From Alphaproteobacteria bacterium (GTDB lineage Bacteria > Pseudomonadota > Alphaproteobacteria > RF32 > CAG-239): a DNA stretch of 64,000 nt. The notes under the pieces were generated by a model. That model saw only the letters and a list, made by a program, of their open reading frames with translations, did no database searches and had not been told where the DNA came from. The stretch is from contig JAFTWG010000001.1 of the NCBI GenBank assembly GCA_017465405.1, positions 9,044-73,043 on the forward strand, read 5' to 3'. Below, one piece after another: positions 1-64,000 of this stretch (the stretch's first letter is position 1; each line of letters begins with the position of its first letter). A program made the position numbers and the translations under genes.

Positions 1-392
1 ACAATTCGTTTATCGTTAAAAATTTTAAACTGACGGGCAGTTTCTTTCAAATATTCAACTCCATGGCCGCAACCTGCATGAACTACAATAGTTTTAGCCT
101 GTAAAACATCGGCTGCATATTGTGATGAAGATAAAATTTGGCAATTTTCTTTTTCTTTACTTTTATCTCCGGCATCAAATCCCATAACATTATGCGGGGC
201 ATGTATTCTGACTTCAACACCTTTTGCCCAATCTGCAAAAGTATCAATATCTTCTTTAGGAGTTTGCGGCACCACCATCAATTCAATAAACATTCTATCC
301 GCATTTTTACGTACAAAATCCAAACCTTGAGTAACAAGGTTTGGATTGTTTTGCACATTATTACTGAATAATTTAAAACTGTATTTACGCAT
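1..392 (-). CDS. TIM-barrel protein, xylose-isomerase/AP-endonuclease-2-like (partial, runs off the window start)
   Basis: Not in the ORF track. Manual translation from the ATG overlapping the rmlB stop gives MRKYSFKLFSNN...VRIHAPH...TIVVHAGCG, open to the window edge. IHAP and VVH.G motifs fit this family. Confidence 0.6.
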   Translation of the reverse strand, partial: MRKYSFKLFSNNVQNNPNLVTQGLDFVRKNADRMFIELMVVPQTPKEDIDTFADWAKGVEVRIHAPHNVMGFDAGDKSKEKENCQILSSSQYAADVLQAKTIVVHAGCGHGVEYLKETARQFKIFNDKRI

Positions 393-1395
393 TTTTCAAA
401 TACCATTCTACCGTCTTAACAATTCCGCTGGCAAAATTTTCATCAGCTTTCCAGTTTAGTTCTGTTGTTAATTTTGTCGCATCAATAGCATAACGTCTGT
501 CATGTCCGGGTCTGTCTTTAACAAAGACAACTAAATCCTTATATGATTTTCCGTTTGCTTGCGGCCGCTCCTTATCCAAAATAGAACAAATTGCATCTAC
601 AATTTCCAAATTATTTTTTTCATTATGTCCGCCGACATTATATGTTTCACCGCTTTTACCGTTATGATAAATCAAATCTATTGCCTTACAATGATCTAAC
701 ACATACAACCAATCACGCACGTTTTTACCATCACCGTAAATCGGTATATTTTTACCGGATAAAGCATTTGAGACAATCTTCGGAATAAGCTTTTCCGGAT
801 GTTGTTTCGGACCATAATTATTAGAGCAATTAGATACGGTAATATTCATTCCGTATGTTCTGTGATAAGCTCGAGCAATCATATCAGAAGAAGCTTTGGA
901 AGAAGAATATGGAGAACTCGGATCATAAGGTGTCTTTTCGGTAAAATAACCGGTATCACCCAGAGCACCATATACCTCATCAGTTGAAATATGGTGAAAA
1001 CGACAATCTTCATAACCTGCTTTAACCTGATGAGGAGCATCCATCCAATATTTACGAGCCACATCCAAAAGTGTAAATGTTCCCAACACATTGGTTTCAA
1101 TAAAAGCTTGCGGACCTGAAATAGAATTATCTACATGGCTTTCAGCCGCAAAGTGAACAACACCTCGTATATCGTTTTCTTCAAAAAGCTTTTCAATCAA
1201 TGCTCTGTCGCAAATATCACCTTGCACAAACATATAATTTTCAGCATTTTCGCATTCTTTCAAATTATCCAAATTTCCGGCATAAGTGAGTTTATCCAAA
1301 TTTATAATTTTATATTGCGGATATTTTGCCACCATATATGGCACAAAATTAGAACCGATAAATCCGGCACCACCGGTAACTAAAACAGATTTCAT
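385..1395 (-). CDS. rfbB: dTDP-glucose 4,6-dehydratase
   Basis: GGAGFIG, HFAAESHVD, STDEVYG, YSSSK, DRPGHDRRY motifs. Confidence 0.97.
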   Translation of the reverse strand: MKSVLVTGGAGFIGSNFVPYMVAKYPQYKIINLDKLTYAGNLDNLKECENAENYMFVQGDICDRALIEKLFEENDIRGVVHFAAESHVDNSISGPQAFIETNVLGTFTLLDVARKYWMDAPHQVKAGYEDCRFHHISTDEVYGALGDTGYFTEKTPYDPSSPYSSSKASSDMIARAYHRTYGMNITVSNCSNNYGPKQHPEKLIPKIVSNALSGKNIPIYGDGKNVRDWLYVLDHCKAIDLIYHNGKSGETYNVGGHNEKNNLEIVDAICSILDKERPQANGKSYKDLVVFVKDRPGHDRRYAIDATKLTTELNWKADENFASGIVKTVEWYLKNA

Positions 1396-1400
1396 ATTCC

Positions 1401-2231
1401 TTATCCCTTCAAATTATTAATACATTCTTGCAAAGCTTCTTCCCAATGACGTATTTTTATCCCAAAATCAGTTTTAATTTTGCTCTTATTTAAAACTGAA
1501 TATGACGGACGCACAGCCTTTGTCGGATATTGAGAACTTTCAATCGGAAAAACCTTACAAGACAAATTTGATTTTTTCATAATTTCCACAGCAAAATCAT
1601 ACCAAGAACAAACGCCTTCATTTGAAAAATGATATATTTCTTTAGTACCTTTTTTTAGCTGCGGTAAAATTTCAACAATAGCTTGTGCTAAATCTTTAGC
1701 ATAAGTAGGCGAGCCGATTTGATCAAAAACCACATTAAGGCTTTCTCGTTCAGCTCCTAATCTTTGCATTGTTTTTACAAAGTTATTACCAAATTCGGAA
1801 TATAACCACGCTGTTCTTATAACCACAGCTGTTGAGGCATTTTCAATTACAGCTTTTTCACCTGCCAATTTCGTAACTCCGTAAACCGAACGAGGAGCTG
1901 TTTCATCACCTTCCTTATATGGCACACAATTTTGTCCGTCAAACACATAGTCTGTTGATACATGAACCAACGGAACTCCCGTTTTGGCCAAATTTTCAGG
2001 ACCGATTACATTTATTTTTTCAGCCAATTCAGGCTCATCTTCGGCTTTATCAACTGCGGTATAGGCCGCACAATTTATAATCGCCTCATATTTGTCTTTT
2101 GTAATATAGTCAGAAACTGCTGCTTCATCAGTAATATCAAGCTCTTCTCGGTCAACATATTCGGCTTTGTTCTGCAACAACAAACGCAACTCATTTCCGA
2201 GTTGTCCGTTAGCACCAACAACTAAAAACAT
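1401..2231 (-). CDS. rfbD: dTDP-4-dehydrorhamnose reductase
   Basis: GANGQLG, NCAAYTAVD, STDYVFDG, YGVTKLAGE motifs. Confidence 0.97.
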   Translation of the reverse strand: MFLVVGANGQLGNELRLLLQNKAEYVDREELDITDEAAVSDYITKDKYEAIINCAAYTAVDKAEDEPELAEKINVIGPENLAKTGVPLVHVSTDYVFDGQNCVPYKEGDETAPRSVYGVTKLAGEKAVIENASTAVVIRTAWLYSEFGNNFVKTMQRLGAERESLNVVFDQIGSPTYAKDLAQAIVEILPQLKKGTKEIYHFSNEGVCSWYDFAVEIMKKSNLSCKVFPIESSQYPTKAVRPSYSVLNKSKIKTDFGIKIRHWEEALQECINNLKG

Positions 2232-2767
2232 TCAATTTCCTCCAATAACGGATTGACCTTATCTTTATCAGATAAAATTGCTTTATCGGTATCGATTTTC
2301 CAATCAATTCCCAACTTCGGATCATTGTAACGCAAACCGCCTTCAGAAGCTTTATTATATACATTGTCACATTTATACGCAAAAACAGCTGTTTCGGAAA
2401 GCACCGAAAATCCATGTCCGAAACCTCTCGGTATCATTAGCTGACGACGATTTTCAGCACTTAATTCAACAGCAACATGTTTTCCGAAAGTCGGAGAATC
2501 TTTGCGCAAATCTACTGCAACATCAAGAACCGTGCCTTCTAAAACACGCACTAATTTAGCTTGAGCATATTCACCTTTTTGAAAATGGATACCTCTGATT
2601 GTGCCATATTTAGATTTAGATTGATTATCCTGAATAAAATCATAATCAATCCCTTGCTCTTTCAGCTTCTCTTTATTGTAACTTTCAAAAAAATAACCGC
2701 GTTCATCTTCAAACACTTGTGGCTCAATAATGAACACTCCCTCAATTTCTGTTTTAGAAACCTTCAT
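2222..2767 (-). CDS. rfbC: dTDP-4-dehydrorhamnose 3,5-epimerase
   Basis: [31 protein letters not shown] motifs; start taken at MKVSKTE. Confidence 0.96.
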
Positions 2768-3638
2768 GATAGTCCTCATAAACTCGTTTTAAATATGCTT
2801 TATAATCAGTGCCATCCTTGAGCTCATCAATAATTTTTAAAAGTTGTTTATTATCAATAAAGCCTCTGCGATATGCAATTTCTTCAATACAAGCAATTTT
2901 CAAATCCTGACGTTTTTCAATAATTCCGATAAAGTTAGATGCTTCTAACAAAGATTGCGGAGTTCCGGCATCAAGCCAAGCATTTCCTCTTTTCATCGGC
3001 AAGACATTTAAGCGTCCTTCTTCCAAATACATTCTGTTCAAATCTGTAATTTCCAATTCACCACGAGCCGAAGGCTTTAAGTTACGGGCTTTCTCAACAA
3101 CGTCTGATTTATAGAAATACAAACCGACCACTGCATAATTTGACTTTGGTTGTTTGGGCTTTTCCTCAATGGAAACAGCTTTAAAATCTTTATCAAATTC
3201 AACCACACCAAATCTTTCCGGATCAGAAACGTGATAACCGAATACAGTACCTCCGGGGTTATTGGCAATTTCTTGACGAAACAATTTTAATTGTTCACCC
3301 ATATAGAAAATATTATCTCCCAAAATCAAGCACACATCGTCATTGCCGATAAAATCAGCTCCGATTGTAAATGCCTGCGCGATTCCTTTCGGTTCTTCTT
3401 GTACTCGATATTCCAAATTCATTCCCAAACGAGAACCATCTCCAAACAAACGTTCAATATTAGGTGTATCTTGCGGAGTTGAAATAATCAAAATATCTTT
3501 AATTCCGAACAACATCAAAGTTGAAAGCGGGTAATAAATCATCGGTTTGTCATAAACCGGCAAAAGTTGTTTACTGGTAATACTGGTCAAAGGATAAAGC
3601 CTTGAACCGCTACCGCCAGCCAGAATAATACCTTTCAT
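2754..3638 (-). CDS. rfbA: glucose-1-phosphate thymidylyltransferase
   Basis: [39 protein letters not shown] motifs. Confidence 0.97.
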
Positions 3639-3803
3639 TTTTTAATCCTCTATAGTTTAACTTTAATGGTTCCATAGTATAACGATACACATATAAATCA
3701 AGATTATATTTTTTCTATCAACAGTAGAATTACAACCAAAGTTTATACTTAAATTTAGCAAAAAAGATAATATCTATATTTTGAATAAATAAAGGATATA
3801 CAA

Positions 3804-4169
3804 ATGCAAAACCTTTCGGAAGAACAATACAAAATTTTACGCCACAAAGGAACCGAACCTGCATTTTCAGGCAAATATTATTTATTTAGCCAAGAAGGAA
3901 TTTATGTTTGTGCCGCATGCGGAAACCCTATTTTCACTTCAGAACAAAAATTTGATTGCGGTTGCGGATGGCCGAGTTTCGATTCGGCGCTTCCCGGAAG
4001 TGTAAAACTGTTACCGGATTACAGTTGCGGAACTAAAAGAACGGAAGTATGCTGTGCTAACTGTCACTCTCATCTGGGACACGTTTTTGACGATGGTCCG
4101 ACTTTAACCGGAACTCGTTTTTGCATCAACTCACTTGCTATGGATTTTCATCCGCGACAAAAACACTAA
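3804..4169 (+). CDS. msrB: peptide-methionine (R)-S-oxide reductase
   Basis: GTEPAFSG, CAAC, GWPSF, HLGHVFDDGP, RFCINS motifs. Confidence 0.96.
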   Translation: MQNLSEEQYKILRHKGTEPAFSGKYYLFSQEGIYVCAACGNPIFTSEQKFDCGCGWPSFDSALPGSVKLLPDYSCGTKRTEVCCANCHSHLGHVFDDGPTLTGTRFCINSLAMDFHPRQKH

Positions 4170-5080
4170 AGAAATGCTTTAGTTTCCTTTATAATTGTTT
4201 TTTGTAATAAATCACTACCATGTCCGATATCAGGAACAATAACCAGTTTGGAATTAGGCATAACCTTATGCAAGTCATAAGCTCCCTGAACAGGGCATAC
4301 AAAATCCAAACGATTATGAACAATCAAAGTCGGAATGTGCTTAATTTTTGCAATATTATCCATAATGTAGCCGTCTTCAAGCATAAATTCTTTTGCCGCA
4401 TAATTTATGTAAACCCGTGTAGAAGCTATATCATCTGCCGTGATTTCGCCAAATTCTAACGACGGATTTAGTTTTCCCAACACCCATTCATATCGACCAT
4501 ATAAACTTACGGCCTTAACCTGTTCCACCAAATTTTCCGAATTTATCATTTCGGCAAAAGCTTTCGCTATCGACTGATTATTTGGGGTTTCATTTTTCAT
4601 TTTTTCTAACATATCCGGATAAAACAAACCGCTCTGATTTTCAAGCCAATCGACACCGGCTTTGTCTGCCAAAAAAATCTGGCTAACAAAAAGTTTTTTT
4701 ACTCTTTTAGGATTTTTTATCGCAAATAATAAAGCCAAGGTTGACCCCCAAGAACCGCCTTTTACGATAACTTCGTCTTTTATATTTAAATATTCAAGCA
4801 GTCGTTCGGCATCTTCCAACAGTTTCTGAGTGGTATTATTTTTCATTTCTCCGGCAGGAAGCGACTTTCCTCCACCTCGTTGATCAAATAGTATCATACG
4901 ATACTTTTTACGGTCAAAACTGTATGTATGTTTAATCTTAGCCGAACCACCCGGACCTCCGTGAAATATAAGAACAGGCTCTCCTTTAGGATTTCCCGCT
5001 TCCATAAAATATACTTTATGTCCGTCTTTTTCGGGCAGATAGCCGGAATTGTAAATTTTAGGCTTAAACCAATTAAACAT
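4166..5080 (-). CDS. pip: prolyl aminopeptidase (proline iminopeptidase)
   Basis: HGGPG, FDQRG, GGSWG nucleophile elbow, D..CP and GH catalytic motifs. Confidence 0.85.
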   Translation of the reverse strand: MFNWFKPKIYNSGYLPEKDGHKVYFMEAGNPKGEPVLIFHGGPGGSAKIKHTYSFDRKKYRMILFDQRGGGKSLPAGEMKNNTTQKLLEDAERLLEYLNIKDEVIVKGGSWGSTLALLFAIKNPKRVKKLFVSQIFLADKAGVDWLENQSGLFYPDMLEKMKNETPNNQSIAKAFAEMINSENLVEQVKAVSLYGRYEWVLGKLNPSLEFGEITADDIASTRVYINYAAKEFMLEDGYIMDNIAKIKHIPTLIVHNRLDFVCPVQGAYDLHKVMPNSKLVIVPDIGHGSDLLQKTIIKETKAFL

Positions 5081-5081
5081 A

Positions 5082-5933
5082 TCACACCTCTTTTAACATT
5101 TTTATTTGTTCTTCTGTTTGTTGTTCTAACAGCAAAGGAATATCATTATCTATCATTATTTGCAACTGTCTCATCATTTTATCCATTCCGCAATGCCTGA
5201 AATTATAAGGATTTTTCTCGCCATTTACATCTTCATTAAAACAACAAATATATTCATATAAATCTTTAGCATTAAAATTATGATAATTATCGGCATTGTA
5301 CATATATAGCAGTAAAGTTTCGCACATACCGTTTTTTATGTCTTCTTCATTTTTACAAGGCGATAAAGGACCTTGAACATAGTCAATCCCTATTTTTTTA
5401 GCCCCATATTTTCTTTCTATCAAATCACATCTTTTTTTAGGAGACATACAGTCCACCAACGGATCAGGATTATCCTCATCATAGTTTATTTTATCCGGAT
5501 TGTTTGCTTCCCACAATATGGCTTTTAACGGTTCATTATTTATTTTTGAGTTTATATTTTGCAATCTTTTTTCTACATATTCGCATATTTGTTTTCCGCT
5601 TAACACTTTTGAATATTTTTTATCTCTGACAAGATATTCCACCAATCCGCAACTGCTTTTTCCGGCAATTCCTCCAACAGCAAATCCTATAACTTCGGGA
5701 TTTTCACTCATTAAATTATAGCCGAACGCCACATATACATGTTGTCCTTTTTCAACTCCTGAATTCAAATTTTCCAACCAATATTCGACTTTTTCCTGTT
5801 CATTCGGCAACGGAAAAGTTTGATTATACAAACCATCATGAATTTTTATCAACAAACTTGTAGCCGTATCAATTTGCTTTATATCTTTATTTTCAAATAT
5901 CTCGGTAAAATCTGCTATTTCAATATCAATCAT
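5082..5933 (-). CDS. hypothetical protein, possible GNAT-fold acetyltransferase
   Basis: VIGFAVG...LVEYLV and KR...YG...IDYVQ.PL patterns resemble an uncharacterised GNAT subfamily. Confidence 0.45.
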   Translation of the reverse strand: MIDIEIADFTEIFENKDIKQIDTATSLLIKIHDGLYNQTFPLPNEQEKVEYWLENLNSGVEKGQHVYVAFGYNLMSENPEVIGFAVGGIAGKSSCGLVEYLVRDKKYSKVLSGKQICEYVEKRLQNINSKINNEPLKAILWEANNPDKINYDEDNPDPLVDCMSPKKRCDLIERKYGAKKIGIDYVQGPLSPCKNEEDIKNGMCETLLLYMYNADNYHNFNAKDLYEYICCFNEDVNGEKNPYNFRHCGMDKMMRQLQIMIDNDIPLLLEQQTEEQIKMLKEV

Positions 5934-5965
5934 ACAATACCTTAATTTTAATTATACTTTGAAAA

Positions 5966-5993
5966 AGTTTAGCATAGCACTTTTTACTGTCAA
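5966..5993 (-). promoter_or_regulatory. sigma70-like promoter for the GNAT-like/pip genes
   Basis: Minus strand TTGACA-16 nt-TAAACT with TGn extension. Confidence 0.5.
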
Positions 5994-6060
5994 GCTTTAC
6001 CTTTTGTTTAGCATTTTTACCTAATATATAATAAATAGTAATAGCAAAGGATAACATCAA

Positions 6061-6858
6061 ATGAGATTAATTATAAATTCGGATTATGACAAATGCTCAC
6101 GTTGGGCTGCCGATTATGTTGCTTATAAAATTAAAGCAGCACGCCCGACTAAAGAAAAGCCTTTTGTCATGGCAATTCCGGCCGGAAGCTCCCCGCTCGG
6201 AATGTTCAAACTTTTGATTGAAATGTTCAAGAAAGGAAAAATTTCTTTTCAAAATGTAGTATTTTTCAATATGGTTGAATATGTCGGTTTACCAAACAAT
6301 GATATAAAAAGTTTTCACTATGCTTTATGGGAAAATTTTTTCCAACATATTGACGCAAGACAACAAAATATCCATTTATTGAACGGACAAGCTAAAGATT
6401 TTGCCAAAGAGTGTAAAAACTATGAAAAACTCATCCGTAGCTACGGAGGTATCGATTTACTTATCGGCGGAGTTGGCGAAGACGGACATATTGCTCTCAA
6501 TGAACCCGGTTCATCACTGGTTTCTCGCACCAGATTAAAAGCCCTAAATCGTAATACCTTACGTGCAAATGCTCGCTTCTTTAATGACGATGTAAACCAA
6601 GTTCCAAAAACTGCGGTTACAATCGGTATTGCAACCATTATGGATGCCAAAGAAGTTATGATTATAGCTTCCGGTGATAAAAAAGCAGAGGCTGTCCATT
6701 GTGCTGTTGAAGGAAGTGTTAACCACATGTGTCCTATCAGTATTTTACAAATGCACGAACATGCAATGATTGTTTGTGATGAAGATGCAACCTCAAAACT
6801 CAAAGCCGATACGGTGAGATATTTTAACGATAATGAAGAAACCAAATTCGGAAAATAG
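6061..6858 (+). CDS. nagB: glucosamine-6-phosphate deaminase homolog with the catalytic Asp substituted
   Basis: MRLII...PFV...GSSP, DGHIALNEPGSS, RFF..D...VPK motifs; the usual NMDEY reads NMVEY. Confidence 0.85.
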   Translation: MRLIINSDYDKCSRWAADYVAYKIKAARPTKEKPFVMAIPAGSSPLGMFKLLIEMFKKGKISFQNVVFFNMVEYVGLPNNDIKSFHYALWENFFQHIDARQQNIHLLNGQAKDFAKECKNYEKLIRSYGGIDLLIGGVGEDGHIALNEPGSSLVSRTRLKALNRNTLRANARFFNDDVNQVPKTAVTIGIATIMDAKEVMIIASGDKKAEAVHCAVEGSVNHMCPISILQMHEHAMIVCDEDATSKLKADTVRYFNDNEETKFGK

Positions 6859-6862
6859 CAGC

Positions 6863-6887
6863 AAGCCGTCATTTTGACGGCTTTTTT
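6863..6887 (+). terminator. intrinsic terminator after nagB
   Basis: AAGCCGTCA-ttt-TGACGGCTT followed by a T run. Confidence 0.85.
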
Positions 6888-6909
6888 CTTATTTTATTAA
6901 AGATAAAAC

Positions 6910-6938
6910 TTGAAAGCTGAAAATATTAATGCTACATT
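6910..6938 (+). promoter_or_regulatory. sigma70-like promoter
   Basis: TTGAAA-17 nt-TACATT with TGn extension, upstream of the 6982 ORF. Confidence 0.45.
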
Positions 6939-6981
6939 TATCTATATCTCTAGATTATTAACATATTAAAAACTGCAGTGT

Positions 6982-7365
6982 ATGATAAGTGTTTTTAGTG
7001 CACCGATGCTGGTTATGATGGGTATTGCCTATGTCACAATATCAGCAATTTTTTACATTATGTGGCGCAAGTATACTAAAAGCTGGACAGCAGTTTTTAT
7101 GGTATGCTCCGCGTTTAGTGTTTCTGTCGGAGTTATGTCGCAGATTATCGGCATTATAGCCATATTCAAGCCACATTTTCCGTTAGCGTTCCTCCCTGCT
7201 GATTTTCAGCTATATATGTTCGGAACGGCAGGTCTCTTGTTCATTATATGGTGGATACCTTGGATTATCTTTAATTGGGAAATTATCAAAAAAAACGCCC
7301 TAAAAGAACTTCAGGACATCAAAAAGAACAAAAGGAAAAAGAAGAAAAATAAGAAACCCGGTTAA
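6982..7365 (+). CDS. hypothetical membrane protein (about 3 TM segments, Lys-rich tail)
   Basis: Hydrophobic segments; flanked by its own promoter-like site and terminator. Confidence 0.7.
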   Translation: MISVFSAPMLVMMGIAYVTISAIFYIMWRKYTKSWTAVFMVCSAFSVSVGVMSQIIGIIAIFKPHFPLAFLPADFQLYMFGTAGLLFIIWWIPWIIFNWEIIKKNALKELQDIKKNKRKKKKNKKPG

Positions 7366-7385
7366 CTCTCGGGTTTCTTTTTTTT
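7351..7385 (+). terminator. intrinsic terminator
   Basis: AAGAAACCCG...CGGGTTTCTT followed by a T run. Confidence 0.8.
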
Positions 7386-7434
7386 ATTGCAAAAATGAGC
7401 ATTTGCATTATATTGAGCTCGGAGAAATTGATAA

Positions 7435-8478
7435 ATGGTAGAAGTAGTTACATTAGGCTGTCGAATAAACAGCTATGAATCTGAAATATTAAAAGAAAAA
7501 TTTGCCAAAGTTGATAACTTGGTAATAGTAAATACTTGTGCCGTTACTAAAGAAGCAGAAAGACAATGCAGACAGACAATTAGAAAACTACGTAAACAAA
7601 ATCCCGAAGCAAAAATTGTTGTGACCGGATGTGCGGCACAAGTCAATCCGCAAACATTTGCAAAAATGCCGGAGATTGATTTAATTCTCGGCAATAAAGA
7701 AAAAACAGCTATTGAAAAATATTTGCAAACTGATTTATCCGAAAAAACTATTGTCGGAGACATATTTAAATATGACGGATATGATGATTATTTGATTACC
7801 GGATTTGAAGGTCGTCAAAGAGCATTCGTGCAAGTACAACAAGGTTGCAATCATCGTTGTACATATTGTATTGTTCCTTTTGCCAGAGGAAACAATCGCT
7901 CTGTTCCGCAACAAAAAATTTTAGAACAAATAAAAACTCTGCTTGAGCAAGGTTTCAAAGAAATTTGCTTGACCGGAGTTGATGTTTGCTCATATCAACC
8001 GTCTTTTAGCGGTTTGGTTGCCGCTATTTTACAAACTTTCCCCGAAATTCCTTCTCTGCAATTCGGCTCACTAGACCCTGCTGCTATTGATGATGAATTT
8101 ATAAATTTAGTCGGAAAACATAAAAACATATTGCCTATGTTTCATTTATCAATTCAGTCCGGTGATAATCTTATATTAAAACGTATGCGACGTCGCCATT
8201 CTCGAGAAGATGTCATAAACTTATGCAACAAAATTCGTGCTGTAAGACCGGAAGCAACTTTCGGTGCTGATTTTATTTGCGGTTTTCCAACCGAAAAAGA
8301 AGAAAATTTTATTAATACATATAATTTGGTAGACGAAGCCGGAATTAGCCGTCTACACGTATTTCCATACTCGGAAAGACCGGGAACGCCTGCTGCATTG
8401 ATGCCACAAGTTGATGTTGAAGAACGTCGTGAACGAGCTAAGAGATTAAGAGAAAAAGGAGAAGTTATAAATGGCTAG
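7435..8478 (+). CDS. mtaB: tRNA threonylcarbamoyladenosine methylthiotransferase MtaB
   Basis: TLGCRIN, NTCAVT, VTGCAAQ, CNHRCTYC radical-SAM motif, HVFPYS; next to ftsY as in alphaproteobacteria. Confidence 0.88.
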   Translation: MVEVVTLGCRINSYESEILKEKFAKVDNLVIVNTCAVTKEAERQCRQTIRKLRKQNPEAKIVVTGCAAQVNPQTFAKMPEIDLILGNKEKTAIEKYLQTDLSEKTIVGDIFKYDGYDDYLITGFEGRQRAFVQVQQGCNHRCTYCIVPFARGNNRSVPQQKILEQIKTLLEQGFKEICLTGVDVCSYQPSFSGLVAAILQTFPEIPSLQFGSLDPAAIDDEFINLVGKHKNILPMFHLSIQSGDNLILKRMRRRHSREDVINLCNKIRAVRPEATFGADFICGFPTEKEENFINTYNLVDEAGISRLHVFPYSERPGTPAALMPQVDVEERRERAKRLREKGEVING

Positions 8479-9385
8479 TTGGTTAAACAAATTAGGACTG
8501 GGGCTTAAAAAATCTTCTGCTCGTTTAACCGACGGCATTAGTGGTATTTTCACTAAAAAGAGGTTGGATAGCCAAACTCTTGAAGAACTGGAAGAACTTT
8601 TGATTAGTGCGGATATGGGGGTTATGACCTCAGCCAAAATCATTTCTTCTTTCGGCTCAAAAAGACAAGATAAAGACATTAGCGAAAATGAAATTCGCCA
8701 ATTGTTAGCCGAAGAGATTGAAAAAATTATACTCCCTTGTGAAAAATCATTAGTTATAGATAGAAGCAAAAAACCTTTTGTAATTATGATGATTGGAGTT
8801 AACGGAGCAGGAAAAACCACAACAATAGGAAAGCTCACTCAAAAATTCAAAAATCAAGGTCTGAAAGTTTCACTCATTGCGGCTGACACATTTAGAGCTG
8901 CAGCAGTTGAGCAACTAAAAGTTTGGGGTGAACGCTCAAATGTTCGAGTATTTGCCGGAGAGAACGGCTGCGACAGTGCCGGACTTTGCTATGACGGATT
9001 AGCTCAAGCAATTAAAAATGATGATGACATTGTGTTTATTGATACCGCCGGACGATTGCAAAACAAAAACGGACTTATGGATGAACTAAAAAAAATAAAT
9101 CGTGTTATCAAAAAAATAATTCCTTCTGCCCCTCATTCGACAATTTTAACTTTAGATGCGACTAATGGTCAAAATGCTCTGTCGCAAGTAGAAATTTTTA
9201 GTCAAGCCACGGAAGTAAGCGGACTGATAATTACGAAACTAGATGGAACGGCTAAAGGCGGAATTTTAGCTGCAATTGCTGACAAACATCCGATTCCCGT
9301 TCATTATATCGGTATCGGTGAAGGTATCGATGATTTAGATGAATTTAAAGCCGCCGAATACGCTAAAAGTTTATTAAATATATAA
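8471..9385 (+). CDS. ftsY: signal recognition particle receptor
   Basis: GVNGAGKTT, DTFRAAA, DTAGR, TKLDGTAKGG motifs. Confidence 0.97.
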   Translation: MASWLNKLGLGLKKSSARLTDGISGIFTKKRLDSQTLEELEELLISADMGVMTSAKIISSFGSKRQDKDISENEIRQLLAEEIEKIILPCEKSLVIDRSKKPFVIMMIGVNGAGKTTTIGKLTQKFKNQGLKVSLIAADTFRAAAVEQLKVWGERSNVRVFAGENGCDSAGLCYDGLAQAIKNDDDIVFIDTAGRLQNKNGLMDELKKINRVIKKIIPSAPHSTILTLDATNGQNALSQVEIFSQATEVSGLIITKLDGTAKGGILAAIADKHPIPVHYIGIGEGIDDLDEFKAAEYAKSLLNI

Positions 9386-9452
9386 AAATATTGCTTAATA
9401 AATAAATTGTTGTATATTTGAGACAATATTCAAATTATCAACAAATTATCCT

Positions 9453-9596
9453 ATGACACTAGTTAATTTTCTTCTTGCTATCATCGTTATACTTACGGTT
9501 GTATGCATTTGCCTACTTGTAAAAGTACGCAAACTCAAACGCAGGAACAAAGATTTACATACACAAGTATGGATTTCTTCTTCCGATCATTGCTGA
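9453..9596 (+). CDS. putative 47-aa single-TM small protein
   Basis: Manual translation MTLVNFLLAIIVILTVVCICLLVKVRKLKRRNKDLHTQVWISSSDHC; below the ORF-track cutoff; followed by a terminator. Confidence 0.55.
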   Translation: MTLVNFLLAIIVILTVVCICLLVKVRKLKRRNKDLHTQVWISSSDHC

Positions 9597-9616
9597 TTTT
9601 AATCGCAAATCCATTT

Positions 9617-9650
9617 AAAAAAGCAGGGCATTAACTCCCTGCTCTTTTTT
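9617..9650. terminator. bidirectional intrinsic terminator
   Basis: A6-GCAGGG-loop-CCCTGC followed by a T run, between convergent genes. Confidence 0.8.
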
Positions 9651-9651
9651 A

Positions 9652-10413
9652 TTAAAAATTTATTTCCGATAAATGTGGAAATTTTTTAACTATATATTTT
9701 ATTTCCTCATCATTAAATTTTCTGACCGAAGAATATCCTTTCAATATATCTTCGGCAAAATCTACATTTTCTTTGCCTTTTAAAAATCGACATAATTCAT
9801 AAACAAACGGCCATAAACGATGTCTGTCAAAATCTATTAAATATGCCGTATTATCAATAAAAATAAAATTAGTTAAATTCAAATCTCGATGACACAAGCC
9901 TTGCGGAAGTTTTTTCCAATTTTCATCAAAAATCACATCCTTAATCCATCTCATCTTATTCGTAATATATTTTATTAACCCGCAAAACACATATTTTATC
10001 GGATATTTGTTATAATAATTATTTCCCGATGCTACCATATTGTGCATTCTGGCAATAACAATTCCACATTGTTGTGCGGTGTTTTTATCCAAATTTTCTA
10101 TTTGTTTACCTTGCAAATATGTATGACAAGCCACAATTATTCCGTTATTTAATTCAAAAATATCAATAACATCCGGCACTTCAAGCCCTTTATCATATAT
10201 TCTTTTTTGAAAATCATTTGATAACAATGTTCGATATCTTCTCATTATGTTATTTTTCTTATTAACCAAAACAACAAAATTTTGACCATTACATTTTTTA
10301 GCTAAATAGACATCCTTATCTCGACCACCTCTTAATTCCGTTAATTCAATATGCTGATTGTATCTTTGTGTAAGAATTGCAGAAATTTCCGCTTGTTTTT
10401 TATTATTTACCAT
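9652..10413 (-). CDS. APH/choline-kinase-family phosphotransferase
   Basis: HRDLNLTN catalytic loop and IDFD Mg-binding motif; IARMH helix. Confidence 0.8.
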   Translation of the reverse strand: MVNNKKQAEISAILTQRYNQHIELTELRGGRDKDVYLAKKCNGQNFVVLVNKKNNIMRRYRTLLSNDFQKRIYDKGLEVPDVIDIFELNNGIIVACHTYLQGKQIENLDKNTAQQCGIVIARMHNMVASGNNYYNKYPIKYVFCGLIKYITNKMRWIKDVIFDENWKKLPQGLCHRDLNLTNFIFIDNTAYLIDFDRHRLWPFVYELCRFLKGKENVDFAEDILKGYSSVRKFNDEEIKYIVKKFPHLSEINF

Positions 10414-10440
10414 TATTCCAACATCCTATCCTTAAGTTAA

Positions 10441-10467
10441 AAGAAAAACCCACCTTTTTGAGGCGGG
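10441..10467 (-). terminator. intrinsic terminator between the structured RNA and the kinase start
   Basis: Minus strand CCCGCCU-CAAAA-AGGUGGG-UUUUUCUU. Confidence 0.75.
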
Positions 10468-10630
10468 CGGATGTTCGAAAACCGTAAATCAAATAAATAA
10501 AGAAACGGCTCGGCTTATTTGGCACACAGCCTTATTCACCGACATCCGTCCATGACAGAAGTCGGCACACCAGTTTAAAGTCGCTTATGCTCCGGCGACT
10601 ATTTATTTGATTTTTAGGGTTTTCGACGCC
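10465..10630 (-). ncRNA. C4-antisense-like structured RNA (10465-10553) with upstream complementary a/b target sites (10600-10626)
   Basis: Minus strand closing stem GGACGGAUGU/ACAUCCGCCC with inner stems CGGU/GCCG and GCCGU/ACGGU. Loop UAUUUAUUUGAUUU and adjacent GGUUUUCGA are exactly complementary to upstream AAAUCAAAUAAAUA and UCGAAAACC. Confidence 0.6.
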
Positions 10631-10687
10631 CTAGATAAGTTCTCACCTATCCGATTACAGAATAACCAAATTTATTAAATTAGCAAC

Positions 10688-10720
10688 AAAAAAGAACAGG
10701 GATTTCTCCCTGCTCTTTTG
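10688..10720 (-). terminator. intrinsic terminator after the PFOR gene
   Basis: Minus strand GAGCAGGGA-gaaa-UCCCUGUUC-UUUUUU. Confidence 0.8.
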
Positions 10721-10741
10721 TTTTGTTATTTGAGTTACTGA

Positions 10742-13700
10742 TTATTCAGAAACTTTATAACCGGCCATGTGTTCCAACAAACTGCGTTTTTCGGTAACAT
10801 TTTCTTGAGCTTTGTTCAACAAAGTTTCATAACGTTCCGGATTCATTTTGTTCACAATTTGGAAACGTGTTTCATTAGCCATATATTCAGACAATGGTTT
10901 TGTCGGAGCTTTAGAATCCAACATCAAAGGAGCTTTTCCTTCTGCAACATTGTCCGGATTGTAACGATACAACGGCCAGCTACCGCTTTCAACAGCAGCC
11001 TTTTGGTGATCCAAACCATCATTGAGGTTGAAACCTTGAGCAATACAGTGGCAGTATGCAATAATCAATGAAGGACCATCATAAGCTTCTGCTTCATTCA
11101 TAGCCTTAATCAATTGCATATCATTTGCACCGGCTGAAACTTGAGCTACATAAACATTGCCATAAGACATAGCAATCATACCCAAATCTTTCTTCGGCAA
11201 AGCTTTACCGGCAGTAGCAAATTTAGCACTTGCACCCATCGGAGTAGCTTTTGATTGTTGGCCACCGGTGTTAGAATATACACCTGTATCCATTACTAAG
11301 ATATTGATGTTTTTACCTGAAGCAATGGCATGATCCAAACCACCGAAGCCGATATCATAAGCCCAACCGTCACCACCTAAAATCCATAAAGATTTCTTAA
11401 TTAAGTAGTCTGCAAGCTTATTCAAATGTTTAGCTTCTTCAGTATCGATATTAGCCAAAGCAGCACGCAATTCTTTTACATTTTCACGTTGAGCATCAAT
11501 TTCAATGTCGTTAGATTGCGGATTGTTCAAGATTTTATCAGCAACAGCACCAACCTTGTCTTTCAAACCTTCTAATAAAGTTTTTGCAAAAGTTGTTTGT
11601 TGATCAATAGAAAATCTCATACCTAAACCAAATTCGGCATTATCTTCGAACAATGAGTTTGCCCAAGCCGGACCATGACCTTTTTCATCTTTAGCATAAG
11701 GAGTTGTCGGCAAGTTACCGGAGTAGATTGAAGAACAACCTGTTGCATTGGCAACAACCATTCTGTCACCAAACAATTGTGTCAACAATTTAACATACGG
11801 AGTTTCACCACAACCTGCACAAGCACCTGAAAATTCAAACAAAGGTTGAATCATTTGAGTTGTCTTCGGCAAGCTCTTAACAACTTCTGTTCTCTTTACA
11901 TAAGGTAAAGTTTCAAAGAATTTCCAGTTAGCAACTTCTGCTTCCAAATGGTTTTCAATATGATCCATGTTGAGAGCTTTTTTGCTTGCATCTTCCTTGT
12001 TCTTAGCCGGACAAGCAGAGGTACAAATACCGCAACCTGTACAATCTTCAGCAGAAATTTGCAAAATAAATTTCTTACCTGCAAATTCTTTACCTTTATA
12101 ATCTGCAGTTTTCAAAGTAGCAGGAGCATCTTTCAATTGAGCTTCGTCAGCAACTTTCATACGAATAACGCCGTGCGGACATACTAAAGAACATTTACCG
12201 CATTGGATACATACAGCCGGATCCCAAACCGGAATTTCGGTTGCAATACAACGTTTTTCATATTGTGTTGTACCTGTAGGCCATGTACCGTCAACAACTT
12301 CACTAAATGCAGAAACAGGTAATTCGTTACCTCTGTCGGCAATCAATTCTGCTGTGAGCTTTTTAACAAATTCAGGAGCATCAGCAGGAACCGGAGCCTG
12401 ACGATCAAATGTTGATGTTACATGATCAGGATATTTAACTTCGTGCATGTGAGCCAAAGAAGCATCAACAGCGGCATAGTTCTTTTGAACGATAGCATCA
12501 CCTTTTTTGCTATAAGTTTTCTTAATAGCATTTTTAATTTGTGTGATAGCTTCATCTTTTGGCAAAATGTTTGAAATTGCAAAGAAGCAAGCTTGCATGA
12601 TAGTATTGATGCGTTGTCCCATACCGGTATCACGAGCAACTTCAATAGCATTAATTGTGTAGAACTTCAATTTTTTAGAAATGATTTGTTCTTGAACTTC
12701 ACGTGGCAAGTGATCCCATACTTCTTCTGCTTTATAAGGAGCATTTAAAAGGAATGTAGCACCTTCTTTGGCAATTTTCAAAATATCAACTTTGTTCATG
12801 AATGGGAATTGGTGACAAGCAACAAAGTCCGCTTTATTAATTAAATATGCAGACTTAATCGGATTGTCAGAAAAACGCAAGTGAGAAGTGGTCATAGAAC
12901 CTGATTTACGGCTATCATAAACGAAATAGCCTTGACCATATTTACCGGCATCTTCTGCAATAATCTTAATTGAGTTTTTGTTAGCACCCACGGTACCATC
13001 AGCACCCAAACCGAAGAATACGGCACGAACAACATCTTTAGGTTCTGTGTCAATGCTGTCATCAAACGGCAATGATGTGTTGTTAACATCGTCAACAATA
13101 CCGACAGAAAAACCGTTGATAGGTTGAGCTGCAAAACCATTGTCATAAACAGCTTTAACCATACCAGGAGTAAATTCTTTTGAAGACAAGCCATAGCGAC
13201 CGCCAACAATTTTCGGCATTGATGCCAATTTGCCGTTTGCATAAGCTTGTGACAAAGTAGCTACAACATCCAAGTACAACGGTTCACCGGTAGAGCCGGA
13301 TTCTTTTGTTCTATCCAAAACAGAAACAACTTTAACTGTTGAAGGTAATGCTTTCAAGAAAGATTCTTCAGGGAACGGACGATAAAGGTGAACTTTCAAA
13401 GCACCTACTTTTGCACCGTTAGCATTCAAATATTCAATTGTTTCTTCAACTGTTTCGGCACCTGAACCCATAATAACAATAACTTGTTCGGCATCTTTTG
13501 CACCAACATAGTCAACAACATTGTATTGACGACCTGAAATTTTAGCAAACTTGTCCATTTCTTCTTGAACAATGCCTTCAACCTTTTTGTAGTACGGATT
13601 TGAAGCTTCACGACCTTGGAAGAATACGTCCGGATTTTGAGCTGTACCGCGAATAACCGGAGCTTCAGGACGCAGAGCATTTTCTGCATTGAAAGTATAG

Positions 13701-14299
13701 TTAACACCATCAAGCATTGCTCTCAAATCATCGTCAGAGAGTAATTTAATTTTTTTGATTTCGTGAGAAGTACGGAAACCATCAAAGAAGTGCAAGAACG
13801 GAACACGAGCACGCAATGTAGAAGATTGCGCAATAGCAGCCATATCGTGAGCTTCTTGAACAGAGTTAGATGCCAACATGGCAAAACCGGTTTGACGACA
13901 TCCCATAACGTCGGTGTGATCACCAAAAATTGACAATGCGTGATAAGCCAAAGAACGAGCGGCAACATGCATTACAAACGGAGATAATTCACCGGCAATT
14001 TTATACATATTCGGAATCATCAACAACAAACCTTGCGAAGCTGTAAAGGTTGTTGTTAATGCACCTGCTTGCAAAGAACCGTGGCAAGCACCTGCAGCAC
14101 CTGCTTCTGATTGCATTTCCTGAACTTCAGGAACAACACCCCAGATATTCTTTTGTTTAGCAGCAGACCATGCGTCAGCCCATTCACCCATCGGTGAAGA
14201 CGGAGTAATCGGGTAAATAACGCAGACTTCATTCATACGATGGGCAACAGAAGCTGCAGCTTCGTTACCATCCATCATTTTCATTTTTACTTCTGACAT
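10742..14299 (-). CDS. nifJ: pyruvate:ferredoxin (flavodoxin) oxidoreductase
   Basis: YPITPS, QSEAGAAG, two CxxCxxC...CP ferredoxin motifs, GACAGCGE, GGDGWAYDIG TPP motif. Confidence 0.97.
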   Translation of the reverse strand: MSEVKMKMMDGNEAAASVAHRMNEVCVIYPITPSSPMGEWADAWSAAKQKNIWGVVPEVQEMQSEAGAAGACHGSLQAGALTTTFTASQGLLLMIPNMYKIAGELSPFVMHVAARSLAYHALSIFGDHTDVMGCRQTGFAMLASNSVQEAHDMAAIAQSSTLRARVPFLHFFDGFRTSHEIKKIKLLSDDDLRAMLDGVNYTFNAENALRPEAPVIRGTAQNPDVFFQGREASNPYYKKVEGIVQEEMDKFAKISGRQYNVVDYVGAKDAEQVIVIMGSGAETVEETIEYLNANGAKVGALKVHLYRPFPEESFLKALPSTVKVVSVLDRTKESGSTGEPLYLDVVATLSQAYANGKLASMPKIVGGRYGLSSKEFTPGMVKAVYDNGFAAQPINGFSVGIVDDVNNTSLPFDDSIDTEPKDVVRAVFFGLGADGTVGANKNSIKIIAEDAGKYGQGYFVYDSRKSGSMTTSHLRFSDNPIKSAYLINKADFVACHQFPFMNKVDILKIAKEGATFLLNAPYKAEEVWDHLPREVQEQIISKKLKFYTINAIEVARDTGMGQRINTIMQACFFAISNILPKDEAITQIKNAIKKTYSKKGDAIVQKNYAAVDASLAHMHEVKYPDHVTSTFDRQAPVPADAPEFVKKLTAELIADRGNELPVSAFSEVVDGTWPTGTTQYEKRCIATEIPVWDPAVCIQCGKCSLVCPHGVIRMKVADEAQLKDAPATLKTADYKGKEFAGKKFILQISAEDCTGCGICTSACPAKNKEDASKKALNMDHIENHLEAEVANWKFFETLPYVKRTEVVKSLPKTTQMIQPLFEFSGACAGCGETPYVKLLTQLFGDRMVVANATGCSSIYSGNLPTTPYAKDEKGHGPAWANSLFEDNAEFGLGMRFSIDQQTTFAKTLLEGLKDKVGAVADKILNNPQSNDIEIDAQRENVKELRAALANIDTEEAKHLNKLADYLIKKSLWILGGDGWAYDIGFGGLDHAIASGKNINILVMDTGVYSNTGGQQSKATPMGASAKFATAGKALPKKDLGMIAMSYGNVYVAQVSAGANDMQLIKAMNEAEAYDGPSLIIAYCHCIAQGFNLNDGLDHQKAAVESGSWPLYRYNPDNVAEGKAPLMLDSKAPTKPLSEYMANETRFQIVNKMNPERYETLLNKAQENVTEKRSLLEHMAGYKVSE

Positions 14300-14474
14300 T
14301 TTATATCCTTAGGTTTAAGTTAATATAAGTTTTAGAAAAAAATTTCTGCCTCTCGTATATCACGCAATGATTCAAAAATCCACCAAAAAATATACTTTTT
14401 TCGCAATATTTAGCATTATAATTAACCATATTTTTGCAAAATAGGTTTATTATCTTTCCAATTAGGAGAATAAA

Positions 14475-14762
14475 ATGAAAAAAATACTTTTAGTAACCAT
14501 CATTTCTTTAATGATAAATGCTTGTTCAACCACCCGTGACGAAGGAAAAACTCCTCGCACTCAAGTCGGACAACTTAACGGATGTATGCTCAATGCCGTA
14601 TATGATATGAAAAACGAAGAAACATTGTTTTTCAACAATAAATGGACCGTTGCCAGTCAGATTTTAAATTCTTGTAAACGTAAATTACATCTTACAAGCC
14701 GAGACATAAATGAAACTCAAAGTATGAGTATCATCATAAGTGTTATAGATTCGCTTAAATAG
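14475..14762 (+). CDS. hypothetical lipoprotein
   Basis: Signal peptide with INAC lipobox; AGGAG RBS. Confidence 0.7.
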   Translation: MKKILLVTIISLMINACSTTRDEGKTPRTQVGQLNGCMLNAVYDMKNEETLFFNNKWTVASQILNSCKRKLHLTSRDINETQSMSIIISVIDSLK

Positions 14763-14770
14763 GACATAAA

Positions 14771-15499
14771 ATGCCGGAATATACAAACGACTATCTTCTT
14801 GATAAGCAAATAAAAATTTTTCAGCCGATAAACGGCTATCGTGCATCAAGCGATGCCGTTATGCTTTCCGGTGCTGTTAAAAACATTAAAAACGGCGAAA
14901 AAGTTTTGGATATGGGATCCGGAACCGGAGCTATTTCGCTCTGTTTGGCCCAACGCTTCCCCAATGCCGTTATCTCGGGAATAGAACTGCAAAGCGAACT
15001 GGCTGAATTGTCAAATTTAAGTGCAAAATCAAACAATTTTACAAACCTGTCATTTATAAATAGCGATTTAAGAACTCCGAATAGTCAATGGTATAATAAA
15101 TTTCATCATGTTATAACCAATCCTCCCTACTCTGACCATGATATGCCGTCCCCAAACGAAAGCAAATCACAAGCTCATAATTTTCAAAATTTTAATCTGA
15201 CCGAATGGTTACAATTAGGATTGAAATGCTTACGACCTAATGGTTGGATTTATACCATAAATCGTGCTGAAGCCATAGATGAAATTCTTTATGCTTTTCA
15301 TAAAAAAGTCGGCGACATTACAATTATTCCGTTTTATTCCAAAGTCGGACAAAACGCCAAACGAGTAATTGTCTGTGCACGCAAAAATTCAAAAGGACCG
15401 ACTAAAATTTTGTCGGGAATAACCATTCATGACAGCAACGGAAATTATACCCCGAAAGCCGAAGCAATTTTGCGTAACGGAAACAGCTTATTTGATTAG
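14771..15499 (+). CDS. N6-adenine methyltransferase, tRNA1(Val) TrmN6/YfiC-like
   Basis: Q...GYR...DA, VLDMGSGTG, NPPY, AKRVIV motifs. Confidence 0.85.
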   Translation: MPEYTNDYLLDKQIKIFQPINGYRASSDAVMLSGAVKNIKNGEKVLDMGSGTGAISLCLAQRFPNAVISGIELQSELAELSNLSAKSNNFTNLSFINSDLRTPNSQWYNKFHHVITNPPYSDHDMPSPNESKSQAHNFQNFNLTEWLQLGLKCLRPNGWIYTINRAEAIDEILYAFHKKVGDITIIPFYSKVGQNAKRVIVCARKNSKGPTKILSGITIHDSNGNYTPKAEAILRNGNSLFD

Positions 15500-16062
15500 T
15501 TACGACTGTAAAACAATAGATTGTTTTCTCCTTGATATTGTGCTCTTTGTAAAGCAATTATTGCTTCTTCAACTAAATTTTTAGCTTTTATATCCTGCCC
15601 TATATACACACTTACTCCCATACTGGTAAGAACTTTATCTCCCTTTTTGGTCGGAGTTCGAAAAATGGTACGAATTTTGCTTAATTCCAATTCTATTTCT
15701 TCTTGAGAATTTAAATTCGGCATCATAATCCAGAACGTATACCTGATTCCTCGTGCAATAGTATAATTAGCCGGAAGATACATCAACATTCTTTCTGCCA
15801 TTTCTTTTATTATTCCGTCAGGACTGTCAAAAAAATTATAATTATCGACATTAATACCCAAAACCACGATTTTATTTCGTTTTAATCGAATATCTTTATG
15901 GCTTTCATTATTTATGGCAGTTTGCAGACGGTCCTCAAACAAATAATAACTGACCAAACCGGTTAAATCATCATACATACATGATGTTATTTTTTCGTCA
16001 GGATCTCGTAATTCGTTTGAAATCCCCCGTCTGACAAAGCCATATCTGATTTCTTCTTCCAC
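15496..16062 (-). CDS. degenerate GGDEF-domain protein
   Basis: D.LTGL...LFEDRL, VD.YN, SMGVSVY, AL.RA motifs; active site reads RGIRYTF instead of R.GGDEF; GTG start. Confidence 0.7.
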   Translation of the reverse strand: MEEEIRYGFVRRGISNELRDPDEKITSCMYDDLTGLVSYYLFEDRLQTAINNESHKDIRLKRNKIVVLGINVDNYNFFDSPDGIIKEMAERMLMYLPANYTIARGIRYTFWIMMPNLNSQEEIELELSKIRTIFRTPTKKGDKVLTSMGVSVYIGQDIKAKNLVEEAIIALQRAQYQGENNLLFYSRN

Positions 16063-16124
16063 TTTGTGCCTCCATTATTTTTTATAGTTATAATATTGGC
16101 ACAAAGTTTCTAAAAACAACCCGA

Positions 16125-16994
16125 CTACTGCATAATATTATTACGAATTTTTCGAATGGAGTTCAGTTCAATTTGACGCACTCTTTCTTTTGAAATGGCA
16201 TAAAATTTACTCAAATCATCTAATGTTACCGATTTTTCACACAAACGTCTTTTGAACAAAATATCTTTTTCACGCGGATTTAGACATTCAAAAGCCTTGT
16301 TAAGAGCCTTTTTTCTTTGCTGCATAATTTCGCTTCGACAATAAATTTCTTCTTGGTTGGGTTTATTATCTGCAATAAAATCCATCAATTCGCTTCCGTT
16401 ATCGGAACTGCTGTCAACCAACACATTTAACGATCCGTCATGCGATTTAAGACGCATATTCATATCAGTAACATCTTGCACACTGACATCTAAAGAAGTG
16501 GCAATATTTTTTATTACATCGTGAGAAAGTTCTCTATCATCTATTAAGTTCAAACGATTCTTCATTTTTCGTAAATTAAAAAATAGTTTTTTCTGTGCTG
16601 AGGTTGTTCCTATTTTTACCAAAGACCACGAATTTAACACATATTTTTGAACCGAAGCTCTAATCCACCATAAAGCATAGGTTGAAAAACGAAAACCTTT
16701 TTCCGGATCAAATTTATCAACCGCATATAAAAGCCCCATATTACCTTCGGCAATCATTTCGGATACCGGCAAACCATAACCTTTGAACTTGGAAACAACT
16801 TTTACCACTAAGCGCAAATGAGAAGTAACCAGTTTATAAGAAATTTTAGCATCACGTGTTTTGATATATTCAGTCGCAAGCAGATATTCTTCGTCAGGAC
16901 TCAATATCGGAAAATTGCGAATATTTTGCAAATATCTCGATAAATTTGTTTCAGGAGAAAATTCTTCTATTCCAAATGCGACTTCATTATTCAT
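16125..16994 (-). CDS. rpoH: RNA polymerase sigma-32 factor
   Basis: SHLRLVVK, FDPEKGFRFSTYA.WWI, RpoH box QKKLFFNLR, SKERVRQIE; start taken at MNNE after AAGGAG. Confidence 0.93.
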   Translation of the reverse strand: MNNEVAFGIEEFSPETNLSRYLQNIRNFPILSPDEEYLLATEYIKTRDAKISYKLVTSHLRLVVKVVSKFKGYGLPVSEMIAEGNMGLLYAVDKFDPEKGFRFSTYALWWIRASVQKYVLNSWSLVKIGTTSAQKKLFFNLRKMKNRLNLIDDRELSHDVIKNIATSLDVSVQDVTDMNMRLKSHDGSLNVLVDSSSDNGSELMDFIADNKPNQEEIYCRSEIMQQRKKALNKAFECLNPREKDILFKRRLCEKSVTLDDLSKFYAISKERVRQIELNSIRKIRNNIMQ

Positions 16995-17062
16995 TTTTTT
17001 ACACTCCTTTTCTGCTATTTTTTTATACAATGATAGTCCGGAGTGCATTGTTAGATATTTTT

Positions 17063-18061
17063 TTATTTTTGGGTAGACACAATTTTTAGTGCACAGTGTA
17101 CGAAAATTTCGTACACATCTTTTGGTATAGGTGCTTCAAATTGTAAAAATTGTTTTGTTCTCGGGTGTTCAAAACCAAGCGATGCTGCGTGCAGAGCTTG
17201 ACGCGGAAAGGAATTTATAAAATTTTTGACTTCGGAAGTAAGACCTTTTATCTGTATCTTTCCCGATTTTTCATACACCTTATCTCCGACTAAATTACAG
17301 CCGATTGACGACATATGAACTCTGATTTGATGTGTTCTTCCGGTTTCAAGATTACATTTTACCAAACTTATTGCCTGATTATAATTATCTATTGTTTTAT
17401 AATGAGTTATTGCATGTTTACCGCCATTTGAAACTATTGCCATTTTCTTTCTGTCAAAACGACTACGAGCAATATTTCCTTCTATTGTACCATTTAACGG
17501 ATTTGGCATTCCGTAAACAACCGCATAGTATGTACGTTCGATACTGTGTTTAAAAAATTGTTCAGATAACCCTTTATGAGCCATATCATTTTTGGCAACC
17601 ACCAACAAACCACTGGTATCTTTATCGATTCGGTGCACAATTCCCGGACGTTTTACCCCTCCGATTCCCGACAAACTGTCTTTACAATGATATAGCAGAG
17701 CATTAACCAAAGTTCCGCTTTTGGCACCGGGAGCAGGATGCACGGTCATTCCTGCTGGTTTATTAACTACCAATAAATCATCATCTTCATAAATTATATC
17801 GAGAGGAATATTTTCCGGTTGCGGGATAGCATCCTCGGCTTCAGGCAGAATTATGCAAAAACTATCTCCTAAACGAACCTTAAAATCATTGTCGCTTATT
17901 ACATTTTCATCTGTACTCACACTTCCGGAAGCAATCAATTTTTGAATCATTGACCGAGAATATCCGGTTAAATCAGAACTCAAAAACTTATCCACACGCA
18001 GTCCTACTTCAGACTCGGTTACCGGATTCGAAAAAATTATGTTGTTATCCTCAATATTCAT
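17063..18061 (-). CDS. rluD: RluA-family pseudouridine synthase
   Basis: S4 domain, NKPAG..VHP, HRIDKDTSG, ETGRTHQIRVH, RQALHA; start approximate. Confidence 0.92.
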   Translation of the reverse strand: MNIEDNNIIFSNPVTESEVGLRVDKFLSSDLTGYSRSMIQKLIASGSVSTDENVISDNDFKVRLGDSFCIILPEAEDAIPQPENIPLDIIYEDDDLLVVNKPAGMTVHPAPGAKSGTLVNALLYHCKDSLSGIGGVKRPGIVHRIDKDTSGLLVVAKNDMAHKGLSEQFFKHSIERTYYAVVYGMPNPLNGTIEGNIARSRFDRKKMAIVSNGGKHAITHYKTIDNYNQAISLVKCNLETGRTHQIRVHMSSIGCNLVGDKVYEKSGKIQIKGLTSEVKNFINSFPRQALHAASLGFEHPRTKQFLQFEAPIPKDVYEIFVHCALKIVSTQK

Positions 18062-18138
18062 ATATTTTTCATACTTTATAAATAAACTCTCTGCTATATT
18101 AATAAAGAGTAATCTCTTAAAATGCAAGGATATATAAA

Positions 18139-18420
18139 ATGAATCGTTTGAAAGCGCTGAAAATAGTTGTCTTTGTCTTTACATTTTTATTGGTTTTTGG
18201 TACTATCTCTCTGGTAGGGATATTGTTTAATCGTGCTAAAAACTATGATAAAGCAATATCTTCGGCAAATTTGGGCTTATCTGCCGGTGCAGAAATTAAG
18301 CAAATTGCTGCAGATGAGGGATTGCTCTATTTATTGGTATCTGTTCCTGAAAAAACAGATGAAATTATTATTTTCAACCCTGTAAAGGCTAAAATTGTAT
18401 CTAATATCACACTAAATTGA
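18139..18420 (+). CDS. small membrane-anchored hypothetical protein divergent from rluD
   Basis: N-terminal TM helix followed by a beta-rich tail; AAGGA RBS. Confidence 0.7.
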   Translation: MNRLKALKIVVFVFTFLLVFGTISLVGILFNRAKNYDKAISSANLGLSAGAEIKQIAADEGLLYLLVSVPEKTDEIIIFNPVKAKIVSNITLN

Positions 18421-18428
18421 GGATTGCG

Positions 18429-19349
18429 ATGAGTGAAAGCGACGACTTAATCAACAAATTAACAGACGATGTTTCAACTGACGGAAAGTTTGACTTTTCT
18501 TCGTCTTCTTCATCCGAAGATGACTTTAATGCTTTGCTTGATAATTTTATTCAATCAGAATTGGCAAACATTGAAGAGGAAAAAGAAACCACTCGTATTA
18601 TGCTTGATGAACCTAAACCGGAGCCTATTCCCGAAACTGCGAGTGATGAAGAAGTTGCCGATTCTTTAGACTTATCGGAACAAAAACTTTATATGGCATA
18701 TCGCAACTATGTCGAATCCATAGAAGCAATAGCTCGTGAACACGAATTACGAGTTCCGACATTTCATATCAAGGCTCAAACTCTATACCCCAAATACACA
18801 CCGGGACTTGGCAATCTTATCAGTATAGACGTTCTTCAAGGTTGGGACACAATGTTTGAAGCATTTCCTAATGATATTGTAAAGATACAACCTCACGCAT
18901 CAGATGAGGAACTCCTTGATTTTGCCGAACAGCATACCGATGAAAATTTACAGATGGCAGTTGTTTCTTATGTTGAAATTTTGTTTGAAATTGAAGGATG
19001 CGAAATTTCTTACGAAAAACGTATGTTAGAATTTGAGCATAAAAGAATCGAGCAAGAAATTATTGACGAACACCGCCGTAGAGCAGCAAGAGCTCGTAAA
19101 TATATTGATGCTTTGGAAAAGAAAAAATTTCCGATTAATGCCGAAAAACTGATTAACGGTTATTTCAAAGTTGCAAGCAAAGATCCTGAAGGCTCTTTTG
19201 AAGCTTTGACAAATAACCCGGCTATTTTTGCCCCGATTGAAGTGAACAAAATAAAACCTAAATTTTTCGGTTTAATTAAACCCTCTCCTCGTTCAGGTAT
19301 CATTATAAATAAAAAAATCGGAGAGTTTTTGAAAAAGTTTAAAGCATAA
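18429..19349 (+). CDS. hypothetical acidic protein, C-terminus weakly BID-like
   Basis: Long ORF with acidic N-terminus, coiled coil and basic C-terminus. Confidence 0.75.
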   Translation: MSESDDLINKLTDDVSTDGKFDFSSSSSSEDDFNALLDNFIQSELANIEEEKETTRIMLDEPKPEPIPETASDEEVADSLDLSEQKLYMAYRNYVESIEAIAREHELRVPTFHIKAQTLYPKYTPGLGNLISIDVLQGWDTMFEAFPNDIVKIQPHASDEELLDFAEQHTDENLQMAVVSYVEILFEIEGCEISYEKRMLEFEHKRIEQEIIDEHRRRAARARKYIDALEKKKFPINAEKLINGYFKVASKDPEGSFEALTNNPAIFAPIEVNKIKPKFFGLIKPSPRSGIIINKKIGEFLKKFKA

Positions 19350-19372
19350 TTTTGCGAAAATATAGAAAATTA

Positions 19373-19401
19373 TAGACAAAATAACAAAGTCATGATATTA
19401 T
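19373..19401 (+). promoter_or_regulatory. sigma70-like promoter for the VirD4 operon
   Basis: TAGACA-17 nt-TATTAT with TGn extension. Confidence 0.55.
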
Positions 19402-19439
19402 ATAATAAATAAATGTAGGATTTGAAAAGGAATAAGCAA

Positions 19440-21278
19440 ATGGCTGAGAACGATAGAACCACACAAGCTTCTGTACAAACAGAGCCCCCCTCCCCTGTTC
19501 AAACGACTGTGGCTCCAACAAATGTTGCGGATACAGTTCCTCCTCCAAATAATTTGAGTGTATTAACCTCTGATAACAGTGGACGAACAGATACTCGTGA
19601 AGATCCTACAAAAATGGTAGAAAGTGGGATAGAACAGCCACAGGCAGGTGAAAAAGTTGCAACTCCCAAAGCTAGCTCTTTATCTCTTGAAGAATTGCAA
19701 GAGAAACAACGTATGGGTTTGCTGACGCTTGATGAACAAAAAGCTCTAGAAGAAAAACAAAACCAACCCAATGATGGTTCGTTGCGAAAATTACCCGATA
19801 AAGATACAAGTGCTGAAGATCCGAAGAAAAAGGAATTTAAAGAAGGAGATGTTATTGCCTATATGTATGAAAAATGGCTTATTGCCGGAGCTTTGTGGTG
19901 TTCAGAAAAGGCAGAAAAATATTTCAACTACGGTTGCCATAAACTGCGTGAAGCACTAAGAGAGGGAAACGAAGCTAAAAAAGAAGAAATTAAAAAGATT
20001 CGTAGCGGAAAAACATACAAAAATGCAGAAAAAATAGAAGGGCTTTGGGAGAAAAAACACGAAGAAATATTAGCAAAAACACAAAAAACCGAAAAAGACA
20101 TTAATGATATCGGCGCAGCCATCAATGATGGAACTCTTTTTGACGATAACAACAAAGAATTGCTTAAAAAATACGAAAAAATGATTGGAGCCGATACTGA
20201 AGAAGGCAAAAAGAAATTAGAAGCTACCCGTTCGGCTTGCGAAACTCGGAAGGCTAATCCGGAAGATACAAACGCAGCTTTAGGAACAAAGAAAATCGCA
20301 GCAGAATTTGCTCGAGATGCAAAGGTAAATTTAGCATTTGATAATGAAATTGAAGTAGCAGCACTTAATTTGACTGCTGCAAATATGTTGACAAATATTT
20401 CATATCAACCTGATAAATATAAAGATATAGGAAAAAGCTTTGATATGGCATTTGATGCTAACGTTGCCACATTAAGCGGTATATCACAAAAAGACAGAGA
20501 ACACGCATTAGCAACTGTTGCTGATAAGGATAGAATACAGGCAGCAGCACAATATGCTGGAGTTTATGGAGCGGACATTGTAGCCCATACACAAAGACAA
20601 TGGGACAATAATTTCGAAACATTACGGAAAGTAAAAGAAGACTCATTTAATGGTATGCAACATGCTCTTAAAGATATCGGTAATGGACAAACAGCAGAAT
20701 TTGGTAAAGAACCAAATAAAAATGCAAAATTAGAATCCGCAATTAAAAGAGTTAGCGCAAAACAAGAAGTTGTAAACCCTGCACAACACGCTCCCACACA
20801 GCCTGCTCCGGCTAGGGTTGAGCCTGAAACATCTCCTATGGAACCAAAAACATTAGAAGAAGAAGCTATTGTTCAAGCTCAAGCAGATGAGGAGCTTGCT
20901 AAAAAACAACAACAAGTTAGCACTAACCCTAGAGCTGCAGACGTTGCAAGAAGAGAGCAAGACCATAAAGACAAAGGTCAAAAAATTAATCCGAGAATCG
21001 AAGAAATCAAAGCTCGTGCAATGGCTTCCAGACAAGCAAAACAAAGCGGAGTCGAATTTATGGTTGACTCAATGCTTGCAAACGGTAATCTAACGTCGGA
21101 ACAGCAAGAGGCTTTGTTAAACGCTGGTATTGCGGCAGAAAAAAGTGGTAAAGATGGCTCTACAGACCAGATTTTAAATAATATGAGAGAATCCGGACAG
21201 TTCAGTCAAGATCAAATTAAAACTGCTCGAGAAATAAACTATGCTTACGGATTAGCACAAAAGACAGGTAGAGAATAG
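19440..21278 (+). CDS. large hypothetical protein with Pro/Thr-rich disordered and coiled-coil regions
   Basis: 612 aa from the ATG after AAGGAA; no recognisable domain or signal peptide. Confidence 0.8.
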   Translation: MAENDRTTQASVQTEPPSPVQTTVAPTNVADTVPPPNNLSVLTSDNSGRTDTREDPTKMVESGIEQPQAGEKVATPKASSLSLEELQEKQRMGLLTLDEQKALEEKQNQPNDGSLRKLPDKDTSAEDPKKKEFKEGDVIAYMYEKWLIAGALWCSEKAEKYFNYGCHKLREALREGNEAKKEEIKKIRSGKTYKNAEKIEGLWEKKHEEILAKTQKTEKDINDIGAAINDGTLFDDNNKELLKKYEKMIGADTEEGKKKLEATRSACETRKANPEDTNAALGTKKIAAEFARDAKVNLAFDNEIEVAALNLTAANMLTNISYQPDKYKDIGKSFDMAFDANVATLSGISQKDREHALATVADKDRIQAAAQYAGVYGADIVAHTQRQWDNNFETLRKVKEDSFNGMQHALKDIGNGQTAEFGKEPNKNAKLESAIKRVSAKQEVVNPAQHAPTQPAPARVEPETSPMEPKTLEEEAIVQAQADEELAKKQQQVSTNPRAADVARREQDHKDKGQKINPRIEEIKARAMASRQAKQSGVEFMVDSMLANGNLTSEQQEALLNAGIAAEKSGKDGSTDQILNNMRESGQFSQDQIKTAREINYAYGLAQKTGRE

Positions 21279-21793
21279 TGAAAAAAATAAAAAAGTTTAT
21301 TCGTTTCTGTTTTATCGGAGTCGTATGGTCATTCCTTTATTTTGGAATAATTTCATGGCTGATGAAGTTGATATGGAAGTTCGATATTTTCGGCAAAAGA
21401 TATTGGATTAAAATATCTCGTTTTTGGCAAGATGGCGGTGTTATCGACACGGCACAAGAATATTTTTTCGTAATTGCCTTAATTACGATTATTCCTTTGT
21501 GGATATGGGGATGGCGTAAAGCAATGAAAGTATCGATAACTAAAATAATCTTTTTCCCGATATTCTGGTATCACAATTATCAAGAAAAGAAATATGCTCA
21601 ACTTCCGAAATCAATTACTTTGAAAAACATGGGAGCAAAAGTCGGAGCAAAGCAAACTCCTCAACAAATGATGGAAGAAATGATATCCAGCCGTATGCCC
21701 AAGCAAAAAGATAAAAAAGATTTGAATTCAAGCAAAATTCGTAGTAGTTTTGAAGAAAAGAATAAGACTTTTCATGAAAAAGTCGGTAAATAA
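21278..21793 (+). CDS. hypothetical membrane protein, paralog of the N-terminus of the next gene
   Basis: Trp-rich TM segments; shares W.FDI...W...W..VI...E..F...IPLW..GW with the 21806 protein. Confidence 0.75.
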   Translation: MKKIKKFIRFCFIGVVWSFLYFGIISWLMKLIWKFDIFGKRYWIKISRFWQDGGVIDTAQEYFFVIALITIIPLWIWGWRKAMKVSITKIIFFPIFWYHNYQEKKYAQLPKSITLKNMGAKVGAKQTPQQMMEEMISSRMPKQKDKKDLNSSKIRSSFEEKNKTFHEKVGK

Positions 21794-21805
21794 AAATAGG
21801 AGACT

Positions 21806-23212
21806 TTGTTGAAACCCTTACTCATACTTGCCAGAATCATAATTGTCGGTCTGTTATGGAGTGTTTTCTTTATGGAAAGCATTAGGGTTATCATGCTCCG
21901 TAACTGGCATTTTGATATTCTAAATCTGGAACACTGGAATATCGCTTGGAATTTATGGTCCGATTCTTGGGTTATATCAGAACCGAAAGAATGGGCTTTT
22001 GTTCTAATAATCATATCTTTTATTCCTTTGTGGTTTACAGGCTGGATTGCTTTGAGTATGGTTTCTTGGGGTAAAATGATATGGTTTGTGATAACCTTGC
22101 CATGGAGATTGTTCAAAACATTGTTCTATAAACCGGTAAAAATTATTGCAACTAATACCGGTGTTACTCCGATACGGAAAAAACGTTCATATAAAGAAAT
22201 TCGCCCCAGAGCAATCAGAAGCACTACTACAACATACACAGACCAAATTGAATCGGAACCGCAACAGATATTATCTGTACCGGCTCTTCCGCAAATTGTT
22301 ATTCCGCCATCAACTAACTCTGCAAACAAACCTGCAACACAAAAATTTGATCATGCTCTGTTCAAATTTGATGATGATGTTGATGATTTAGATTTTGATA
22401 TAGATGCTTTTGATGTTACTCCTGCTCCTAAACCGCAAGAGAACAATCGACGCAGAGAAAGATTAGATTACGATGAAGACGAGGCTCCGGCGCGTCCACG
22501 CAGCAAACCTCAAAATAGAGAACGCGACCATGACAGAGACAACGACAGACGTAACAGAAATGACAGAGATGTGTCTCGTCGCGAAAGACAAGACAGAAAT
22601 GAAAAATCATCAAGAAATGAACGTTCTGAACGAACAGAGAGACCAAATAGAGATTTTGAACGTCGCATAAAAGAAGATTTCAATAACAAAGAAAAACCGA
22701 CCACAAAACAACCGAGCGGTTCTTGTGTTGATATAATTAAGCAAAAAGGTTATGAAGTAATCAGCAGAGTTACCGTTAAAAATACTATTATTGATTATGT
22801 CGGGGTTTGTGCAAATAAATTGTGCCTGTGTATGCTTGACAGAGAACCGGGAGATTGGTTGGCTGATGAGGAACGTTTCAACGATGAAGAACCTCTATGG
22901 TTTTCTGAAAATTCACACCGAGTTTCTCCGGTTCGTAAAATTGACATAGCCAAAAGAATGATTGCAGATCGTCTGGAATCTGCTAATATAAAACTTGATA
23001 TAGAAGCATTTGTAATTATCCAAATCGGCAATATTATAAATGCTGAAGATATGTTTGAAATATGGGATTCTCTTGATATTCACGTAACCAGAATCGACAG
23101 AGGAACACCCAAAGAAATAAAACTGTTTGCCCGTACATTGCCTGATGCCGAAAAACCAATAGCTCCGGGTAAACTTGATAAACTTATTAATATAATGCGT
23201 AATATGGGATAA
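21806..23212 (+). CDS. membrane protein with charged linker and C-terminal NERD-like domain
   Basis: N-terminal TM module, R/D/E/N-rich linker, then IDYVGV...G.W...W...SP as in NERD-type PD-(D/E)XK folds. Confidence 0.65.
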   Translation: MLKPLLILARIIIVGLLWSVFFMESIRVIMLRNWHFDILNLEHWNIAWNLWSDSWVISEPKEWAFVLIIISFIPLWFTGWIALSMVSWGKMIWFVITLPWRLFKTLFYKPVKIIATNTGVTPIRKKRSYKEIRPRAIRSTTTTYTDQIESEPQQILSVPALPQIVIPPSTNSANKPATQKFDHALFKFDDDVDDLDFDIDAFDVTPAPKPQENNRRRERLDYDEDEAPARPRSKPQNRERDHDRDNDRRNRNDRDVSRRERQDRNEKSSRNERSERTERPNRDFERRIKEDFNNKEKPTTKQPSGSCVDIIKQKGYEVISRVTVKNTIIDYVGVCANKLCLCMLDREPGDWLADEERFNDEEPLWFSENSHRVSPVRKIDIAKRMIADRLESANIKLDIEAFVIIQIGNIINAEDMFEIWDSLDIHVTRIDRGTPKEIKLFARTLPDAEKPIAPGKLDKLINIMRNMG

Positions 23213-23218
23213 CATAAA

Positions 23219-25402
23219 ATGGGATTGCAAAAACGCGGAGAAGAATGGGAAGAATATGATCACGCGGTGCAATGGATGTCATTGACCGTAATCATTACTC
23301 TTGTAGCAACAATAGTTCTGGCAGCAATATCAATGCCTTTGGGCTATCTTATCGGCAATGGTGTTTCAAAAGAATCTATTGAAACCGTGGGCAAATTTAT
23401 GACCACTATTTTAAATGACCCCGGTTACTTATTTAAACAATACGGACGTTGGTTTAATCAAATATCTAACAGTCGCGGCGGTTTCAGTTTGGGATTGTGG
23501 CTACCGATTCTTCCAATATTAACCCTCCCCATAGGTTTAATAGTCGGAGCAATGAGTAACCCTTATCGTTTCCAATCCAATATTCACGGTTCAGGACGTT
23601 TGGCAACCTTAAAAGATATTAAAGCAATGAAATTGCTTGATGGTTTTTGCATGGTTGTCGGTAAGTATAAAGGTTATTACTTAAAACTTCCTGAAACATT
23701 ATCTACTCTATGTTGTGCACCTCCGGGAACAGGTAAAACCGTTGGAGTGGTTATTCCGACTATCTTTAACTCTAAAGGTATGAGTTTGGTTATTAACGAC
23801 CCGAAACCTGAATTATGTTACAGCACATCAGGAGCCAGAGCAAAAGAAGGTCCGGTATTCATTATTAACTGGGGTGCAGAAGACAAACCGGAACAAGGTT
23901 TATATTACCCGAGTTGGAATCCTCTTTCTCCAACCGCTTTGCCTGTTGCAGGTCCGGCTCGTGATATGTATATCGATTCTATGTGTAACATCTTGGTTGA
24001 AGATCCTAAAGGTGGTGCCGATCCTCACTGGTCTCAAACCGGTCGTGCGGCATTAACCGGATTTATTCACTTTATTTCTTCAAAATGCGAAAAAGCACGT
24101 GCAAATGACTATTTTATCGGACGTGTTTATGAAGGCAAACTCGATGCCGAAGACAAGCAGGTTCTTGAAGGATACTATGAAGAAATTAAAATGCATAACC
24201 CAGCCGCAGTAAGAGCTGTAGCAGATTTACGCAATAATAATCTTACGGTGGAAAACTATGTGCCTATCGGAACATGGGACTTATTACCGGAAAAATGGGT
24301 AGGTAGAGAACCCTGTATCGCTATGATTATGGAATGGTTAACCGAAGCTCAAATCAAACAAGGTCGTGAAATTCGTCGCCGTCTTGACGAAGGAGACCAA
24401 ATGGCGGCAATGGCTGATCCGATGCGTGATTTGCTCGAAGCTGCTATTGATGAAGCTAGAAAATATGGTTATACCCAACGTGCATATACCGAATTATCTT
24501 CATTAAGTAATATGCCGGATAAAGAACGCGGTTCCGTTATGTCCACAGCCTTTGCCGGTATCGGTGTGTTCAAAAACTCGGCAGTTGTAGCCAGAACCAG
24601 TTTTTCTGACTTGCAATTTAAAGATTTACGCGGAATGAAAGATCCTATTACCGGTGAATGGAAACCTATTTCGGTATATTTGTCAGTTAACCAAGTTGAT
24701 GCTCGTGCATTGGGTGTGATTAATGGTATTTTCATTGAATTGATGTCTTCATACCTTATTTCAAATCCGCCGAATTTTGTTAATGCCTCCGACGGTAAAA
24801 TGGGACCTTTCCCCTGTATGTTCGTATTGGACGAGTTTCCGCAAATGCCAAAACTTAAAGCGGTTATTGACGGACCGGCAGTGGGACGTGGTCAAAAAGT
24901 GTCGTATTTGCTTATCGGACAAGACTTGGGCCAAATCTCCGGTAAATATGGTAAAGATGACTTGGAAACAGTTATTTCTACCACTGCATGTAAAGTTATT
25001 TTGTCACAAAACAACGAGCAAACCGCTCAACGTTTCTCTAAAATGGTGGGCAATAAAACCGTTCAAACCTCATCTTACTCAAAACAAGAAGGTTTTGCTA
25101 ATAAGGGTGCAAATCCGTTTGCTAAAAACACTACATACTCATTGCAGGGTGTTTCGGTTATTACTGCTTCTCAACTATTGAGCTTGCCACAGTTAAAACA
25201 AGTTGTTTTGATGCAAAGTAATATCGATCACCCGATTATGGCCGATTCACCTCGTTGGTACTTAGATGCCAGAATGAAGGCTATGGCAAAACTTCCACCT
25301 GCTCCGAATGTTCCGGAATGGATTGTTGCCCAACGTGAAGACGTTAATGACAATATGATGGAAAAGCTTGGGCTTGGCGAAGATGATAGTCAGGCTTCAT
25401 AA
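23219..25402 (+). CDS. virD4: type IV secretion coupling protein, VirD4/TraG family
   Basis: N-terminal TMs, HGSGR.A, Walker A APPGTGKT, VIP, NDPKPE, WNPL, Walker B MFVLDEF, Q...Q....YG. Confidence 0.9.
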   Translation: MGLQKRGEEWEEYDHAVQWMSLTVIITLVATIVLAAISMPLGYLIGNGVSKESIETVGKFMTTILNDPGYLFKQYGRWFNQISNSRGGFSLGLWLPILPILTLPIGLIVGAMSNPYRFQSNIHGSGRLATLKDIKAMKLLDGFCMVVGKYKGYYLKLPETLSTLCCAPPGTGKTVGVVIPTIFNSKGMSLVINDPKPELCYSTSGARAKEGPVFIINWGAEDKPEQGLYYPSWNPLSPTALPVAGPARDMYIDSMCNILVEDPKGGADPHWSQTGRAALTGFIHFISSKCEKARANDYFIGRVYEGKLDAEDKQVLEGYYEEIKMHNPAAVRAVADLRNNNLTVENYVPIGTWDLLPEKWVGREPCIAMIMEWLTEAQIKQGREIRRRLDEGDQMAAMADPMRDLLEAAIDEARKYGYTQRAYTELSSLSNMPDKERGSVMSTAFAGIGVFKNSAVVARTSFSDLQFKDLRGMKDPITGEWKPISVYLSVNQVDARALGVINGIFIELMSSYLISNPPNFVNASDGKMGPFPCMFVLDEFPQMPKLKAVIDGPAVGRGQKVSYLLIGQDLGQISGKYGKDDLETVISTTACKVILSQNNEQTAQRFSKMVGNKTVQTSSYSKQEGFANKGANPFAKNTTYSLQGVSVITASQLLSLPQLKQVVLMQSNIDHPIMADSPRWYLDARMKAMAKLPPAPNVPEWIVAQREDVNDNMMEKLGLGEDDSQAS

Positions 25403-25404
25403 AG

Positions 25405-25686
25405 TTAATAATAAATATTTTTCAACAAATCCAACATCTTAATACATTTTGGATTGGTCAATGAATAATATACAGATTGAGCAATACGGCGGGTAGATAC
25501 TATATCCGCCGCTCTTAGTACCGCCAGATGTTGCGATAAGGCAGACTGGCTTATGCCCATGATTTTTTCCAATTCACCGACATTTTTTTCACCATTTTGC
25601 AAATTACAAACTATTTCCAACCGTTTTGCATTTCCGAGAGCCTTTAGCATTTCAGCACTTTTTTCAAATTTATTTAAATTTTCCAT
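25405..25686 (-). CDS. ArsR/SmtB-family transcriptional regulator
   Basis: LKALGN..RL.I, SQSALSQHLAVLR, RR.AQ..YY motifs; true start MENLNK. Confidence 0.9.
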   Translation of the reverse strand: MENLNKFEKSAEMLKALGNAKRLEIVCNLQNGEKNVGELEKIMGISQSALSQHLAVLRAADIVSTRRIAQSVYYSLTNPKCIKMLDLLKNIYY

Positions 25687-25798
25687 CCCTAAAATCTCCG
25701 TCAAATTAACAATTAGACATTTATAAAATAGACATTGATATTGAAATTTAAAGATTATGACCGTAATATATTTAAAAAAATTTTGGAGAATTATATAA

Positions 25799-26050
25799 AT
25801 GTCTGATGAAATAATCGAAAATTTGAGTTTTGAAGAAGCTCTAACCCGTTTAGAATCCTTGGTTAGAGAACTGGAAGCCGGAAAGATAAAACTTGATGAT
25901 GCCGTATCGGCATATGAACAAGCGGTAATCTTAAAAAAATTCTGCGAAAACAAATTAAATGAAGCAAAATTAAAAATCGAAAAAATAGAAACAGCTTCAA
26001 ACGGCAATCTGTCTTTAACCCCTTTAGATAAAATTGAAAATAATGAATAA
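25799..26050 (+). CDS. xseB: exodeoxyribonuclease VII small subunit
   Basis: LSFEEAL.RLE...LE.G...LD...YE...L...C...L..A. Confidence 0.95.
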   Translation: MSDEIIENLSFEEALTRLESLVRELEAGKIKLDDAVSAYEQAVILKKFCENKLNEAKLKIEKIETASNGNLSLTPLDKIENNE

Positions 26051-26945
26051 AATAGAAGAAATATTAAAAGAATTCTCTAATCGCTTTAATCAGGAAGTAA
26101 ACAATTTCTTTTATTTTCCTGAAGGATATGAGCGTCGTGTAGTTGATGCAATGTATTATTCAATGACCCGCGGAGGAAAAAAATTACGCCCGTTTTTGGT
26201 ATGTGAAACAGCTCGTATGTTTGGAGTAAACTTTACTCAATCACTAAATGTGGCAATGGCCCTTGAGATGCTACATACATACTCGCTTATTCACGATGAC
26301 TTACCGGCCATGGATAATGATGACATCAGACGGGGATTTCCTACTTGTCATAAAAAGTTTGATGAAGCTACAGCCATAATTGCCGGAGACGGATTACTTA
26401 CTTATGCCTTTGAAATTATGAGCTATCCGCAAACTTCACCTGATGCCGGCATTCGCTGTAAATTGATTGAGATGTTAGCAAGAGCTGCCGGAGCTTTTGA
26501 TGGAATGGTAGCCGGGCAAATGCTTGATTTGATTGCTTCAACTTATGCAGCTAAAAGAGAAAATGCCGAAACAATAATTAAACATATTGAAGAAATGAAA
26601 ACAGGTCGTTTGTTGCGTTATGCTGTTGAAGCCGGTGCAGTTTTAGGAAATGCCAATGCAGAACAAATGGCAGCACTAATCAACTATTCACGCAAAATCG
26701 GTATTGCATTTCAAATTGCAGATGATATCCTGGATGAAACAGGAGACGAAAATATCGTCGGTAAAACTTTGCGAAAAGATTTAGAACAGAATAAAATTAC
26801 TTTTGTCAGTCTGTACGGACTGGATATGGCTCGAAAAATTGCCAGAGAGCTTATTGCCGGAGCAGAAGAAGACCTGCATATTTTTGGAGAAAAGGCTGAT
26901 AACTTAAAAGCTCTTGCACGCTATATTATTGAACGTAATCACTAA
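26043..26945 (+). CDS. ispA: farnesyl/geranylgeranyl diphosphate synthase
   Basis: GGKKLRP, SLIHDDLPAMD, RRG.PT.H, GQ..D, FQIADDILD motifs. Confidence 0.93.
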   Translation: MNKIEEILKEFSNRFNQEVNNFFYFPEGYERRVVDAMYYSMTRGGKKLRPFLVCETARMFGVNFTQSLNVAMALEMLHTYSLIHDDLPAMDNDDIRRGFPTCHKKFDEATAIIAGDGLLTYAFEIMSYPQTSPDAGIRCKLIEMLARAAGAFDGMVAGQMLDLIASTYAAKRENAETIIKHIEEMKTGRLLRYAVEAGAVLGNANAEQMAALINYSRKIGIAFQIADDILDETGDENIVGKTLRKDLEQNKITFVSLYGLDMARKIARELIAGAEEDLHIFGEKADNLKALARYIIERNH

Positions 26946-26956
26946 TGGAGGATACA

Positions 26957-27895
26957 ATGAAAAATTTATGGAAAATACTTTTACTTATAATCATAATTGT
27001 TCTTCCCTGTACACAAGCTGCATCACAAGTGCAATTCGGTGTACCTAAAAAAATGTCAAATTCAATTTTAAGAATAAGCAGTTTTTATGATTACTATCCG
27101 TTAGGTAGTACCGCAAGTGGAAGATACGAGGGTTTATTAGATACATTTTTAAAAGATTTTCAAACTTTCGCTAATTTCTCTGCTGAAATGTATCGTGGTC
27201 AAGATTATGAAGAAACAATTCGTACCGGTGCAAAAGGACGATCAGACATAATTCTCGGAATGTACTCCGATACCAGTATATATGGTGATTTAAAATTTAT
27301 TTATCCTGCCGCAATAGACAATCCCGTTCACTTGGTAATGCTTCCTTCAAAAATAGGTAAAATAAAAAAAATATCCGATTTAAAAAATATGAAAGGTGCT
27401 ATTGACAGTCGCGAATATTGGAGTGATTTTGTCAGAGACCAAATGCAAAATTTCAATTTAGAAAAGATTGATAATTCTTATGATTTATACGGCAAACTTT
27501 TAAAAGGAGAAATTGATTATATATTTACCACCTACTGGTTCGGCTCAATTGAAATGATGAAGTTAGGCGTCAGAGATTTAGTTACAATCTCCAAAAAAAG
27601 CATATGGACAATGCCGGTTTTCATAGGAATATCAAAAATTTCCATGGAACGAGATTATCTTTCACACAATCTGACCCAGTGGCTATCTCGTCCGGAAGTT
27701 AGAGAAAAAATTAAAAATCGAGCTATTGAAATTTTGCAAAAAGTTGAGGAAGAAACCAGAGGAACAGTCCCTCCGTCATATATTTTAGAACAGCCAGAAG
27801 AAGAGAAAAAATCACCTGTTCAAGAAAAAACAGAACCTTTGATTTCATCTTCTCCGCTTTTGGGCGGTCCGCTTTTAAATAATACGAATAACTGA
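26957..27895 (+). CDS. periplasmic solute-binding protein (family 3-like)
   Basis: Signal peptide, YYPL, DL....GA, L..GEIDY pattern. Confidence 0.6.
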   Translation: MKNLWKILLLIIIIVLPCTQAASQVQFGVPKKMSNSILRISSFYDYYPLGSTASGRYEGLLDTFLKDFQTFANFSAEMYRGQDYEETIRTGAKGRSDIILGMYSDTSIYGDLKFIYPAAIDNPVHLVMLPSKIGKIKKISDLKNMKGAIDSREYWSDFVRDQMQNFNLEKIDNSYDLYGKLLKGEIDYIFTTYWFGSIEMMKLGVRDLVTISKKSIWTMPVFIGISKISMERDYLSHNLTQWLSRPEVREKIKNRAIEILQKVEEETRGTVPPSYILEQPEEEKKSPVQEKTEPLISSSPLLGGPLLNNTNN

Positions 27896-27896
27896 C

Positions 27897-27925
27897 TTGA
27901 CCTATTACAAACAAATTGGTAGATT
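27897..27925 (+). promoter_or_regulatory. sigma70-like promoter for fzlA
   Basis: TTGACC-17 nt-TAGATT with TGn extension. Confidence 0.55.
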
Positions 27926-27957
27926 ATGAATATAAATTAATTGTGGGGGTAATACAT

Positions 27958-28629
27958 ATGGTTCTTTTAATACATCATCCGATTTCACCTTTCTCTCGTA
28001 AAGCCAGAATACTTATGGGAGAGAAGAGAATATTGTTTGTATTAAAAGAAGAAGACCCTTGGAATTTGTCGGAAGAAGCCATGCGTCTTAATCCGGCGGG
28101 AGAACTCCCTATTTTTGTTTTCGACGGAAATGTCATTACCGGAAATAATGCTATTTGCGAATTTTTAGAAGAAGTTCACAATGATAAAGACACAAAACTT
28201 ATTAACGGAGACATAAGACATCACGCAGAAATTCGCCGTCTTACCGAGTGGTTTGACTATAAGTTTTATCGTGAAGTATATCGCAATTTGGTAGCAGAAA
28301 AGGTATTTAAACGTTTTACATCCGGTACAGCTCCCGATTCACGAGTATTGAAAAAAGGTATCAACAACTTAAAATTTCATTTAGAATATTTGGACTGGTT
28401 GTGCGAAAACCGCAAATTTTTAGCCGGAGATAATTTTTCTTTGGCTGACATTAGTGCTGCAGCACAACTTTCAATCATTGATTATTTGGGAGATATTTCT
28501 TGGGATAATTATAAAAATGCAAAATTATGGTACTCAAAAATAAAATCCCGCCCCTCTTTCAAAGAAATATTAAAAGATAATATCAAAGGGATTTTACCCT
28601 CAAAACATTATAGTAATTTGGATTTTTAG
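27958..28629 (+). CDS. fzlA: GST-family FtsZ-binding protein FzlA
   Basis: HHP.SPFSR, LNPAGELP, WFD.KF..EV, DYLGD..W, WY..IKSRPSF, C-terminal HY.NLDF. Confidence 0.8.
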   Translation: MVLLIHHPISPFSRKARILMGEKRILFVLKEEDPWNLSEEAMRLNPAGELPIFVFDGNVITGNNAICEFLEEVHNDKDTKLINGDIRHHAEIRRLTEWFDYKFYREVYRNLVAEKVFKRFTSGTAPDSRVLKKGINNLKFHLEYLDWLCENRKFLAGDNFSLADISAAAQLSIIDYLGDISWDNYKNAKLWYSKIKSRPSFKEILKDNIKGILPSKHYSNLDF

Positions 28630-28631
28630 TC

Positions 28632-29144
28632 ATGAAAAAATATATTATATTACTTTTTTGTATCTTTGCTTTAAGTTCTTGTTCCGGTACTGCAGGCGGA
28701 GAGAAACGTCCAAACAGACCATGGTGGCAAATTCCGCCATTCAGTTGGTTTGATGCCCATGGTGACGGGCAAGAAATTTTTCACTGGCAACGTCCAAGAA
28801 CCGGTGTCCAAAAATTTGCTAATGACCATAAGTATTGCATTGGTAATGCAGCACAATTCAAACTCATACCGGCAGCAAAAAAATGGTTCCATGATGTTAT
28901 GTACACCGAAGAGAAACACTTAGAAATTAGAGCTGATTGGACTGGTAAAAGCGGTATTTGGGCAAGTTTTATTCCTTATCCCGGTGCACAACCGCTTATG
29001 GTCAACACCCCATCCCCGCAAGATGATGACGATATAAACTATCAAAAATACGTGGATTGCATGGAAGACAGAGGATATGTAACTCGTACTTATGACATAC
29101 CTGAAGCTACAAATATCTATTTAAGAGGCAAAGTTTCTCAATAA
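28632..29144 (+). CDS. hypothetical lipoprotein
   Basis: LSSC lipobox; D...C / CM..RGY motif. Confidence 0.7.
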   Translation: MKKYIILLFCIFALSSCSGTAGGEKRPNRPWWQIPPFSWFDAHGDGQEIFHWQRPRTGVQKFANDHKYCIGNAAQFKLIPAAKKWFHDVMYTEEKHLEIRADWTGKSGIWASFIPYPGAQPLMVNTPSPQDDDDINYQKYVDCMEDRGYVTRTYDIPEATNIYLRGKVSQ

Positions 29145-30529
29145 CCACCGCCTATAGATTTATAAAAAGATATTATATTTTGATAAACGGCTCCTTTGGC
29201 CGTAACCAGGTTGTTTTGCGCTTCAAGTAAATTTTGTTCGGTTGAAAGAAAATCAGAAAATTCTATCAAACCTTCTTTATATTTGATTTTCATGTCATCA
29301 AAAACTTTCTGCATATTTTTTGCCGATTCGTTTAAGGCTTGAACTTTGTTATAGCTTTTATCTACACCAACTATCGAATTACGTATTTCCTGTATTGCCT
29401 CAAGTAACGTATTTTGGTACAAATACAGATATTCTTCTTTCGTAGATTTACTTAATTTGACCTGATTTACTAATTGTCCCCAATGTAAAAACGGCAAATT
29501 AACAGCAGGTGTATATCCGTATGCCGCATTTTCAGAACTGCCTAAATTTCTAAACAAATGAGTTTGCCAACCCAATGTCGCTGTTATATTGACATTAGGA
29601 AACATATTGGCAACTGCTTGTCCGATATCGGCATTTTTTGAAATTAGCATATTCTCTGCCATTTTAACATCCGGACGATTACGAATTACATCAATCGGAA
29701 ATTGCTTTAGTTGTTTTATATTAAATAAAAATATTCTAGAAACAACATTGTTTGATACATTATTTAATTCTTCTATATCTCCGGGTAATTTTCCTAATAA
29801 AATTGCAATAGCATTTTTGTAACTTTCCTCTTGATATTCTAAATCCGGTAGCAATGATTGTGTAGTTTGTACCGCATATTTAGCCTGATTAAGAGCTGTA
29901 TCATCAGCTAATCCGGCATCAAATTTATTTTTTACGGTATTCAGTATTTCTTTTTGAAGATACAAATTTTGCTTGGAAATACGTATTTTTTCTTGAGTAG
30001 TTCTTAACAAAATATAATTATTTGCAACTTCCGCGGTTAAAGACAGTAAAACATCCGTCAAATTGTTTGCTGCGGCTCTATATAATGCCTGTGAACTTTC
30101 AGTCTTACGGCGTCCTCCGCCCCATATATCCAACTCCCAAGAAGCATCTAAACCCAAACGAAAATAGCTCGTTTTGTCACCTAATTCTTCATATTTCGGT
30201 GCATAAGCATAGTTATATTCACCCGTCGCATCAATCATCGGCAAATATTGAACTTCATTAATATTCAACGAATATCTTGCTTGTCGTAATTTTGCCAAAG
30301 CTATTTTTACATTAGGACTGCTTTGTAAAGCCTCCTCAATCAAACGATTTAGGGTTTTATCCTTAAAATCTCGATACCAAAAAACACTTACCGGATAATT
30401 GGTATAATAATCCACTCCCAAACTATCAACCAATTTTTGATTACTCCAAAACATCGGGCGCTCATAATCCGGACCGACAGAGCAGGAAGCCAGTAACAAT
30501 ATTGCCCCGATTTTACTCAACTTCCGCAT
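29138..30529 (-). CDS. NodT/OprM-family outer membrane efflux lipoprotein
   Basis: [35 protein letters not shown] motifs. Confidence 0.93.
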
Positions 30530-33500
30530 TATTCTTCTCCTTTTCATTTATTTTATTTCCACGCTCTTTTATATTTTCAAACAACGAAAAATAAGCCGGA
30601 ATAAATATAATTCCGATAAATGTTGCGGCAATCATTCCATAAAATACCGCAGTTCCGATAGCAATTTGGCTTGATGCCCCTGCTCCACTTGCAACAATCA
30701 TCGGAAAAACACCCAAAATAAAAGTCAATGCAGTCATCAATACCGCTCGAAATCTCTCTCCTGCACCTTTTATTGAAGCTTCAAGAATACTACTGCCGTT
30801 TTCACGATAAGACTTAGTGAACTCCACAATTAAAATTGCATTTTTTGCAGCCAATCCGATAAGCATAACCAAACCCAATTGGGCATATATACTTAAAGAT
30901 TGTCCCATTATATGTAAGCCGATTAATGCTCCGAGAATTGCAAAAATTGTTGAAAACATAACCGAAAAAGCCAACATCCAACTTTCGTATAAAGCGACCA
31001 AGAACAAGTAACAAAAGACCAAAGCCAAAACAATTAGAACAACTACCAAACCTGATGCTTCAACTTCTTGCAAACTTAATCCTGTCCATGCTATTTTATA
31101 ACTATCTGCCGACAAGGTTGTCGAAACCTCTTTTTCAACCGCATTAATTGCTGTTCCGGTACTTATTCCATTTGCACTTTGAGCAACAATCGAAGCGTTT
31201 TGATATTGGTTGTATCTGTTTATTATTTTAGGAGATAATGTAATTTTCACATCAGCAAAACTTCCTACTTTTATCATAGAACCGCTTGCAGAGCGAACAT
31301 ATAAATTTTTTACATCATCAATACTGTTTCTATAATCAAAATCAGCCTGAATAATAACTTTGTTAACTTGTCCGCTCAAAGTAATATTGTTAACATATCT
31401 TGAACCTAAATTATTTTGCAGCGTTTCAAACAAATCACTAACCTGAATTTTATATGCTTCAAGCTTTGTCCTGTCTATATCTAAAAACACATGAGGAGCA
31501 TCGACTGTATAAACACTAAAAGCATAAGCCAAATCGGGATTTAAATTTAATGCTCCCAAAAATTTTTGCAAATTTTCAAACAATTCGTTTGATGTAATAT
31601 TTTGATTAATTGCCAAAAACTCCATAGTCAATCCATTGCTGTTTCCTATCCCCGGAATTGCAGGAGGGGCAAAAAAGTTTATTTTTGCGCCGTTTATTAA
31701 AGCAAATTCCTCGGTTAATTTTTCAGTAATAGCCTCAATAGATGTATTTTTAGTTTTTCGTTCATCCCAAGGATTTAATCCGATAACGCCCAAAGCAACA
31801 TTTTCTCCCGCTCCGCCCAACATACTATATCCGGCAACACCTACAAAATATTTTACTCCTTCAATTTTTCTTACTTTTTCTCCGATTTCACTCAAAATCT
31901 TATTTGTTTGATTTATGCTTGAGGTGTTATCAAGTTGAATATCCCCAAAAATAATCCCCTGATCTTCTTCCGGTAAAAATGATGTCGGAGTAAATTTGAA
32001 CCCCAAACCTAAGATAGCAATAATCACAATAGTTAAAATTGTTGTTATTTTTAATTTTGAAGAAAAGAATTTAACCGCAACTAAATATTTTTGCTTAAAA
32101 TAGTCTATAGTGTCGTCAAATGATTTAAAAAATCCTCTCGGTTGTATTTGTTTGTCATCACGTAGAAATATTGCACAAAGTGACGGACTTAATGTCAAAG
32201 CGTTAAAAGCCGAAAAAATAACCGCAGTTGCTATTGTAACTGCAAATTGTTGATATATTTTTCCGGTAATTCCGGCCATTAAACCGACAGGAACAAAAAT
32301 TGATAAAAGAACAAAAGTTGTAGCTATAATTGCACTTCCGATTTGTTGCATTGCTTTTATTGAAGCATTATGAGCATCCATATTTTCATAAGCCATCAAA
32401 TATTGCACACGCTCAACCACAATAATTGCATCGTCAACTACCAAACCTATTGCCAAAATCATTGCAAAAAGAGTTAAAATATTTATATCAAACCCCAATG
32501 CGTACAAAACAGCAAAAGTAGCTATTAATGAAACAGGTATTGTAATTAGCGGAATTAATGTTGTTTTTGCTTTTTGTAAAAACAAATAAGTTACAGCCAC
32601 TACAAGTAAAAAAGTAATAACTAATGTTTCTATAATGCCGGCTATTGATGCTCTTACATATTGTGTTGAATCATATGCAATCTTAAATTCTAAATCTCCG
32701 GAAAATGTTTTTGATAAATTTTCAATTTCTTTAGCTACATTATCCATAATATTCAACGAATTTGACCCCGGAGTTTGGCTTAATGACATAATAACCGCAG
32801 GTGCATTATCGAAACTTGCGTTCATTGTATAGGTATCTGCTCCCAATTCAATTCGAGCCACATCTTCTAAATAAACAATACCTCCGTCATCAGATGTAGC
32901 CACCACGATTTTTTTAAAATCTTCAACATTATTCAACAACCCTTTAGCCGATAATGATAAGACCATATTTGCATCTTGTTTGGCAGGAGCAGAGCCGATA
33001 CTTCCTATTGATGCCTGTATATTTTGGGAAGCAATGATATTAACAATATTGGCACTATCTAACCCCAAAGATGATATTTTTTCAGAATTCAACCAAACTC
33101 TCATACTATATTGCGGGCCGAAAATTTGAACATCGCTGACACCGCTTACTCGACTTAGCGGATTTTTCAAATTTACATAAGCATAATTGCTCAAGTATAA
33201 ATCATCATAAGTATTATGAGGTGAACGCAAAACCAACAATGCCAACATATTTGACATTTCTGTAGTTACATTAACCCCTTCTTGTTGTACAATTGAGGGC
33301 AATTGCGACATAACCTGACTCAGTCTGTTTTGCACTTTAACTTGAGCAATATCCGGATCGGTACCGATATTAAACGTAATTGTAAGTTTATAGTTGCCTT
33401 CATCATTTGATGTAGAGCTCATATATAACATATCCTCTACACCATTAATTTGGTTTTCAATCGGAATGGCAACCGTATCAACCACTACCTGTGCACTCGC

Positions 33501-33656
33501 TCCCGGATAATTAGTGCTAACTACAATTTGAGGAGGAGTAATTTGCGGATATTGCGAAACCGGTAAAACGAAAATAGCCAACAATCCGATTAGGACCATA
33601 ATTATGGAAATAACAACAGCAAAACGAGGTCTGTCAATGAAATACTTGGAAAACAT
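30513..33656 (-). CDS. RND efflux permease (AcrB/HAE1 family)
   Basis: [40 protein letters not shown] motifs. Confidence 0.96.
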
Positions 33657-34786
33657 TATTTGTTCTCCTTTTCATTACTTATTTCATTTATTTTTACTTT
33701 TTGATTGTCCGATTGTAGATTTATTTTTTCTGCAACCAACTTCATTGTCGGTAAAAAATTATTTTCTAATACATAATTATTCCCGGATTCTGCCAATATT
33801 TTTACATTATGTTTTTTTACAAAATTTCCTTCACTAACATAAACAAAACTGTTTTCCGATTGTAAAGTTACCAAATCTTTTTTTATCAAAATTCCCCTAT
33901 AGTCTTTTTCAATCATCACCGTTACATAAGCTTTATCTATAAGTTTTTGTTGCGGATTTTCAAAATCGACATATACGGCAATAGAATTTGTTGCTCTGTC
34001 TATCTGATTATCGGAATATTTAAAAACACCTTCATAATCATAGATACTGCCATCTGCCAATTTTAATCTGATACGTTCATCAGCAAACATTTTTTCTTTT
34101 GCATTTTCTTCCAGATAATCTTTATCACTGATTGAAAAAACAACTCTTATAGGATTGGTTTGAACAATACTAAATAGTTTATTTTGCGGAGAAATATAAT
34201 CTCCTTTAGTTAAAGCAACATTCCCGACAACCCCATTTATTGTTGAATTAACAACAGTATATCCTAAATCAACTTCTGCTTGTTTGACATTAGCTTTTGC
34301 TTGGTGCAAAATTGCTTGCGATGCCAAAAAAGATGCCTCTGCATTATCCATTTCTGTTTGTGAAACAGCTTTTAATCCGGCTTTTTTTATCCTCTCATAA
34401 TAGTTTTTGGCATAATTGAAATCAGCCATTGCTTTATTTAGCGAAGCATTAGCAGCATCAAGAGCGGCCTTATATTGTTCTTGTTCTATAACTACTAATT
34501 TTTGTCCGGCTTTAACTTTTTGTCCGCCTTCTACCAAAACTTCACTTATAAAACCGCTTATATAAGGTTGAACATTGACATCATTTATAGGTGTAACATA
34601 ACCTATATATCTGTTTTCTACCGCTATTGTTTTTTCAATAATCGAAACGACATCAATTTCCGCTTCTGTCGGCTCTTTTTCGGGCAAAATGTTTTTATGA
34701 TACAAATGCCAACCAAACCAAGCCGCAAAAATTAAAAAAATAAGAGCGACAACCCACGAGTATCCCAATTCTTTTTTATCAACCAT
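33656..34786 (-). CDS. RND efflux periplasmic adaptor (membrane fusion protein)
   Basis: Lipoyl halves V.P.ISG...EGGQ.VK.G, coiled hairpin, D..T.S. Confidence 0.92.
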
Positions 34787-34923
34787 TTTGCCCTCGTTAT
34801 AAAAATCAAACTTAAGATTTAAATAATTGGGATTATTAACAATTCAACCTGCAATTTTAATCAAATTTTTAGACATTATATGTAAGTTATAATGAATAAA
34901 AAAAGTTCCGAGGAGCGAATCAA

Positions 34924-35961
34924 ATGTTATATAGTTTGTTAAATGCTTATACTGCCGACTTTTTGGCATTTTTTACTTCGTTAATAATAATGCTTTTATG
35001 TGGCAAAAAATTTATAAAAATAATGCGCACATGGCAACATGAAGGACAGCCGATAAGAGAATGCGGTCCTAAAAGCCATTTAGAAACTAAAAAAGGAACC
35101 CCCACAATGGGCGGGCTCTTAATTCTGACCGCAATTACTATATCAACATTACTATTTTCAAATCTCAAACAAGAAATGACTTGGGTATGTTTGGGAGTTA
35201 TGATTATCTTTGGAATCGCAGGATTTGTTGACGATTATGTAAAAGTAAAAAAACATACTCCGAATGCAATGACCGCAAAAGTTAAACTTCTAATCCAATT
35301 TGCTGTTGCAGCCGGAGTCGCATATTTTGCTACAACTCAATACGAAGCTCCCATGAATTTCAGCATCATCGTTCCATATCTCGATTTTCCTATTAATTTA
35401 TGGTGGTTTTATATTCCTTTCGCTATGATTGTAATTGCCGGTGCATCTAATGCAGTCAACTTAAGCGACGGATTGGACGGATTAGCCGCAGGTTTGCTGA
35501 TTCCTCCATTTATGGTATTAGGGTTTATTGCTCTTTTAATCGGCTTTGAATATTATGATTTTATGCCCTTCCCGAGTTTAAGCATTATTTGTTCAGCCGT
35601 TATCGGTGCTTGTTTAGGATTTTTGTGGTTCAACTGTTCTCCGGCACAAATCTTCATGGGAGATACTGGTTCTTTATCTCTCGGTGCACTTTTGGGAACT
35701 ATAGCTATTTTGTCAAAACAAGATTTATTGTTGGCTATCATCGGTTTTGTTTTTGTTGTCGAAGCTTTATCGGTAATGATACAAGTTTTTTGGTATAAAC
35801 GCACAAAAACCAGAGTATTTTTGATGGCACCGATTCATCATCACTTTGAACAAAAAGGCTGGAAGGAAACAACCGTCGTAATTCGTTTTTGGATTATCGG
35901 TTGGCTTGTTGCCGGACTTGGAATGCTCGCTGTAGTAAGTCCTACCGCGTGGGGAAACTAG
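34924..35961 (+). CDS. mraY: phospho-N-acetylmuramoyl-pentapeptide transferase
   Basis: KKGTPTMGG, GFVDDY, NAVNLSDGLDGL, FMGDTGS, MAPIHHHFE motifs. Confidence 0.96.
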   Translation: MLYSLLNAYTADFLAFFTSLIIMLLCGKKFIKIMRTWQHEGQPIRECGPKSHLETKKGTPTMGGLLILTAITISTLLFSNLKQEMTWVCLGVMIIFGIAGFVDDYVKVKKHTPNAMTAKVKLLIQFAVAAGVAYFATTQYEAPMNFSIIVPYLDFPINLWWFYIPFAMIVIAGASNAVNLSDGLDGLAAGLLIPPFMVLGFIALLIGFEYYDFMPFPSLSIICSAVIGACLGFLWFNCSPAQIFMGDTGSLSLGALLGTIAILSKQDLLLAIIGFVFVVEALSVMIQVFWYKRTKTRVFLMAPIHHHFEQKGWKETTVVIRFWIIGWLVAGLGMLAVVSPTAWGN

Positions 35962-37089
35962 ATGTTGTTATCTAGGGGAAAAAATAATATTTTTACAAAT
36001 TGGTGGTGGACAGTCGATAAAATATTACTCGGCTGTATTGTCACATTAATCGCTATCGGAATAATTTTGAGTTTTTCAGCATCTCCGGCCGTAGCTGAAA
36101 GAGAGGGGTTCGGAAGTTATCATTTTATAAAACGACACCTTGTATTCGCTCCTGTTGCTTTGGGAATTGTTATTTTTCTATCAATGCAAAAGCTAAAAAC
36201 TATCCGCAGATTTGCGCTGATAGGATATTTGGTTGCAATGATATTAGTCGGAATGACTTTTTTCTTAGGTGAGGCTAATCGAGGAGCTTCTCGTTGGATA
36301 CCTTTTTTCGGTTTCACATTGCAACCGTCTGAGTTTGTAAAGCCATTTTTTATCATCATGGCAGCTTGGCTGTTTAACGGGCAAAAACAACAACCGGATT
36401 TTCCCGGAAACTTTTTATCAATAGCATTGTTCATAATTACGGCAGGAACTATTGTTGTTCAGCCTGACTGGGGAATGACAGGTGTCATTTCGCTCGTATG
36501 GGGAGCACAATTAGTTTTAAGCGGTGTTCCGTTTTTTTGGATATTTGTATTAGTAATAGTTGCAATTATTGGCGGTACTATCGGATATTTTACCTTCCCG
36601 CATTTTCAAATGCGTATTCTCCAGTTTTTCGCAACCGGAAAAGATATTCCGTACCAAATCAAACGAGCTAATGAAGCTTTTGAAAGCAGTAATTTTTTTG
36701 GTCGAGGCCCCGGAGAAGGGATAGCACGTTCCCATATTCCAGATGCTCACACCGACTTTATTTATGCGGTAATTGCCGAAGAATACGGATTTTTTATATG
36801 CCTTGCCGTTGTCCTTTTATATGCAACAATTGTAATTCGTGCCCTTATACTTTCTTGCAGAGAAAACAACTTTTTTATCGTTTTATCAGCATCAGGATTA
36901 GCTCTGTCTTTTGGGGTTCAAGCTATAATTAATATGGCATCTACATTACAACTAATGCCTACAAAAGGTATGACTCTACCATTTATATCCTACGGCGGTT
37001 CATCAATATTGGCCTCTGCGATAGGTATGGGAATGCTTTTGGCAATCACTCGTAAAAACTCTCATGCGGAGGATAAAGACAATGTCTGA
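35962..37089 (+). CDS. ftsW: peptidoglycan glycosyltransferase FtsW
   Basis: WWWTVD, GASRW, QPSEFVK, PDAHTDF, PTKGMTLPFISYGGSS motifs. Confidence 0.95.
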   Translation: MLLSRGKNNIFTNWWWTVDKILLGCIVTLIAIGIILSFSASPAVAEREGFGSYHFIKRHLVFAPVALGIVIFLSMQKLKTIRRFALIGYLVAMILVGMTFFLGEANRGASRWIPFFGFTLQPSEFVKPFFIIMAAWLFNGQKQQPDFPGNFLSIALFIITAGTIVVQPDWGMTGVISLVWGAQLVLSGVPFFWIFVLVIVAIIGGTIGYFTFPHFQMRILQFFATGKDIPYQIKRANEAFESSNFFGRGPGEGIARSHIPDAHTDFIYAVIAEEYGFFICLAVVLLYATIVIRALILSCRENNFFIVLSASGLALSFGVQAIINMASTLQLMPTKGMTLPFISYGGSSILASAIGMGMLLAITRKNSHAEDKDNV

Positions 37090-38188
37090 TAACAAAAAAA
37101 AACTCATAATTCTAACCGCCGGAGGTACCGGAGGTCATGTATATCCGGCTGACGCACTCGCTCAAGAGCTTGAAAAACGCGGATATAACTTAATGCTGGT
37201 TACAGATCAAAGAGGACTAAATAATTATCACGGAAAACTTGGTGAAATTGAAAATAAAGCCGTTTTAAGCGGTGCTTTAGTCGGTAAAAATATTTGGTTT
37301 AAAATAAAAAGTTTAATTAAAGTATCTTTAGGAATTTTACAATCGGTTTTCATTATTATCAAATATAAACCCAAATGTGTTGTAGGATTTGGCGGATATG
37401 CTTCTTTTCCTTGTGCCGTCGCAGCCATACTTACGGGAACAGATTTAATAATTCACGAACAAAATTCGGTCATGAGCAGAACTAACCGTTTCTTAGCTAA
37501 ATATGCTTCTAAAATTGCAACCAGCTTCCCCAAAACTAAATATGCTCCGCAAGGAAATAATACTATTTTAACCGGTATGCCTGTAAGAACAACAATATCT
37601 GCACTTTTTGACAAACAATACAAACAACCTGAACAAAACGGAAAATTTAATCTGTTGGTACTGGGCGGTTCACAAGGTGCAAAAATTTTCTCGGAAGTTA
37701 TTCCGCAGGCAATTAAGTCTCTTGATGAAAAGATTCAGCAAAATATTCATATCACGCAACAATGCAGAAAAGATGATATCGAGCTGTTGCAAAAAGAATA
37801 TGCGGATGCAAAATGTTCTGCCGAAATATCAAATTTCTTCAAAAATATGCCGGAATTATACGATACTAATCATCTCATCATATCCAGAGCCGGTGCATCT
37901 TCTGTTTGTGAAATTGCTGCCGCAGGAATTCCGTCAATTTTAGTTCCGTTACCGACTGCAGCAGATAATCATCAAACATTTAATGCTTCCGAATTTAAGA
38001 ATAAGAACGGCGGTTTAGTTATTGCTCAAAAAGATTTCACTGCCGAAAAACTGCAAGAAATATTAGAAAAATTTATAAATAATCCGACAGATTTGGAAAT
38101 AATGGCAAGAAACACCAAAAAATTCGCAATTATTGATGCCGATAAACGCCTTGCCGACATTGTGGAAACAACCGTAAAGAGAGGTTAA
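37082..38188 (+). CDS. murG: lipid II GlcNAc transferase MurG
   Basis: GGTGGH, GFGGY, HEQN, GGSQGA, SRAGAS, HQ..NA motifs. Confidence 0.96.
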   Translation: MSDNKKKLIILTAGGTGGHVYPADALAQELEKRGYNLMLVTDQRGLNNYHGKLGEIENKAVLSGALVGKNIWFKIKSLIKVSLGILQSVFIIIKYKPKCVVGFGGYASFPCAVAAILTGTDLIIHEQNSVMSRTNRFLAKYASKIATSFPKTKYAPQGNNTILTGMPVRTTISALFDKQYKQPEQNGKFNLLVLGGSQGAKIFSEVIPQAIKSLDEKIQQNIHITQQCRKDDIELLQKEYADAKCSAEISNFFKNMPELYDTNHLIISRAGASSVCEIAAAGIPSILVPLPTAADNHQTFNASEFKNKNGGLVIAQKDFTAEKLQEILEKFINNPTDLEIMARNTKKFAIIDADKRLADIVETTVKRG

Positions 38189-38189
38189 T

Positions 38190-39110
38190 ATGTTTAATTT
38201 TTTTAAAAATAATCCAATGCTGAAACTTCTCCCTAAAGTAAAAGGAAAATATTTAAATAATGTCAATTTAAGCAAACATACATGGTTTGGTGTCGGGGGT
38301 CCGGCAGAAGTGATGTATATTCCTGCTGATGAAAATGATTTAAGTTATTTTCTAAAAAACTGCCCTAAAAATATTCCTACTTTTGTAATCGGTGGTGGTT
38401 CAAACTTATTAGTACGTGACGGAGGAATTCCCGGAGTTGTAATAAAATTGGATTCTCCGGCATTTAAAAAAGTGGACATAAAAGATAATCAAATAACTTG
38501 CGGAGCCGGATTAAAAAACATTGAATTGAAAAAACATTTAATCTCCAATGAATTAGGCGGGCTCGAATTTTTATGTTCAATTCCGGGAGTAATCGGCGGT
38601 TCAGTAAAAACCAACGCCGGTTGTTTCGGAAAAGAAGTAAAAGATGTTATAAGTTCAGCACAAATAATAAACGGAAACGGAGAAATTAAGACCATTGATG
38701 TTAAAGATTTAGAACTTGATTATAGAACAAGCTGTTTTCCGGAAGACTGGATTATCTTATCAATTACATTTAATGCTGTTAAAGAAAGTAAAGAAAACAT
38801 CGAAAAAACACTCGCCGAACATAAAGCATATAGACAAGCCAACCAACCATACAATCAAAAAACCGCAGGTTCTACTTTCAAAAATCCCAAAGGACTGCGA
38901 GCTTGGGAACTGATAAAAAAATCCGGATGCGATTCTTTGGTTGTTGGAGGGGCAAAAGTTTCCGATAAACATTGTAATTTTTTAATTAATACCGGCAATG
39001 CGACGGCTAAAGACATTGAAACCTTAGGCGAAAATATAATATCACAAGTTCGTCAAAAGACATATATCACACTTGAATGGGAAGTTAAAAGAGTAGGTAT
39101 AGATAAATAG
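38190..39110 (+). CDS. murB: UDP-N-acetylenolpyruvoylglucosamine reductase
   Basis: VGGPAE, GGGSNLLVRDGG, IPG.IGG...NAG, GSTFKNP, HCNFLIN, LEWEV motifs. Confidence 0.96.
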   Translation: MFNFFKNNPMLKLLPKVKGKYLNNVNLSKHTWFGVGGPAEVMYIPADENDLSYFLKNCPKNIPTFVIGGGSNLLVRDGGIPGVVIKLDSPAFKKVDIKDNQITCGAGLKNIELKKHLISNELGGLEFLCSIPGVIGGSVKTNAGCFGKEVKDVISSAQIINGNGEIKTIDVKDLELDYRTSCFPEDWIILSITFNAVKESKENIEKTLAEHKAYRQANQPYNQKTAGSTFKNPKGLRAWELIKKSGCDSLVVGGAKVSDKHCNFLINTGNATAKDIETLGENIISQVRQKTYITLEWEVKRVGIDK

Positions 39111-39995
39111 ATGTGGTTTAAGAAAAAAAACATAAAACAGGATATTCCGGCACAGAAAGTCGATGAAAAATATAAGGTCTATTTACCAAAATTATGGCCA
39201 TATCGTTTTATCGGCAATTTATGTCTTTTAGGACTTATTGCCGCCATATCTTTTGGAATTTATGTTGTTAAAACCAATTTTGTAGAACAAAAGCTTGATA
39301 TTTTTTCCAACTATTTTATCGATATAACATCACAAATCGGCTTTACCGTTGATGATGTAATTATTCAAGGGCGAGAAAAAACTCCATTGGAAGAAATAAA
39401 AAATATCGTAAATTTAGCTAATAATAATAATATTTTTAATCTCGATATTCATCAGATAAAACAAGATATTTTATTATTACCATGGGTAAAAAATGTTGTA
39501 ATTGAACGTTCATATTTTCCTAATGTAATAAAAATAAATTTAACCGAACGAGAAATAAGTTCAATTTGGCAGATAAACAATAGTTTTTATCCTGTCGATA
39601 AAGATGGTTTTGTAATTAAAACTCAAAATATTCCGGCTGTTCCTGCTTTAATTATTACCGGTAAAGGGGCTCCTGAAAATATCAATAACCTTTTACCGAT
39701 AATAAAAGAAAACGATTCATTATATAAACGAATTAAAGCTGCTTCGTATATCTCTGAACGTCGTTGGGATATTATTTTAGATGATATTGAAAATGGTGTA
39801 ACCATAAGGCTTCCTGCCGAAAAAACAAAAGCAGCTTGGAAAAAATTAATAAAATTGAGCAAAACTCAAGGACTTCTTAAGCGTAAATTAACTATCATTG
39901 ATTTAAGATTCGGAAACAAAGTTGTAGTGACTCCGTTAAAACTCTCAAAAGAAGAGCGTTTACGGCGTCGTAACATCAAAGAACACAAACTTTAA
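39111..39995 (+). CDS. ftsQ: cell division protein FtsQ
   Basis: TM segment, POTRA domain (LPWVK...ER..P), RRWD, IDLR; position before ftsA. Confidence 0.9.
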   Translation: MWFKKKNIKQDIPAQKVDEKYKVYLPKLWPYRFIGNLCLLGLIAAISFGIYVVKTNFVEQKLDIFSNYFIDITSQIGFTVDDVIIQGREKTPLEEIKNIVNLANNNNIFNLDIHQIKQDILLLPWVKNVVIERSYFPNVIKINLTEREISSIWQINNSFYPVDKDGFVIKTQNIPAVPALIITGKGAPENINNLLPIIKENDSLYKRIKAASYISERRWDIILDDIENGVTIRLPAEKTKAAWKKLIKLSKTQGLLKRKLTIIDLRFGNKVVVTPLKLSKEERLRRRNIKEHKL

Positions 39996-40009
39996 AGGGT
40001 ACAAAAACA

Positions 40010-41281
40010 ATGAATTCCTTTAGCCGACATACTTTAATTGCTGCTTTAGATATAGGCTCATCTAAAGTATGTTGCGTTATTGCTCGTGTAAACGGAAGAG
40101 ATAAAAAAATATCTATTGCCGGATACGGATATAATGCGGCAAAAGGAATTCAAAACGGTGTAATTACAAATTTCAACCAAGCAACCTACTCTATTTGTGA
40201 TGCTCTTGAAGCTGCCGAACAAATGGCAAATGAACGTGTTGAACGTGTTATCGTCAATATATCGAGCAGCAAAACCAAAAGTGTCATAAAAAGAGCGTCG
40301 ATTCCGCTTAATAAAACCAAACCGGTTACCGAAATCGAAGCCAAAAAAGCCAAAGATAAGGCAACTTATAAACTAAACATTGAAGATAACGAACTTATCC
40401 ATTGTTTAACGACCGGTTATCGTCTCGATTTTGGCGAAGAAATTAGCGATCCTCGTAATATGTACGGTGAAAATCTGTCTGCGGATGTTTTACTCGGTAT
40501 GGTACCGGCAATCACATATCGTAATACTCAAACTGTTCTCAACAATGCACATTTAGAAATTGCGGGAAAAGTTTTGTCTCCATACGCTTCCGGACTTGCT
40601 TGTCTTGTTGACGATGAAAAAGAATTGGGAGCGACTATTATTGATATAGGTGGTGGCACAACAAGTATCGCTACATTTATGCACGGACACCCGATATATT
40701 TTAGTTCCATCGGTGTCGGCGGCGATAATGTAACAAAAGATATTGCCTGGGGTCTGACCACGTCTTTTGCTCATGCTGAACGCCTAAAAACCTTACATGG
40801 TTGTGCTTTTCTAAATTCTCAAGACGCAAATGAAACAATCAATGTATATCCGGTCGGCGAAGAAGATGACAGTCTTATCAAATATATACCAAAATCAAAT
40901 TTGATTGAAATTATCGCACCTCGTGTTGAAGAAATTTTTGAACTTGTAAATCAAAAACTTGATGAAGCCGGATTAAAAGAAGTTAATTCACATCGTATCG
41001 TATTAACCGGAGGCGGCAGTCAATTATTAGGCATAAGAGAAGTTGCCTCGCTTATTCTTGACAAACAGGTTCGTTTAGGACGCCCGAGAAATATTGGAAA
41101 TGTTCTTGACATATCTGAATTTGAAGTTTTGCAATATCCGTCATTTTCAACAGTTATCGGGTTGCTTTTATTTGTATTAAACCACCCCGAAATTAAGCCG
41201 ACTAAAGTTATTTCAAAACCTATCAATACGGACGGAAACCGTTTCAGTAAAATTCTTAGTTGGCTAAAGAATAATTTTTAA
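40010..41281 (+). CDS. ftsA: cell division protein FtsA
   Basis: LDIGSSK, IDIGGGTT, AERLK, VLTGGG motifs. Confidence 0.96.
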   Translation: MNSFSRHTLIAALDIGSSKVCCVIARVNGRDKKISIAGYGYNAAKGIQNGVITNFNQATYSICDALEAAEQMANERVERVIVNISSSKTKSVIKRASIPLNKTKPVTEIEAKKAKDKATYKLNIEDNELIHCLTTGYRLDFGEEISDPRNMYGENLSADVLLGMVPAITYRNTQTVLNNAHLEIAGKVLSPYASGLACLVDDEKELGATIIDIGGGTTSIATFMHGHPIYFSSIGVGGDNVTKDIAWGLTTSFAHAERLKTLHGCAFLNSQDANETINVYPVGEEDDSLIKYIPKSNLIEIIAPRVEEIFELVNQKLDEAGLKEVNSHRIVLTGGGSQLLGIREVASLILDKQVRLGRPRNIGNVLDISEFEVLQYPSFSTVIGLLLFVLNHPEIKPTKVISKPINTDGNRFSKILSWLKNNF

Positions 41282-41362
41282 TTTTAGTAACTAAACTTTA
41301 ATTACTTTTTCGTAGTATGAGAACAAATATTTTTTGACCATTTAAACTTGGGAGTTAAACTT

Positions 41363-43060
41363 ATGCCCGTAAAATTAGCAGTACCAGAAACTAATATGAT
41401 AACCTTAAAACCTCGCATTTCGGTTGTAGGTGTCGGCGGTGGCGGCGGAAATGCCGTAAACAATATGATTACAAAAACCTTGGAAGGTGTTGACTTTATT
41501 GTTGCCAATACCGATGCTCAAGCATTAGCTAACTCAAAATGCACACGCAGAATCCAACTGGGCGTTGAAACCACTCGTGGTTTGGGTGCAGGTGCATGTC
41601 CCGAAGTAGGAAAAGCAGCAGCAGAAGAAGCAAGAGCAGAAATAGAAAAAGAGCTTGAAGGTGCAAATATGGTATTTATCACTGCCGGAATGGGTGGTGG
41701 TACCGGTTCCGGTGCAGCTCCGGTTATTGCTAAAATTGCAAAAGAAAAAGGCATTTTAACGATTGGTGTAATTACAAAACCATTTCAATTTGAAGGCAAG
41801 AAAAGAGCTCAAATTGCTGAAAAAGCAGTTGAGGAATTTATTTCTTCCGTTGACAGTATTATAATTATCCCGAACCAAAATCTTTTCCGCATTGCCGATA
41901 AAAATACTACTTTGGCAGATGCTTTTGTTATGGCCGATAATGTATTATATTCGGGTGTCCGCTCAATTACCGACCTTATGACTATGCCGGGACTTATCAA
42001 TTTGGACTTTGCCGATGTTAAAAATATTATGTCCGACAAAGGTAAATCAATCATGGGAACCGGTGAAGCAGAAGGTGACAACAGAGCGATTAAAGCAGCA
42101 GAAGAAGCCCTTTCAAATCCGTTATTGGATTATAACAATATGAGCGGTGCAAAGGGTGTATTAATCAATATTACCGGAGGTCCGGATATTACCTTATTTG
42201 AAGTTGATGAAGCCGCAAACCGTATCAAAGAAGAAGTTGACGAAGAAGCAAACATTATCTTCGGTTCAAGCTTTGACGAAACCTTAACCGGAAAAATAAG
42301 AGTTTCTATCGTTGCTACCGGAATTGGAGAAGCTAAAAATGTTCAAAACAAACCTGCTCCGATTACTAATTATTTAGAAGAAAGTTACAATAGCGGTAGC
42401 TCAATTCCTAATATTCCCAGCGATGAAATCGATTCTAATTTAGCAAAATTTGCCGCAACCATTGTTCCGGAAAGCATAGAAGAAGAATCTAAAGAAGTTG
42501 TTGAAGAACAAGAAGAAGTTTCTCCGATTGAAGATATAATTCCGGAAGAAGAAATTAAGGTAGCAAATGAACCTATCGCAATTATTGATGATTTGCTTAA
42601 TGAACAAGAAGATGATAATGAAAATGCAAATTCTTCCGTAATGAGTGACATGCCTCAAGCCTCTTCATTGTTTAATGCTGTAATGAACAGAACAGAACGC
42701 AATGATATCGATGCTCAACTTGAAAGCGCTTTATCAGCACAAGGTAATATTTTCAGTTCTTCCAATGCTCCTCGTATAGTTGATGAAGAAGAACCGGAAT
42801 TGTTTGCCAACACTCCGCAAATTTTCGCAACTCCGTCAAGACAAGAAAGAAATGAAGAGTTGATTGTTCCTGAAGATAAAGAATATAAACCTACATTTCT
42901 TGACAGAGTAACCGGTCGCTCTATTTTGTTAAATCGTAATAAGAAAAAGGCAGAAAGAGAACAACAACATTATCAAGAACCTGTAACTCCAAGCCTTGCA
43001 TCCGGTGATGATTATGCTGAAAACGATTTGAGCATACCATCATTCTTACGCAGAAAATAA
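41363..43060 (+). CDS. ftsZ: cell division protein FtsZ with long acidic linker
   Basis: [20 protein letters not shown] tubulin signature, INLDFAD, C-terminal [10 protein letters not shown]. Confidence 0.97.
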
Positions 43061-43074
43061 CTTAATCTAAAAAC

Positions 43075-43106
43075 AAAAAAGGGAAGCCATTTAGCTTCCC
43101 TTTTTT
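43075..43106. terminator. bidirectional terminator between ftsZ and trmB
   Basis: A6-GGGAAGC-loop-GCTTCCC-T6. Confidence 0.88.
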
Positions 43107-43114
43107 ACTTTAAA

Positions 43115-43828
43115 TTACTTTCTTACAAAATCAAGAAAAACCGGCTTTCTTCCTTCTCTTATAGCTTTGCGTTGATATTTGGTTTGCACCCAGTCTTGCG
43201 GTTCATGTTTCCAATCATTGCCGCAAGTTGCGGTCCATTCAAAATCAGGACATTCGTGCATTTTGCGCAAAGTCCAAGACTTATATATTTTATGATCGGT
43301 AGCAACACGCAAAACTCCACCCGGTTTAATTATACGAGCCAATACTTTCAAATTGTCCGGATTTATAAAACGACGAGGTGCATGACGTTTTTTAGGCCAA
43401 GGATCAGGAAAAAGTAAAAATACTCTATCCAAACTGTTGTCCGGTATCAACGGAAACAACAAACGAATATCATCATCCCAAACTCGAACATTATCACTTC
43501 TGTTCGGCAACAAATTTATTTCACCATCTATTTCATCATTTTGTTTAATTCCGGTCATCAAACTCAACAAGTTCGCTATACCGTTTTTGAAAACCTCTGC
43601 TCCGATATAAGCATTCTTTGTATTATTCGCAGAATGTCCTGCCAAATGGTCACCATCTCCGAACCCTATTTCAAGACATATATTTTCAGGAGCAAACGGA
43701 AAGTCTAAAGGATTTTGCGGATTTATTTTAATTTTGGGCAAAAAACTATCCATCAACGCACTTTTTGCCTTGCGAAGTCTTCTTCCTTGTCTGCGTCCGT
43801 AAAAATGAGGTTTATCTTCTGTAAACAT
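43115..43828 (-). CDS. trmB: tRNA (guanine-N7)-methyltransferase
   Basis: LEIGFG.G, FPDPWPKKRH, ATDH, TKY..KA motifs. Confidence 0.94.
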   Translation of the reverse strand: MFTEDKPHFYGRRQGRRLRKAKSALMDSFLPKIKINPQNPLDFPFAPENICLEIGFGDGDHLAGHSANNTKNAYIGAEVFKNGIANLLSLMTGIKQNDEIDGEINLLPNRSDNVRVWDDDIRLLFPLIPDNSLDRVFLLFPDPWPKKRHAPRRFINPDNLKVLARIIKPGGVLRVATDHKIYKSWTLRKMHECPDFEWTATCGNDWKHEPQDWVQTKYQRKAIREGRKPVFLDFVRK

Positions 43829-43871
43829 TTTATAGTTTCCTTATTATTCATATATTTATTTCGGCATAATA

Positions 43872-43899
43872 AAAGCTGGTAATAAAAATTACCAGCTTT
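43872..43899 (-). terminator. hairpin/terminator after the HTH gene
   Basis: AAAGCTGGTAAT-aaaa-ATTACCAGCTTT. Confidence 0.6.
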
Positions 43900-43922
43900 A
43901 TTTTATTATTGTGGCAAAAAAG

Positions 43923-44420
43923 TTATTCTTCGTCGTTTTTAACAGAAGAAGCTGATTTTGACATTGCAATAATTAAATCATACAAAATTTTTGCAGCCTT
44001 TCGATTAGGAATTTTATAATATGCCTTTACCAATTCCAAAGTTTCTTGTCTTTTCATCGGATCAACATCTATATCATCAGAACTTTCTTCCAAGAACAAA
44101 GTATCTTTATCCGTAACACTGAAAACACGAGGGGATTGTGAAGCCACATCTTTTCCCATATCTTCAAAAAAGAAATTAATCGGAACATTTAATACATTAC
44201 CGATATCCCATAAACGACTGGCACCGACACGATTGCTCCCTCTTTCATATTTTTGCACCTGTTGAAATGTTAAACCCAACATTGCTGCTAATTTTTCTTG
44301 GCTCCAACCTAAAATGGTACGACGTAAACGAATACGATTTCCTACGTGTATATCAATAGGATTAGGTTGTCCGTTAGGGGTGCGACCTCGACTTGCTTTT
44401 TTAGACTTTTGTAATGCCAT
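43923..44420 (-). CDS. XRE-family HTH transcriptional regulator (conserved alphaproteobacterial gene next to lnt)
   Basis: PIDIHVG.RIR.RR, LGLTFQQVQKYERG.NRVGASRL. Confidence 0.92.
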   Translation of the reverse strand: MALQKSKKASRGRTPNGQPNPIDIHVGNRIRLRRTILGWSQEKLAAMLGLTFQQVQKYERGSNRVGASRLWDIGNVLNVPINFFFEDMGKDVASQSPRVFSVTDKDTLFLEESSDDIDVDPMKRQETLELVKAYYKIPNRKAAKILYDLIIAMSKSASSVKNDEE

Positions 44421-44540
44421 TTTATGTCTCCAATATTTTTATTTACATATAATAATTGCTATTATTAGTAGCATTTGTCAATATATTTTTGAATAACATT
44501 TTATATAAAAAATTAGAAATAAAACATATATTACAACATA

Positions 44541-46070
44541 TTACCGTAACATTTTGGGGACAAAAACCGCAAATACAACTAATAGTAATGATAAGATAAA
44601 GAAATATAAATTGTTATGTTTTGAATATGGAGTTATTATCTCCAACTCTTCAGGCAAAAACGCATCTAAATTACCTCGTTTGTGCAAACCTATCTGATTT
44701 AATATTTTTCCGCTGCGAGATATAATTGCCGATACTCCCGAGTTTGCGGCTCTGACTATTGTTATTCCTTCTTCTACGGCACGCAATTGAGCCGATACCA
44801 AATGTTGATACGGACCGGAGCTTTTCCCGTACCATCCGTCATTTGTCAAATTTATCAGCCATTGCGGACGATTATTTTTATCAACTACTTCCGAAGGAAA
44901 AATTATTTCATAACATATCAATAAACCGAAAGGCGGTAATTTGTCGGTTGAAAAAGTTTGTACTCCGCTCCCTTTCTTAAAATCGCTTATGAATCCGGTT
45001 ATCGGGCGCAAACTTTCAGGTAAATAACGACGAAACGGAATATATTCTCCAAACGGAACAAGATGTGATTTTGCATAATTTGCAATAAGACCTTTTCCGT
45101 GTTGAAAAACCAATCCGGCATTTACAGGTTGCCAATCATCACCAACCGGAAAATAATCAATACTTCCGGTAATCAAAAAACCGTCATCAGGGATTGCCGG
45201 CAATACCTGATACATTCTTGAGCTGTTTAGCGCAAGCGGAAATGTGCTTGCTGTTTCTCCCCATATAACGACATCAGCAGTTTCAAAACCATTTGCTTGC
45301 GATAATTCTATATAATCTGCAAAATTTTGCTCTAAATCTTCTTTATTCCATTTCAAATTTTGCGGAATACTCGGTTGAACGATTCTTATGCTTATATCCG
45401 ATTTGTTGTCATTATCTATTTTTGCCGTTCTATAAAAACCAAAAATGAACATAGTCAAAATTATCAATAATGATAATCCGGTTCCAATAAAGGCATTTTT
45501 TTTATACGGAATAAATAGCATTGTACTCGGAAACATTGCTATCATAATTAAAAATATCGAAAGTCCATAGGTTCCGAATATACTGGCAAATTGTAGCCAT
45601 AAATGGTTAAAAGCAAATGCCGACCCCAACAAATTCCATGGAAAACCGGTTAAAAGAAAACTTCTTATCCATTCAAAAAATGCAACACTGACTGCAAAAA
45701 TTATTATTTTTGAATAAACATTTTTGAAATAGTGTGAAATTAATGCCGGTCCCCCAAAAAAGAGACCAAAAAAGGCACCACTTGCCCCTAATGCTATGGG
45801 AATTAGCCAACCAAAACTAACTATATCCAAAGCTAACGCATTTGCCAGCCAAGACAAGCCTACCGAAAAAAATCCGAAACCGAAGCAATATCCGAAAATG
45901 AAAGATTGTTTATAAGATATTGTATTTTGCAAAAAAAAGTTCAACAAACCGAAAGTAAAAAAAAGTGCCCAAATATGATAATACGGAGGAAGCGCGAAAG
46001 TACTTATACCACCTGCCAAAAACAGAAGTATTTTCGGATAAGAGGTAATTTTTTTTAACGTTTGTATCAT
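44541..46070 (-). CDS. lnt: apolipoprotein N-acyltransferase
   Basis: TGFPW, WGETA, K.HLVPFGEY.P, ICYE, TNDGWYG, RAVEEG motifs. Confidence 0.95.
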   Translation of the reverse strand: MIQTLKKITSYPKILLFLAGGISTFALPPYYHIWALFFTFGLLNFFLQNTISYKQSFIFGYCFGFGFFSVGLSWLANALALDIVSFGWLIPIALGASGAFFGLFFGGPALISHYFKNVYSKIIIFAVSVAFFEWIRSFLLTGFPWNLLGSAFAFNHLWLQFASIFGTYGLSIFLIMIAMFPSTMLFIPYKKNAFIGTGLSLLIILTMFIFGFYRTAKIDNDNKSDISIRIVQPSIPQNLKWNKEDLEQNFADYIELSQANGFETADVVIWGETASTFPLALNSSRMYQVLPAIPDDGFLITGSIDYFPVGDDWQPVNAGLVFQHGKGLIANYAKSHLVPFGEYIPFRRYLPESLRPITGFISDFKKGSGVQTFSTDKLPPFGLLICYEIIFPSEVVDKNNRPQWLINLTNDGWYGKSSGPYQHLVSAQLRAVEEGITIVRAANSGVSAIISRSGKILNQIGLHKRGNLDAFLPEELEIITPYSKHNNLYFFILSLLLVVFAVFVPKMLR

Positions 46071-46077
46071 TTATTCC

Positions 46078-46590
46078 TTATTCGTTGTCTTCATAAGGGT
46101 TATTAATATTTAGCTTTTGCAACAAATTAACTTCTTCACTTTCCATTTCTTTTGCTTCTTCATCTTCAATATGGTCATATCCCAAAAGATGCAAAAAACC
46201 ATGAATCAAAATATGGCAATAATGGTCACGCAAACTGATTTCTTGCTCTACGCTTTGCTCAATCATTGTTTGTAAAGCAATAATTATATCTCCGAGTTCT
46301 ATCTCTTTATTACGTTTTAAATAAGCTTCAAACTCTTCATCGTCGATATTTGCAAAAGAAAGAACGTTTGTCGGTTTATCAAGTTGCCTAAACTCAAAAT
46401 TAAGTTGGCGTATCTCTTCATCACAACTCAAGGCTAAATTCGCAACAACTTCTTGCTTATTTTCCAACCATTCAGGCTTTAATTCATTAATTACTGTCGC
46501 AAAAATATCTTCCGAAAGTTTTTCAACTTCAGGTAATTTTTCTAACCAAATATCATCAACAATATCAATATTAATCTTGGTCTTTATCAT
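46078..46590 (-). CDS. ybeY: rRNA maturation endoribonuclease YbeY
   Basis: DKPTNVLSF, LGDI, HGFLHLLGYDH; start taken at MIKTK. Confidence 0.93.
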   Translation of the reverse strand: MIKTKINIDIVDDIWLEKLPEVEKLSEDIFATVINELKPEWLENKQEVVANLALSCDEEIRQLNFEFRQLDKPTNVLSFANIDDEEFEAYLKRNKEIELGDIIIALQTMIEQSVEQEISLRDHYCHILIHGFLHLLGYDHIEDEEAKEMESEEVNLLQKLNINNPYEDNE

Positions 46591-47542
46591 GCTCTTCCTT
46601 ATTGCGATTTTCATAAGCGCACACAATTTTTGCAACCAATCCGTGTCGAACCACATCTTCGGCACTAAATGTTACGGAACTTATGCCTTTTATGTTTTTT
46701 AATGTTCCCAAAGCATCACGCAAGCCGGAAACTACACCTCTCGGCAAGTCAACCTGACTTAAGTCACCATTAACAACCATACGAGAATTTTCACCCAAAC
46801 GAGTTAAAAACATCTTCATTTGCATTGGTGTCGTATTTTGAGCTTCATCCAAAATCACAAAAGCATTAGACAAGGTACGCCCTCTCATAAAAGCAAGAGG
46901 TGCAATTTCGATTTCCCCTGCCGCTAATTTTTTATCTACTTGTTCAGCAGGCAACATTTCGTAAAGTGCATCATATAACGGGCGTAAATACGGATCAACT
47001 TTATCTTTTAAATCTCCGGGTAAGAAACCCAAATTTTCGCCGGCTTCAACCGCAGGTCTGGAAAGAATAATTTTATCAATAGTTCCTTCCAACATCATTG
47101 TAACGGCCAAAGCAACCGCCAAATATGTTTTACCGGTACCGGCAGGGCCTAAACCGAACACCAGTTCATTATCCATCATTTCCAAAATATATTTTGCTTG
47201 AGTTTGAGAACGAGGATAAATATGTCTTTTTTTGGTTTTTAACACAATATCATTAAGGTCAATTTGCTTGTTATTACCGATATCTGCTCCGCTCAAACGA
47301 ATAGCGGCTTTAACTTCCTGCTCTCCGATTTCAATACCACGGCTGACTTTTGAATATAAGGAATCAATAGCCTCTTTAGCCATTTTACAATTTTCGTCAC
47401 TTCCTTTTATATTAATATGATTTCCGAAAGTTCCAATTTCGACATTCAATGTTTCTTCAATTACCTTAAGGTTGCTGTCATTAGGACCAACCATTTGTTG
47501 AAGTAATTGATTGTTAAAAAGTTCAAATTCGATTTCTGCCAT
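46571..47542 (-). CDS. phoH: PhoH-family ATPase (YbeZ)
   Basis: GPAGTGKT, RPAVEAGE.LGFLPG, MRGRT, LDEAQN motifs. Confidence 0.93.
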   Translation of the reverse strand: MAEIEFELFNNQLLQQMVGPNDSNLKVIEETLNVEIGTFGNHINIKGSDENCKMAKEAIDSLYSKVSRGIEIGEQEVKAAIRLSGADIGNNKQIDLNDIVLKTKKRHIYPRSQTQAKYILEMMDNELVFGLGPAGTGKTYLAVALAVTMMLEGTIDKIILSRPAVEAGENLGFLPGDLKDKVDPYLRPLYDALYEMLPAEQVDKKLAAGEIEIAPLAFMRGRTLSNAFVILDEAQNTTPMQMKMFLTRLGENSRMVVNGDLSQVDLPRGVVSGLRDALGTLKNIKGISSVTFSAEDVVRHGLVAKIVCAYENRNKEEHDKDQD

Positions 47543-47560
47543 AATATTTGCCCTTACTGT

Positions 47561-48886
47561 TTATTTTATAATTCCGCTCAAAGAGTTCATTCCGCCTTTA
47601 ATAATTTCAACCTGTCTGATTTGGTTGATATTATCGTCGCCTCCTTTAACAACTACCGTTTGCATATAAGGAGAACGTCCGAAAATTTCCCCGTTTTTGC
47701 GTCCTTTACTTTCGAATAATACAGGCACTATTTTACCGACACAATCTTTATTAAATCTTAATTGCTGCGAAAATAATTGATCCTGTAAAATTTCCAATCT
47801 TTCTTTTTTTATCTTTTCATCAACCTGATTAGGATATATTGCTGCCGGTGTTCCTGCACGTCGGCTGTATTTAAATGAAAATGCTTGAATATAATTTACT
47901 TTTTTCACCATATCCATAGTTGCTTGAAAATCTTCATCGGTTTCTCCGGGAAAACCGACAATAAAATCTGATGATAAACCTATATCGGGATTAGCCTCTT
48001 TTAACTTTTCAATAACTTCAAGATATTGGCCGCTGGTATGACGGCGATTCATTGCCTTCAAAATTTTATCAGACCCCGACTGCAAAGGCAAATGCAAATA
48101 AGGCATAAGTTTTTTTAAGTTCCTGTGACAATCTATCAATTCATCCGTAACATCAGCCGGATATGACGTTGTATAACGCAAACGTTGCAAACCTTCGATT
48201 TCGGCTAACTTATTCAGTAAATATGCCAAACTACGTTCTTTTCCGGCAGAATCTTCACCATGATAAGAATTTACATTTTGACCTAAAAGATTAATTTCCA
48301 AAGTTCCGGTTTCTACCAATCTTTTTGCCTCATTAATCACATCTTCTATCGGGCGAGATGTTTCAACCCCTCTGGTATAAGGAACAATACAATAGGTACA
48401 AAAATTATTGCACCCTTCTTGAATTGCCAAATAAGAACAACCGCCTTTAGCCTTATTTTGCGGTAAATAGTCAAATTTACTTTCGGCAGGAAAATCCGTA
48501 TCAATAATGCACTCACCCTTTTTACGAGCGATTTTTTGCAAAATTTCCGGTAAGCGATAATATGTAAGCGGACCTGTTGCAAAATCCACATAGGGAGCAC
48601 GTTTTGATATTTGTTCGTCTTCTGCCTGAACCACACAACCGACTACACCTATCGTTGTGTCCAAACCTTTTTCTGCTCGTTCATTTTTGATTATTTCAAT
48701 ACGACCTAAATCCGAAAAAAGTTTTTCGGCAGCCTTTTCTCTGATATGGCAAGTATTAAACAAAATCAAATCAGCATCTTGTATTGTTTCGGCTGCAATG
48801 TATCCCATATTTTCAAGAATATCTGCTATTCTTCCGGAATCATAAACATTCATTTGACAGCCGAATGTTTTTATAAAATATTTCAC
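47561..48886 (-). CDS. miaB: tRNA-2-methylthio-N6-dimethylallyladenosine synthase
   Basis: TFGCQMNVYDS, NTCHIREKA, CNNFCTYC, LLGQNVN; GTG start. Confidence 0.95.
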   Translation of the reverse strand: MKYFIKTFGCQMNVYDSGRIADILENMGYIAAETIQDADLILFNTCHIREKAAEKLFSDLGRIEIIKNERAEKGLDTTIGVVGCVVQAEDEQISKRAPYVDFATGPLTYYRLPEILQKIARKKGECIIDTDFPAESKFDYLPQNKAKGGCSYLAIQEGCNNFCTYCIVPYTRGVETSRPIEDVINEAKRLVETGTLEINLLGQNVNSYHGEDSAGKERSLAYLLNKLAEIEGLQRLRYTTSYPADVTDELIDCHRNLKKLMPYLHLPLQSGSDKILKAMNRRHTSGQYLEVIEKLKEANPDIGLSSDFIVGFPGETDEDFQATMDMVKKVNYIQAFSFKYSRRAGTPAAIYPNQVDEKIKKERLEILQDQLFSQQLRFNKDCVGKIVPVLFESKGRKNGEIFGRSPYMQTVVVKGGDDNINQIRQVEIIKGGMNSLSGIIK

Positions 48887-48978
48887 AGCGGTATAGTTCT
48901 CTCTTAAAATTCAAAAAAATCCCCGTTATTATAGTTTAATTGTGTTTGTTTTCAAGCATTTTTTAGAACGATAAAATG

Positions 48979-48995
48979 TGACAAAAATTTTGTCA
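48979..48995. promoter_or_regulatory. perfect palindrome, candidate operator
   Basis: TGACAAAA-A-TTTTGTCA in the divergent miaB/TerB intergenic region. Confidence 0.4.
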
Positions 48996-49012
48996 TTATT
49001 AACACTTTTTTG

Positions 49013-49041
49013 TTGCCAACTGTTTCGGCGTTTGTTATGAT
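49013..49041 (+). promoter_or_regulatory. sigma70-like promoter
   Basis: TTGCCA-17 nt-TATGAT with TGn extension. Confidence 0.55.
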
Positions 49042-49084
49042 TACATTGAAAATATTTTTATGCGATATCTATAAGGAGAATAAA

Positions 49085-49516
49085 ATGGATAAACAGTTTG
49101 ACGCAATAATGAGCATGGATGATGATGCTAAAGTTGCCTATCTGCAAGCTTTTGCCCGTTTAGCAAGTTCTGACGGAAATTTTGATGATAATGAAAAAGC
49201 ATTTATCAAGGATTTGGCTGAAAATTATGTTTTGCCGAATGACCGATTGGATGAAGTTTTCAATATTGATAACGACGAACAAATTATCGCCAATGTTTCT
49301 CAAATCAAAAATCGTCGTGCCGCACTAGAGTTGATTAAAGAACTTTGTTATTTAGCCCACGCAGATGATGAATTGTCGGATAAAGAAACATTATTTATCG
49401 GCAAAGTAGGTCAAGCTATGAATGTTGAATTAGAAAAAATTGAACAAATCAGTAATTGGGTCATTGATAAAATTATCTTGGCTGAAGAATCCAAAATTAT
49501 TTTTGAAGAGGTTTAA
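49085..49516 (+). CDS. TerB-family protein
   Basis: LA.SDG.FD..E and LAHADD.LS..E repeats; AAGGAG RBS. Confidence 0.8.
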   Translation: MDKQFDAIMSMDDDAKVAYLQAFARLASSDGNFDDNEKAFIKDLAENYVLPNDRLDEVFNIDNDEQIIANVSQIKNRRAALELIKELCYLAHADDELSDKETLFIGKVGQAMNVELEKIEQISNWVIDKIILAEESKIIFEEV

Positions 49517-49539
49517 TTTACTCATATAGGAGAAAGATT

Positions 49540-50778
49540 ATGGCAGGTGTTATTGAACAGTTGGAAAGCCAAAAACAACATCACGACAGATTGAAAAATT
49601 TTTGGTTAGAACAAGCTGAAAAACGCGGAAAGGATAAAGATAGAACAAAGCCTAAAACTATTATTTCCAGAGCCGCAAAGGAAATGTATCCGTCATTGTC
49701 TCAAAGCCAAGTTGCAAAAGCAACCAGAGAAATTACACTTGCCCCTCAAAGAAGTAATATAGATGTAGGAAATGAAACTTTATCGGTAAGCGAAGCTCGA
49801 TATAAAATAGCTGAACACATAGAAAAGAGTCAAGCTATATCTACTATCCAAAAACATCAACAACGTATTATCGAAGAAGCCAAAAAGAAAGCCCCCAGCA
49901 CTGATGTTAAAACCGAAGATTTAGCATATATAGTTGCTACATCCATTGAAACACTTAACTCTGAAACAAACTCAAGCCAAGAATATTTCAGTTGGTTTGA
50001 AGATTGCACCTCTATTTTAAAAAATATGAATGACGGATATGTTACCGATTCTGATTTACAAGAAAGACAAGAATGGCTCGATTATTCATATATACGAGAA
50101 GCTGAAATGATGACTTGCTTGGCTCTATATCAGAGCAGTAGATATCCGGGAGCGAAAGAAAAATACGATCAAATTTATAACAAATTGGTGAAGATTCGCC
50201 AAATTCGTCACGCTATAAAAGATGCAACAGCTTCAAAAAGTGACGAAACAAAAGAACGAATTGACAAAGGTGTAAAAATGTTTGAGCACCAAAGAGCAAG
50301 AGTGTATGTTGCTGCCTTTCGTGAATTTTTAAAACATGATGAAAAATGGAATATGCCCAAGAAAACACTTCGTCGTTTGAATATGTATCGTGGCGACGAT
50401 TATGACTTGGAAGGAGAATATGATTTCTTTTATGGCCCTTACGAAGTAGATGACTTTGATGAGCAATATCAATATTATGATGATTATGAACGTAGCCCAT
50501 ATGATTTTGACGGTTGGATGCAAGAAAGCGTTTTATTCAGTTGGGATGATGATGTTCGTGCAGCTCCGGTTTATAGCAAAGCTGAAGAATTTGTTGATAA
50601 AGGATACGAAACTCCCACACAAAGCGAAGACGATATTCGTGCTCGCATCGCCGAATTGAGCGGACGCCGTCCTCCTTATAGAGATAGCGCCCGTGGTCCA
50701 CGTGAATTTAGAGCTCGTGCTTTCGATGCCGGCAAGTTTAAATCACTATATCAGTCTAACAGTAAACAAAATAGCTAG
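49540..50778 (+). CDS. hypothetical protein with a Tyr/Asp-rich segment and Arg-rich C-terminus
   Basis: 412-aa ORF with AGGAG RBS; no recognisable domain. Confidence 0.8.
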   Translation: MAGVIEQLESQKQHHDRLKNFWLEQAEKRGKDKDRTKPKTIISRAAKEMYPSLSQSQVAKATREITLAPQRSNIDVGNETLSVSEARYKIAEHIEKSQAISTIQKHQQRIIEEAKKKAPSTDVKTEDLAYIVATSIETLNSETNSSQEYFSWFEDCTSILKNMNDGYVTDSDLQERQEWLDYSYIREAEMMTCLALYQSSRYPGAKEKYDQIYNKLVKIRQIRHAIKDATASKSDETKERIDKGVKMFEHQRARVYVAAFREFLKHDEKWNMPKKTLRRLNMYRGDDYDLEGEYDFFYGPYEVDDFDEQYQYYDDYERSPYDFDGWMQESVLFSWDDDVRAAPVYSKAEEFVDKGYETPTQSEDDIRARIAELSGRRPPYRDSARGPREFRARAFDAGKFKSLYQSNSKQNS

Positions 50779-50844
50779 ACAAGTAAAAAAAATGAGTTTA
50801 ATGTATATGGCAGATTTTAACAAAAAACTATTAAGGAGTGACAA

Positions 50845-51114
50845 ATGAGTTTAATTGGATTGGTTCTTTTTCTTTATTCAGTAATTGTTTTATTTGAAAT
50901 TGCTACCAGAATTTTAGAAAAACACAATGTTATCGATTCTACAAAAAATGAAACATTGAAGAAGTTTATGGATTTGGCAGGTAAAATGACAAATCCGGTT
51001 TACGCAAAAGTAACCGAATTACTTCCGGAAAAATATCGTGTTATAGCCGGTGTTGAATCAGCTCCGATTCTTTTGTTCCTCGTCCTGTCCATTCTCGGTC
51101 AGATGATGCTGTAA
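50845..51114 (+). CDS. YggT-family membrane protein
   Basis: T.PVY...P...GV..AP pattern; yggT-DUF167-folD synteny. Confidence 0.7.
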   Translation: MSLIGLVLFLYSVIVLFEIATRILEKHNVIDSTKNETLKKFMDLAGKMTNPVYAKVTELLPEKYRVIAGVESAPILLFLVLSILGQMML

Positions 51115-51133
51115 TTTTACAATAACGAAAGGT

Positions 51134-51159
51134 GGCGGCTTTATGCCGCCTGTTTTTTT
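51134..51159 (+). terminator. intrinsic terminator
   Basis: GGCGGC-tttat-GCCGCC followed by a T run. Confidence 0.75.
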
Positions 51160-51164
51160 GATAT

Positions 51165-51497
51165 ATGTTTTATTTTGATAATAACGATACAGTTATATTA
51201 CAAGTAAAAATATCTCCAAATGCTTCGTCTTTGGCAATTAAGGGGATATTTACCGATTCTGATAATAAAGATTTTCTAAAAATAAGCGTGATCAGTGTGC
51301 CCGAAAAAGGAAAAGCCAATAAAGAACTGATTAAATTTTTGAGTAAAGAACTGGGAGTGTCTAAAAGTGATATTGAAATTATCAGCGGGGAAACCGGACA
51401 TTTTAAAAAGATAATCATAAAAAACCAAACAAAACAAATAGTTGAAAAATTTGAAGAATGGAATAGGAAAATACAAAATGACTGCGCAAATAATTGA
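51165..51497 (+). CDS. DUF167 (YggU) family protein
   Basis: V...P.AS, P..GKAN..LI..L, GET...K pattern. Confidence 0.9.
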   Translation: MFYFDNNDTVILQVKISPNASSLAIKGIFTDSDNKDFLKISVISVPEKGKANKELIKFLSKELGVSKSDIEIISGETGHFKKIIIKNQTKQIVEKFEEWNRKIQNDCANN

Positions 51498-52326
51498 TGG
51501 CAAACTTATGGCACAAAATTTACGTAAAGAATTGGCCGAAGAAGTAAAAAAACTGAATAAACAACCTCATTTAGCTGTTATATTGGTTGGAAACGACGAA
51601 GCAAGTATTATTTATGACCGTAACAAGAAAAAAGCCGCAGAAGATATCGGAATGACCTGCGATATACATCATTTGCCGGAAGAAAGTAGTGAAGAAGAAG
51701 TAATATCCTTAATAAACGAACTTAATAATGATAATAATGTAAACGGTATTATTGTTCAAATGCCTTTGCCTAAACATTTGGATAGCAATAAGATTATTGA
51801 ACAGATACAAGCAAACAAAGATGTCGATGGTTTTGGGTTTTATAATATGGGACTTTTACACTCCAATAATAAAAACGCATTTATCGCTGCAACCCCCCAA
51901 GGTGTATTTTATATGTTGCAAAAAACTTTAGGCGATTTAAGCGGACTACATACTGTTATTATCGGACGTTCCAATATTGTAGGACGCCCTTTGGCATCAT
52001 TGTTACTCAACAATCACTGTACCGTAACAGTCACTCACAGCAAAACAAAAAATTTACCTGAACTGACAAAACAGGCTGATATTGTTGTAGCTGCTTGCGG
52101 TATCGCAAAAATAGTAAAAAAAGATTGGATAAAAAACGGCGCAACCGTGATTGATGTCGGCATTAACCGCATCGACGGCAAACTTTGTGGAGATGTTGAT
52201 TTTGAAGACGTTAAAGAAGTTGCCGGTTTCATCACTCCTGTTCCAGGCGGTGTCGGACCAATGACCGTTGCCATGTTAATGAATAACACTTTACTTGCGT
52301 ATATAAAACAAAATACCAGTCTATAA
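51478..52326 (+). CDS. folD: methylenetetrahydrofolate dehydrogenase/cyclohydrolase
   Basis: IIDGK, KDVDG, GRSNIVGRP, IDVGIN, TPVPGGVGPMT motifs. Confidence 0.96.
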   Translation: MTAQIIDGKLMAQNLRKELAEEVKKLNKQPHLAVILVGNDEASIIYDRNKKKAAEDIGMTCDIHHLPEESSEEEVISLINELNNDNNVNGIIVQMPLPKHLDSNKIIEQIQANKDVDGFGFYNMGLLHSNNKNAFIAATPQGVFYMLQKTLGDLSGLHTVIIGRSNIVGRPLASLLLNNHCTVTVTHSKTKNLPELTKQADIVVAACGIAKIVKKDWIKNGATVIDVGINRIDGKLCGDVDFEDVKEVAGFITPVPGGVGPMTVAMLMNNTLLAYIKQNTSL

Positions 52327-52378
52327 ATTTTCACATACCTGATTATATTATTTCTATATTTATATAGAGGAAGCAGGT

Positions 52379-52996
52379 ATGTGCAGAGTTTTTGTAATTG
52401 ACGACGAAAAAAATCATTACGATGTATATCCGCATATTTTGGAAGAAAGCGGTTTCGAAGTGTTTGCTACCGAAAATGCTTTCAAATTAATCAGCTATGC
52501 ACCGGAATTGAAACCGGAACTTTATGTTATAAATTCCGAAATGTATGATATAGATTATAACAATCTTGTTGAGCATTTGGTTATCAATCACTTTACCGAT
52601 AATGCTCCGTTAATTGTTATGTATGGTAACAATGAAAAATTTGGGCATTACGGTGTATCTCACTATTTGCATAAACCGGATGAACATATAAAACTACCGC
52701 AAATTGCACAAGCATATTGTGGAGGTGGTGGAAAATATGATATTCTGTTGATAGATGATTTTACACCATCAAATACTCAAAAAAATATACCGATAAATAA
52801 TTTAAATATCTCATATTTTAATGTTCACGACACAAAAGCGGCTAAAAAATTTATTGAAAAAAATACTGTCAATGCCGTTGCTGTTCATTGTGAGGCAGAA
52901 AAATATGAGAAAATAAAAAAATATTTGGATTTTGAAAACACATTTTATGTGGAAAATATTACAAATGTTAAGGATTTAATATCTTTTATTAAATAA
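52379..52996 (+). CDS. atypical response regulator with two degenerate receiver-like domains
   Basis: RVFVIDDE and DILLIDD beta-1 motifs, YLHKP; the phospho-Asp position reads VINS. Confidence 0.6.
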   Translation: MCRVFVIDDEKNHYDVYPHILEESGFEVFATENAFKLISYAPELKPELYVINSEMYDIDYNNLVEHLVINHFTDNAPLIVMYGNNEKFGHYGVSHYLHKPDEHIKLPQIAQAYCGGGGKYDILLIDDFTPSNTQKNIPINNLNISYFNVHDTKAAKKFIEKNTVNAVAVHCEAEKYEKIKKYLDFENTFYVENITNVKDLISFIK

Positions 52997-53031
52997 TATG
53001 CTTTTTGATAATAACAAAAAAGAGCGATAAA

Positions 53032-53607
53032 ATGAAAAAAATATATGACTGGATGCTTAATGCCGCTTCAAAAGAAAACGCACTATGGGTTTTGTTTGCG
53101 GTTTCCTTTATTGAGAGCTCTTTTTTTCCTATTCCTCCGGATATAATGCTTATCCCAATGGTACTAGCCACTCCCAAAAAAGCTTGGAAAATTGCAGGTA
53201 CTTGTACAATAGCAAGTGTTTTAGGCGGATATTTCGGTTATACTATCGGATTTTTAGGATTTGACCTAATTGCCAAACCCCTATTGGAATTTTATGGTTA
53301 TATGGATAAATTTAACAGTTTCAAACAATATTATATCGAATATGGAGCTTGGATTGTATTTGCAGCAGGCTTAACTCCTTTCCCATACAAAGTCATTACC
53401 ATTGCCAGCGGTGCTGTCGGCATGAATTTGCTCATATTCGGTTTAGCATCTGTTGTTGCCAGAGGAATGCGTTTCTTTCTAGTTGCCGGAATGCTCAAGA
53501 TTTGCGGAGAACCCATAAAAGAATTTATCGAAAAGCATTTTGGTTTGCTTTCGATACTATTCTTTATATTGTTGTTCGGTGGTTTTATTCTGATAAAATA
53601 CTTATAA
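53032..53607 (+). CDS. YqaA/DedA-family membrane protein
   Basis: SFIESSFFPIPPD, TPFPYKV, RGMRFF motifs. Confidence 0.92.
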   Translation: MKKIYDWMLNAASKENALWVLFAVSFIESSFFPIPPDIMLIPMVLATPKKAWKIAGTCTIASVLGGYFGYTIGFLGFDLIAKPLLEFYGYMDKFNSFKQYYIEYGAWIVFAAGLTPFPYKVITIASGAVGMNLLIFGLASVVARGMRFFLVAGMLKICGEPIKEFIEKHFGLLSILFFILLFGGFILIKYL

Positions 53608-53826
53608 TTAGTCTTTATGACGGAAAGTGATACGACCTTTGGTTAAATCATAAGGTGTCATTTCTATATCCACTTTATCGCCAACCATTACTCGAATACG
53701 AAATTTACGCATTTTACCTGCAGTCATTGCCAAAATTTCTACACCATTTTCGAGTTTAACTCTAAACATGGCATTAGGCAATTTTTCAATAACTTCACCG
53801 GTCAGTTCTAAAAGTTCTTCTTTCAT
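53608..53826 (-). CDS. infA: translation initiation factor IF-1
   Basis: [26 protein letters not shown] motifs. Confidence 0.97.
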
Positions 53827-53958
53827 AAAATATCCTCAAATTTGGGTTCTATTGGCAACTGTATAATACTTAATTTTAATTTTTGCAATTTATTTCTTAT
53901 CTTATTACAAAAAAACAGACAAAATTATAAAAATTTTATCTGTTTTTGAGTTATTTTC

Positions 53959-53989
53959 AAAAAAGAGAGGCTTTAACAACCTCTCTTTT
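53959..53989 (-). terminator. intrinsic terminator after valS
   Basis: AAAAGAGAGG/CCTCTCTTTT hairpin with a minus-strand U run. Confidence 0.75.
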
Positions 53990-53993
53990 CTGC

Positions 53994-56627
53994 TTATAGT
54001 CCGACAATACGTTGCAAAGCTTCTTCTACTTTTGCTTTGTTTTCCAAAGCTTCGGCTTGACGACGGCGTTCTTCTTCAACAACTGCCGCCGGAGCCTTAT
54101 CAACAAACGCAGGATTATTCAATTTACGAGCATAGCTTTCAAGATTTTTATTCAATCCGGCCAACTCTTTTTGCAATCTTTCCCGCTCAGCCGCAAAATC
54201 AACAATTCCTTTTAACGGAATCAAAACCGTATTTTCACGGAATACGGTTTGAACCATATCCGGAGTTATATCTCCATTGTAAAGTTCTATTTTTTCCAAG
54301 CGAGCCAATGCACAAATAATATTGGCAAATTGATTAACATTATTTGCGGACTGTTCATTTGCACCTTGTAAATATGCAGTTAATTTAGAACCGGCAGGCA
54401 AATTCATTTCAGCACGCAAAGAACGAATCGCAGAAATGAGTTCTATAACCCAATCAATATGAGCAATAGCATTTTCATCAACATTTTCTTTTGCTGGCCA
54501 TTGTGCATTGATAATATCTTCTTCACTATGATAATTATTCCACAATTCTGCGGTAACAAAAGGCATAAACGGATGCAAAATTATCAAAATGCGATTCAAA
54601 ACCCATGCAAAAGTTGCTCTTGTTTCTGCTTTAGCCTGTTCATCTTCGCCATACAAAATCGGTTTAATCATCTCAATATACCAATCGCAGAAAGAACCCC
54701 ATACAAATTGATATACTCCGTTAGCAGAATCTGAAAAACGATAGCTATTCAAATTTTCGGTTAATTCATTTGATGTCTGTTTTACTTTTTCAATAATCCA
54801 CTTATTAACCGGATGACTAACTTTTGCAGTATCGAAATCAGAGTTAAACACACATTCGTTCATTTCACCAAAGCGAGCCGAATTCCATAATTTTGTAGCG
54901 AAATTACGATATCCCTGAATACGTGATTCGGAAATATTAATATCTCGTCCTTGTGTTTCCATTGCAGCCATAAAGAAACGCAAAGCATCTGCTCCGTACT
55001 TTTCAATAATCTCCATCGGATCAACGGTATTTCCTTTGGATTTTGACATTTTCTGTCCGTGTTCATCGCGAACCAAGCCGTGTATATAACATTTCTTGAA
55101 AGGAACTTTTTTCATCATGTACATACTCATCATCATCATTCTGGCAACCCAGAAGAAAATAATGTCAAAACCGGTTACCAAAACCGATGTAGGATAAAAT
55201 GTGTCTAAAAATTCGCTCTTATCCGGCCAACCTAATGTTGAAAATGCCCACAATCCGGAAGAAAACCATGTGTCTAACACATCAGTTTCTCTGCGAAGCT
55301 CAACTTTTTTACCATAATGTTTTTCGGCAGCAACAAGAGCTTCTTCTTCATTTTCCTCACAAAAGATGGTTTCATCAGGACCATACCAAATCGGCATTTG
55401 ATGTCCCCACCATAACTGACGAGATATACACCAAGGTTGAATATTTCTCATCCATTCAAAATATGTTTTTTCATAAGTCTTCGGCACAAATTCCATTTCG
55501 CCGTTTTCTACAACTCGCATAGCTTCAACGGCTAATTTCGGAGCATCAACAAACCATTGGTCAGTCATCAATGGCTCAATTACAACTCCTGATCTGTCAC
55601 CATAAGGAATAACCATCGGGTGGTCTTCAATTTTATCCATCAACCCCATGCTCTCCAAAGTTTCAATAGTCTTTTTACGAGCAGATTGAGTATCCATTCC
55701 TTCAAACGGAGTATTTTCGTTCAAAGTTGCATCAGGATTTAAGATATTTACCAACGGCAAATTATGACGTTTTCCGACTTCAAAGTCATTAAAATCGTGA
55801 GCAGGTGTAATTTTAACTGCTCCGGTTCCTTTTTCCGGATCAGCATGCTCATCGGCAACAATAGGTATAGCCTTATTAATGATAGGGATAATACATTCTT
55901 TGCCGATAAGATGTTTCAGCTTTTCATTATCTTTTGAAATTGCTACGGCTGTATCTCCGAACATTGTTTCGGGACGGGTAGTTGCAATATGAACAAATTC
56001 GTTTTCTTCACCTTTAATCGGATATTTGTAATAGTACATTTTTCCTACAGTTTCTTTTTGAATAACTTCCAAATCAGAAACGGCAGTCATAAATTTAGAA
56101 TCCCAGTTTACTAATTTTTTCGCTTTGTATATCAATCCGTCTTTGTATAAATTTACAAAAATCTTACGAACAGCTCGAGATAACCCCTCATCCATTGTAA
56201 AGCGAAGTCTTGACCAATCGCAAGAAGCACCTAAACGTCGAAGCTGTTTACATATTGTTCCGCCGGATTTTTCTTTCCATTGCCAAACTGTTTCAATAAA
56301 CTTTTCACGTCCTAAATCGTGGCGAGTTATACCTTCGGCAGCCAAATTACGTTCAACAACCATTTGAGTTGCAATGCCGGCATGGTCTGTACCCGGTTGC
56401 CACAAAACATTTTTGCCCAACATACGATTGTAACGAACTAAAATATCTTGCAAAGTATAGTTCAACGAGTGTCCCATATGTAAAACACCGGTAACGTTTG
56501 GCGGAGGAATTACAACGGCAAACGCTTCTTTATTCTTATTCATATTGGGTTTAAAATATTCTTTTTCTTCCCAAGAAGCATAGATTTTTTCTTCAAAATT
56601 TTTCGGATCGTAAGTTTTTTCTAACAT
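53994..56627 (-). CDS. valS: valine--tRNA ligase
   Basis: PPPNVTG.LHMGH, GTDHAGIATQ, WCISRQLWWGH, KMSKS, C-terminal coiled coil. Confidence 0.98.
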   Translation of the reverse strand: MLEKTYDPKNFEEKIYASWEEKEYFKPNMNKNKEAFAVVIPPPNVTGVLHMGHSLNYTLQDILVRYNRMLGKNVLWQPGTDHAGIATQMVVERNLAAEGITRHDLGREKFIETVWQWKEKSGGTICKQLRRLGASCDWSRLRFTMDEGLSRAVRKIFVNLYKDGLIYKAKKLVNWDSKFMTAVSDLEVIQKETVGKMYYYKYPIKGEENEFVHIATTRPETMFGDTAVAISKDNEKLKHLIGKECIIPIINKAIPIVADEHADPEKGTGAVKITPAHDFNDFEVGKRHNLPLVNILNPDATLNENTPFEGMDTQSARKKTIETLESMGLMDKIEDHPMVIPYGDRSGVVIEPLMTDQWFVDAPKLAVEAMRVVENGEMEFVPKTYEKTYFEWMRNIQPWCISRQLWWGHQMPIWYGPDETIFCEENEEEALVAAEKHYGKKVELRRETDVLDTWFSSGLWAFSTLGWPDKSEFLDTFYPTSVLVTGFDIIFFWVARMMMMSMYMMKKVPFKKCYIHGLVRDEHGQKMSKSKGNTVDPMEIIEKYGADALRFFMAAMETQGRDINISESRIQGYRNFATKLWNSARFGEMNECVFNSDFDTAKVSHPVNKWIIEKVKQTSNELTENLNSYRFSDSANGVYQFVWGSFCDWYIEMIKPILYGEDEQAKAETRATFAWVLNRILIILHPFMPFVTAELWNNYHSEEDIINAQWPAKENVDENAIAHIDWVIELISAIRSLRAEMNLPAGSKLTAYLQGANEQSANNVNQFANIICALARLEKIELYNGDITPDMVQTVFRENTVLIPLKGIVDFAAERERLQKELAGLNKNLESYARKLNNPAFVDKAPAAVVEEERRRQAEALENKAKVEEALQRIVGL

Positions 56628-56717
56628 ATTATTTTCCTGTTTTTTTCATTAAATCATCAACAATCCGCATAAACAGCGGAGTTAAAATAAAAGCTGGAGA
56701 CCGATACTAGTAAAATC

Positions 56718-57281
56718 TTAGCGTTTGCCGGTCTTTACCATCACTCGTTCAATTTCTTTTCTGACTAAATTCGGAAGATAGTCTTCTAACCATTGACTTA
56801 AAATAGGTACAATTTCATTTATAATTGCAGCTTCTGCTACTTTTTGAACAGTAATATCTGCGATTTTTTCATTTTGATGACGAGATGCAAAAACATTAGC
56901 AAAATCTTTTACAATTTGCTCAGATAAATTATCTTTAGGTTCACAAATTTCTTCATCATCGGCCGTAATACGGAAATTATGACTTTGTTCTTCTTTTTCC
57001 TCTGTCTGTAACATCATTTTTTGAATATTGCGACATATTGTGGCAACATCATATTCCGTATCATTTTTTTCTTCTGTAACTTCAGAAATTTCAGGGGCGG
57101 ATACGACAGGACGCAACGGAACAAAAGGTTGAGTTTCTGCAACCGGTTTCATTGTTGAGATATTTACAGCTCTATAATCATCATCTTGAGATTGATGACG
57201 AGTTCCGCTATCGTGTAAGATATTGCGGATAGAACTCAAAATTTCATCCATTGACAGTTCTTTTGTGTCCTGTTTATCCAT
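56718..57281 (-). CDS. popZ: polar organizing protein PopZ (DUF2497)
   Basis: N-terminal SMDEILSSIR helix, acidic linker, C-terminal P.L..WL...LP.LV..EIER; tolC-popZ-valS synteny. Confidence 0.85.
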   Translation of the reverse strand: MDKQDTKELSMDEILSSIRNILHDSGTRHQSQDDDYRAVNISTMKPVAETQPFVPLRPVVSAPEISEVTEEKNDTEYDVATICRNIQKMMLQTEEKEEQSHNFRITADDEEICEPKDNLSEQIVKDFANVFASRHQNEKIADITVQKVAEAAIINEIVPILSQWLEDYLPNLVRKEIERVMVKTGKR

Positions 57282-57296
57282 ACTAAACCCTATCTG

Positions 57297-58655
57297 TTAA
57301 TCTATCGATGTTGACAACCATTTATCACGAGTTTCCTTGTAATAAACCTTAGGATTATACAACTCAACATCAAGTTTTAAATTTCTGGCCGTTAGTTTGC
57401 CCATTGCTTGCATTACTTGCATTGCAGACAAATAATATTCTCTGCGAGCCTTTACTACTTCCACTTGAGAATTCAACAAAGTTTGAAATGCGTCCAATAC
57501 ATCCAAAACGGTTCTGTTTCCCAAAGCTTCTTCTTTCTTCACACCTTCAAGAGCAATTTCATTAGCCTCTACTTGGTCAACCAAGGCTTTAATTTTTGCA
57601 TCATTGGTTACCATAGATTCCCAACTGCTTGTAATTGCAGAAACAGCCGAACGTTGAGCACTCAAAACTTGTTCTTGTGCTTGCCATTTTGCATATTTAC
57701 TTTGACGAATTCTTGCTCTGTTTTCACCTGCATCGTACAGCGGTATTGTAGCATTGAGACCCCAAGTAACATCGTCTACGGTTGCAGACGGATCTCCGAA
57801 ATGTTTCGGATTATTTTTGCTTTTAGAAATACTTCCTTGAGCAGATACTTGCGGAGCTAATGCACCATAATTTGCTTTTACGGCATAATCTCTTGATTGC
57901 AATGCCTGTTTAGCCTGTAAAACAGCAAAATTATTATCCAACGTAAAACTCAATGCTTTATCGAAATTAGCCGGCAAAAATGTATGAATATTATCCGGTT
58001 CCGCTAAATCTTTAGGATCTTTACCGATAACTTGTTTATAAACTGCTTTAGAAACTTCTAAAGTTCCTTCCGCACTTATACGGCTTGCAACAGCTTGAGA
58101 ATAGCTTGATTTTGCTTGAGCAACATCTGTTCTTGTCAATTCACCGACATTAAAACGCTCTTGTGTTTCATCAAGTTGTTTTTTCAATAACTTTTCATTG
58201 TTTTTTTGCAAATCAACGATTGCTTTATCACGAACAACATTCAAATATGCTTCTGAAGCATTCAAAAATATTGCCTGTTCGTAATTTGCTAAACTGTATT
58301 GTTCTGAACGAGCAGCACTATCAGCTGATTTTACGGAATTTACGGTTGAAAAACCGGAAAACAACGGCTGACTGATTGTAGCTGCCAAAGTATGAGATTC
58401 TCCACCTTCTTCGTTATCATTAAGGCTATTATCTTTTTTAGAGTTTCCATATTGTCCGGTCAATGCGACAGACGGTCTGTAGCCCGATTTTGCAATCGCA
58501 ACATTTTCATCAATCGAACGTAAATAAGCTCTTTGAGCCTGCAAATCAGGATTGCTGCGATAAGCTTCTGATAATGCTTCGAAAACTGTTTCTGCTCTTG
58601 CGGCCGAGCAAGCCAAAACTCCCATAGCAATTATGGGGAGCATATACTTTTTCAT
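57297..58655 (-). CDS. tolC: TolC-family outer membrane protein
   Basis: Signal peptide, AY..NP.L, RF.VGE.TRTDVAQA, G.RT.LDVL motifs. Confidence 0.92.
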   Translation of the reverse strand: MKKYMLPIIAMGVLACSAARAETVFEALSEAYRSNPDLQAQRAYLRSIDENVAIAKSGYRPSVALTGQYGNSKKDNSLNDNEEGGESHTLAATISQPLFSGFSTVNSVKSADSAARSEQYSLANYEQAIFLNASEAYLNVVRDKAIVDLQKNNEKLLKKQLDETQERFNVGELTRTDVAQAKSSYSQAVASRISAEGTLEVSKAVYKQVIGKDPKDLAEPDNIHTFLPANFDKALSFTLDNNFAVLQAKQALQSRDYAVKANYGALAPQVSAQGSISKSKNNPKHFGDPSATVDDVTWGLNATIPLYDAGENRARIRQSKYAKWQAQEQVLSAQRSAVSAITSSWESMVTNDAKIKALVDQVEANEIALEGVKKEEALGNRTVLDVLDAFQTLLNSQVEVVKARREYYLSAMQVMQAMGKLTARNLKLDVELYNPKVYYKETRDKWLSTSID

Positions 58656-58798
58656 TTAATCACCTCTTATAAATAACACTGGAAGCGATTATATTACATT
58701 TTTTGATGATTGCAATTATAAATTTTTTATATATTATCATTATTAACCATATTTCAAATAATTTACGAATAGGTTATTATTGGATTTAAGCAGATTTT

Positions 58799-61285
58799 AT
58801 GGGGAAAAAAATGATAAAAAGAAACTCTGTACTTTTAAATGAAATAGATAAAGCCAGACTCAAACTGTCTATTGAACATTATATTAATTATTTCATCGGT
58901 AAACGTGTTTGTGAAATTACAAAAGAAGAAGCTTTGAAAGCTATCTCATTGGCAGTTAGAGAGTTTGCCATGGATAGAATGTATAAAACAATTGCTCGCT
59001 ACAACGAAGCAAACTCAAAACGGGTATACTACCTTTCTATCGAATATCTTATCGGTCGTTCTCTTGAAAACAATCTGCACAATTTAGGCCTGTTTGATGT
59101 TCTTCAAGACATCAAAATTGACGGATGGCCTTGGAATACAATGGAAGAAATTTTTGATACCGAATATGACCCCGCATTAGGAAATGGCGGTTTAGGTCGT
59201 TTAGCCGCTTGCTATTTAGATTCTATGGCATCACTCGGCATCCCCGGTTTTGGCTATGGCATAAACTATGAATATGGCTTGTTCAAACAAAAATTTGAAA
59301 ACGGATATCAGATTGAACAAGCGGACAGCTGGGATGGAGAAGAATCTCCTTGGCAATTTGCACGTCATGACCGCAAAGTTACAATTCCGCTTTACGGAAA
59401 TGTAGAAACTACAATTGATGCCGCAACCGGAGAACCCGTATTTATATGGAAAAACACCTCTCCTATTTATGGTATTCCATACGATTTTCCGATTGTGGGA
59501 TATAACGGAAAATCTGTAAACTATTTGCGTTTATTCTCCGCAGAAGGTGATGAAACTTTAAATATCAATATATTCAACAAAGGCGGATATTTTGATGCTC
59601 TCCGCGATAAAATCGAGAGTGAAACTATTTCTAAAGTTCTTTATCCGTCAGATGCGATTGAAGCCGGAAAAGAGTTGCGCTTAAAACAACAATATTTCTT
59701 TGTATCTTGCGCAATTCAAGACATTATTCGTCGTTTTCTTGAAAAAAGTAATGATTTCCATAAAATGCCCGATTATATTACAATTCAACTTAATGATACC
59801 CATCCGGCTTTAGGTATTCCCGAAATGATGCACCAGTTAATTGATGTTTACGGACAATCTTGGAATGCAGCTTGGGAAATAACCACAAAAATCTTTGCTT
59901 ATACCAACCATACCTTGCTTCCGGAAGCCCTTGAAACATGGAATGCTCGTATGTTAGGCAGAATGTTGCCCCGTCACTTGCAAATTATTTATGAAATCAA
60001 TCGTCGATTTATTGAATTTGCACGTACAAAATTTGGCAATCAACCGGAAAAACTGGCAAAAGTTTCTATTGTATCCGGCGATGGCGACAACCAAATAATT
60101 CGTATGGCCAATCTGTCGATTGTCGGTTCATATATGGTAAACGGAGTAGCAAAACTGCACTCGGAATTAATTAAAACCAACCTTGTTCCCGAATTTTACG
60201 AATTATATCCGGAGAAATTTACCAATGTCACAAACGGAATTACTCCTCGTCGTTGGTTATATCATGCTAATAAAGACTTATCTGATTTAATTTCGGATAA
60301 AATTGGTAATGAATGGGTTACAAATCTTGATTTGTTACAAGAAGTTGAGAACTTTGTTGATGACAAGAAATTTGTTGAAGATTTTATGAAAATCAAGCAA
60401 AAGAACAAAGAAAAATTGGCTAAAAAAATATTAAAAACCAATGGTATTGCCGTTAATCCGAATAGCATTTTTATTGTTCAGGCAAAACGTATTCACGAAT
60501 ATAAACGTCAGCTGATGACAATTTTACAAGTTATCGGCGACTATTTGGCAATTATTAAAGATAATATTTATCCGGCATATCCGAAAACGTACATTTTTGC
60601 CGGAAAAGCTGCTCCTTCATATCATTTTGCCAAAATGGTTATTAAACTGATTAATAATGTTGCCGATGTTATTAATAACGATTCGCGTGTTAATGATATG
60701 ATTAAAGTGGTGTTTATGCCTGATTATAAAGTATCATTGGCCGAAACTCTTATTCCGGCTGCAGATATAAGTATTCAAAGTTCAACTGCGGGCTATGAAG
60801 CATCAGGAACCGGAAATATGAAATTTGCTTTAAACGGTGCTTTGACAGTAGGTACTTATGATGGTGCCAATATCGAAATCAGAGAAGCTGTAGGCGAAGA
60901 TAATTTCTATCTCTTTGGTTTGAGAGATAACGAAGTTACCAAAATGCACAAAGAAAATTCGTATAAGCCTTATGATATTTACGACAAATCTGACTATATC
61001 AAACGAATTTTGAACAGCCTGAACTCTAATATGTTCTGCGAAAAAGATTATGTCTTGTTGTTTAAGATGATATATGAAGAATTGTTATCCCGTGACTACT
61101 TTATGGTTTTGGCCGATTTGGAAGATTTCAACAAAGCTCTGCACTCAGCGGAACAAGACTATAAAGATCAAAATAAATGGGCAAAAATGGCAATTTATAA
61201 TGTGGCTCGTATCGGTAAATTTTCAAGCGATAGAGCTATTATGGATTATGCTAAAAACATTTGGCATATCAAACCCGTTGATTAA
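58799..61285 (+). CDS. glgP: glycogen/maltodextrin phosphorylase
   Basis: LGNGGLGRLAAC, NDTHP, YTNHT, KRIHEYKRQ, EASGTGNMK PLP site. Confidence 0.97.
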   Translation: MGKKMIKRNSVLLNEIDKARLKLSIEHYINYFIGKRVCEITKEEALKAISLAVREFAMDRMYKTIARYNEANSKRVYYLSIEYLIGRSLENNLHNLGLFDVLQDIKIDGWPWNTMEEIFDTEYDPALGNGGLGRLAACYLDSMASLGIPGFGYGINYEYGLFKQKFENGYQIEQADSWDGEESPWQFARHDRKVTIPLYGNVETTIDAATGEPVFIWKNTSPIYGIPYDFPIVGYNGKSVNYLRLFSAEGDETLNINIFNKGGYFDALRDKIESETISKVLYPSDAIEAGKELRLKQQYFFVSCAIQDIIRRFLEKSNDFHKMPDYITIQLNDTHPALGIPEMMHQLIDVYGQSWNAAWEITTKIFAYTNHTLLPEALETWNARMLGRMLPRHLQIIYEINRRFIEFARTKFGNQPEKLAKVSIVSGDGDNQIIRMANLSIVGSYMVNGVAKLHSELIKTNLVPEFYELYPEKFTNVTNGITPRRWLYHANKDLSDLISDKIGNEWVTNLDLLQEVENFVDDKKFVEDFMKIKQKNKEKLAKKILKTNGIAVNPNSIFIVQAKRIHEYKRQLMTILQVIGDYLAIIKDNIYPAYPKTYIFAGKAAPSYHFAKMVIKLINNVADVINNDSRVNDMIKVVFMPDYKVSLAETLIPAADISIQSSTAGYEASGTGNMKFALNGALTVGTYDGANIEIREAVGEDNFYLFGLRDNEVTKMHKENSYKPYDIYDKSDYIKRILNSLNSNMFCEKDYVLLFKMIYEELLSRDYFMVLADLEDFNKALHSAEQDYKDQNKWAKMAIYNVARIGKFSSDRAIMDYAKNIWHIKPVD

Positions 61286-61293
61286 TATATCTT

Positions 61294-61322
61294 AAAGGCA
61301 GGGTTTTATCCCTGCCTTTTTT
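61294..61322 (+). terminator. intrinsic terminator after glgP
   Basis: AAAGGCAGGG-loop-CCCTGCCTTT followed by T residues. Confidence 0.85.
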
Positions 61323-61359
61323 GTGTATTTAATATCTCTTGTCTTTACAGGCAGATGTC

Positions 61360-61440
61360 AGTCCTTGCGAAGCAATCCGGAAATGCTGTGCTTTATAATC
61401 CCTATGGATTATCACAGTCATAAAGGACTTCGTAATAATA
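61360..61440. repeat. degenerate palindromic REP-like element (GTCATTGCGA..GCAATC / GGATTGCCAC..TCGCAATGAC type)
   Basis: GTCCTTGCGAAGCAATCC ... GGATTATCAC-AGTC..GACT-TCGTAAT; nested stems AGTCCTT/AAGGACT, CTGTG/CACAG, ATAATCC/GGATTAT. Confidence 0.4.
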
Positions 61441-61445
61441 AGATA

Positions 61446-61481
61446 CCAAAAAACCGCTCTGTTTCCAGAGCGGTTTTTTGG
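61446..61481. terminator. bidirectional terminator after the TolC-Ig gene
   Basis: CCAAAAAACCGCTCTG-tttc-CAGAGCGGTTTTTTGG perfect inverted repeat. Confidence 0.85.
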
Positions 61482-61497
61482 CGTTAACCTTTCAAAC

Positions 61498-63414
61498 CTA
61501 TTTGGCTGAGGTTTTAACATCACTGCCCAAGGTAGAAGATTCAATATAAGAATCTTTACATTGTGAACCGACACAACGTTTTAACACCATGGCAGAAGAA
61601 CCTTCCACTTGTCCCGGAATAGACATAGCCGGAACATAAACATCGACTACTTTAATCTTGAAAGTTGTGTAACCTACACTACCATTCTCATCACTAAAGT
61701 ATGTTTTGATATGATACAAACCTTCATTACCCGGCATAGGTGTTCCGTCAAAGGTATATGTATCTTCATTATAGTGCAACCATTTCGGAAGAGCTTTATC
61801 ATCAATCAAACCTGAACGGCTGATTACACGACCTTTGAAACTCATTCTGTCAACCAATTCTTGCGGAATGTTTACAGTAATGTGTTTTCCGGTTTCAACC
61901 TTAATATCCGGCAATTTTTCTGAAGATGACAAATTAACCGGAGGACGTTTAGCCGGTACTTTCAACAAATACGGACGATTATCCGGCAAGAAGTTTCCGT
62001 CACCCCATTTTTCCATATTGGTACGGAGATAAACTGCCAACTTAGACGGTTTTTCGTTCAACATATAATAAGGAACTGCATCCAAACCGATTGAAACATA
62101 GAGGTTGCCCAAACTGTCCTGTAAATCTGCATAAGCTTTGAAAGCTTTAACTTCGTCACCGATAGCACGAGCAGCTTCCAACTGTGCTTTTTCATCTTTT
62201 GTGCCTTTTGCAATACTAAAGTCTTCGGCAATATTTTCTGAAGTATTGGCAATTTCCATATTAATTTGATAATCTTCAACAGCAGACATATATTGTGCCC
62301 AAGCAACATAAACTTGGCTCAATATCAAAGAGGTCATACGTTGACGACGTAATGTTTCTAAATCTTGCCCGTTCGGATTATTAATATCTTCATATACACT
62401 ATATCCGATTTCACGAGCTTGTCTTGACCAAATGCGGTTATAATGTTCAGGGTTACTTTTATACTCTTGTTCGGTAGGTTGTTCAAAACCCTTCACAACC
62501 AATTTGAGAGCTTGAGTATTGGTAGCTAAATCGTGTTCACGCAATTCCGGACGATTGTTCAATGCCAACCATTCCAAATCTGCTAAACTGTTTTTAATTT
62601 TAGGAAGAGCAAAATTTCCGTATTCGGAACCTACTACCTTAAATTCGGTAGAAGGATGCATTCCCATCAAACTTGCCAAACGTGTTTGAGCTGTTTCTAA
62701 ATCACGTTTTAAAGCCGAAAGCTTTTTAATTGCTTCCATATATTGTCTTTTCTTAACCAATTGTGCCAACGACGGAGATTCGTTATTAGCGGCTAATTCT
62801 TTTGCCTGAACATTCATATCGTCAACTTCCAATGTCATAAATTCTATCATGTCATCGGTAACCGGCAAAAGTTTTTGAGCGGTAAGCGTTTTCCAATAAA
62901 GAGTACGGGTTTCTTGCAAAATGTTATGAATAACTTTGCGACTTTCTTCAAAAGCAACACTTGATTTATAGTCAGCATCACGAGATTGGCAGAAAACCAT
63001 TGTCATATCAAGCAAGTTCCACGCAACTTTCAACTCCGGACTCATAGCCGAAGAATTGGTTTGATTGATATAACCTGCATGGCTCACAATTTCAGGTAAA
63101 CGATTTACCGGAGATTTTCCTGCTCGAATAAGGCTATCCTCATAATTAACCAAACGACGAGTATAGTTATATTTTAAGGCAAGAGCCATTGCCATATACA
63201 TATCTATCGGTTTTTCTATTTTACGTGGTGTGCTGATAAACATATTTTGCATATCGGCATCAATTCTGACGGCTCTGTCCCATTCGCTATAAGTGACAGC
63301 TTCTGGATTATATGCAACATTTGCACGATTATCTACTGTTTCAACTGTTTTATCCTGACCGCATGCAGAAACGAGCAAAACGGCAGAAAGCAACGATATT
63401 AATAACTTTTTCAT
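61498..63414 (-). CDS. TolC-like outer membrane lipoprotein fused to a C-terminal putative Ig (He_PIG/cadherin-like) domain
   Basis: VSAC lipobox; A.A.ALKYN, WNLLD, AL.NRPELRE TolC-type motifs; LPKWL.YN..T.TF.GTP.....G.Y.I.....D.NG Ig motif. Confidence 0.7.
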   Translation of the reverse strand: MKKLLISLLSAVLLVSACGQDKTVETVDNRANVAYNPEAVTYSEWDRAVRIDADMQNMFISTPRKIEKPIDMYMAMALALKYNYTRRLVNYEDSLIRAGKSPVNRLPEIVSHAGYINQTNSSAMSPELKVAWNLLDMTMVFCQSRDADYKSSVAFEESRKVIHNILQETRTLYWKTLTAQKLLPVTDDMIEFMTLEVDDMNVQAKELAANNESPSLAQLVKKRQYMEAIKKLSALKRDLETAQTRLASLMGMHPSTEFKVVGSEYGNFALPKIKNSLADLEWLALNNRPELREHDLATNTQALKLVVKGFEQPTEQEYKSNPEHYNRIWSRQAREIGYSVYEDINNPNGQDLETLRRQRMTSLILSQVYVAWAQYMSAVEDYQINMEIANTSENIAEDFSIAKGTKDEKAQLEAARAIGDEVKAFKAYADLQDSLGNLYVSIGLDAVPYYMLNEKPSKLAVYLRTNMEKWGDGNFLPDNRPYLLKVPAKRPPVNLSSSEKLPDIKVETGKHITVNIPQELVDRMSFKGRVISRSGLIDDKALPKWLHYNEDTYTFDGTPMPGNEGLYHIKTYFSDENGSVGYTTFKIKVVDVYVPAMSIPGQVEGSSAMVLKRCVGSQCKDSYIESSTLGSDVKTSAK

Positions 63415-63549
63415 ACTTAAAACCCTTCTTTGTACAAAGTATACGTTATATGTTTACACCATTTTTTTATAAAATGGTAGTATTTATTTGCTTTTATTTT
63501 AATTATATGTATAAAATACAAATGCAAAGTTAACAAAAAGCGAAAAAAT

Positions 63550-64000
63550 ATGTTTGAGATATTTGATACTATTTTTAAATATAAGGAAAAAGAAAGCCCG
63601 GACAAACTTGGGCTTTATCCTGAAAGAGTGCACGTTGATGCCATGCCTGAACGTCGTTATCTGTGGACTTCAAGGGTTTTGGTCATTATCGCCTGCTTTT
63701 CTATTTGTTTTAATATGATGTTGGCAGCTTCGTTATATGTTATGCTTCCGCAAAGAGGAAGTATGCCGCAGCTATTTTATGTTGACCACTACTTTAGTCA
63801 AATAGATAGAATGCAACCCGATGAAGTTAATTATCCGATGGGAAACCTCATTACCGAGGAGCATATTACTAACTACATCATGATGAGATATATCATTACT
63901 AATGATTATGACGAATTGGTTCGTCGATGGGGAGAAGGCTCTTATATCTATTGGTTATCAAGTCCGGACGTATTTCACCAATTTTCCAAATATGATGCAA
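63550..64000 (+). CDS. VirB8/TrbF-family type IV secretion inner membrane protein (partial)
   Basis: Not in the ORF track. Manual translation MFEIFDTIF...RVLVIIACFSICFNMMLAASLYVMLPQR..PQLFYVD...EEHITNYIMMRY...WLSSPDVF: one TM followed by LP, VD, YI..R and LSS..V motifs. Confidence 0.7.
   Translation, partial: MFEIFDTIFKYKEKESPDKLGLYPERVHVDAMPERRYLWTSRVLVIIACFSICFNMMLAASLYVMLPQRGSMPQLFYVDHYFSQIDRMQPDEVNYPMGNLITEEHITNYIMMRYIITNDYDELVRRWGEGSYIYWLSSPDVFHQFSKYDA

Follow-up and report, generated by a model that had tools for sequence, protein, structure and literature searches.

[quoted passage not shown] In the rvh system rvhD4 is placed after rvhB11, and in the Dot/Icm system dotM lies directly upstream of dotL. 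Coupling complexes with auxiliary subunits, termed 'D4Aux', are described as a concept in a published review (PMC12857230). In this study, we describe a virD4-type operon in a 64,000-nt stretch of DNA (the window) from Alphaproteobacteria bacterium GCA_017465405.1 (GTDB lineage Pseudomonadota; Alphaproteobacteria; RF32; CAG-239; contig JAFTWG010000001.1, positions 9,044-73,043 of the forward strand). The operon probably encodes the coupling complex, including an auxiliary subunit of a new class, of a chromosomal, vertically inherited type IV secretion system (T4SS) of the P type that is scattered in the manner of rvh. The T4SS genes are spread over at least three loci and are core genes in an order of uncultured Alphaproteobacteria from gut and rumen, whose genomes measure 1.3-1.9 Mb. 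The host genome comprises 1.64 Mb in 33 contigs, is rated 100% complete and carries the operon on contig C1. The operon and its surroundings are made up as follows (window positions):

18139-18420, + strand: gene for a small DUF6476 membrane protein, a conserved upstream neighbour.
18417-19349, + strand: gene for a 310-aa protein of no family, a conserved upstream neighbour.
19373-19401, + strand: promoter-like site TAGACA-17 nt-TATTAT, with TG preceding the -10 element; 10 of 12 positions match.
19440-21278, + strand: ORF1, 612 aa from the ATG at 19440; an alternative TTG start at 19422 gives 618 aa.
21278-21793, + strand: ORF2, 171 aa (ORF call and translation).
21806-23212, + strand: ORF3, 468 aa (ORF call and translation).
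23219-25402, + strand: VirD4-type T4CP, 727 aa (ORF call and Pfam).
25799-26050, downstream of the operon: xseB (PF02609, 2.5e-17).

The first-pass annotation had reported four tightly spaced genes between housekeeping flanks, encoding a 612-aa protein, two paralogous Trp-rich membrane proteins and a VirD4/TraG ATPase with intact Walker motifs, and all of this is borne out. ORF1 and ORF2 share one base at their stop and start codons (TAGTG), and the junction sequences show gaps of 12 nt between ORF2 and ORF3 and of 6 nt between ORF3 and virD4. The ATG at the start of ORF1 is preceded by AAGGA. The promoter-like site, also pointed out before, is present as the top match on the + strand, inside the 72-nt intergenic gap 5' of ORF1; since 26 such sites occur in the region and shuffled sequences give 24.6 +/- 4.5, the match alone is at chance level and only its position favours the site. 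Upstream lie an rpoH-like sigma factor gene and rluD, downstream xseB and ispA, and to these we add a minus-strand ArsR-type HTH gene between virD4 and xseB. The DUF6476 gene and the 310-aa gene (dN/dS of the upstream neighbours 0.007-0.015) probably belong to the rluD neighbourhood, not to the coupling module; the 310-aa gene is present in 16 of 18 loci of the order and adjoins the module in only one class-level relative (G175).

The 727-aa protein matches PF02534 (4.3e-59), PF12696 (1.6e-23) and PF10412 (2.3e-18), and scores below every curated NCBIfam VirD4 and TraG cut-off. It has two N-terminal transmembrane segments, an intact Walker A (APPGTGKT, residues 167-174) and Walker B (MFVLDE, 534-539), and its C-terminal tail is acidic. 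No other T4CP was found in the host genome, and the protein is under purifying selection (dN/dS 0.013-0.014). In a tree of 54 T4CPs, 29 of 30 ORF3-linked VirD4s form one clade (SH-aLRT 99), which is separate from the second T4CPs of relatives (support 100), from a clade with canonical virB11-virD4 linkage (support 96) and from three megaplasmid VirD4s. The second T4CP, about 30% identical, occurs in about half of the order genomes and may be of the mobile-element kind.

Conservation was followed in 121 genomes of the order, with synteny read from 18 diverse order loci, and in a class-level sample of 401 genomes. A T4CP match was found in 120 of the 121 order genomes and an orthologue-grade VirD4 (65-98% identity) in 119. 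ORF3 is likewise present in 119, and is missing from the same two genomes as the VirD4 orthologue. These absences look like assembly gaps: in one genome (G006) the contig breaks off inside the operon, shortly after the ORF1 start, and in the other (G011) rluD was also not found. ORF3 stands directly upstream of virD4 in every order genome carrying both. An ORF1-like gene, ORF2, ORF3 and virD4 are colinear in all 18 order loci, and rluD and rpoH adjoin in 16. At class level the ORF3 domain occurs in 24 of the 401 genomes, 20 of them outside its own family and across 12 families. All 20 encode a VirD4 at 45-65% identity, which lies directly downstream of ORF3 in 17; in two genomes the two genes are on different contigs. 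Other relatives have the canonical virB11-virD4 linkage without ORF3.

ORF3 is a membrane protein with 3.2% Trp, two hydrophobic segments and a dN/dS of 0.05-0.07. Residues 1-117 comprise a two-helix membrane hairpin and a juxtamembrane helix, a conserved acidic FD-rich motif follows at about 181-205, and a disordered linker of some 170 residues, rich in R, K, D and E, runs to about residue 300. The C-terminal domain (residues 303-468, nt 22712-23209; model pLDDT 92.9) reads, from its predicted structure, as a divergent NERD-like domain of the PD-(D/E)xK restriction-endonuclease fold. Fold matches of the model include SfsA, AF1548, NucS/EndoMS, Hjc and restriction enzymes (best E 2.8e-3, probability 0.97); they are weak, none having E <= 0.001, with query-normalised TM-scores of 0.3-0.4. 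The window's own ORF3 falls short of the Pfam NERD model (PF08378); of 12 ORF3-family members scanned, five matched that model with E <= 1, and the top match among them (2e-6) exceeded the gathering score. Among the Atlas feature hits for ORF3, 26 of 30 are NERD clusters (score 0.90). No solved structure is found among the ORF3 sequence relatives, and no account was found in the literature of a NERD-like domain that is tethered to a membrane hairpin and linked with a T4CP gene. More distantly related domains occur in fusions with AAA ATPases or with TPR-Roc-COR-TIR architectures. ORF3 is best read as a previously undescribed candidate auxiliary subunit of VirD4.

ORF2 is paralogous to ORF3 in its N-terminal part, where the two share 33% identity over 93 aa (E 7e-14). 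ORF2 (5.3% Trp, dN/dS 0.025-0.044) has two hydrophobic segments and a basic tail; judged from its sequence, it is a truncated ORF3 paralogue that keeps the membrane hairpin and is devoid of the nuclease-like domain. A match to the C-terminal domain persists in the upstream paralogue of three relatives, and two others have a full-length upstream paralogous ORF (371-381 aa). ORF1 has no match in Pfam or NCBIfam. It is hydrophilic, and a short motif, FKExDIIxYMYxxW, is conserved, with D137 invariant; the chain usually ends in Arg or in Arg followed by one or two further residues. The ORF1 slot is filled by an ORF of 452-714 aa in all 18 order loci, with 12-21% identity across the order. Compared with relatives whose VirD4 is 98% identical, ORF1 is 62-65% identical (dN/dS 0.17-0.21) and evolves about 20 times as fast as VirD4. 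ORF1 is lineage-restricted and may serve the coupling complex as a substrate, a plug or a regulator.

In the coupling complex that we propose, the VirD4 ATPase would take in substrates and pass them to a VirB channel encoded elsewhere. ORF3 and ORF2 would physically bind VirD4. The ORF3 hairpin, with its Trp-rich loop, would be inserted in the inner membrane next to the transmembrane anchor of VirD4, and the charged disordered tether of about 170 residues would keep the cytoplasmic NERD-like domain close to the ATPase. This domain would no longer cut DNA, and may dock or gate substrates or regulate the ATPase. ORF3 would then be an adaptor for protein cargo rather than DNA, filling the role of DotM toward DotL without relatedness to DotM. 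We infer the loss of cutting because the usual catalytic Lys is replaced by Glu and because an acidic-aromatic segment is better conserved than the catalytic triad. Across 39 ORF3-type domains scored for residue conservation, position 347 is Glu in 28, as it is in the window's ORF3, and Lys in three. W351, W365, S374, P375, N412 and W420 are invariant in all 39, and the best-conserved segment is GDWLADEE..F.N.E.PLWFSE..HR.SPV. The other acidic residues of the site are largely kept (D330 in 33 of 39, D345 in 36 of 39) and a canonical DxK is present in three of the 39 relatives, with which a catalytic, DNA-directed role would be compatible, and because its main partner has a nuclease-like fold, VirD4 may have some function related to DNA. 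It is nevertheless unlikely that the operon encodes a DNA-handling machine, in which the tethered domain would serve VirD4 as an active nuclease or nickase or as a DNA-binding module, and chromosomal or incoming DNA would be processed for relaxase-independent release or uptake through the VirB channel. The fold and NERD affinity of the domain fit such a machine, as does the R/K-rich linker (37 K+R in 171 residues), and relaxases, the alternative suppliers of a DNA substrate, gave no match in the genome for five families (PF03432, PF08751, PF03389, PF01076, PF07514). However, the linker is equally acidic (39 D+E), the active site is less conserved than its acidic-aromatic neighbour, and ORF3 is missing from the relatives with canonical virB11-virD4 linkage.

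VirD4 had been described as stand-alone in the first-pass annotation, a claim that does not hold for the genome. Contig C24 encodes VirB2 (PF04956), VirB4 (PF03135, a single match), VirB11 (PF00437), two VirB8 (PF04335), VirB9 (PF03524) and VirB10 (PF03743), the latter of 1440 aa with beta-flower repeats. Contig C27 carries three TrbL/VirB6 matches in tandem; their reading frames are 855, 435 and 986 aa long. A putative VirB3 is assigned by position alone, and VirB1, VirB5 and VirB7 were not identified in the host genome. The related remark that relaxase, integrase and VirB genes are lacking nearby is correct for the 10 flanking ORFs scanned, but not for VirB genes in the genome at large. The scattered rvh genes of the Rickettsiales, mentioned there as an aside, give the better description. 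An improbable alternative is a repurposed translocase in which VirD4 and ORF1-3 would act without a VirB channel, for example as an inner-membrane pump for DNA or protein. The operon is indeed unlinked to virB (C1 versus C24 and C27; in G038 both are on one contig, about 155 kb apart), its private partners lie outside known T4SS families, and two 0.9-Mb genomes of one family (f78) have a 47%-identical VirD4 near rpoH without ORF3 or adjacent virB. Yet VirB4 is found in all 121 order genomes, with a divergence parallel to that of VirD4 (66-98% versus 65-98% identity). Moreover, the operon lies 6 kb from virB8-virB8-virB9-repeat protein-virB10 in G138, and in neighbouring clades virB10, virB11 and virD4 are adjacent. 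The full channel set would otherwise have no coupling protein, since the window's VirD4 is the only T4CP of the genome.

Very unlikely is a defence or conflict module, in which the NERD-like proteins would act against phages or as toxin-like effectors and merely adjoin VirD4: the fusion partners of the distant domain relatives are common in defence proteins, but defence islands are patchy, whereas here we see strict VirD4 adjacency, vertical inheritance and strong purifying selection over 13 families. A decayed remnant of an integrated conjugative element (ICE), which the mobile habit of T4CPs and the second T4CP of the order could suggest, is scarcely credible for an operon that is near-universal in the order sample and fixed in chromosomal position, whose VirD4 has a dN/dS of 0.013 and a clade apart from plasmid and second T4CPs, with no relaxase of the five families and a GC content of 0.367-0.389 against 0.323-0.397 over the window (2-kb profile). 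The earlier interpretation is partly supported, namely in a chromosomally fixed T4CP operon with undescribed membrane partners (ORF2, ORF3), a VirD4 outside plasmid and ICE clades, and upstream genes that co-occur with it in the order.

If the coupling-complex reading holds, ORF3 represents a new class of T4CP auxiliary subunit in a scattered T4SS. The pair recurs in 12 further alphaproteobacterial families. With P-type VirB/VirD4 systems (MPF-T), the window's VirD4 shares all three Pfam domains, the two-TM anchor and Walker A/B, and the host genome has homologues of VirB2, B4, B6, B8, B9, B10 and B11. The nearest plasmid VirD4s, just 32-36% identical, are encoded on megaplasmids of Erythrobacter aureus, Sphingosinicella sp. 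and Microvirga sp., where virD4 follows virB11 in one operon without an ORF3-like gene; the window's VirD4, in contrast, is unlinked to its channel, core-chromosomal and equipped with private partners, and no relaxase was found. Compared with the rvh system (Gillespie et al. 2009, PMC2653234), both are vertically inherited chromosomal P-type T4SSs of small-genome Alphaproteobacteria. In both the genes are distributed over islets, virB8 is duplicated, several large VirB6-like genes stand in tandem and no virB5 was recognised. Unlike rvh, the present system has a single VirB4 match, a 1440-aa VirB10 with beta-flower repeats and a VirD4 in its own operon with ORF1-3. The suggested likeness to rvh is one of layout; one neighbour with canonical virB11-virD4 linkage is labelled a Holosporales MAG. 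The Legionella Dot/Icm DotL-DotM (IcmP) and the other 'D4Aux' proteins (PMC12857230) likewise combine a coupling ATPase with membrane-anchored substrate-recruiting auxiliaries. ORF3 is comparable in that its membrane anchor is N-terminal and its globular domain cytoplasmic. None of the roughly 50 top fold matches listed for the ORF3 domain is a Dot/Icm protein, and the window's VirD4 is of type IVA, unlike Dot/Icm; the resemblance would be one of analogy, not membership. With NERD (PF08378, PD-(D/E)xK superfamily) the ORF3 domain has its fold class in common, and it differs in the change of the (D/E)xK Lys to Glu, in its membrane-hairpin tether and in its T4CP-gene context.

We read the four-gene operon of the window as the type IV coupling complex of a P-type (VirB/VirD4) type IV secretion system (T4SS), encoded as an unlinked coupling operon and including an undescribed family of auxiliary subunits. 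Its genes lie on the same strand:

19440-21278, + strand: ORF1, 612 aa from an ATG after AAGGA, or 618 aa from an upstream TTG
21278-21793, + strand: ORF2, 171 aa
21806-23212, + strand: ORF3, 468 aa
[quoted passage not shown]

The junction sequences (one-base overlap, 12-nt gap, 6-nt gap) bear out the tight spacing noted in the first-pass annotation. The two paralogous Trp-rich membrane proteins described there are equally real: ORF2 and ORF3 carry two hydrophobic segments apiece and plentiful Trp, and their N-termini share 33% identity over 93 aa (E 7e-14). None of the three partners, ORF1, ORF2 and ORF3, matches a family in Pfam or NCBIfam. The proposed promoter-like site at 19373-19401 is well placed, but such sites are no commoner in this region than in shuffled sequence. 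Contigs from three metatranscriptome runs of one study cover parts of ORF1 and VirD4 and none of ORF2 or ORF3; they give neither strand nor level, and RNA libraries can hold DNA.

The flanks are of the housekeeping kind previously proposed, with an rpoH-like sigma factor gene and rluD upstream and xseB and ispA downstream. Between VirD4 and xseB an ArsR-type gene lies on the opposite strand. Its longest minus-strand frame (25405-26007, 200 aa) has the ArsR-type HTH at residues 128-171 and overlaps xseB (25799-26050, + strand, PF02609 2.5e-17) with its 5' part; the regulator is probably shorter than this frame and convergent to VirD4. Between a methyltransferase gene and rpoH, the minus strand encodes a 188-aa protein that is barely more than a GGDEF domain (15496-16062; PF00990, 1.8e-11). 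A 310-aa protein with an acidic N-terminus and without known family is encoded at 18417-19349. It is under very strong purifying selection (dN/dS 0.007-0.015), and its gene adjoins the operon in 16 of 18 diverse loci of the order and also in the relative G175.

VirD4 scores far above the cut-offs of T4SS-DNA_transf, TraG-D_C and TrwB_AAD_bind (201, 83.4 and 66.7 bits against 20.1, 22 and 20.5). Walker A (APPGTGKT, 167-174) and Walker B (MFVLDE, 534-539) are intact, as claimed, and form invariant columns across 19 orthologues. The N-terminus provides a two-helix membrane anchor (hydrophobic segments 15-47 and 87-115). All 10 T4CP models among the NCBIfam VirD4/TraG equivalogs stay below cut-off, the best VirD4 model reaching 120.9 bits against 728, and VirD4 matched no PDB chain at 0.001 in a sequence search.

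The source genome (1.64 Mb, about 35% GC, 33 contigs, rated 100% complete) carries the window on contig C1 and encodes no coupling protein other than VirD4, close homologues of which bear the name 'MAG: Alphaproteobacteria bacterium'. The idea that VirD4 stands alone is not borne out, as VirB channel genes are found on contigs C24 and C27 of the same genome:

C24: VirB2 pilin
C24: 96-aa ORF without family match, in the VirB3 position before VirB4
C24: VirB4, the single match in the genome
C24: four ORFs without known family
C24: two VirB8
C24: VirB9 with a SPOR domain
C24: 1624-aa beta-flower repeat protein
C24: VirB10, 1440 aa, with the same beta-flower repeats
C24: VirB11
C27, about 2600-9400 (L178-L180): VirB6/TrbL-like genes, three in tandem, with open frames of 855, 435 and 986 aa

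VirB4, VirB6, VirB8, VirB9, VirB10 and VirB11 are thus all present over Pfam cut-offs, as is VirB2. The VirB6/TrbL-like genes are unlinked both to the virB cluster and to VirD4, and the T4SS genes are scattered across three loci, on C1, C24 and C27. Five relaxase families (PF03432, PF08751, PF03389, PF01076, PF07514) gave 0 matches each in this genome rated complete. The two giant proteins of the virB cluster (locus L010, 8850-18049) contain many beta-flower or RHS-like repeats (PF21785, PF21784, DUF3659). Repeats over a long N-terminal part are unusual for a VirB10, and this protein may be exposed at the cell surface. Just upstream of virB2 and in divergent orientation (L004, 467-8779, minus strand) lie genes for a secretin (PF00263), a TcpQ-like protein (PF10671) and a T2SSE-family ATPase (549-aa frame); this group resembles a portion of a type IVb or Tad-like pilus, or else of a type II secretion-like system.

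ORF3 is built of three parts. Two membrane helices form a hairpin with a Trp-rich loop and a juxtamembrane helix (residues 1-117, pLDDT 80-92). An otherwise variable, disordered linker (37 K+R and 39 D+E in 171 residues) contains the short acidic motif FDHSLFxFDDxDDDFDFDFD. The C-terminal domain (residues 303-468) is very conserved, with 68% mean column identity across the order. Because the full-length model (mean pLDDT 66, disordered middle) gave low query-normalised scores, the fold search was repeated with the domain alone, modelled from 39 sequences (pLDDT 92.9, pTM 0.88). The best PDB fold matches are nearly all PD-(D/E)xK nucleases (SfsA, AF1548, NucS/EndoMS, XisH, Hjc, restriction enzymes), though weak, with a best E of 2.8e-3, probability up to 0.98 and query-normalised TM-scores of 0.3-0.4. 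By Atlas features 26 of 30 matches are NERD clusters. ORF3 of the window does not itself match Pfam NERD (PF08378); the relative P0145 reaches 28.7 bits against a gathering cut-off of 22.1, and NERD appears at E <= 1 in five of 12 ORF3 relatives scanned. The only PDB chains found with the domain profile, OXA-1 (0.0046) and one at 1.2, were treated as chance. The term 'NERD domain' does not occur in the 15 listed of 877 literature matches on this domain, coupling proteins and type IV secretion.

The main rival to our reading gives this nuclease-fold domain a DNA-handling role. By alignment to the NERD consensus, we take D330, D345 and E347 to be the catalytic-triad positions. Of the 39 domains, 33 keep D330 and 36 keep D345; at position 347, 28 carry E, three K and three Q. 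D330, D345 and E347 do not form the catalytic D ... (D/E)xK triad in the ORF3 of the window. The segment GDWLADEE..F.N.E.PLWFSE..HR.SPV is 92-100% kept. Since the triad positions vary while this segment is kept, we favour a binding or regulatory role over catalysis. In its stronger form, the rival would make the NERD-like ORF3 and VirD4 a relaxase-independent DNA-processing gate, which we consider improbable. If it were true, these abundant gut Alphaproteobacteria would export or import DNA or nucleoprotein by a core chromosomal T4SS, without a conjugative element. Genes would then have a new path by which to move within gut communities, and type IV secretion a new way of priming its substrates.

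Under the coupling-complex reading, VirD4 would share the inner membrane with ORF3 and probably with ORF2. Substrates on their way to the VirB channel encoded elsewhere would meet the tethered nuclease-fold domain of ORF3 as an auxiliary receptor or gate. A complex prediction for VirD4 (727 aa, 19-row alignment) with the ORF3 C-terminal domain, run without controls, scored 0.00 and speaks neither for nor against binding. By default we infer a protein cargo, because relaxases are lacking and the small genomes look host-associated. What survives of the earlier interpretation is a chromosomally fixed coupling operon with membrane partners; its stand-alone character does not.

ORF2 keeps the hairpin only. 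In G122, G175 and G227 the paralogue upstream of ORF3 still matches the C-terminal domain, and G448 and G138 have a full-length paralogous ORF in this place. As these relatives retain the domain or the full length, ORF2 of the order is best read as a truncated copy of ORF3. The ORF1 position is occupied in 18 of 18 loci of the order, with identities across them of just 12-21%; what they do share is one short motif and a C-terminal Arg, and that this Arg could be a secretion signal is an idea only. Selection on the four genes was compared among close relatives.

Identity and dN/dS in relatives with a 98% identical VirD4 (ratios are rough because dS is high, 0.6-1.6)
VirD4: identity 98%, dN/dS 0.013-0.014
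ORF2: identity 94%, dN/dS 0.025-0.044
ORF3: identity 92-93%, dN/dS 0.05-0.07
ORF1: identity 62-65%, dN/dS 0.17-0.21

In a sample of the order (121 genomes, 19 genera) VirB4 is found in every genome, at 66-98% identity. A T4CP match is present in 120 genomes and is of orthologue grade (62-98%) in 119. ORF3 is likewise found in 119, being absent from the same two as the orthologue-grade VirD4, and by coordinates lies directly upstream of VirD4 wherever it occurs. Both absences are apparently due to gaps in the assemblies: the G006 contig stops just past the start of the ORF1 homologue, and in G011 rluD is not found either. As regards the expected co-occurrence of the upstream genes with VirD4, all 18 diverse loci of the order keep an ORF1-like gene, ORF2, ORF3 and VirD4 in order, with rluD and rpoH alongside in 16; the downstream neighbours (ArsR, ispA) are kept within the genus only. 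Where the VirD4 operon and the virB4 locus share a contig they are far apart; in G038, for instance, roughly 155 kb separate them. A second T4CP of about 30% identity occurs in around half of the order genomes, the source genome not among them. Such second coupling proteins of the order and of related families (e.g. L181-L192; 30-42% identical) group in a clade of their own (SH-aLRT 100) and could be components of mobile elements.

A search of 1.84 billion proteins with a profile for the C-terminal domain of ORF3 found 367 representatives at E <= 0.001; those with a name are all 'Alphaproteobacteria bacterium' MAGs, and the whole ORF3 architecture is common to the nearer ones (330-540 aa). The domain is present in 24 of 401 class-level genomes; 20 of the 24 come from outside the own family and represent 12 families, with genomes of 0.9-2.5 Mb. 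All 20 have VirD4 (45-65% identical), immediately after ORF3 in 17; in two of the remaining three VirD4 is encoded on a different contig, and the third locus sits at the end of its contig. A distance of 6 kb separates the VirD4 operon of G138 from virB8-virB8-virB9-repeat protein-virB10. The ORF3 domain is missing from 13 further class-level genomes that have a strong VirD4 match. In four of these, from four families and one of them labelled Holosporales, virD4 comes after virB11; three of the four have virB10 upstream, and two have virB8 or virB9 there. Six relatives (G322, G143, G452, G333, G158, G461; e.g. loci L074, L075, L078) have second full-length ORF3-like genes distant from either VirD4 copy, each with hairpin and NERD-like domain. 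Two 0.9-Mb genomes of family f78 (G364 and G196; L172, L173) carry a VirD4 of 47% identity a few kb from rpoH, with neither an ORF3-like gene nor adjoining virB genes; these loci may represent a further-reduced state of the same arrangement.

In a tree of 54 coupling proteins (locus L184, which gave no usable ORF, left out), 29 of 30 ORF3-linked VirD4s form one clade (SH-aLRT 99), with the order nested within it (99). The exception, from the 63%-complete genome G151, is placed without resolution. Separate from this clade are the second T4CPs (100), the megaplasmid VirD4s and the group with canonical virB11-virD4 linkage (96). The best plasmid T4CPs share 32-36% identity with VirD4; the one from an Erythrobacter plasmid belongs to an ordinary virB4-to-virD4 operon without an ORF3-like gene. 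With orthologues in 119 of 121 genomes and a clade apart from plasmid and second T4CPs, VirD4 is neither patchy in distribution nor nested among plasmid or ICE proteins. Neither of the patterns that the first-pass annotation named as refuting its reading is thus seen, and a conjugative element is rejected on the same grounds together with the lack of a relaxase of five families.

The organisms concerned are common and none has been cultured. ORF3 relatives occur in 387 stretches of a one-genome-per-species collection, and the 80 ORF3-bearing loci retained, filled by the own order, all come from gut or rumen MAGs of people and farm animals. As core equipment of an entire order of gut bacteria with small genomes, the T4SS is likely to be central to their lifestyle, be it attaching to or feeding on host, protist or bacterial cells, and its coupling complex includes an auxiliary subunit family absent from model systems. 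The pair of ORF3 and VirD4, kept over 13 families, is a new and compact case for study, simple enough for E. coli, and would allow one to test if a receptor has evolved from a nuclease fold.

Our searches found no literature matching RF32 (the GTDB order concerned), type IV secretion and Alphaproteobacteria, and the word 'secretion' does not occur in the excerpted text of a work on reduced-genome gut lineages (PMC12306168). Homology of ORF3 to DotM (IcmP), an auxiliary subunit of the Legionella Dot/Icm coupling complex, is rejected, with a chance-level PDB profile search and with mostly nucleases and no Dot/Icm protein among the approximately 50 best fold matches listed; DotM may be regarded as a functional analogue of ORF3, not as a relative. 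A 2025 nomenclature review (PMC12857230) proposes 'D4Aux' subunits of coupling complexes as a general class. It regards the selection of substrates by coupling proteins as unclear, and likewise the site and manner in which VirD4 or a larger complex docks. The Rickettsiales vir homolog (rvh) T4SS is described by Gillespie et al. 2009 (PMC2653234) as having islets, a duplicated virB8 and an expanded array of large VirB6 genes. A duplicated virB4 and virB9 are further rvh features; the source genome has a single VirB4 match. Its system resembles rvh in layout, with scattered islets on C1, C24 and C27, two VirB8 and three tandem TrbL matches.
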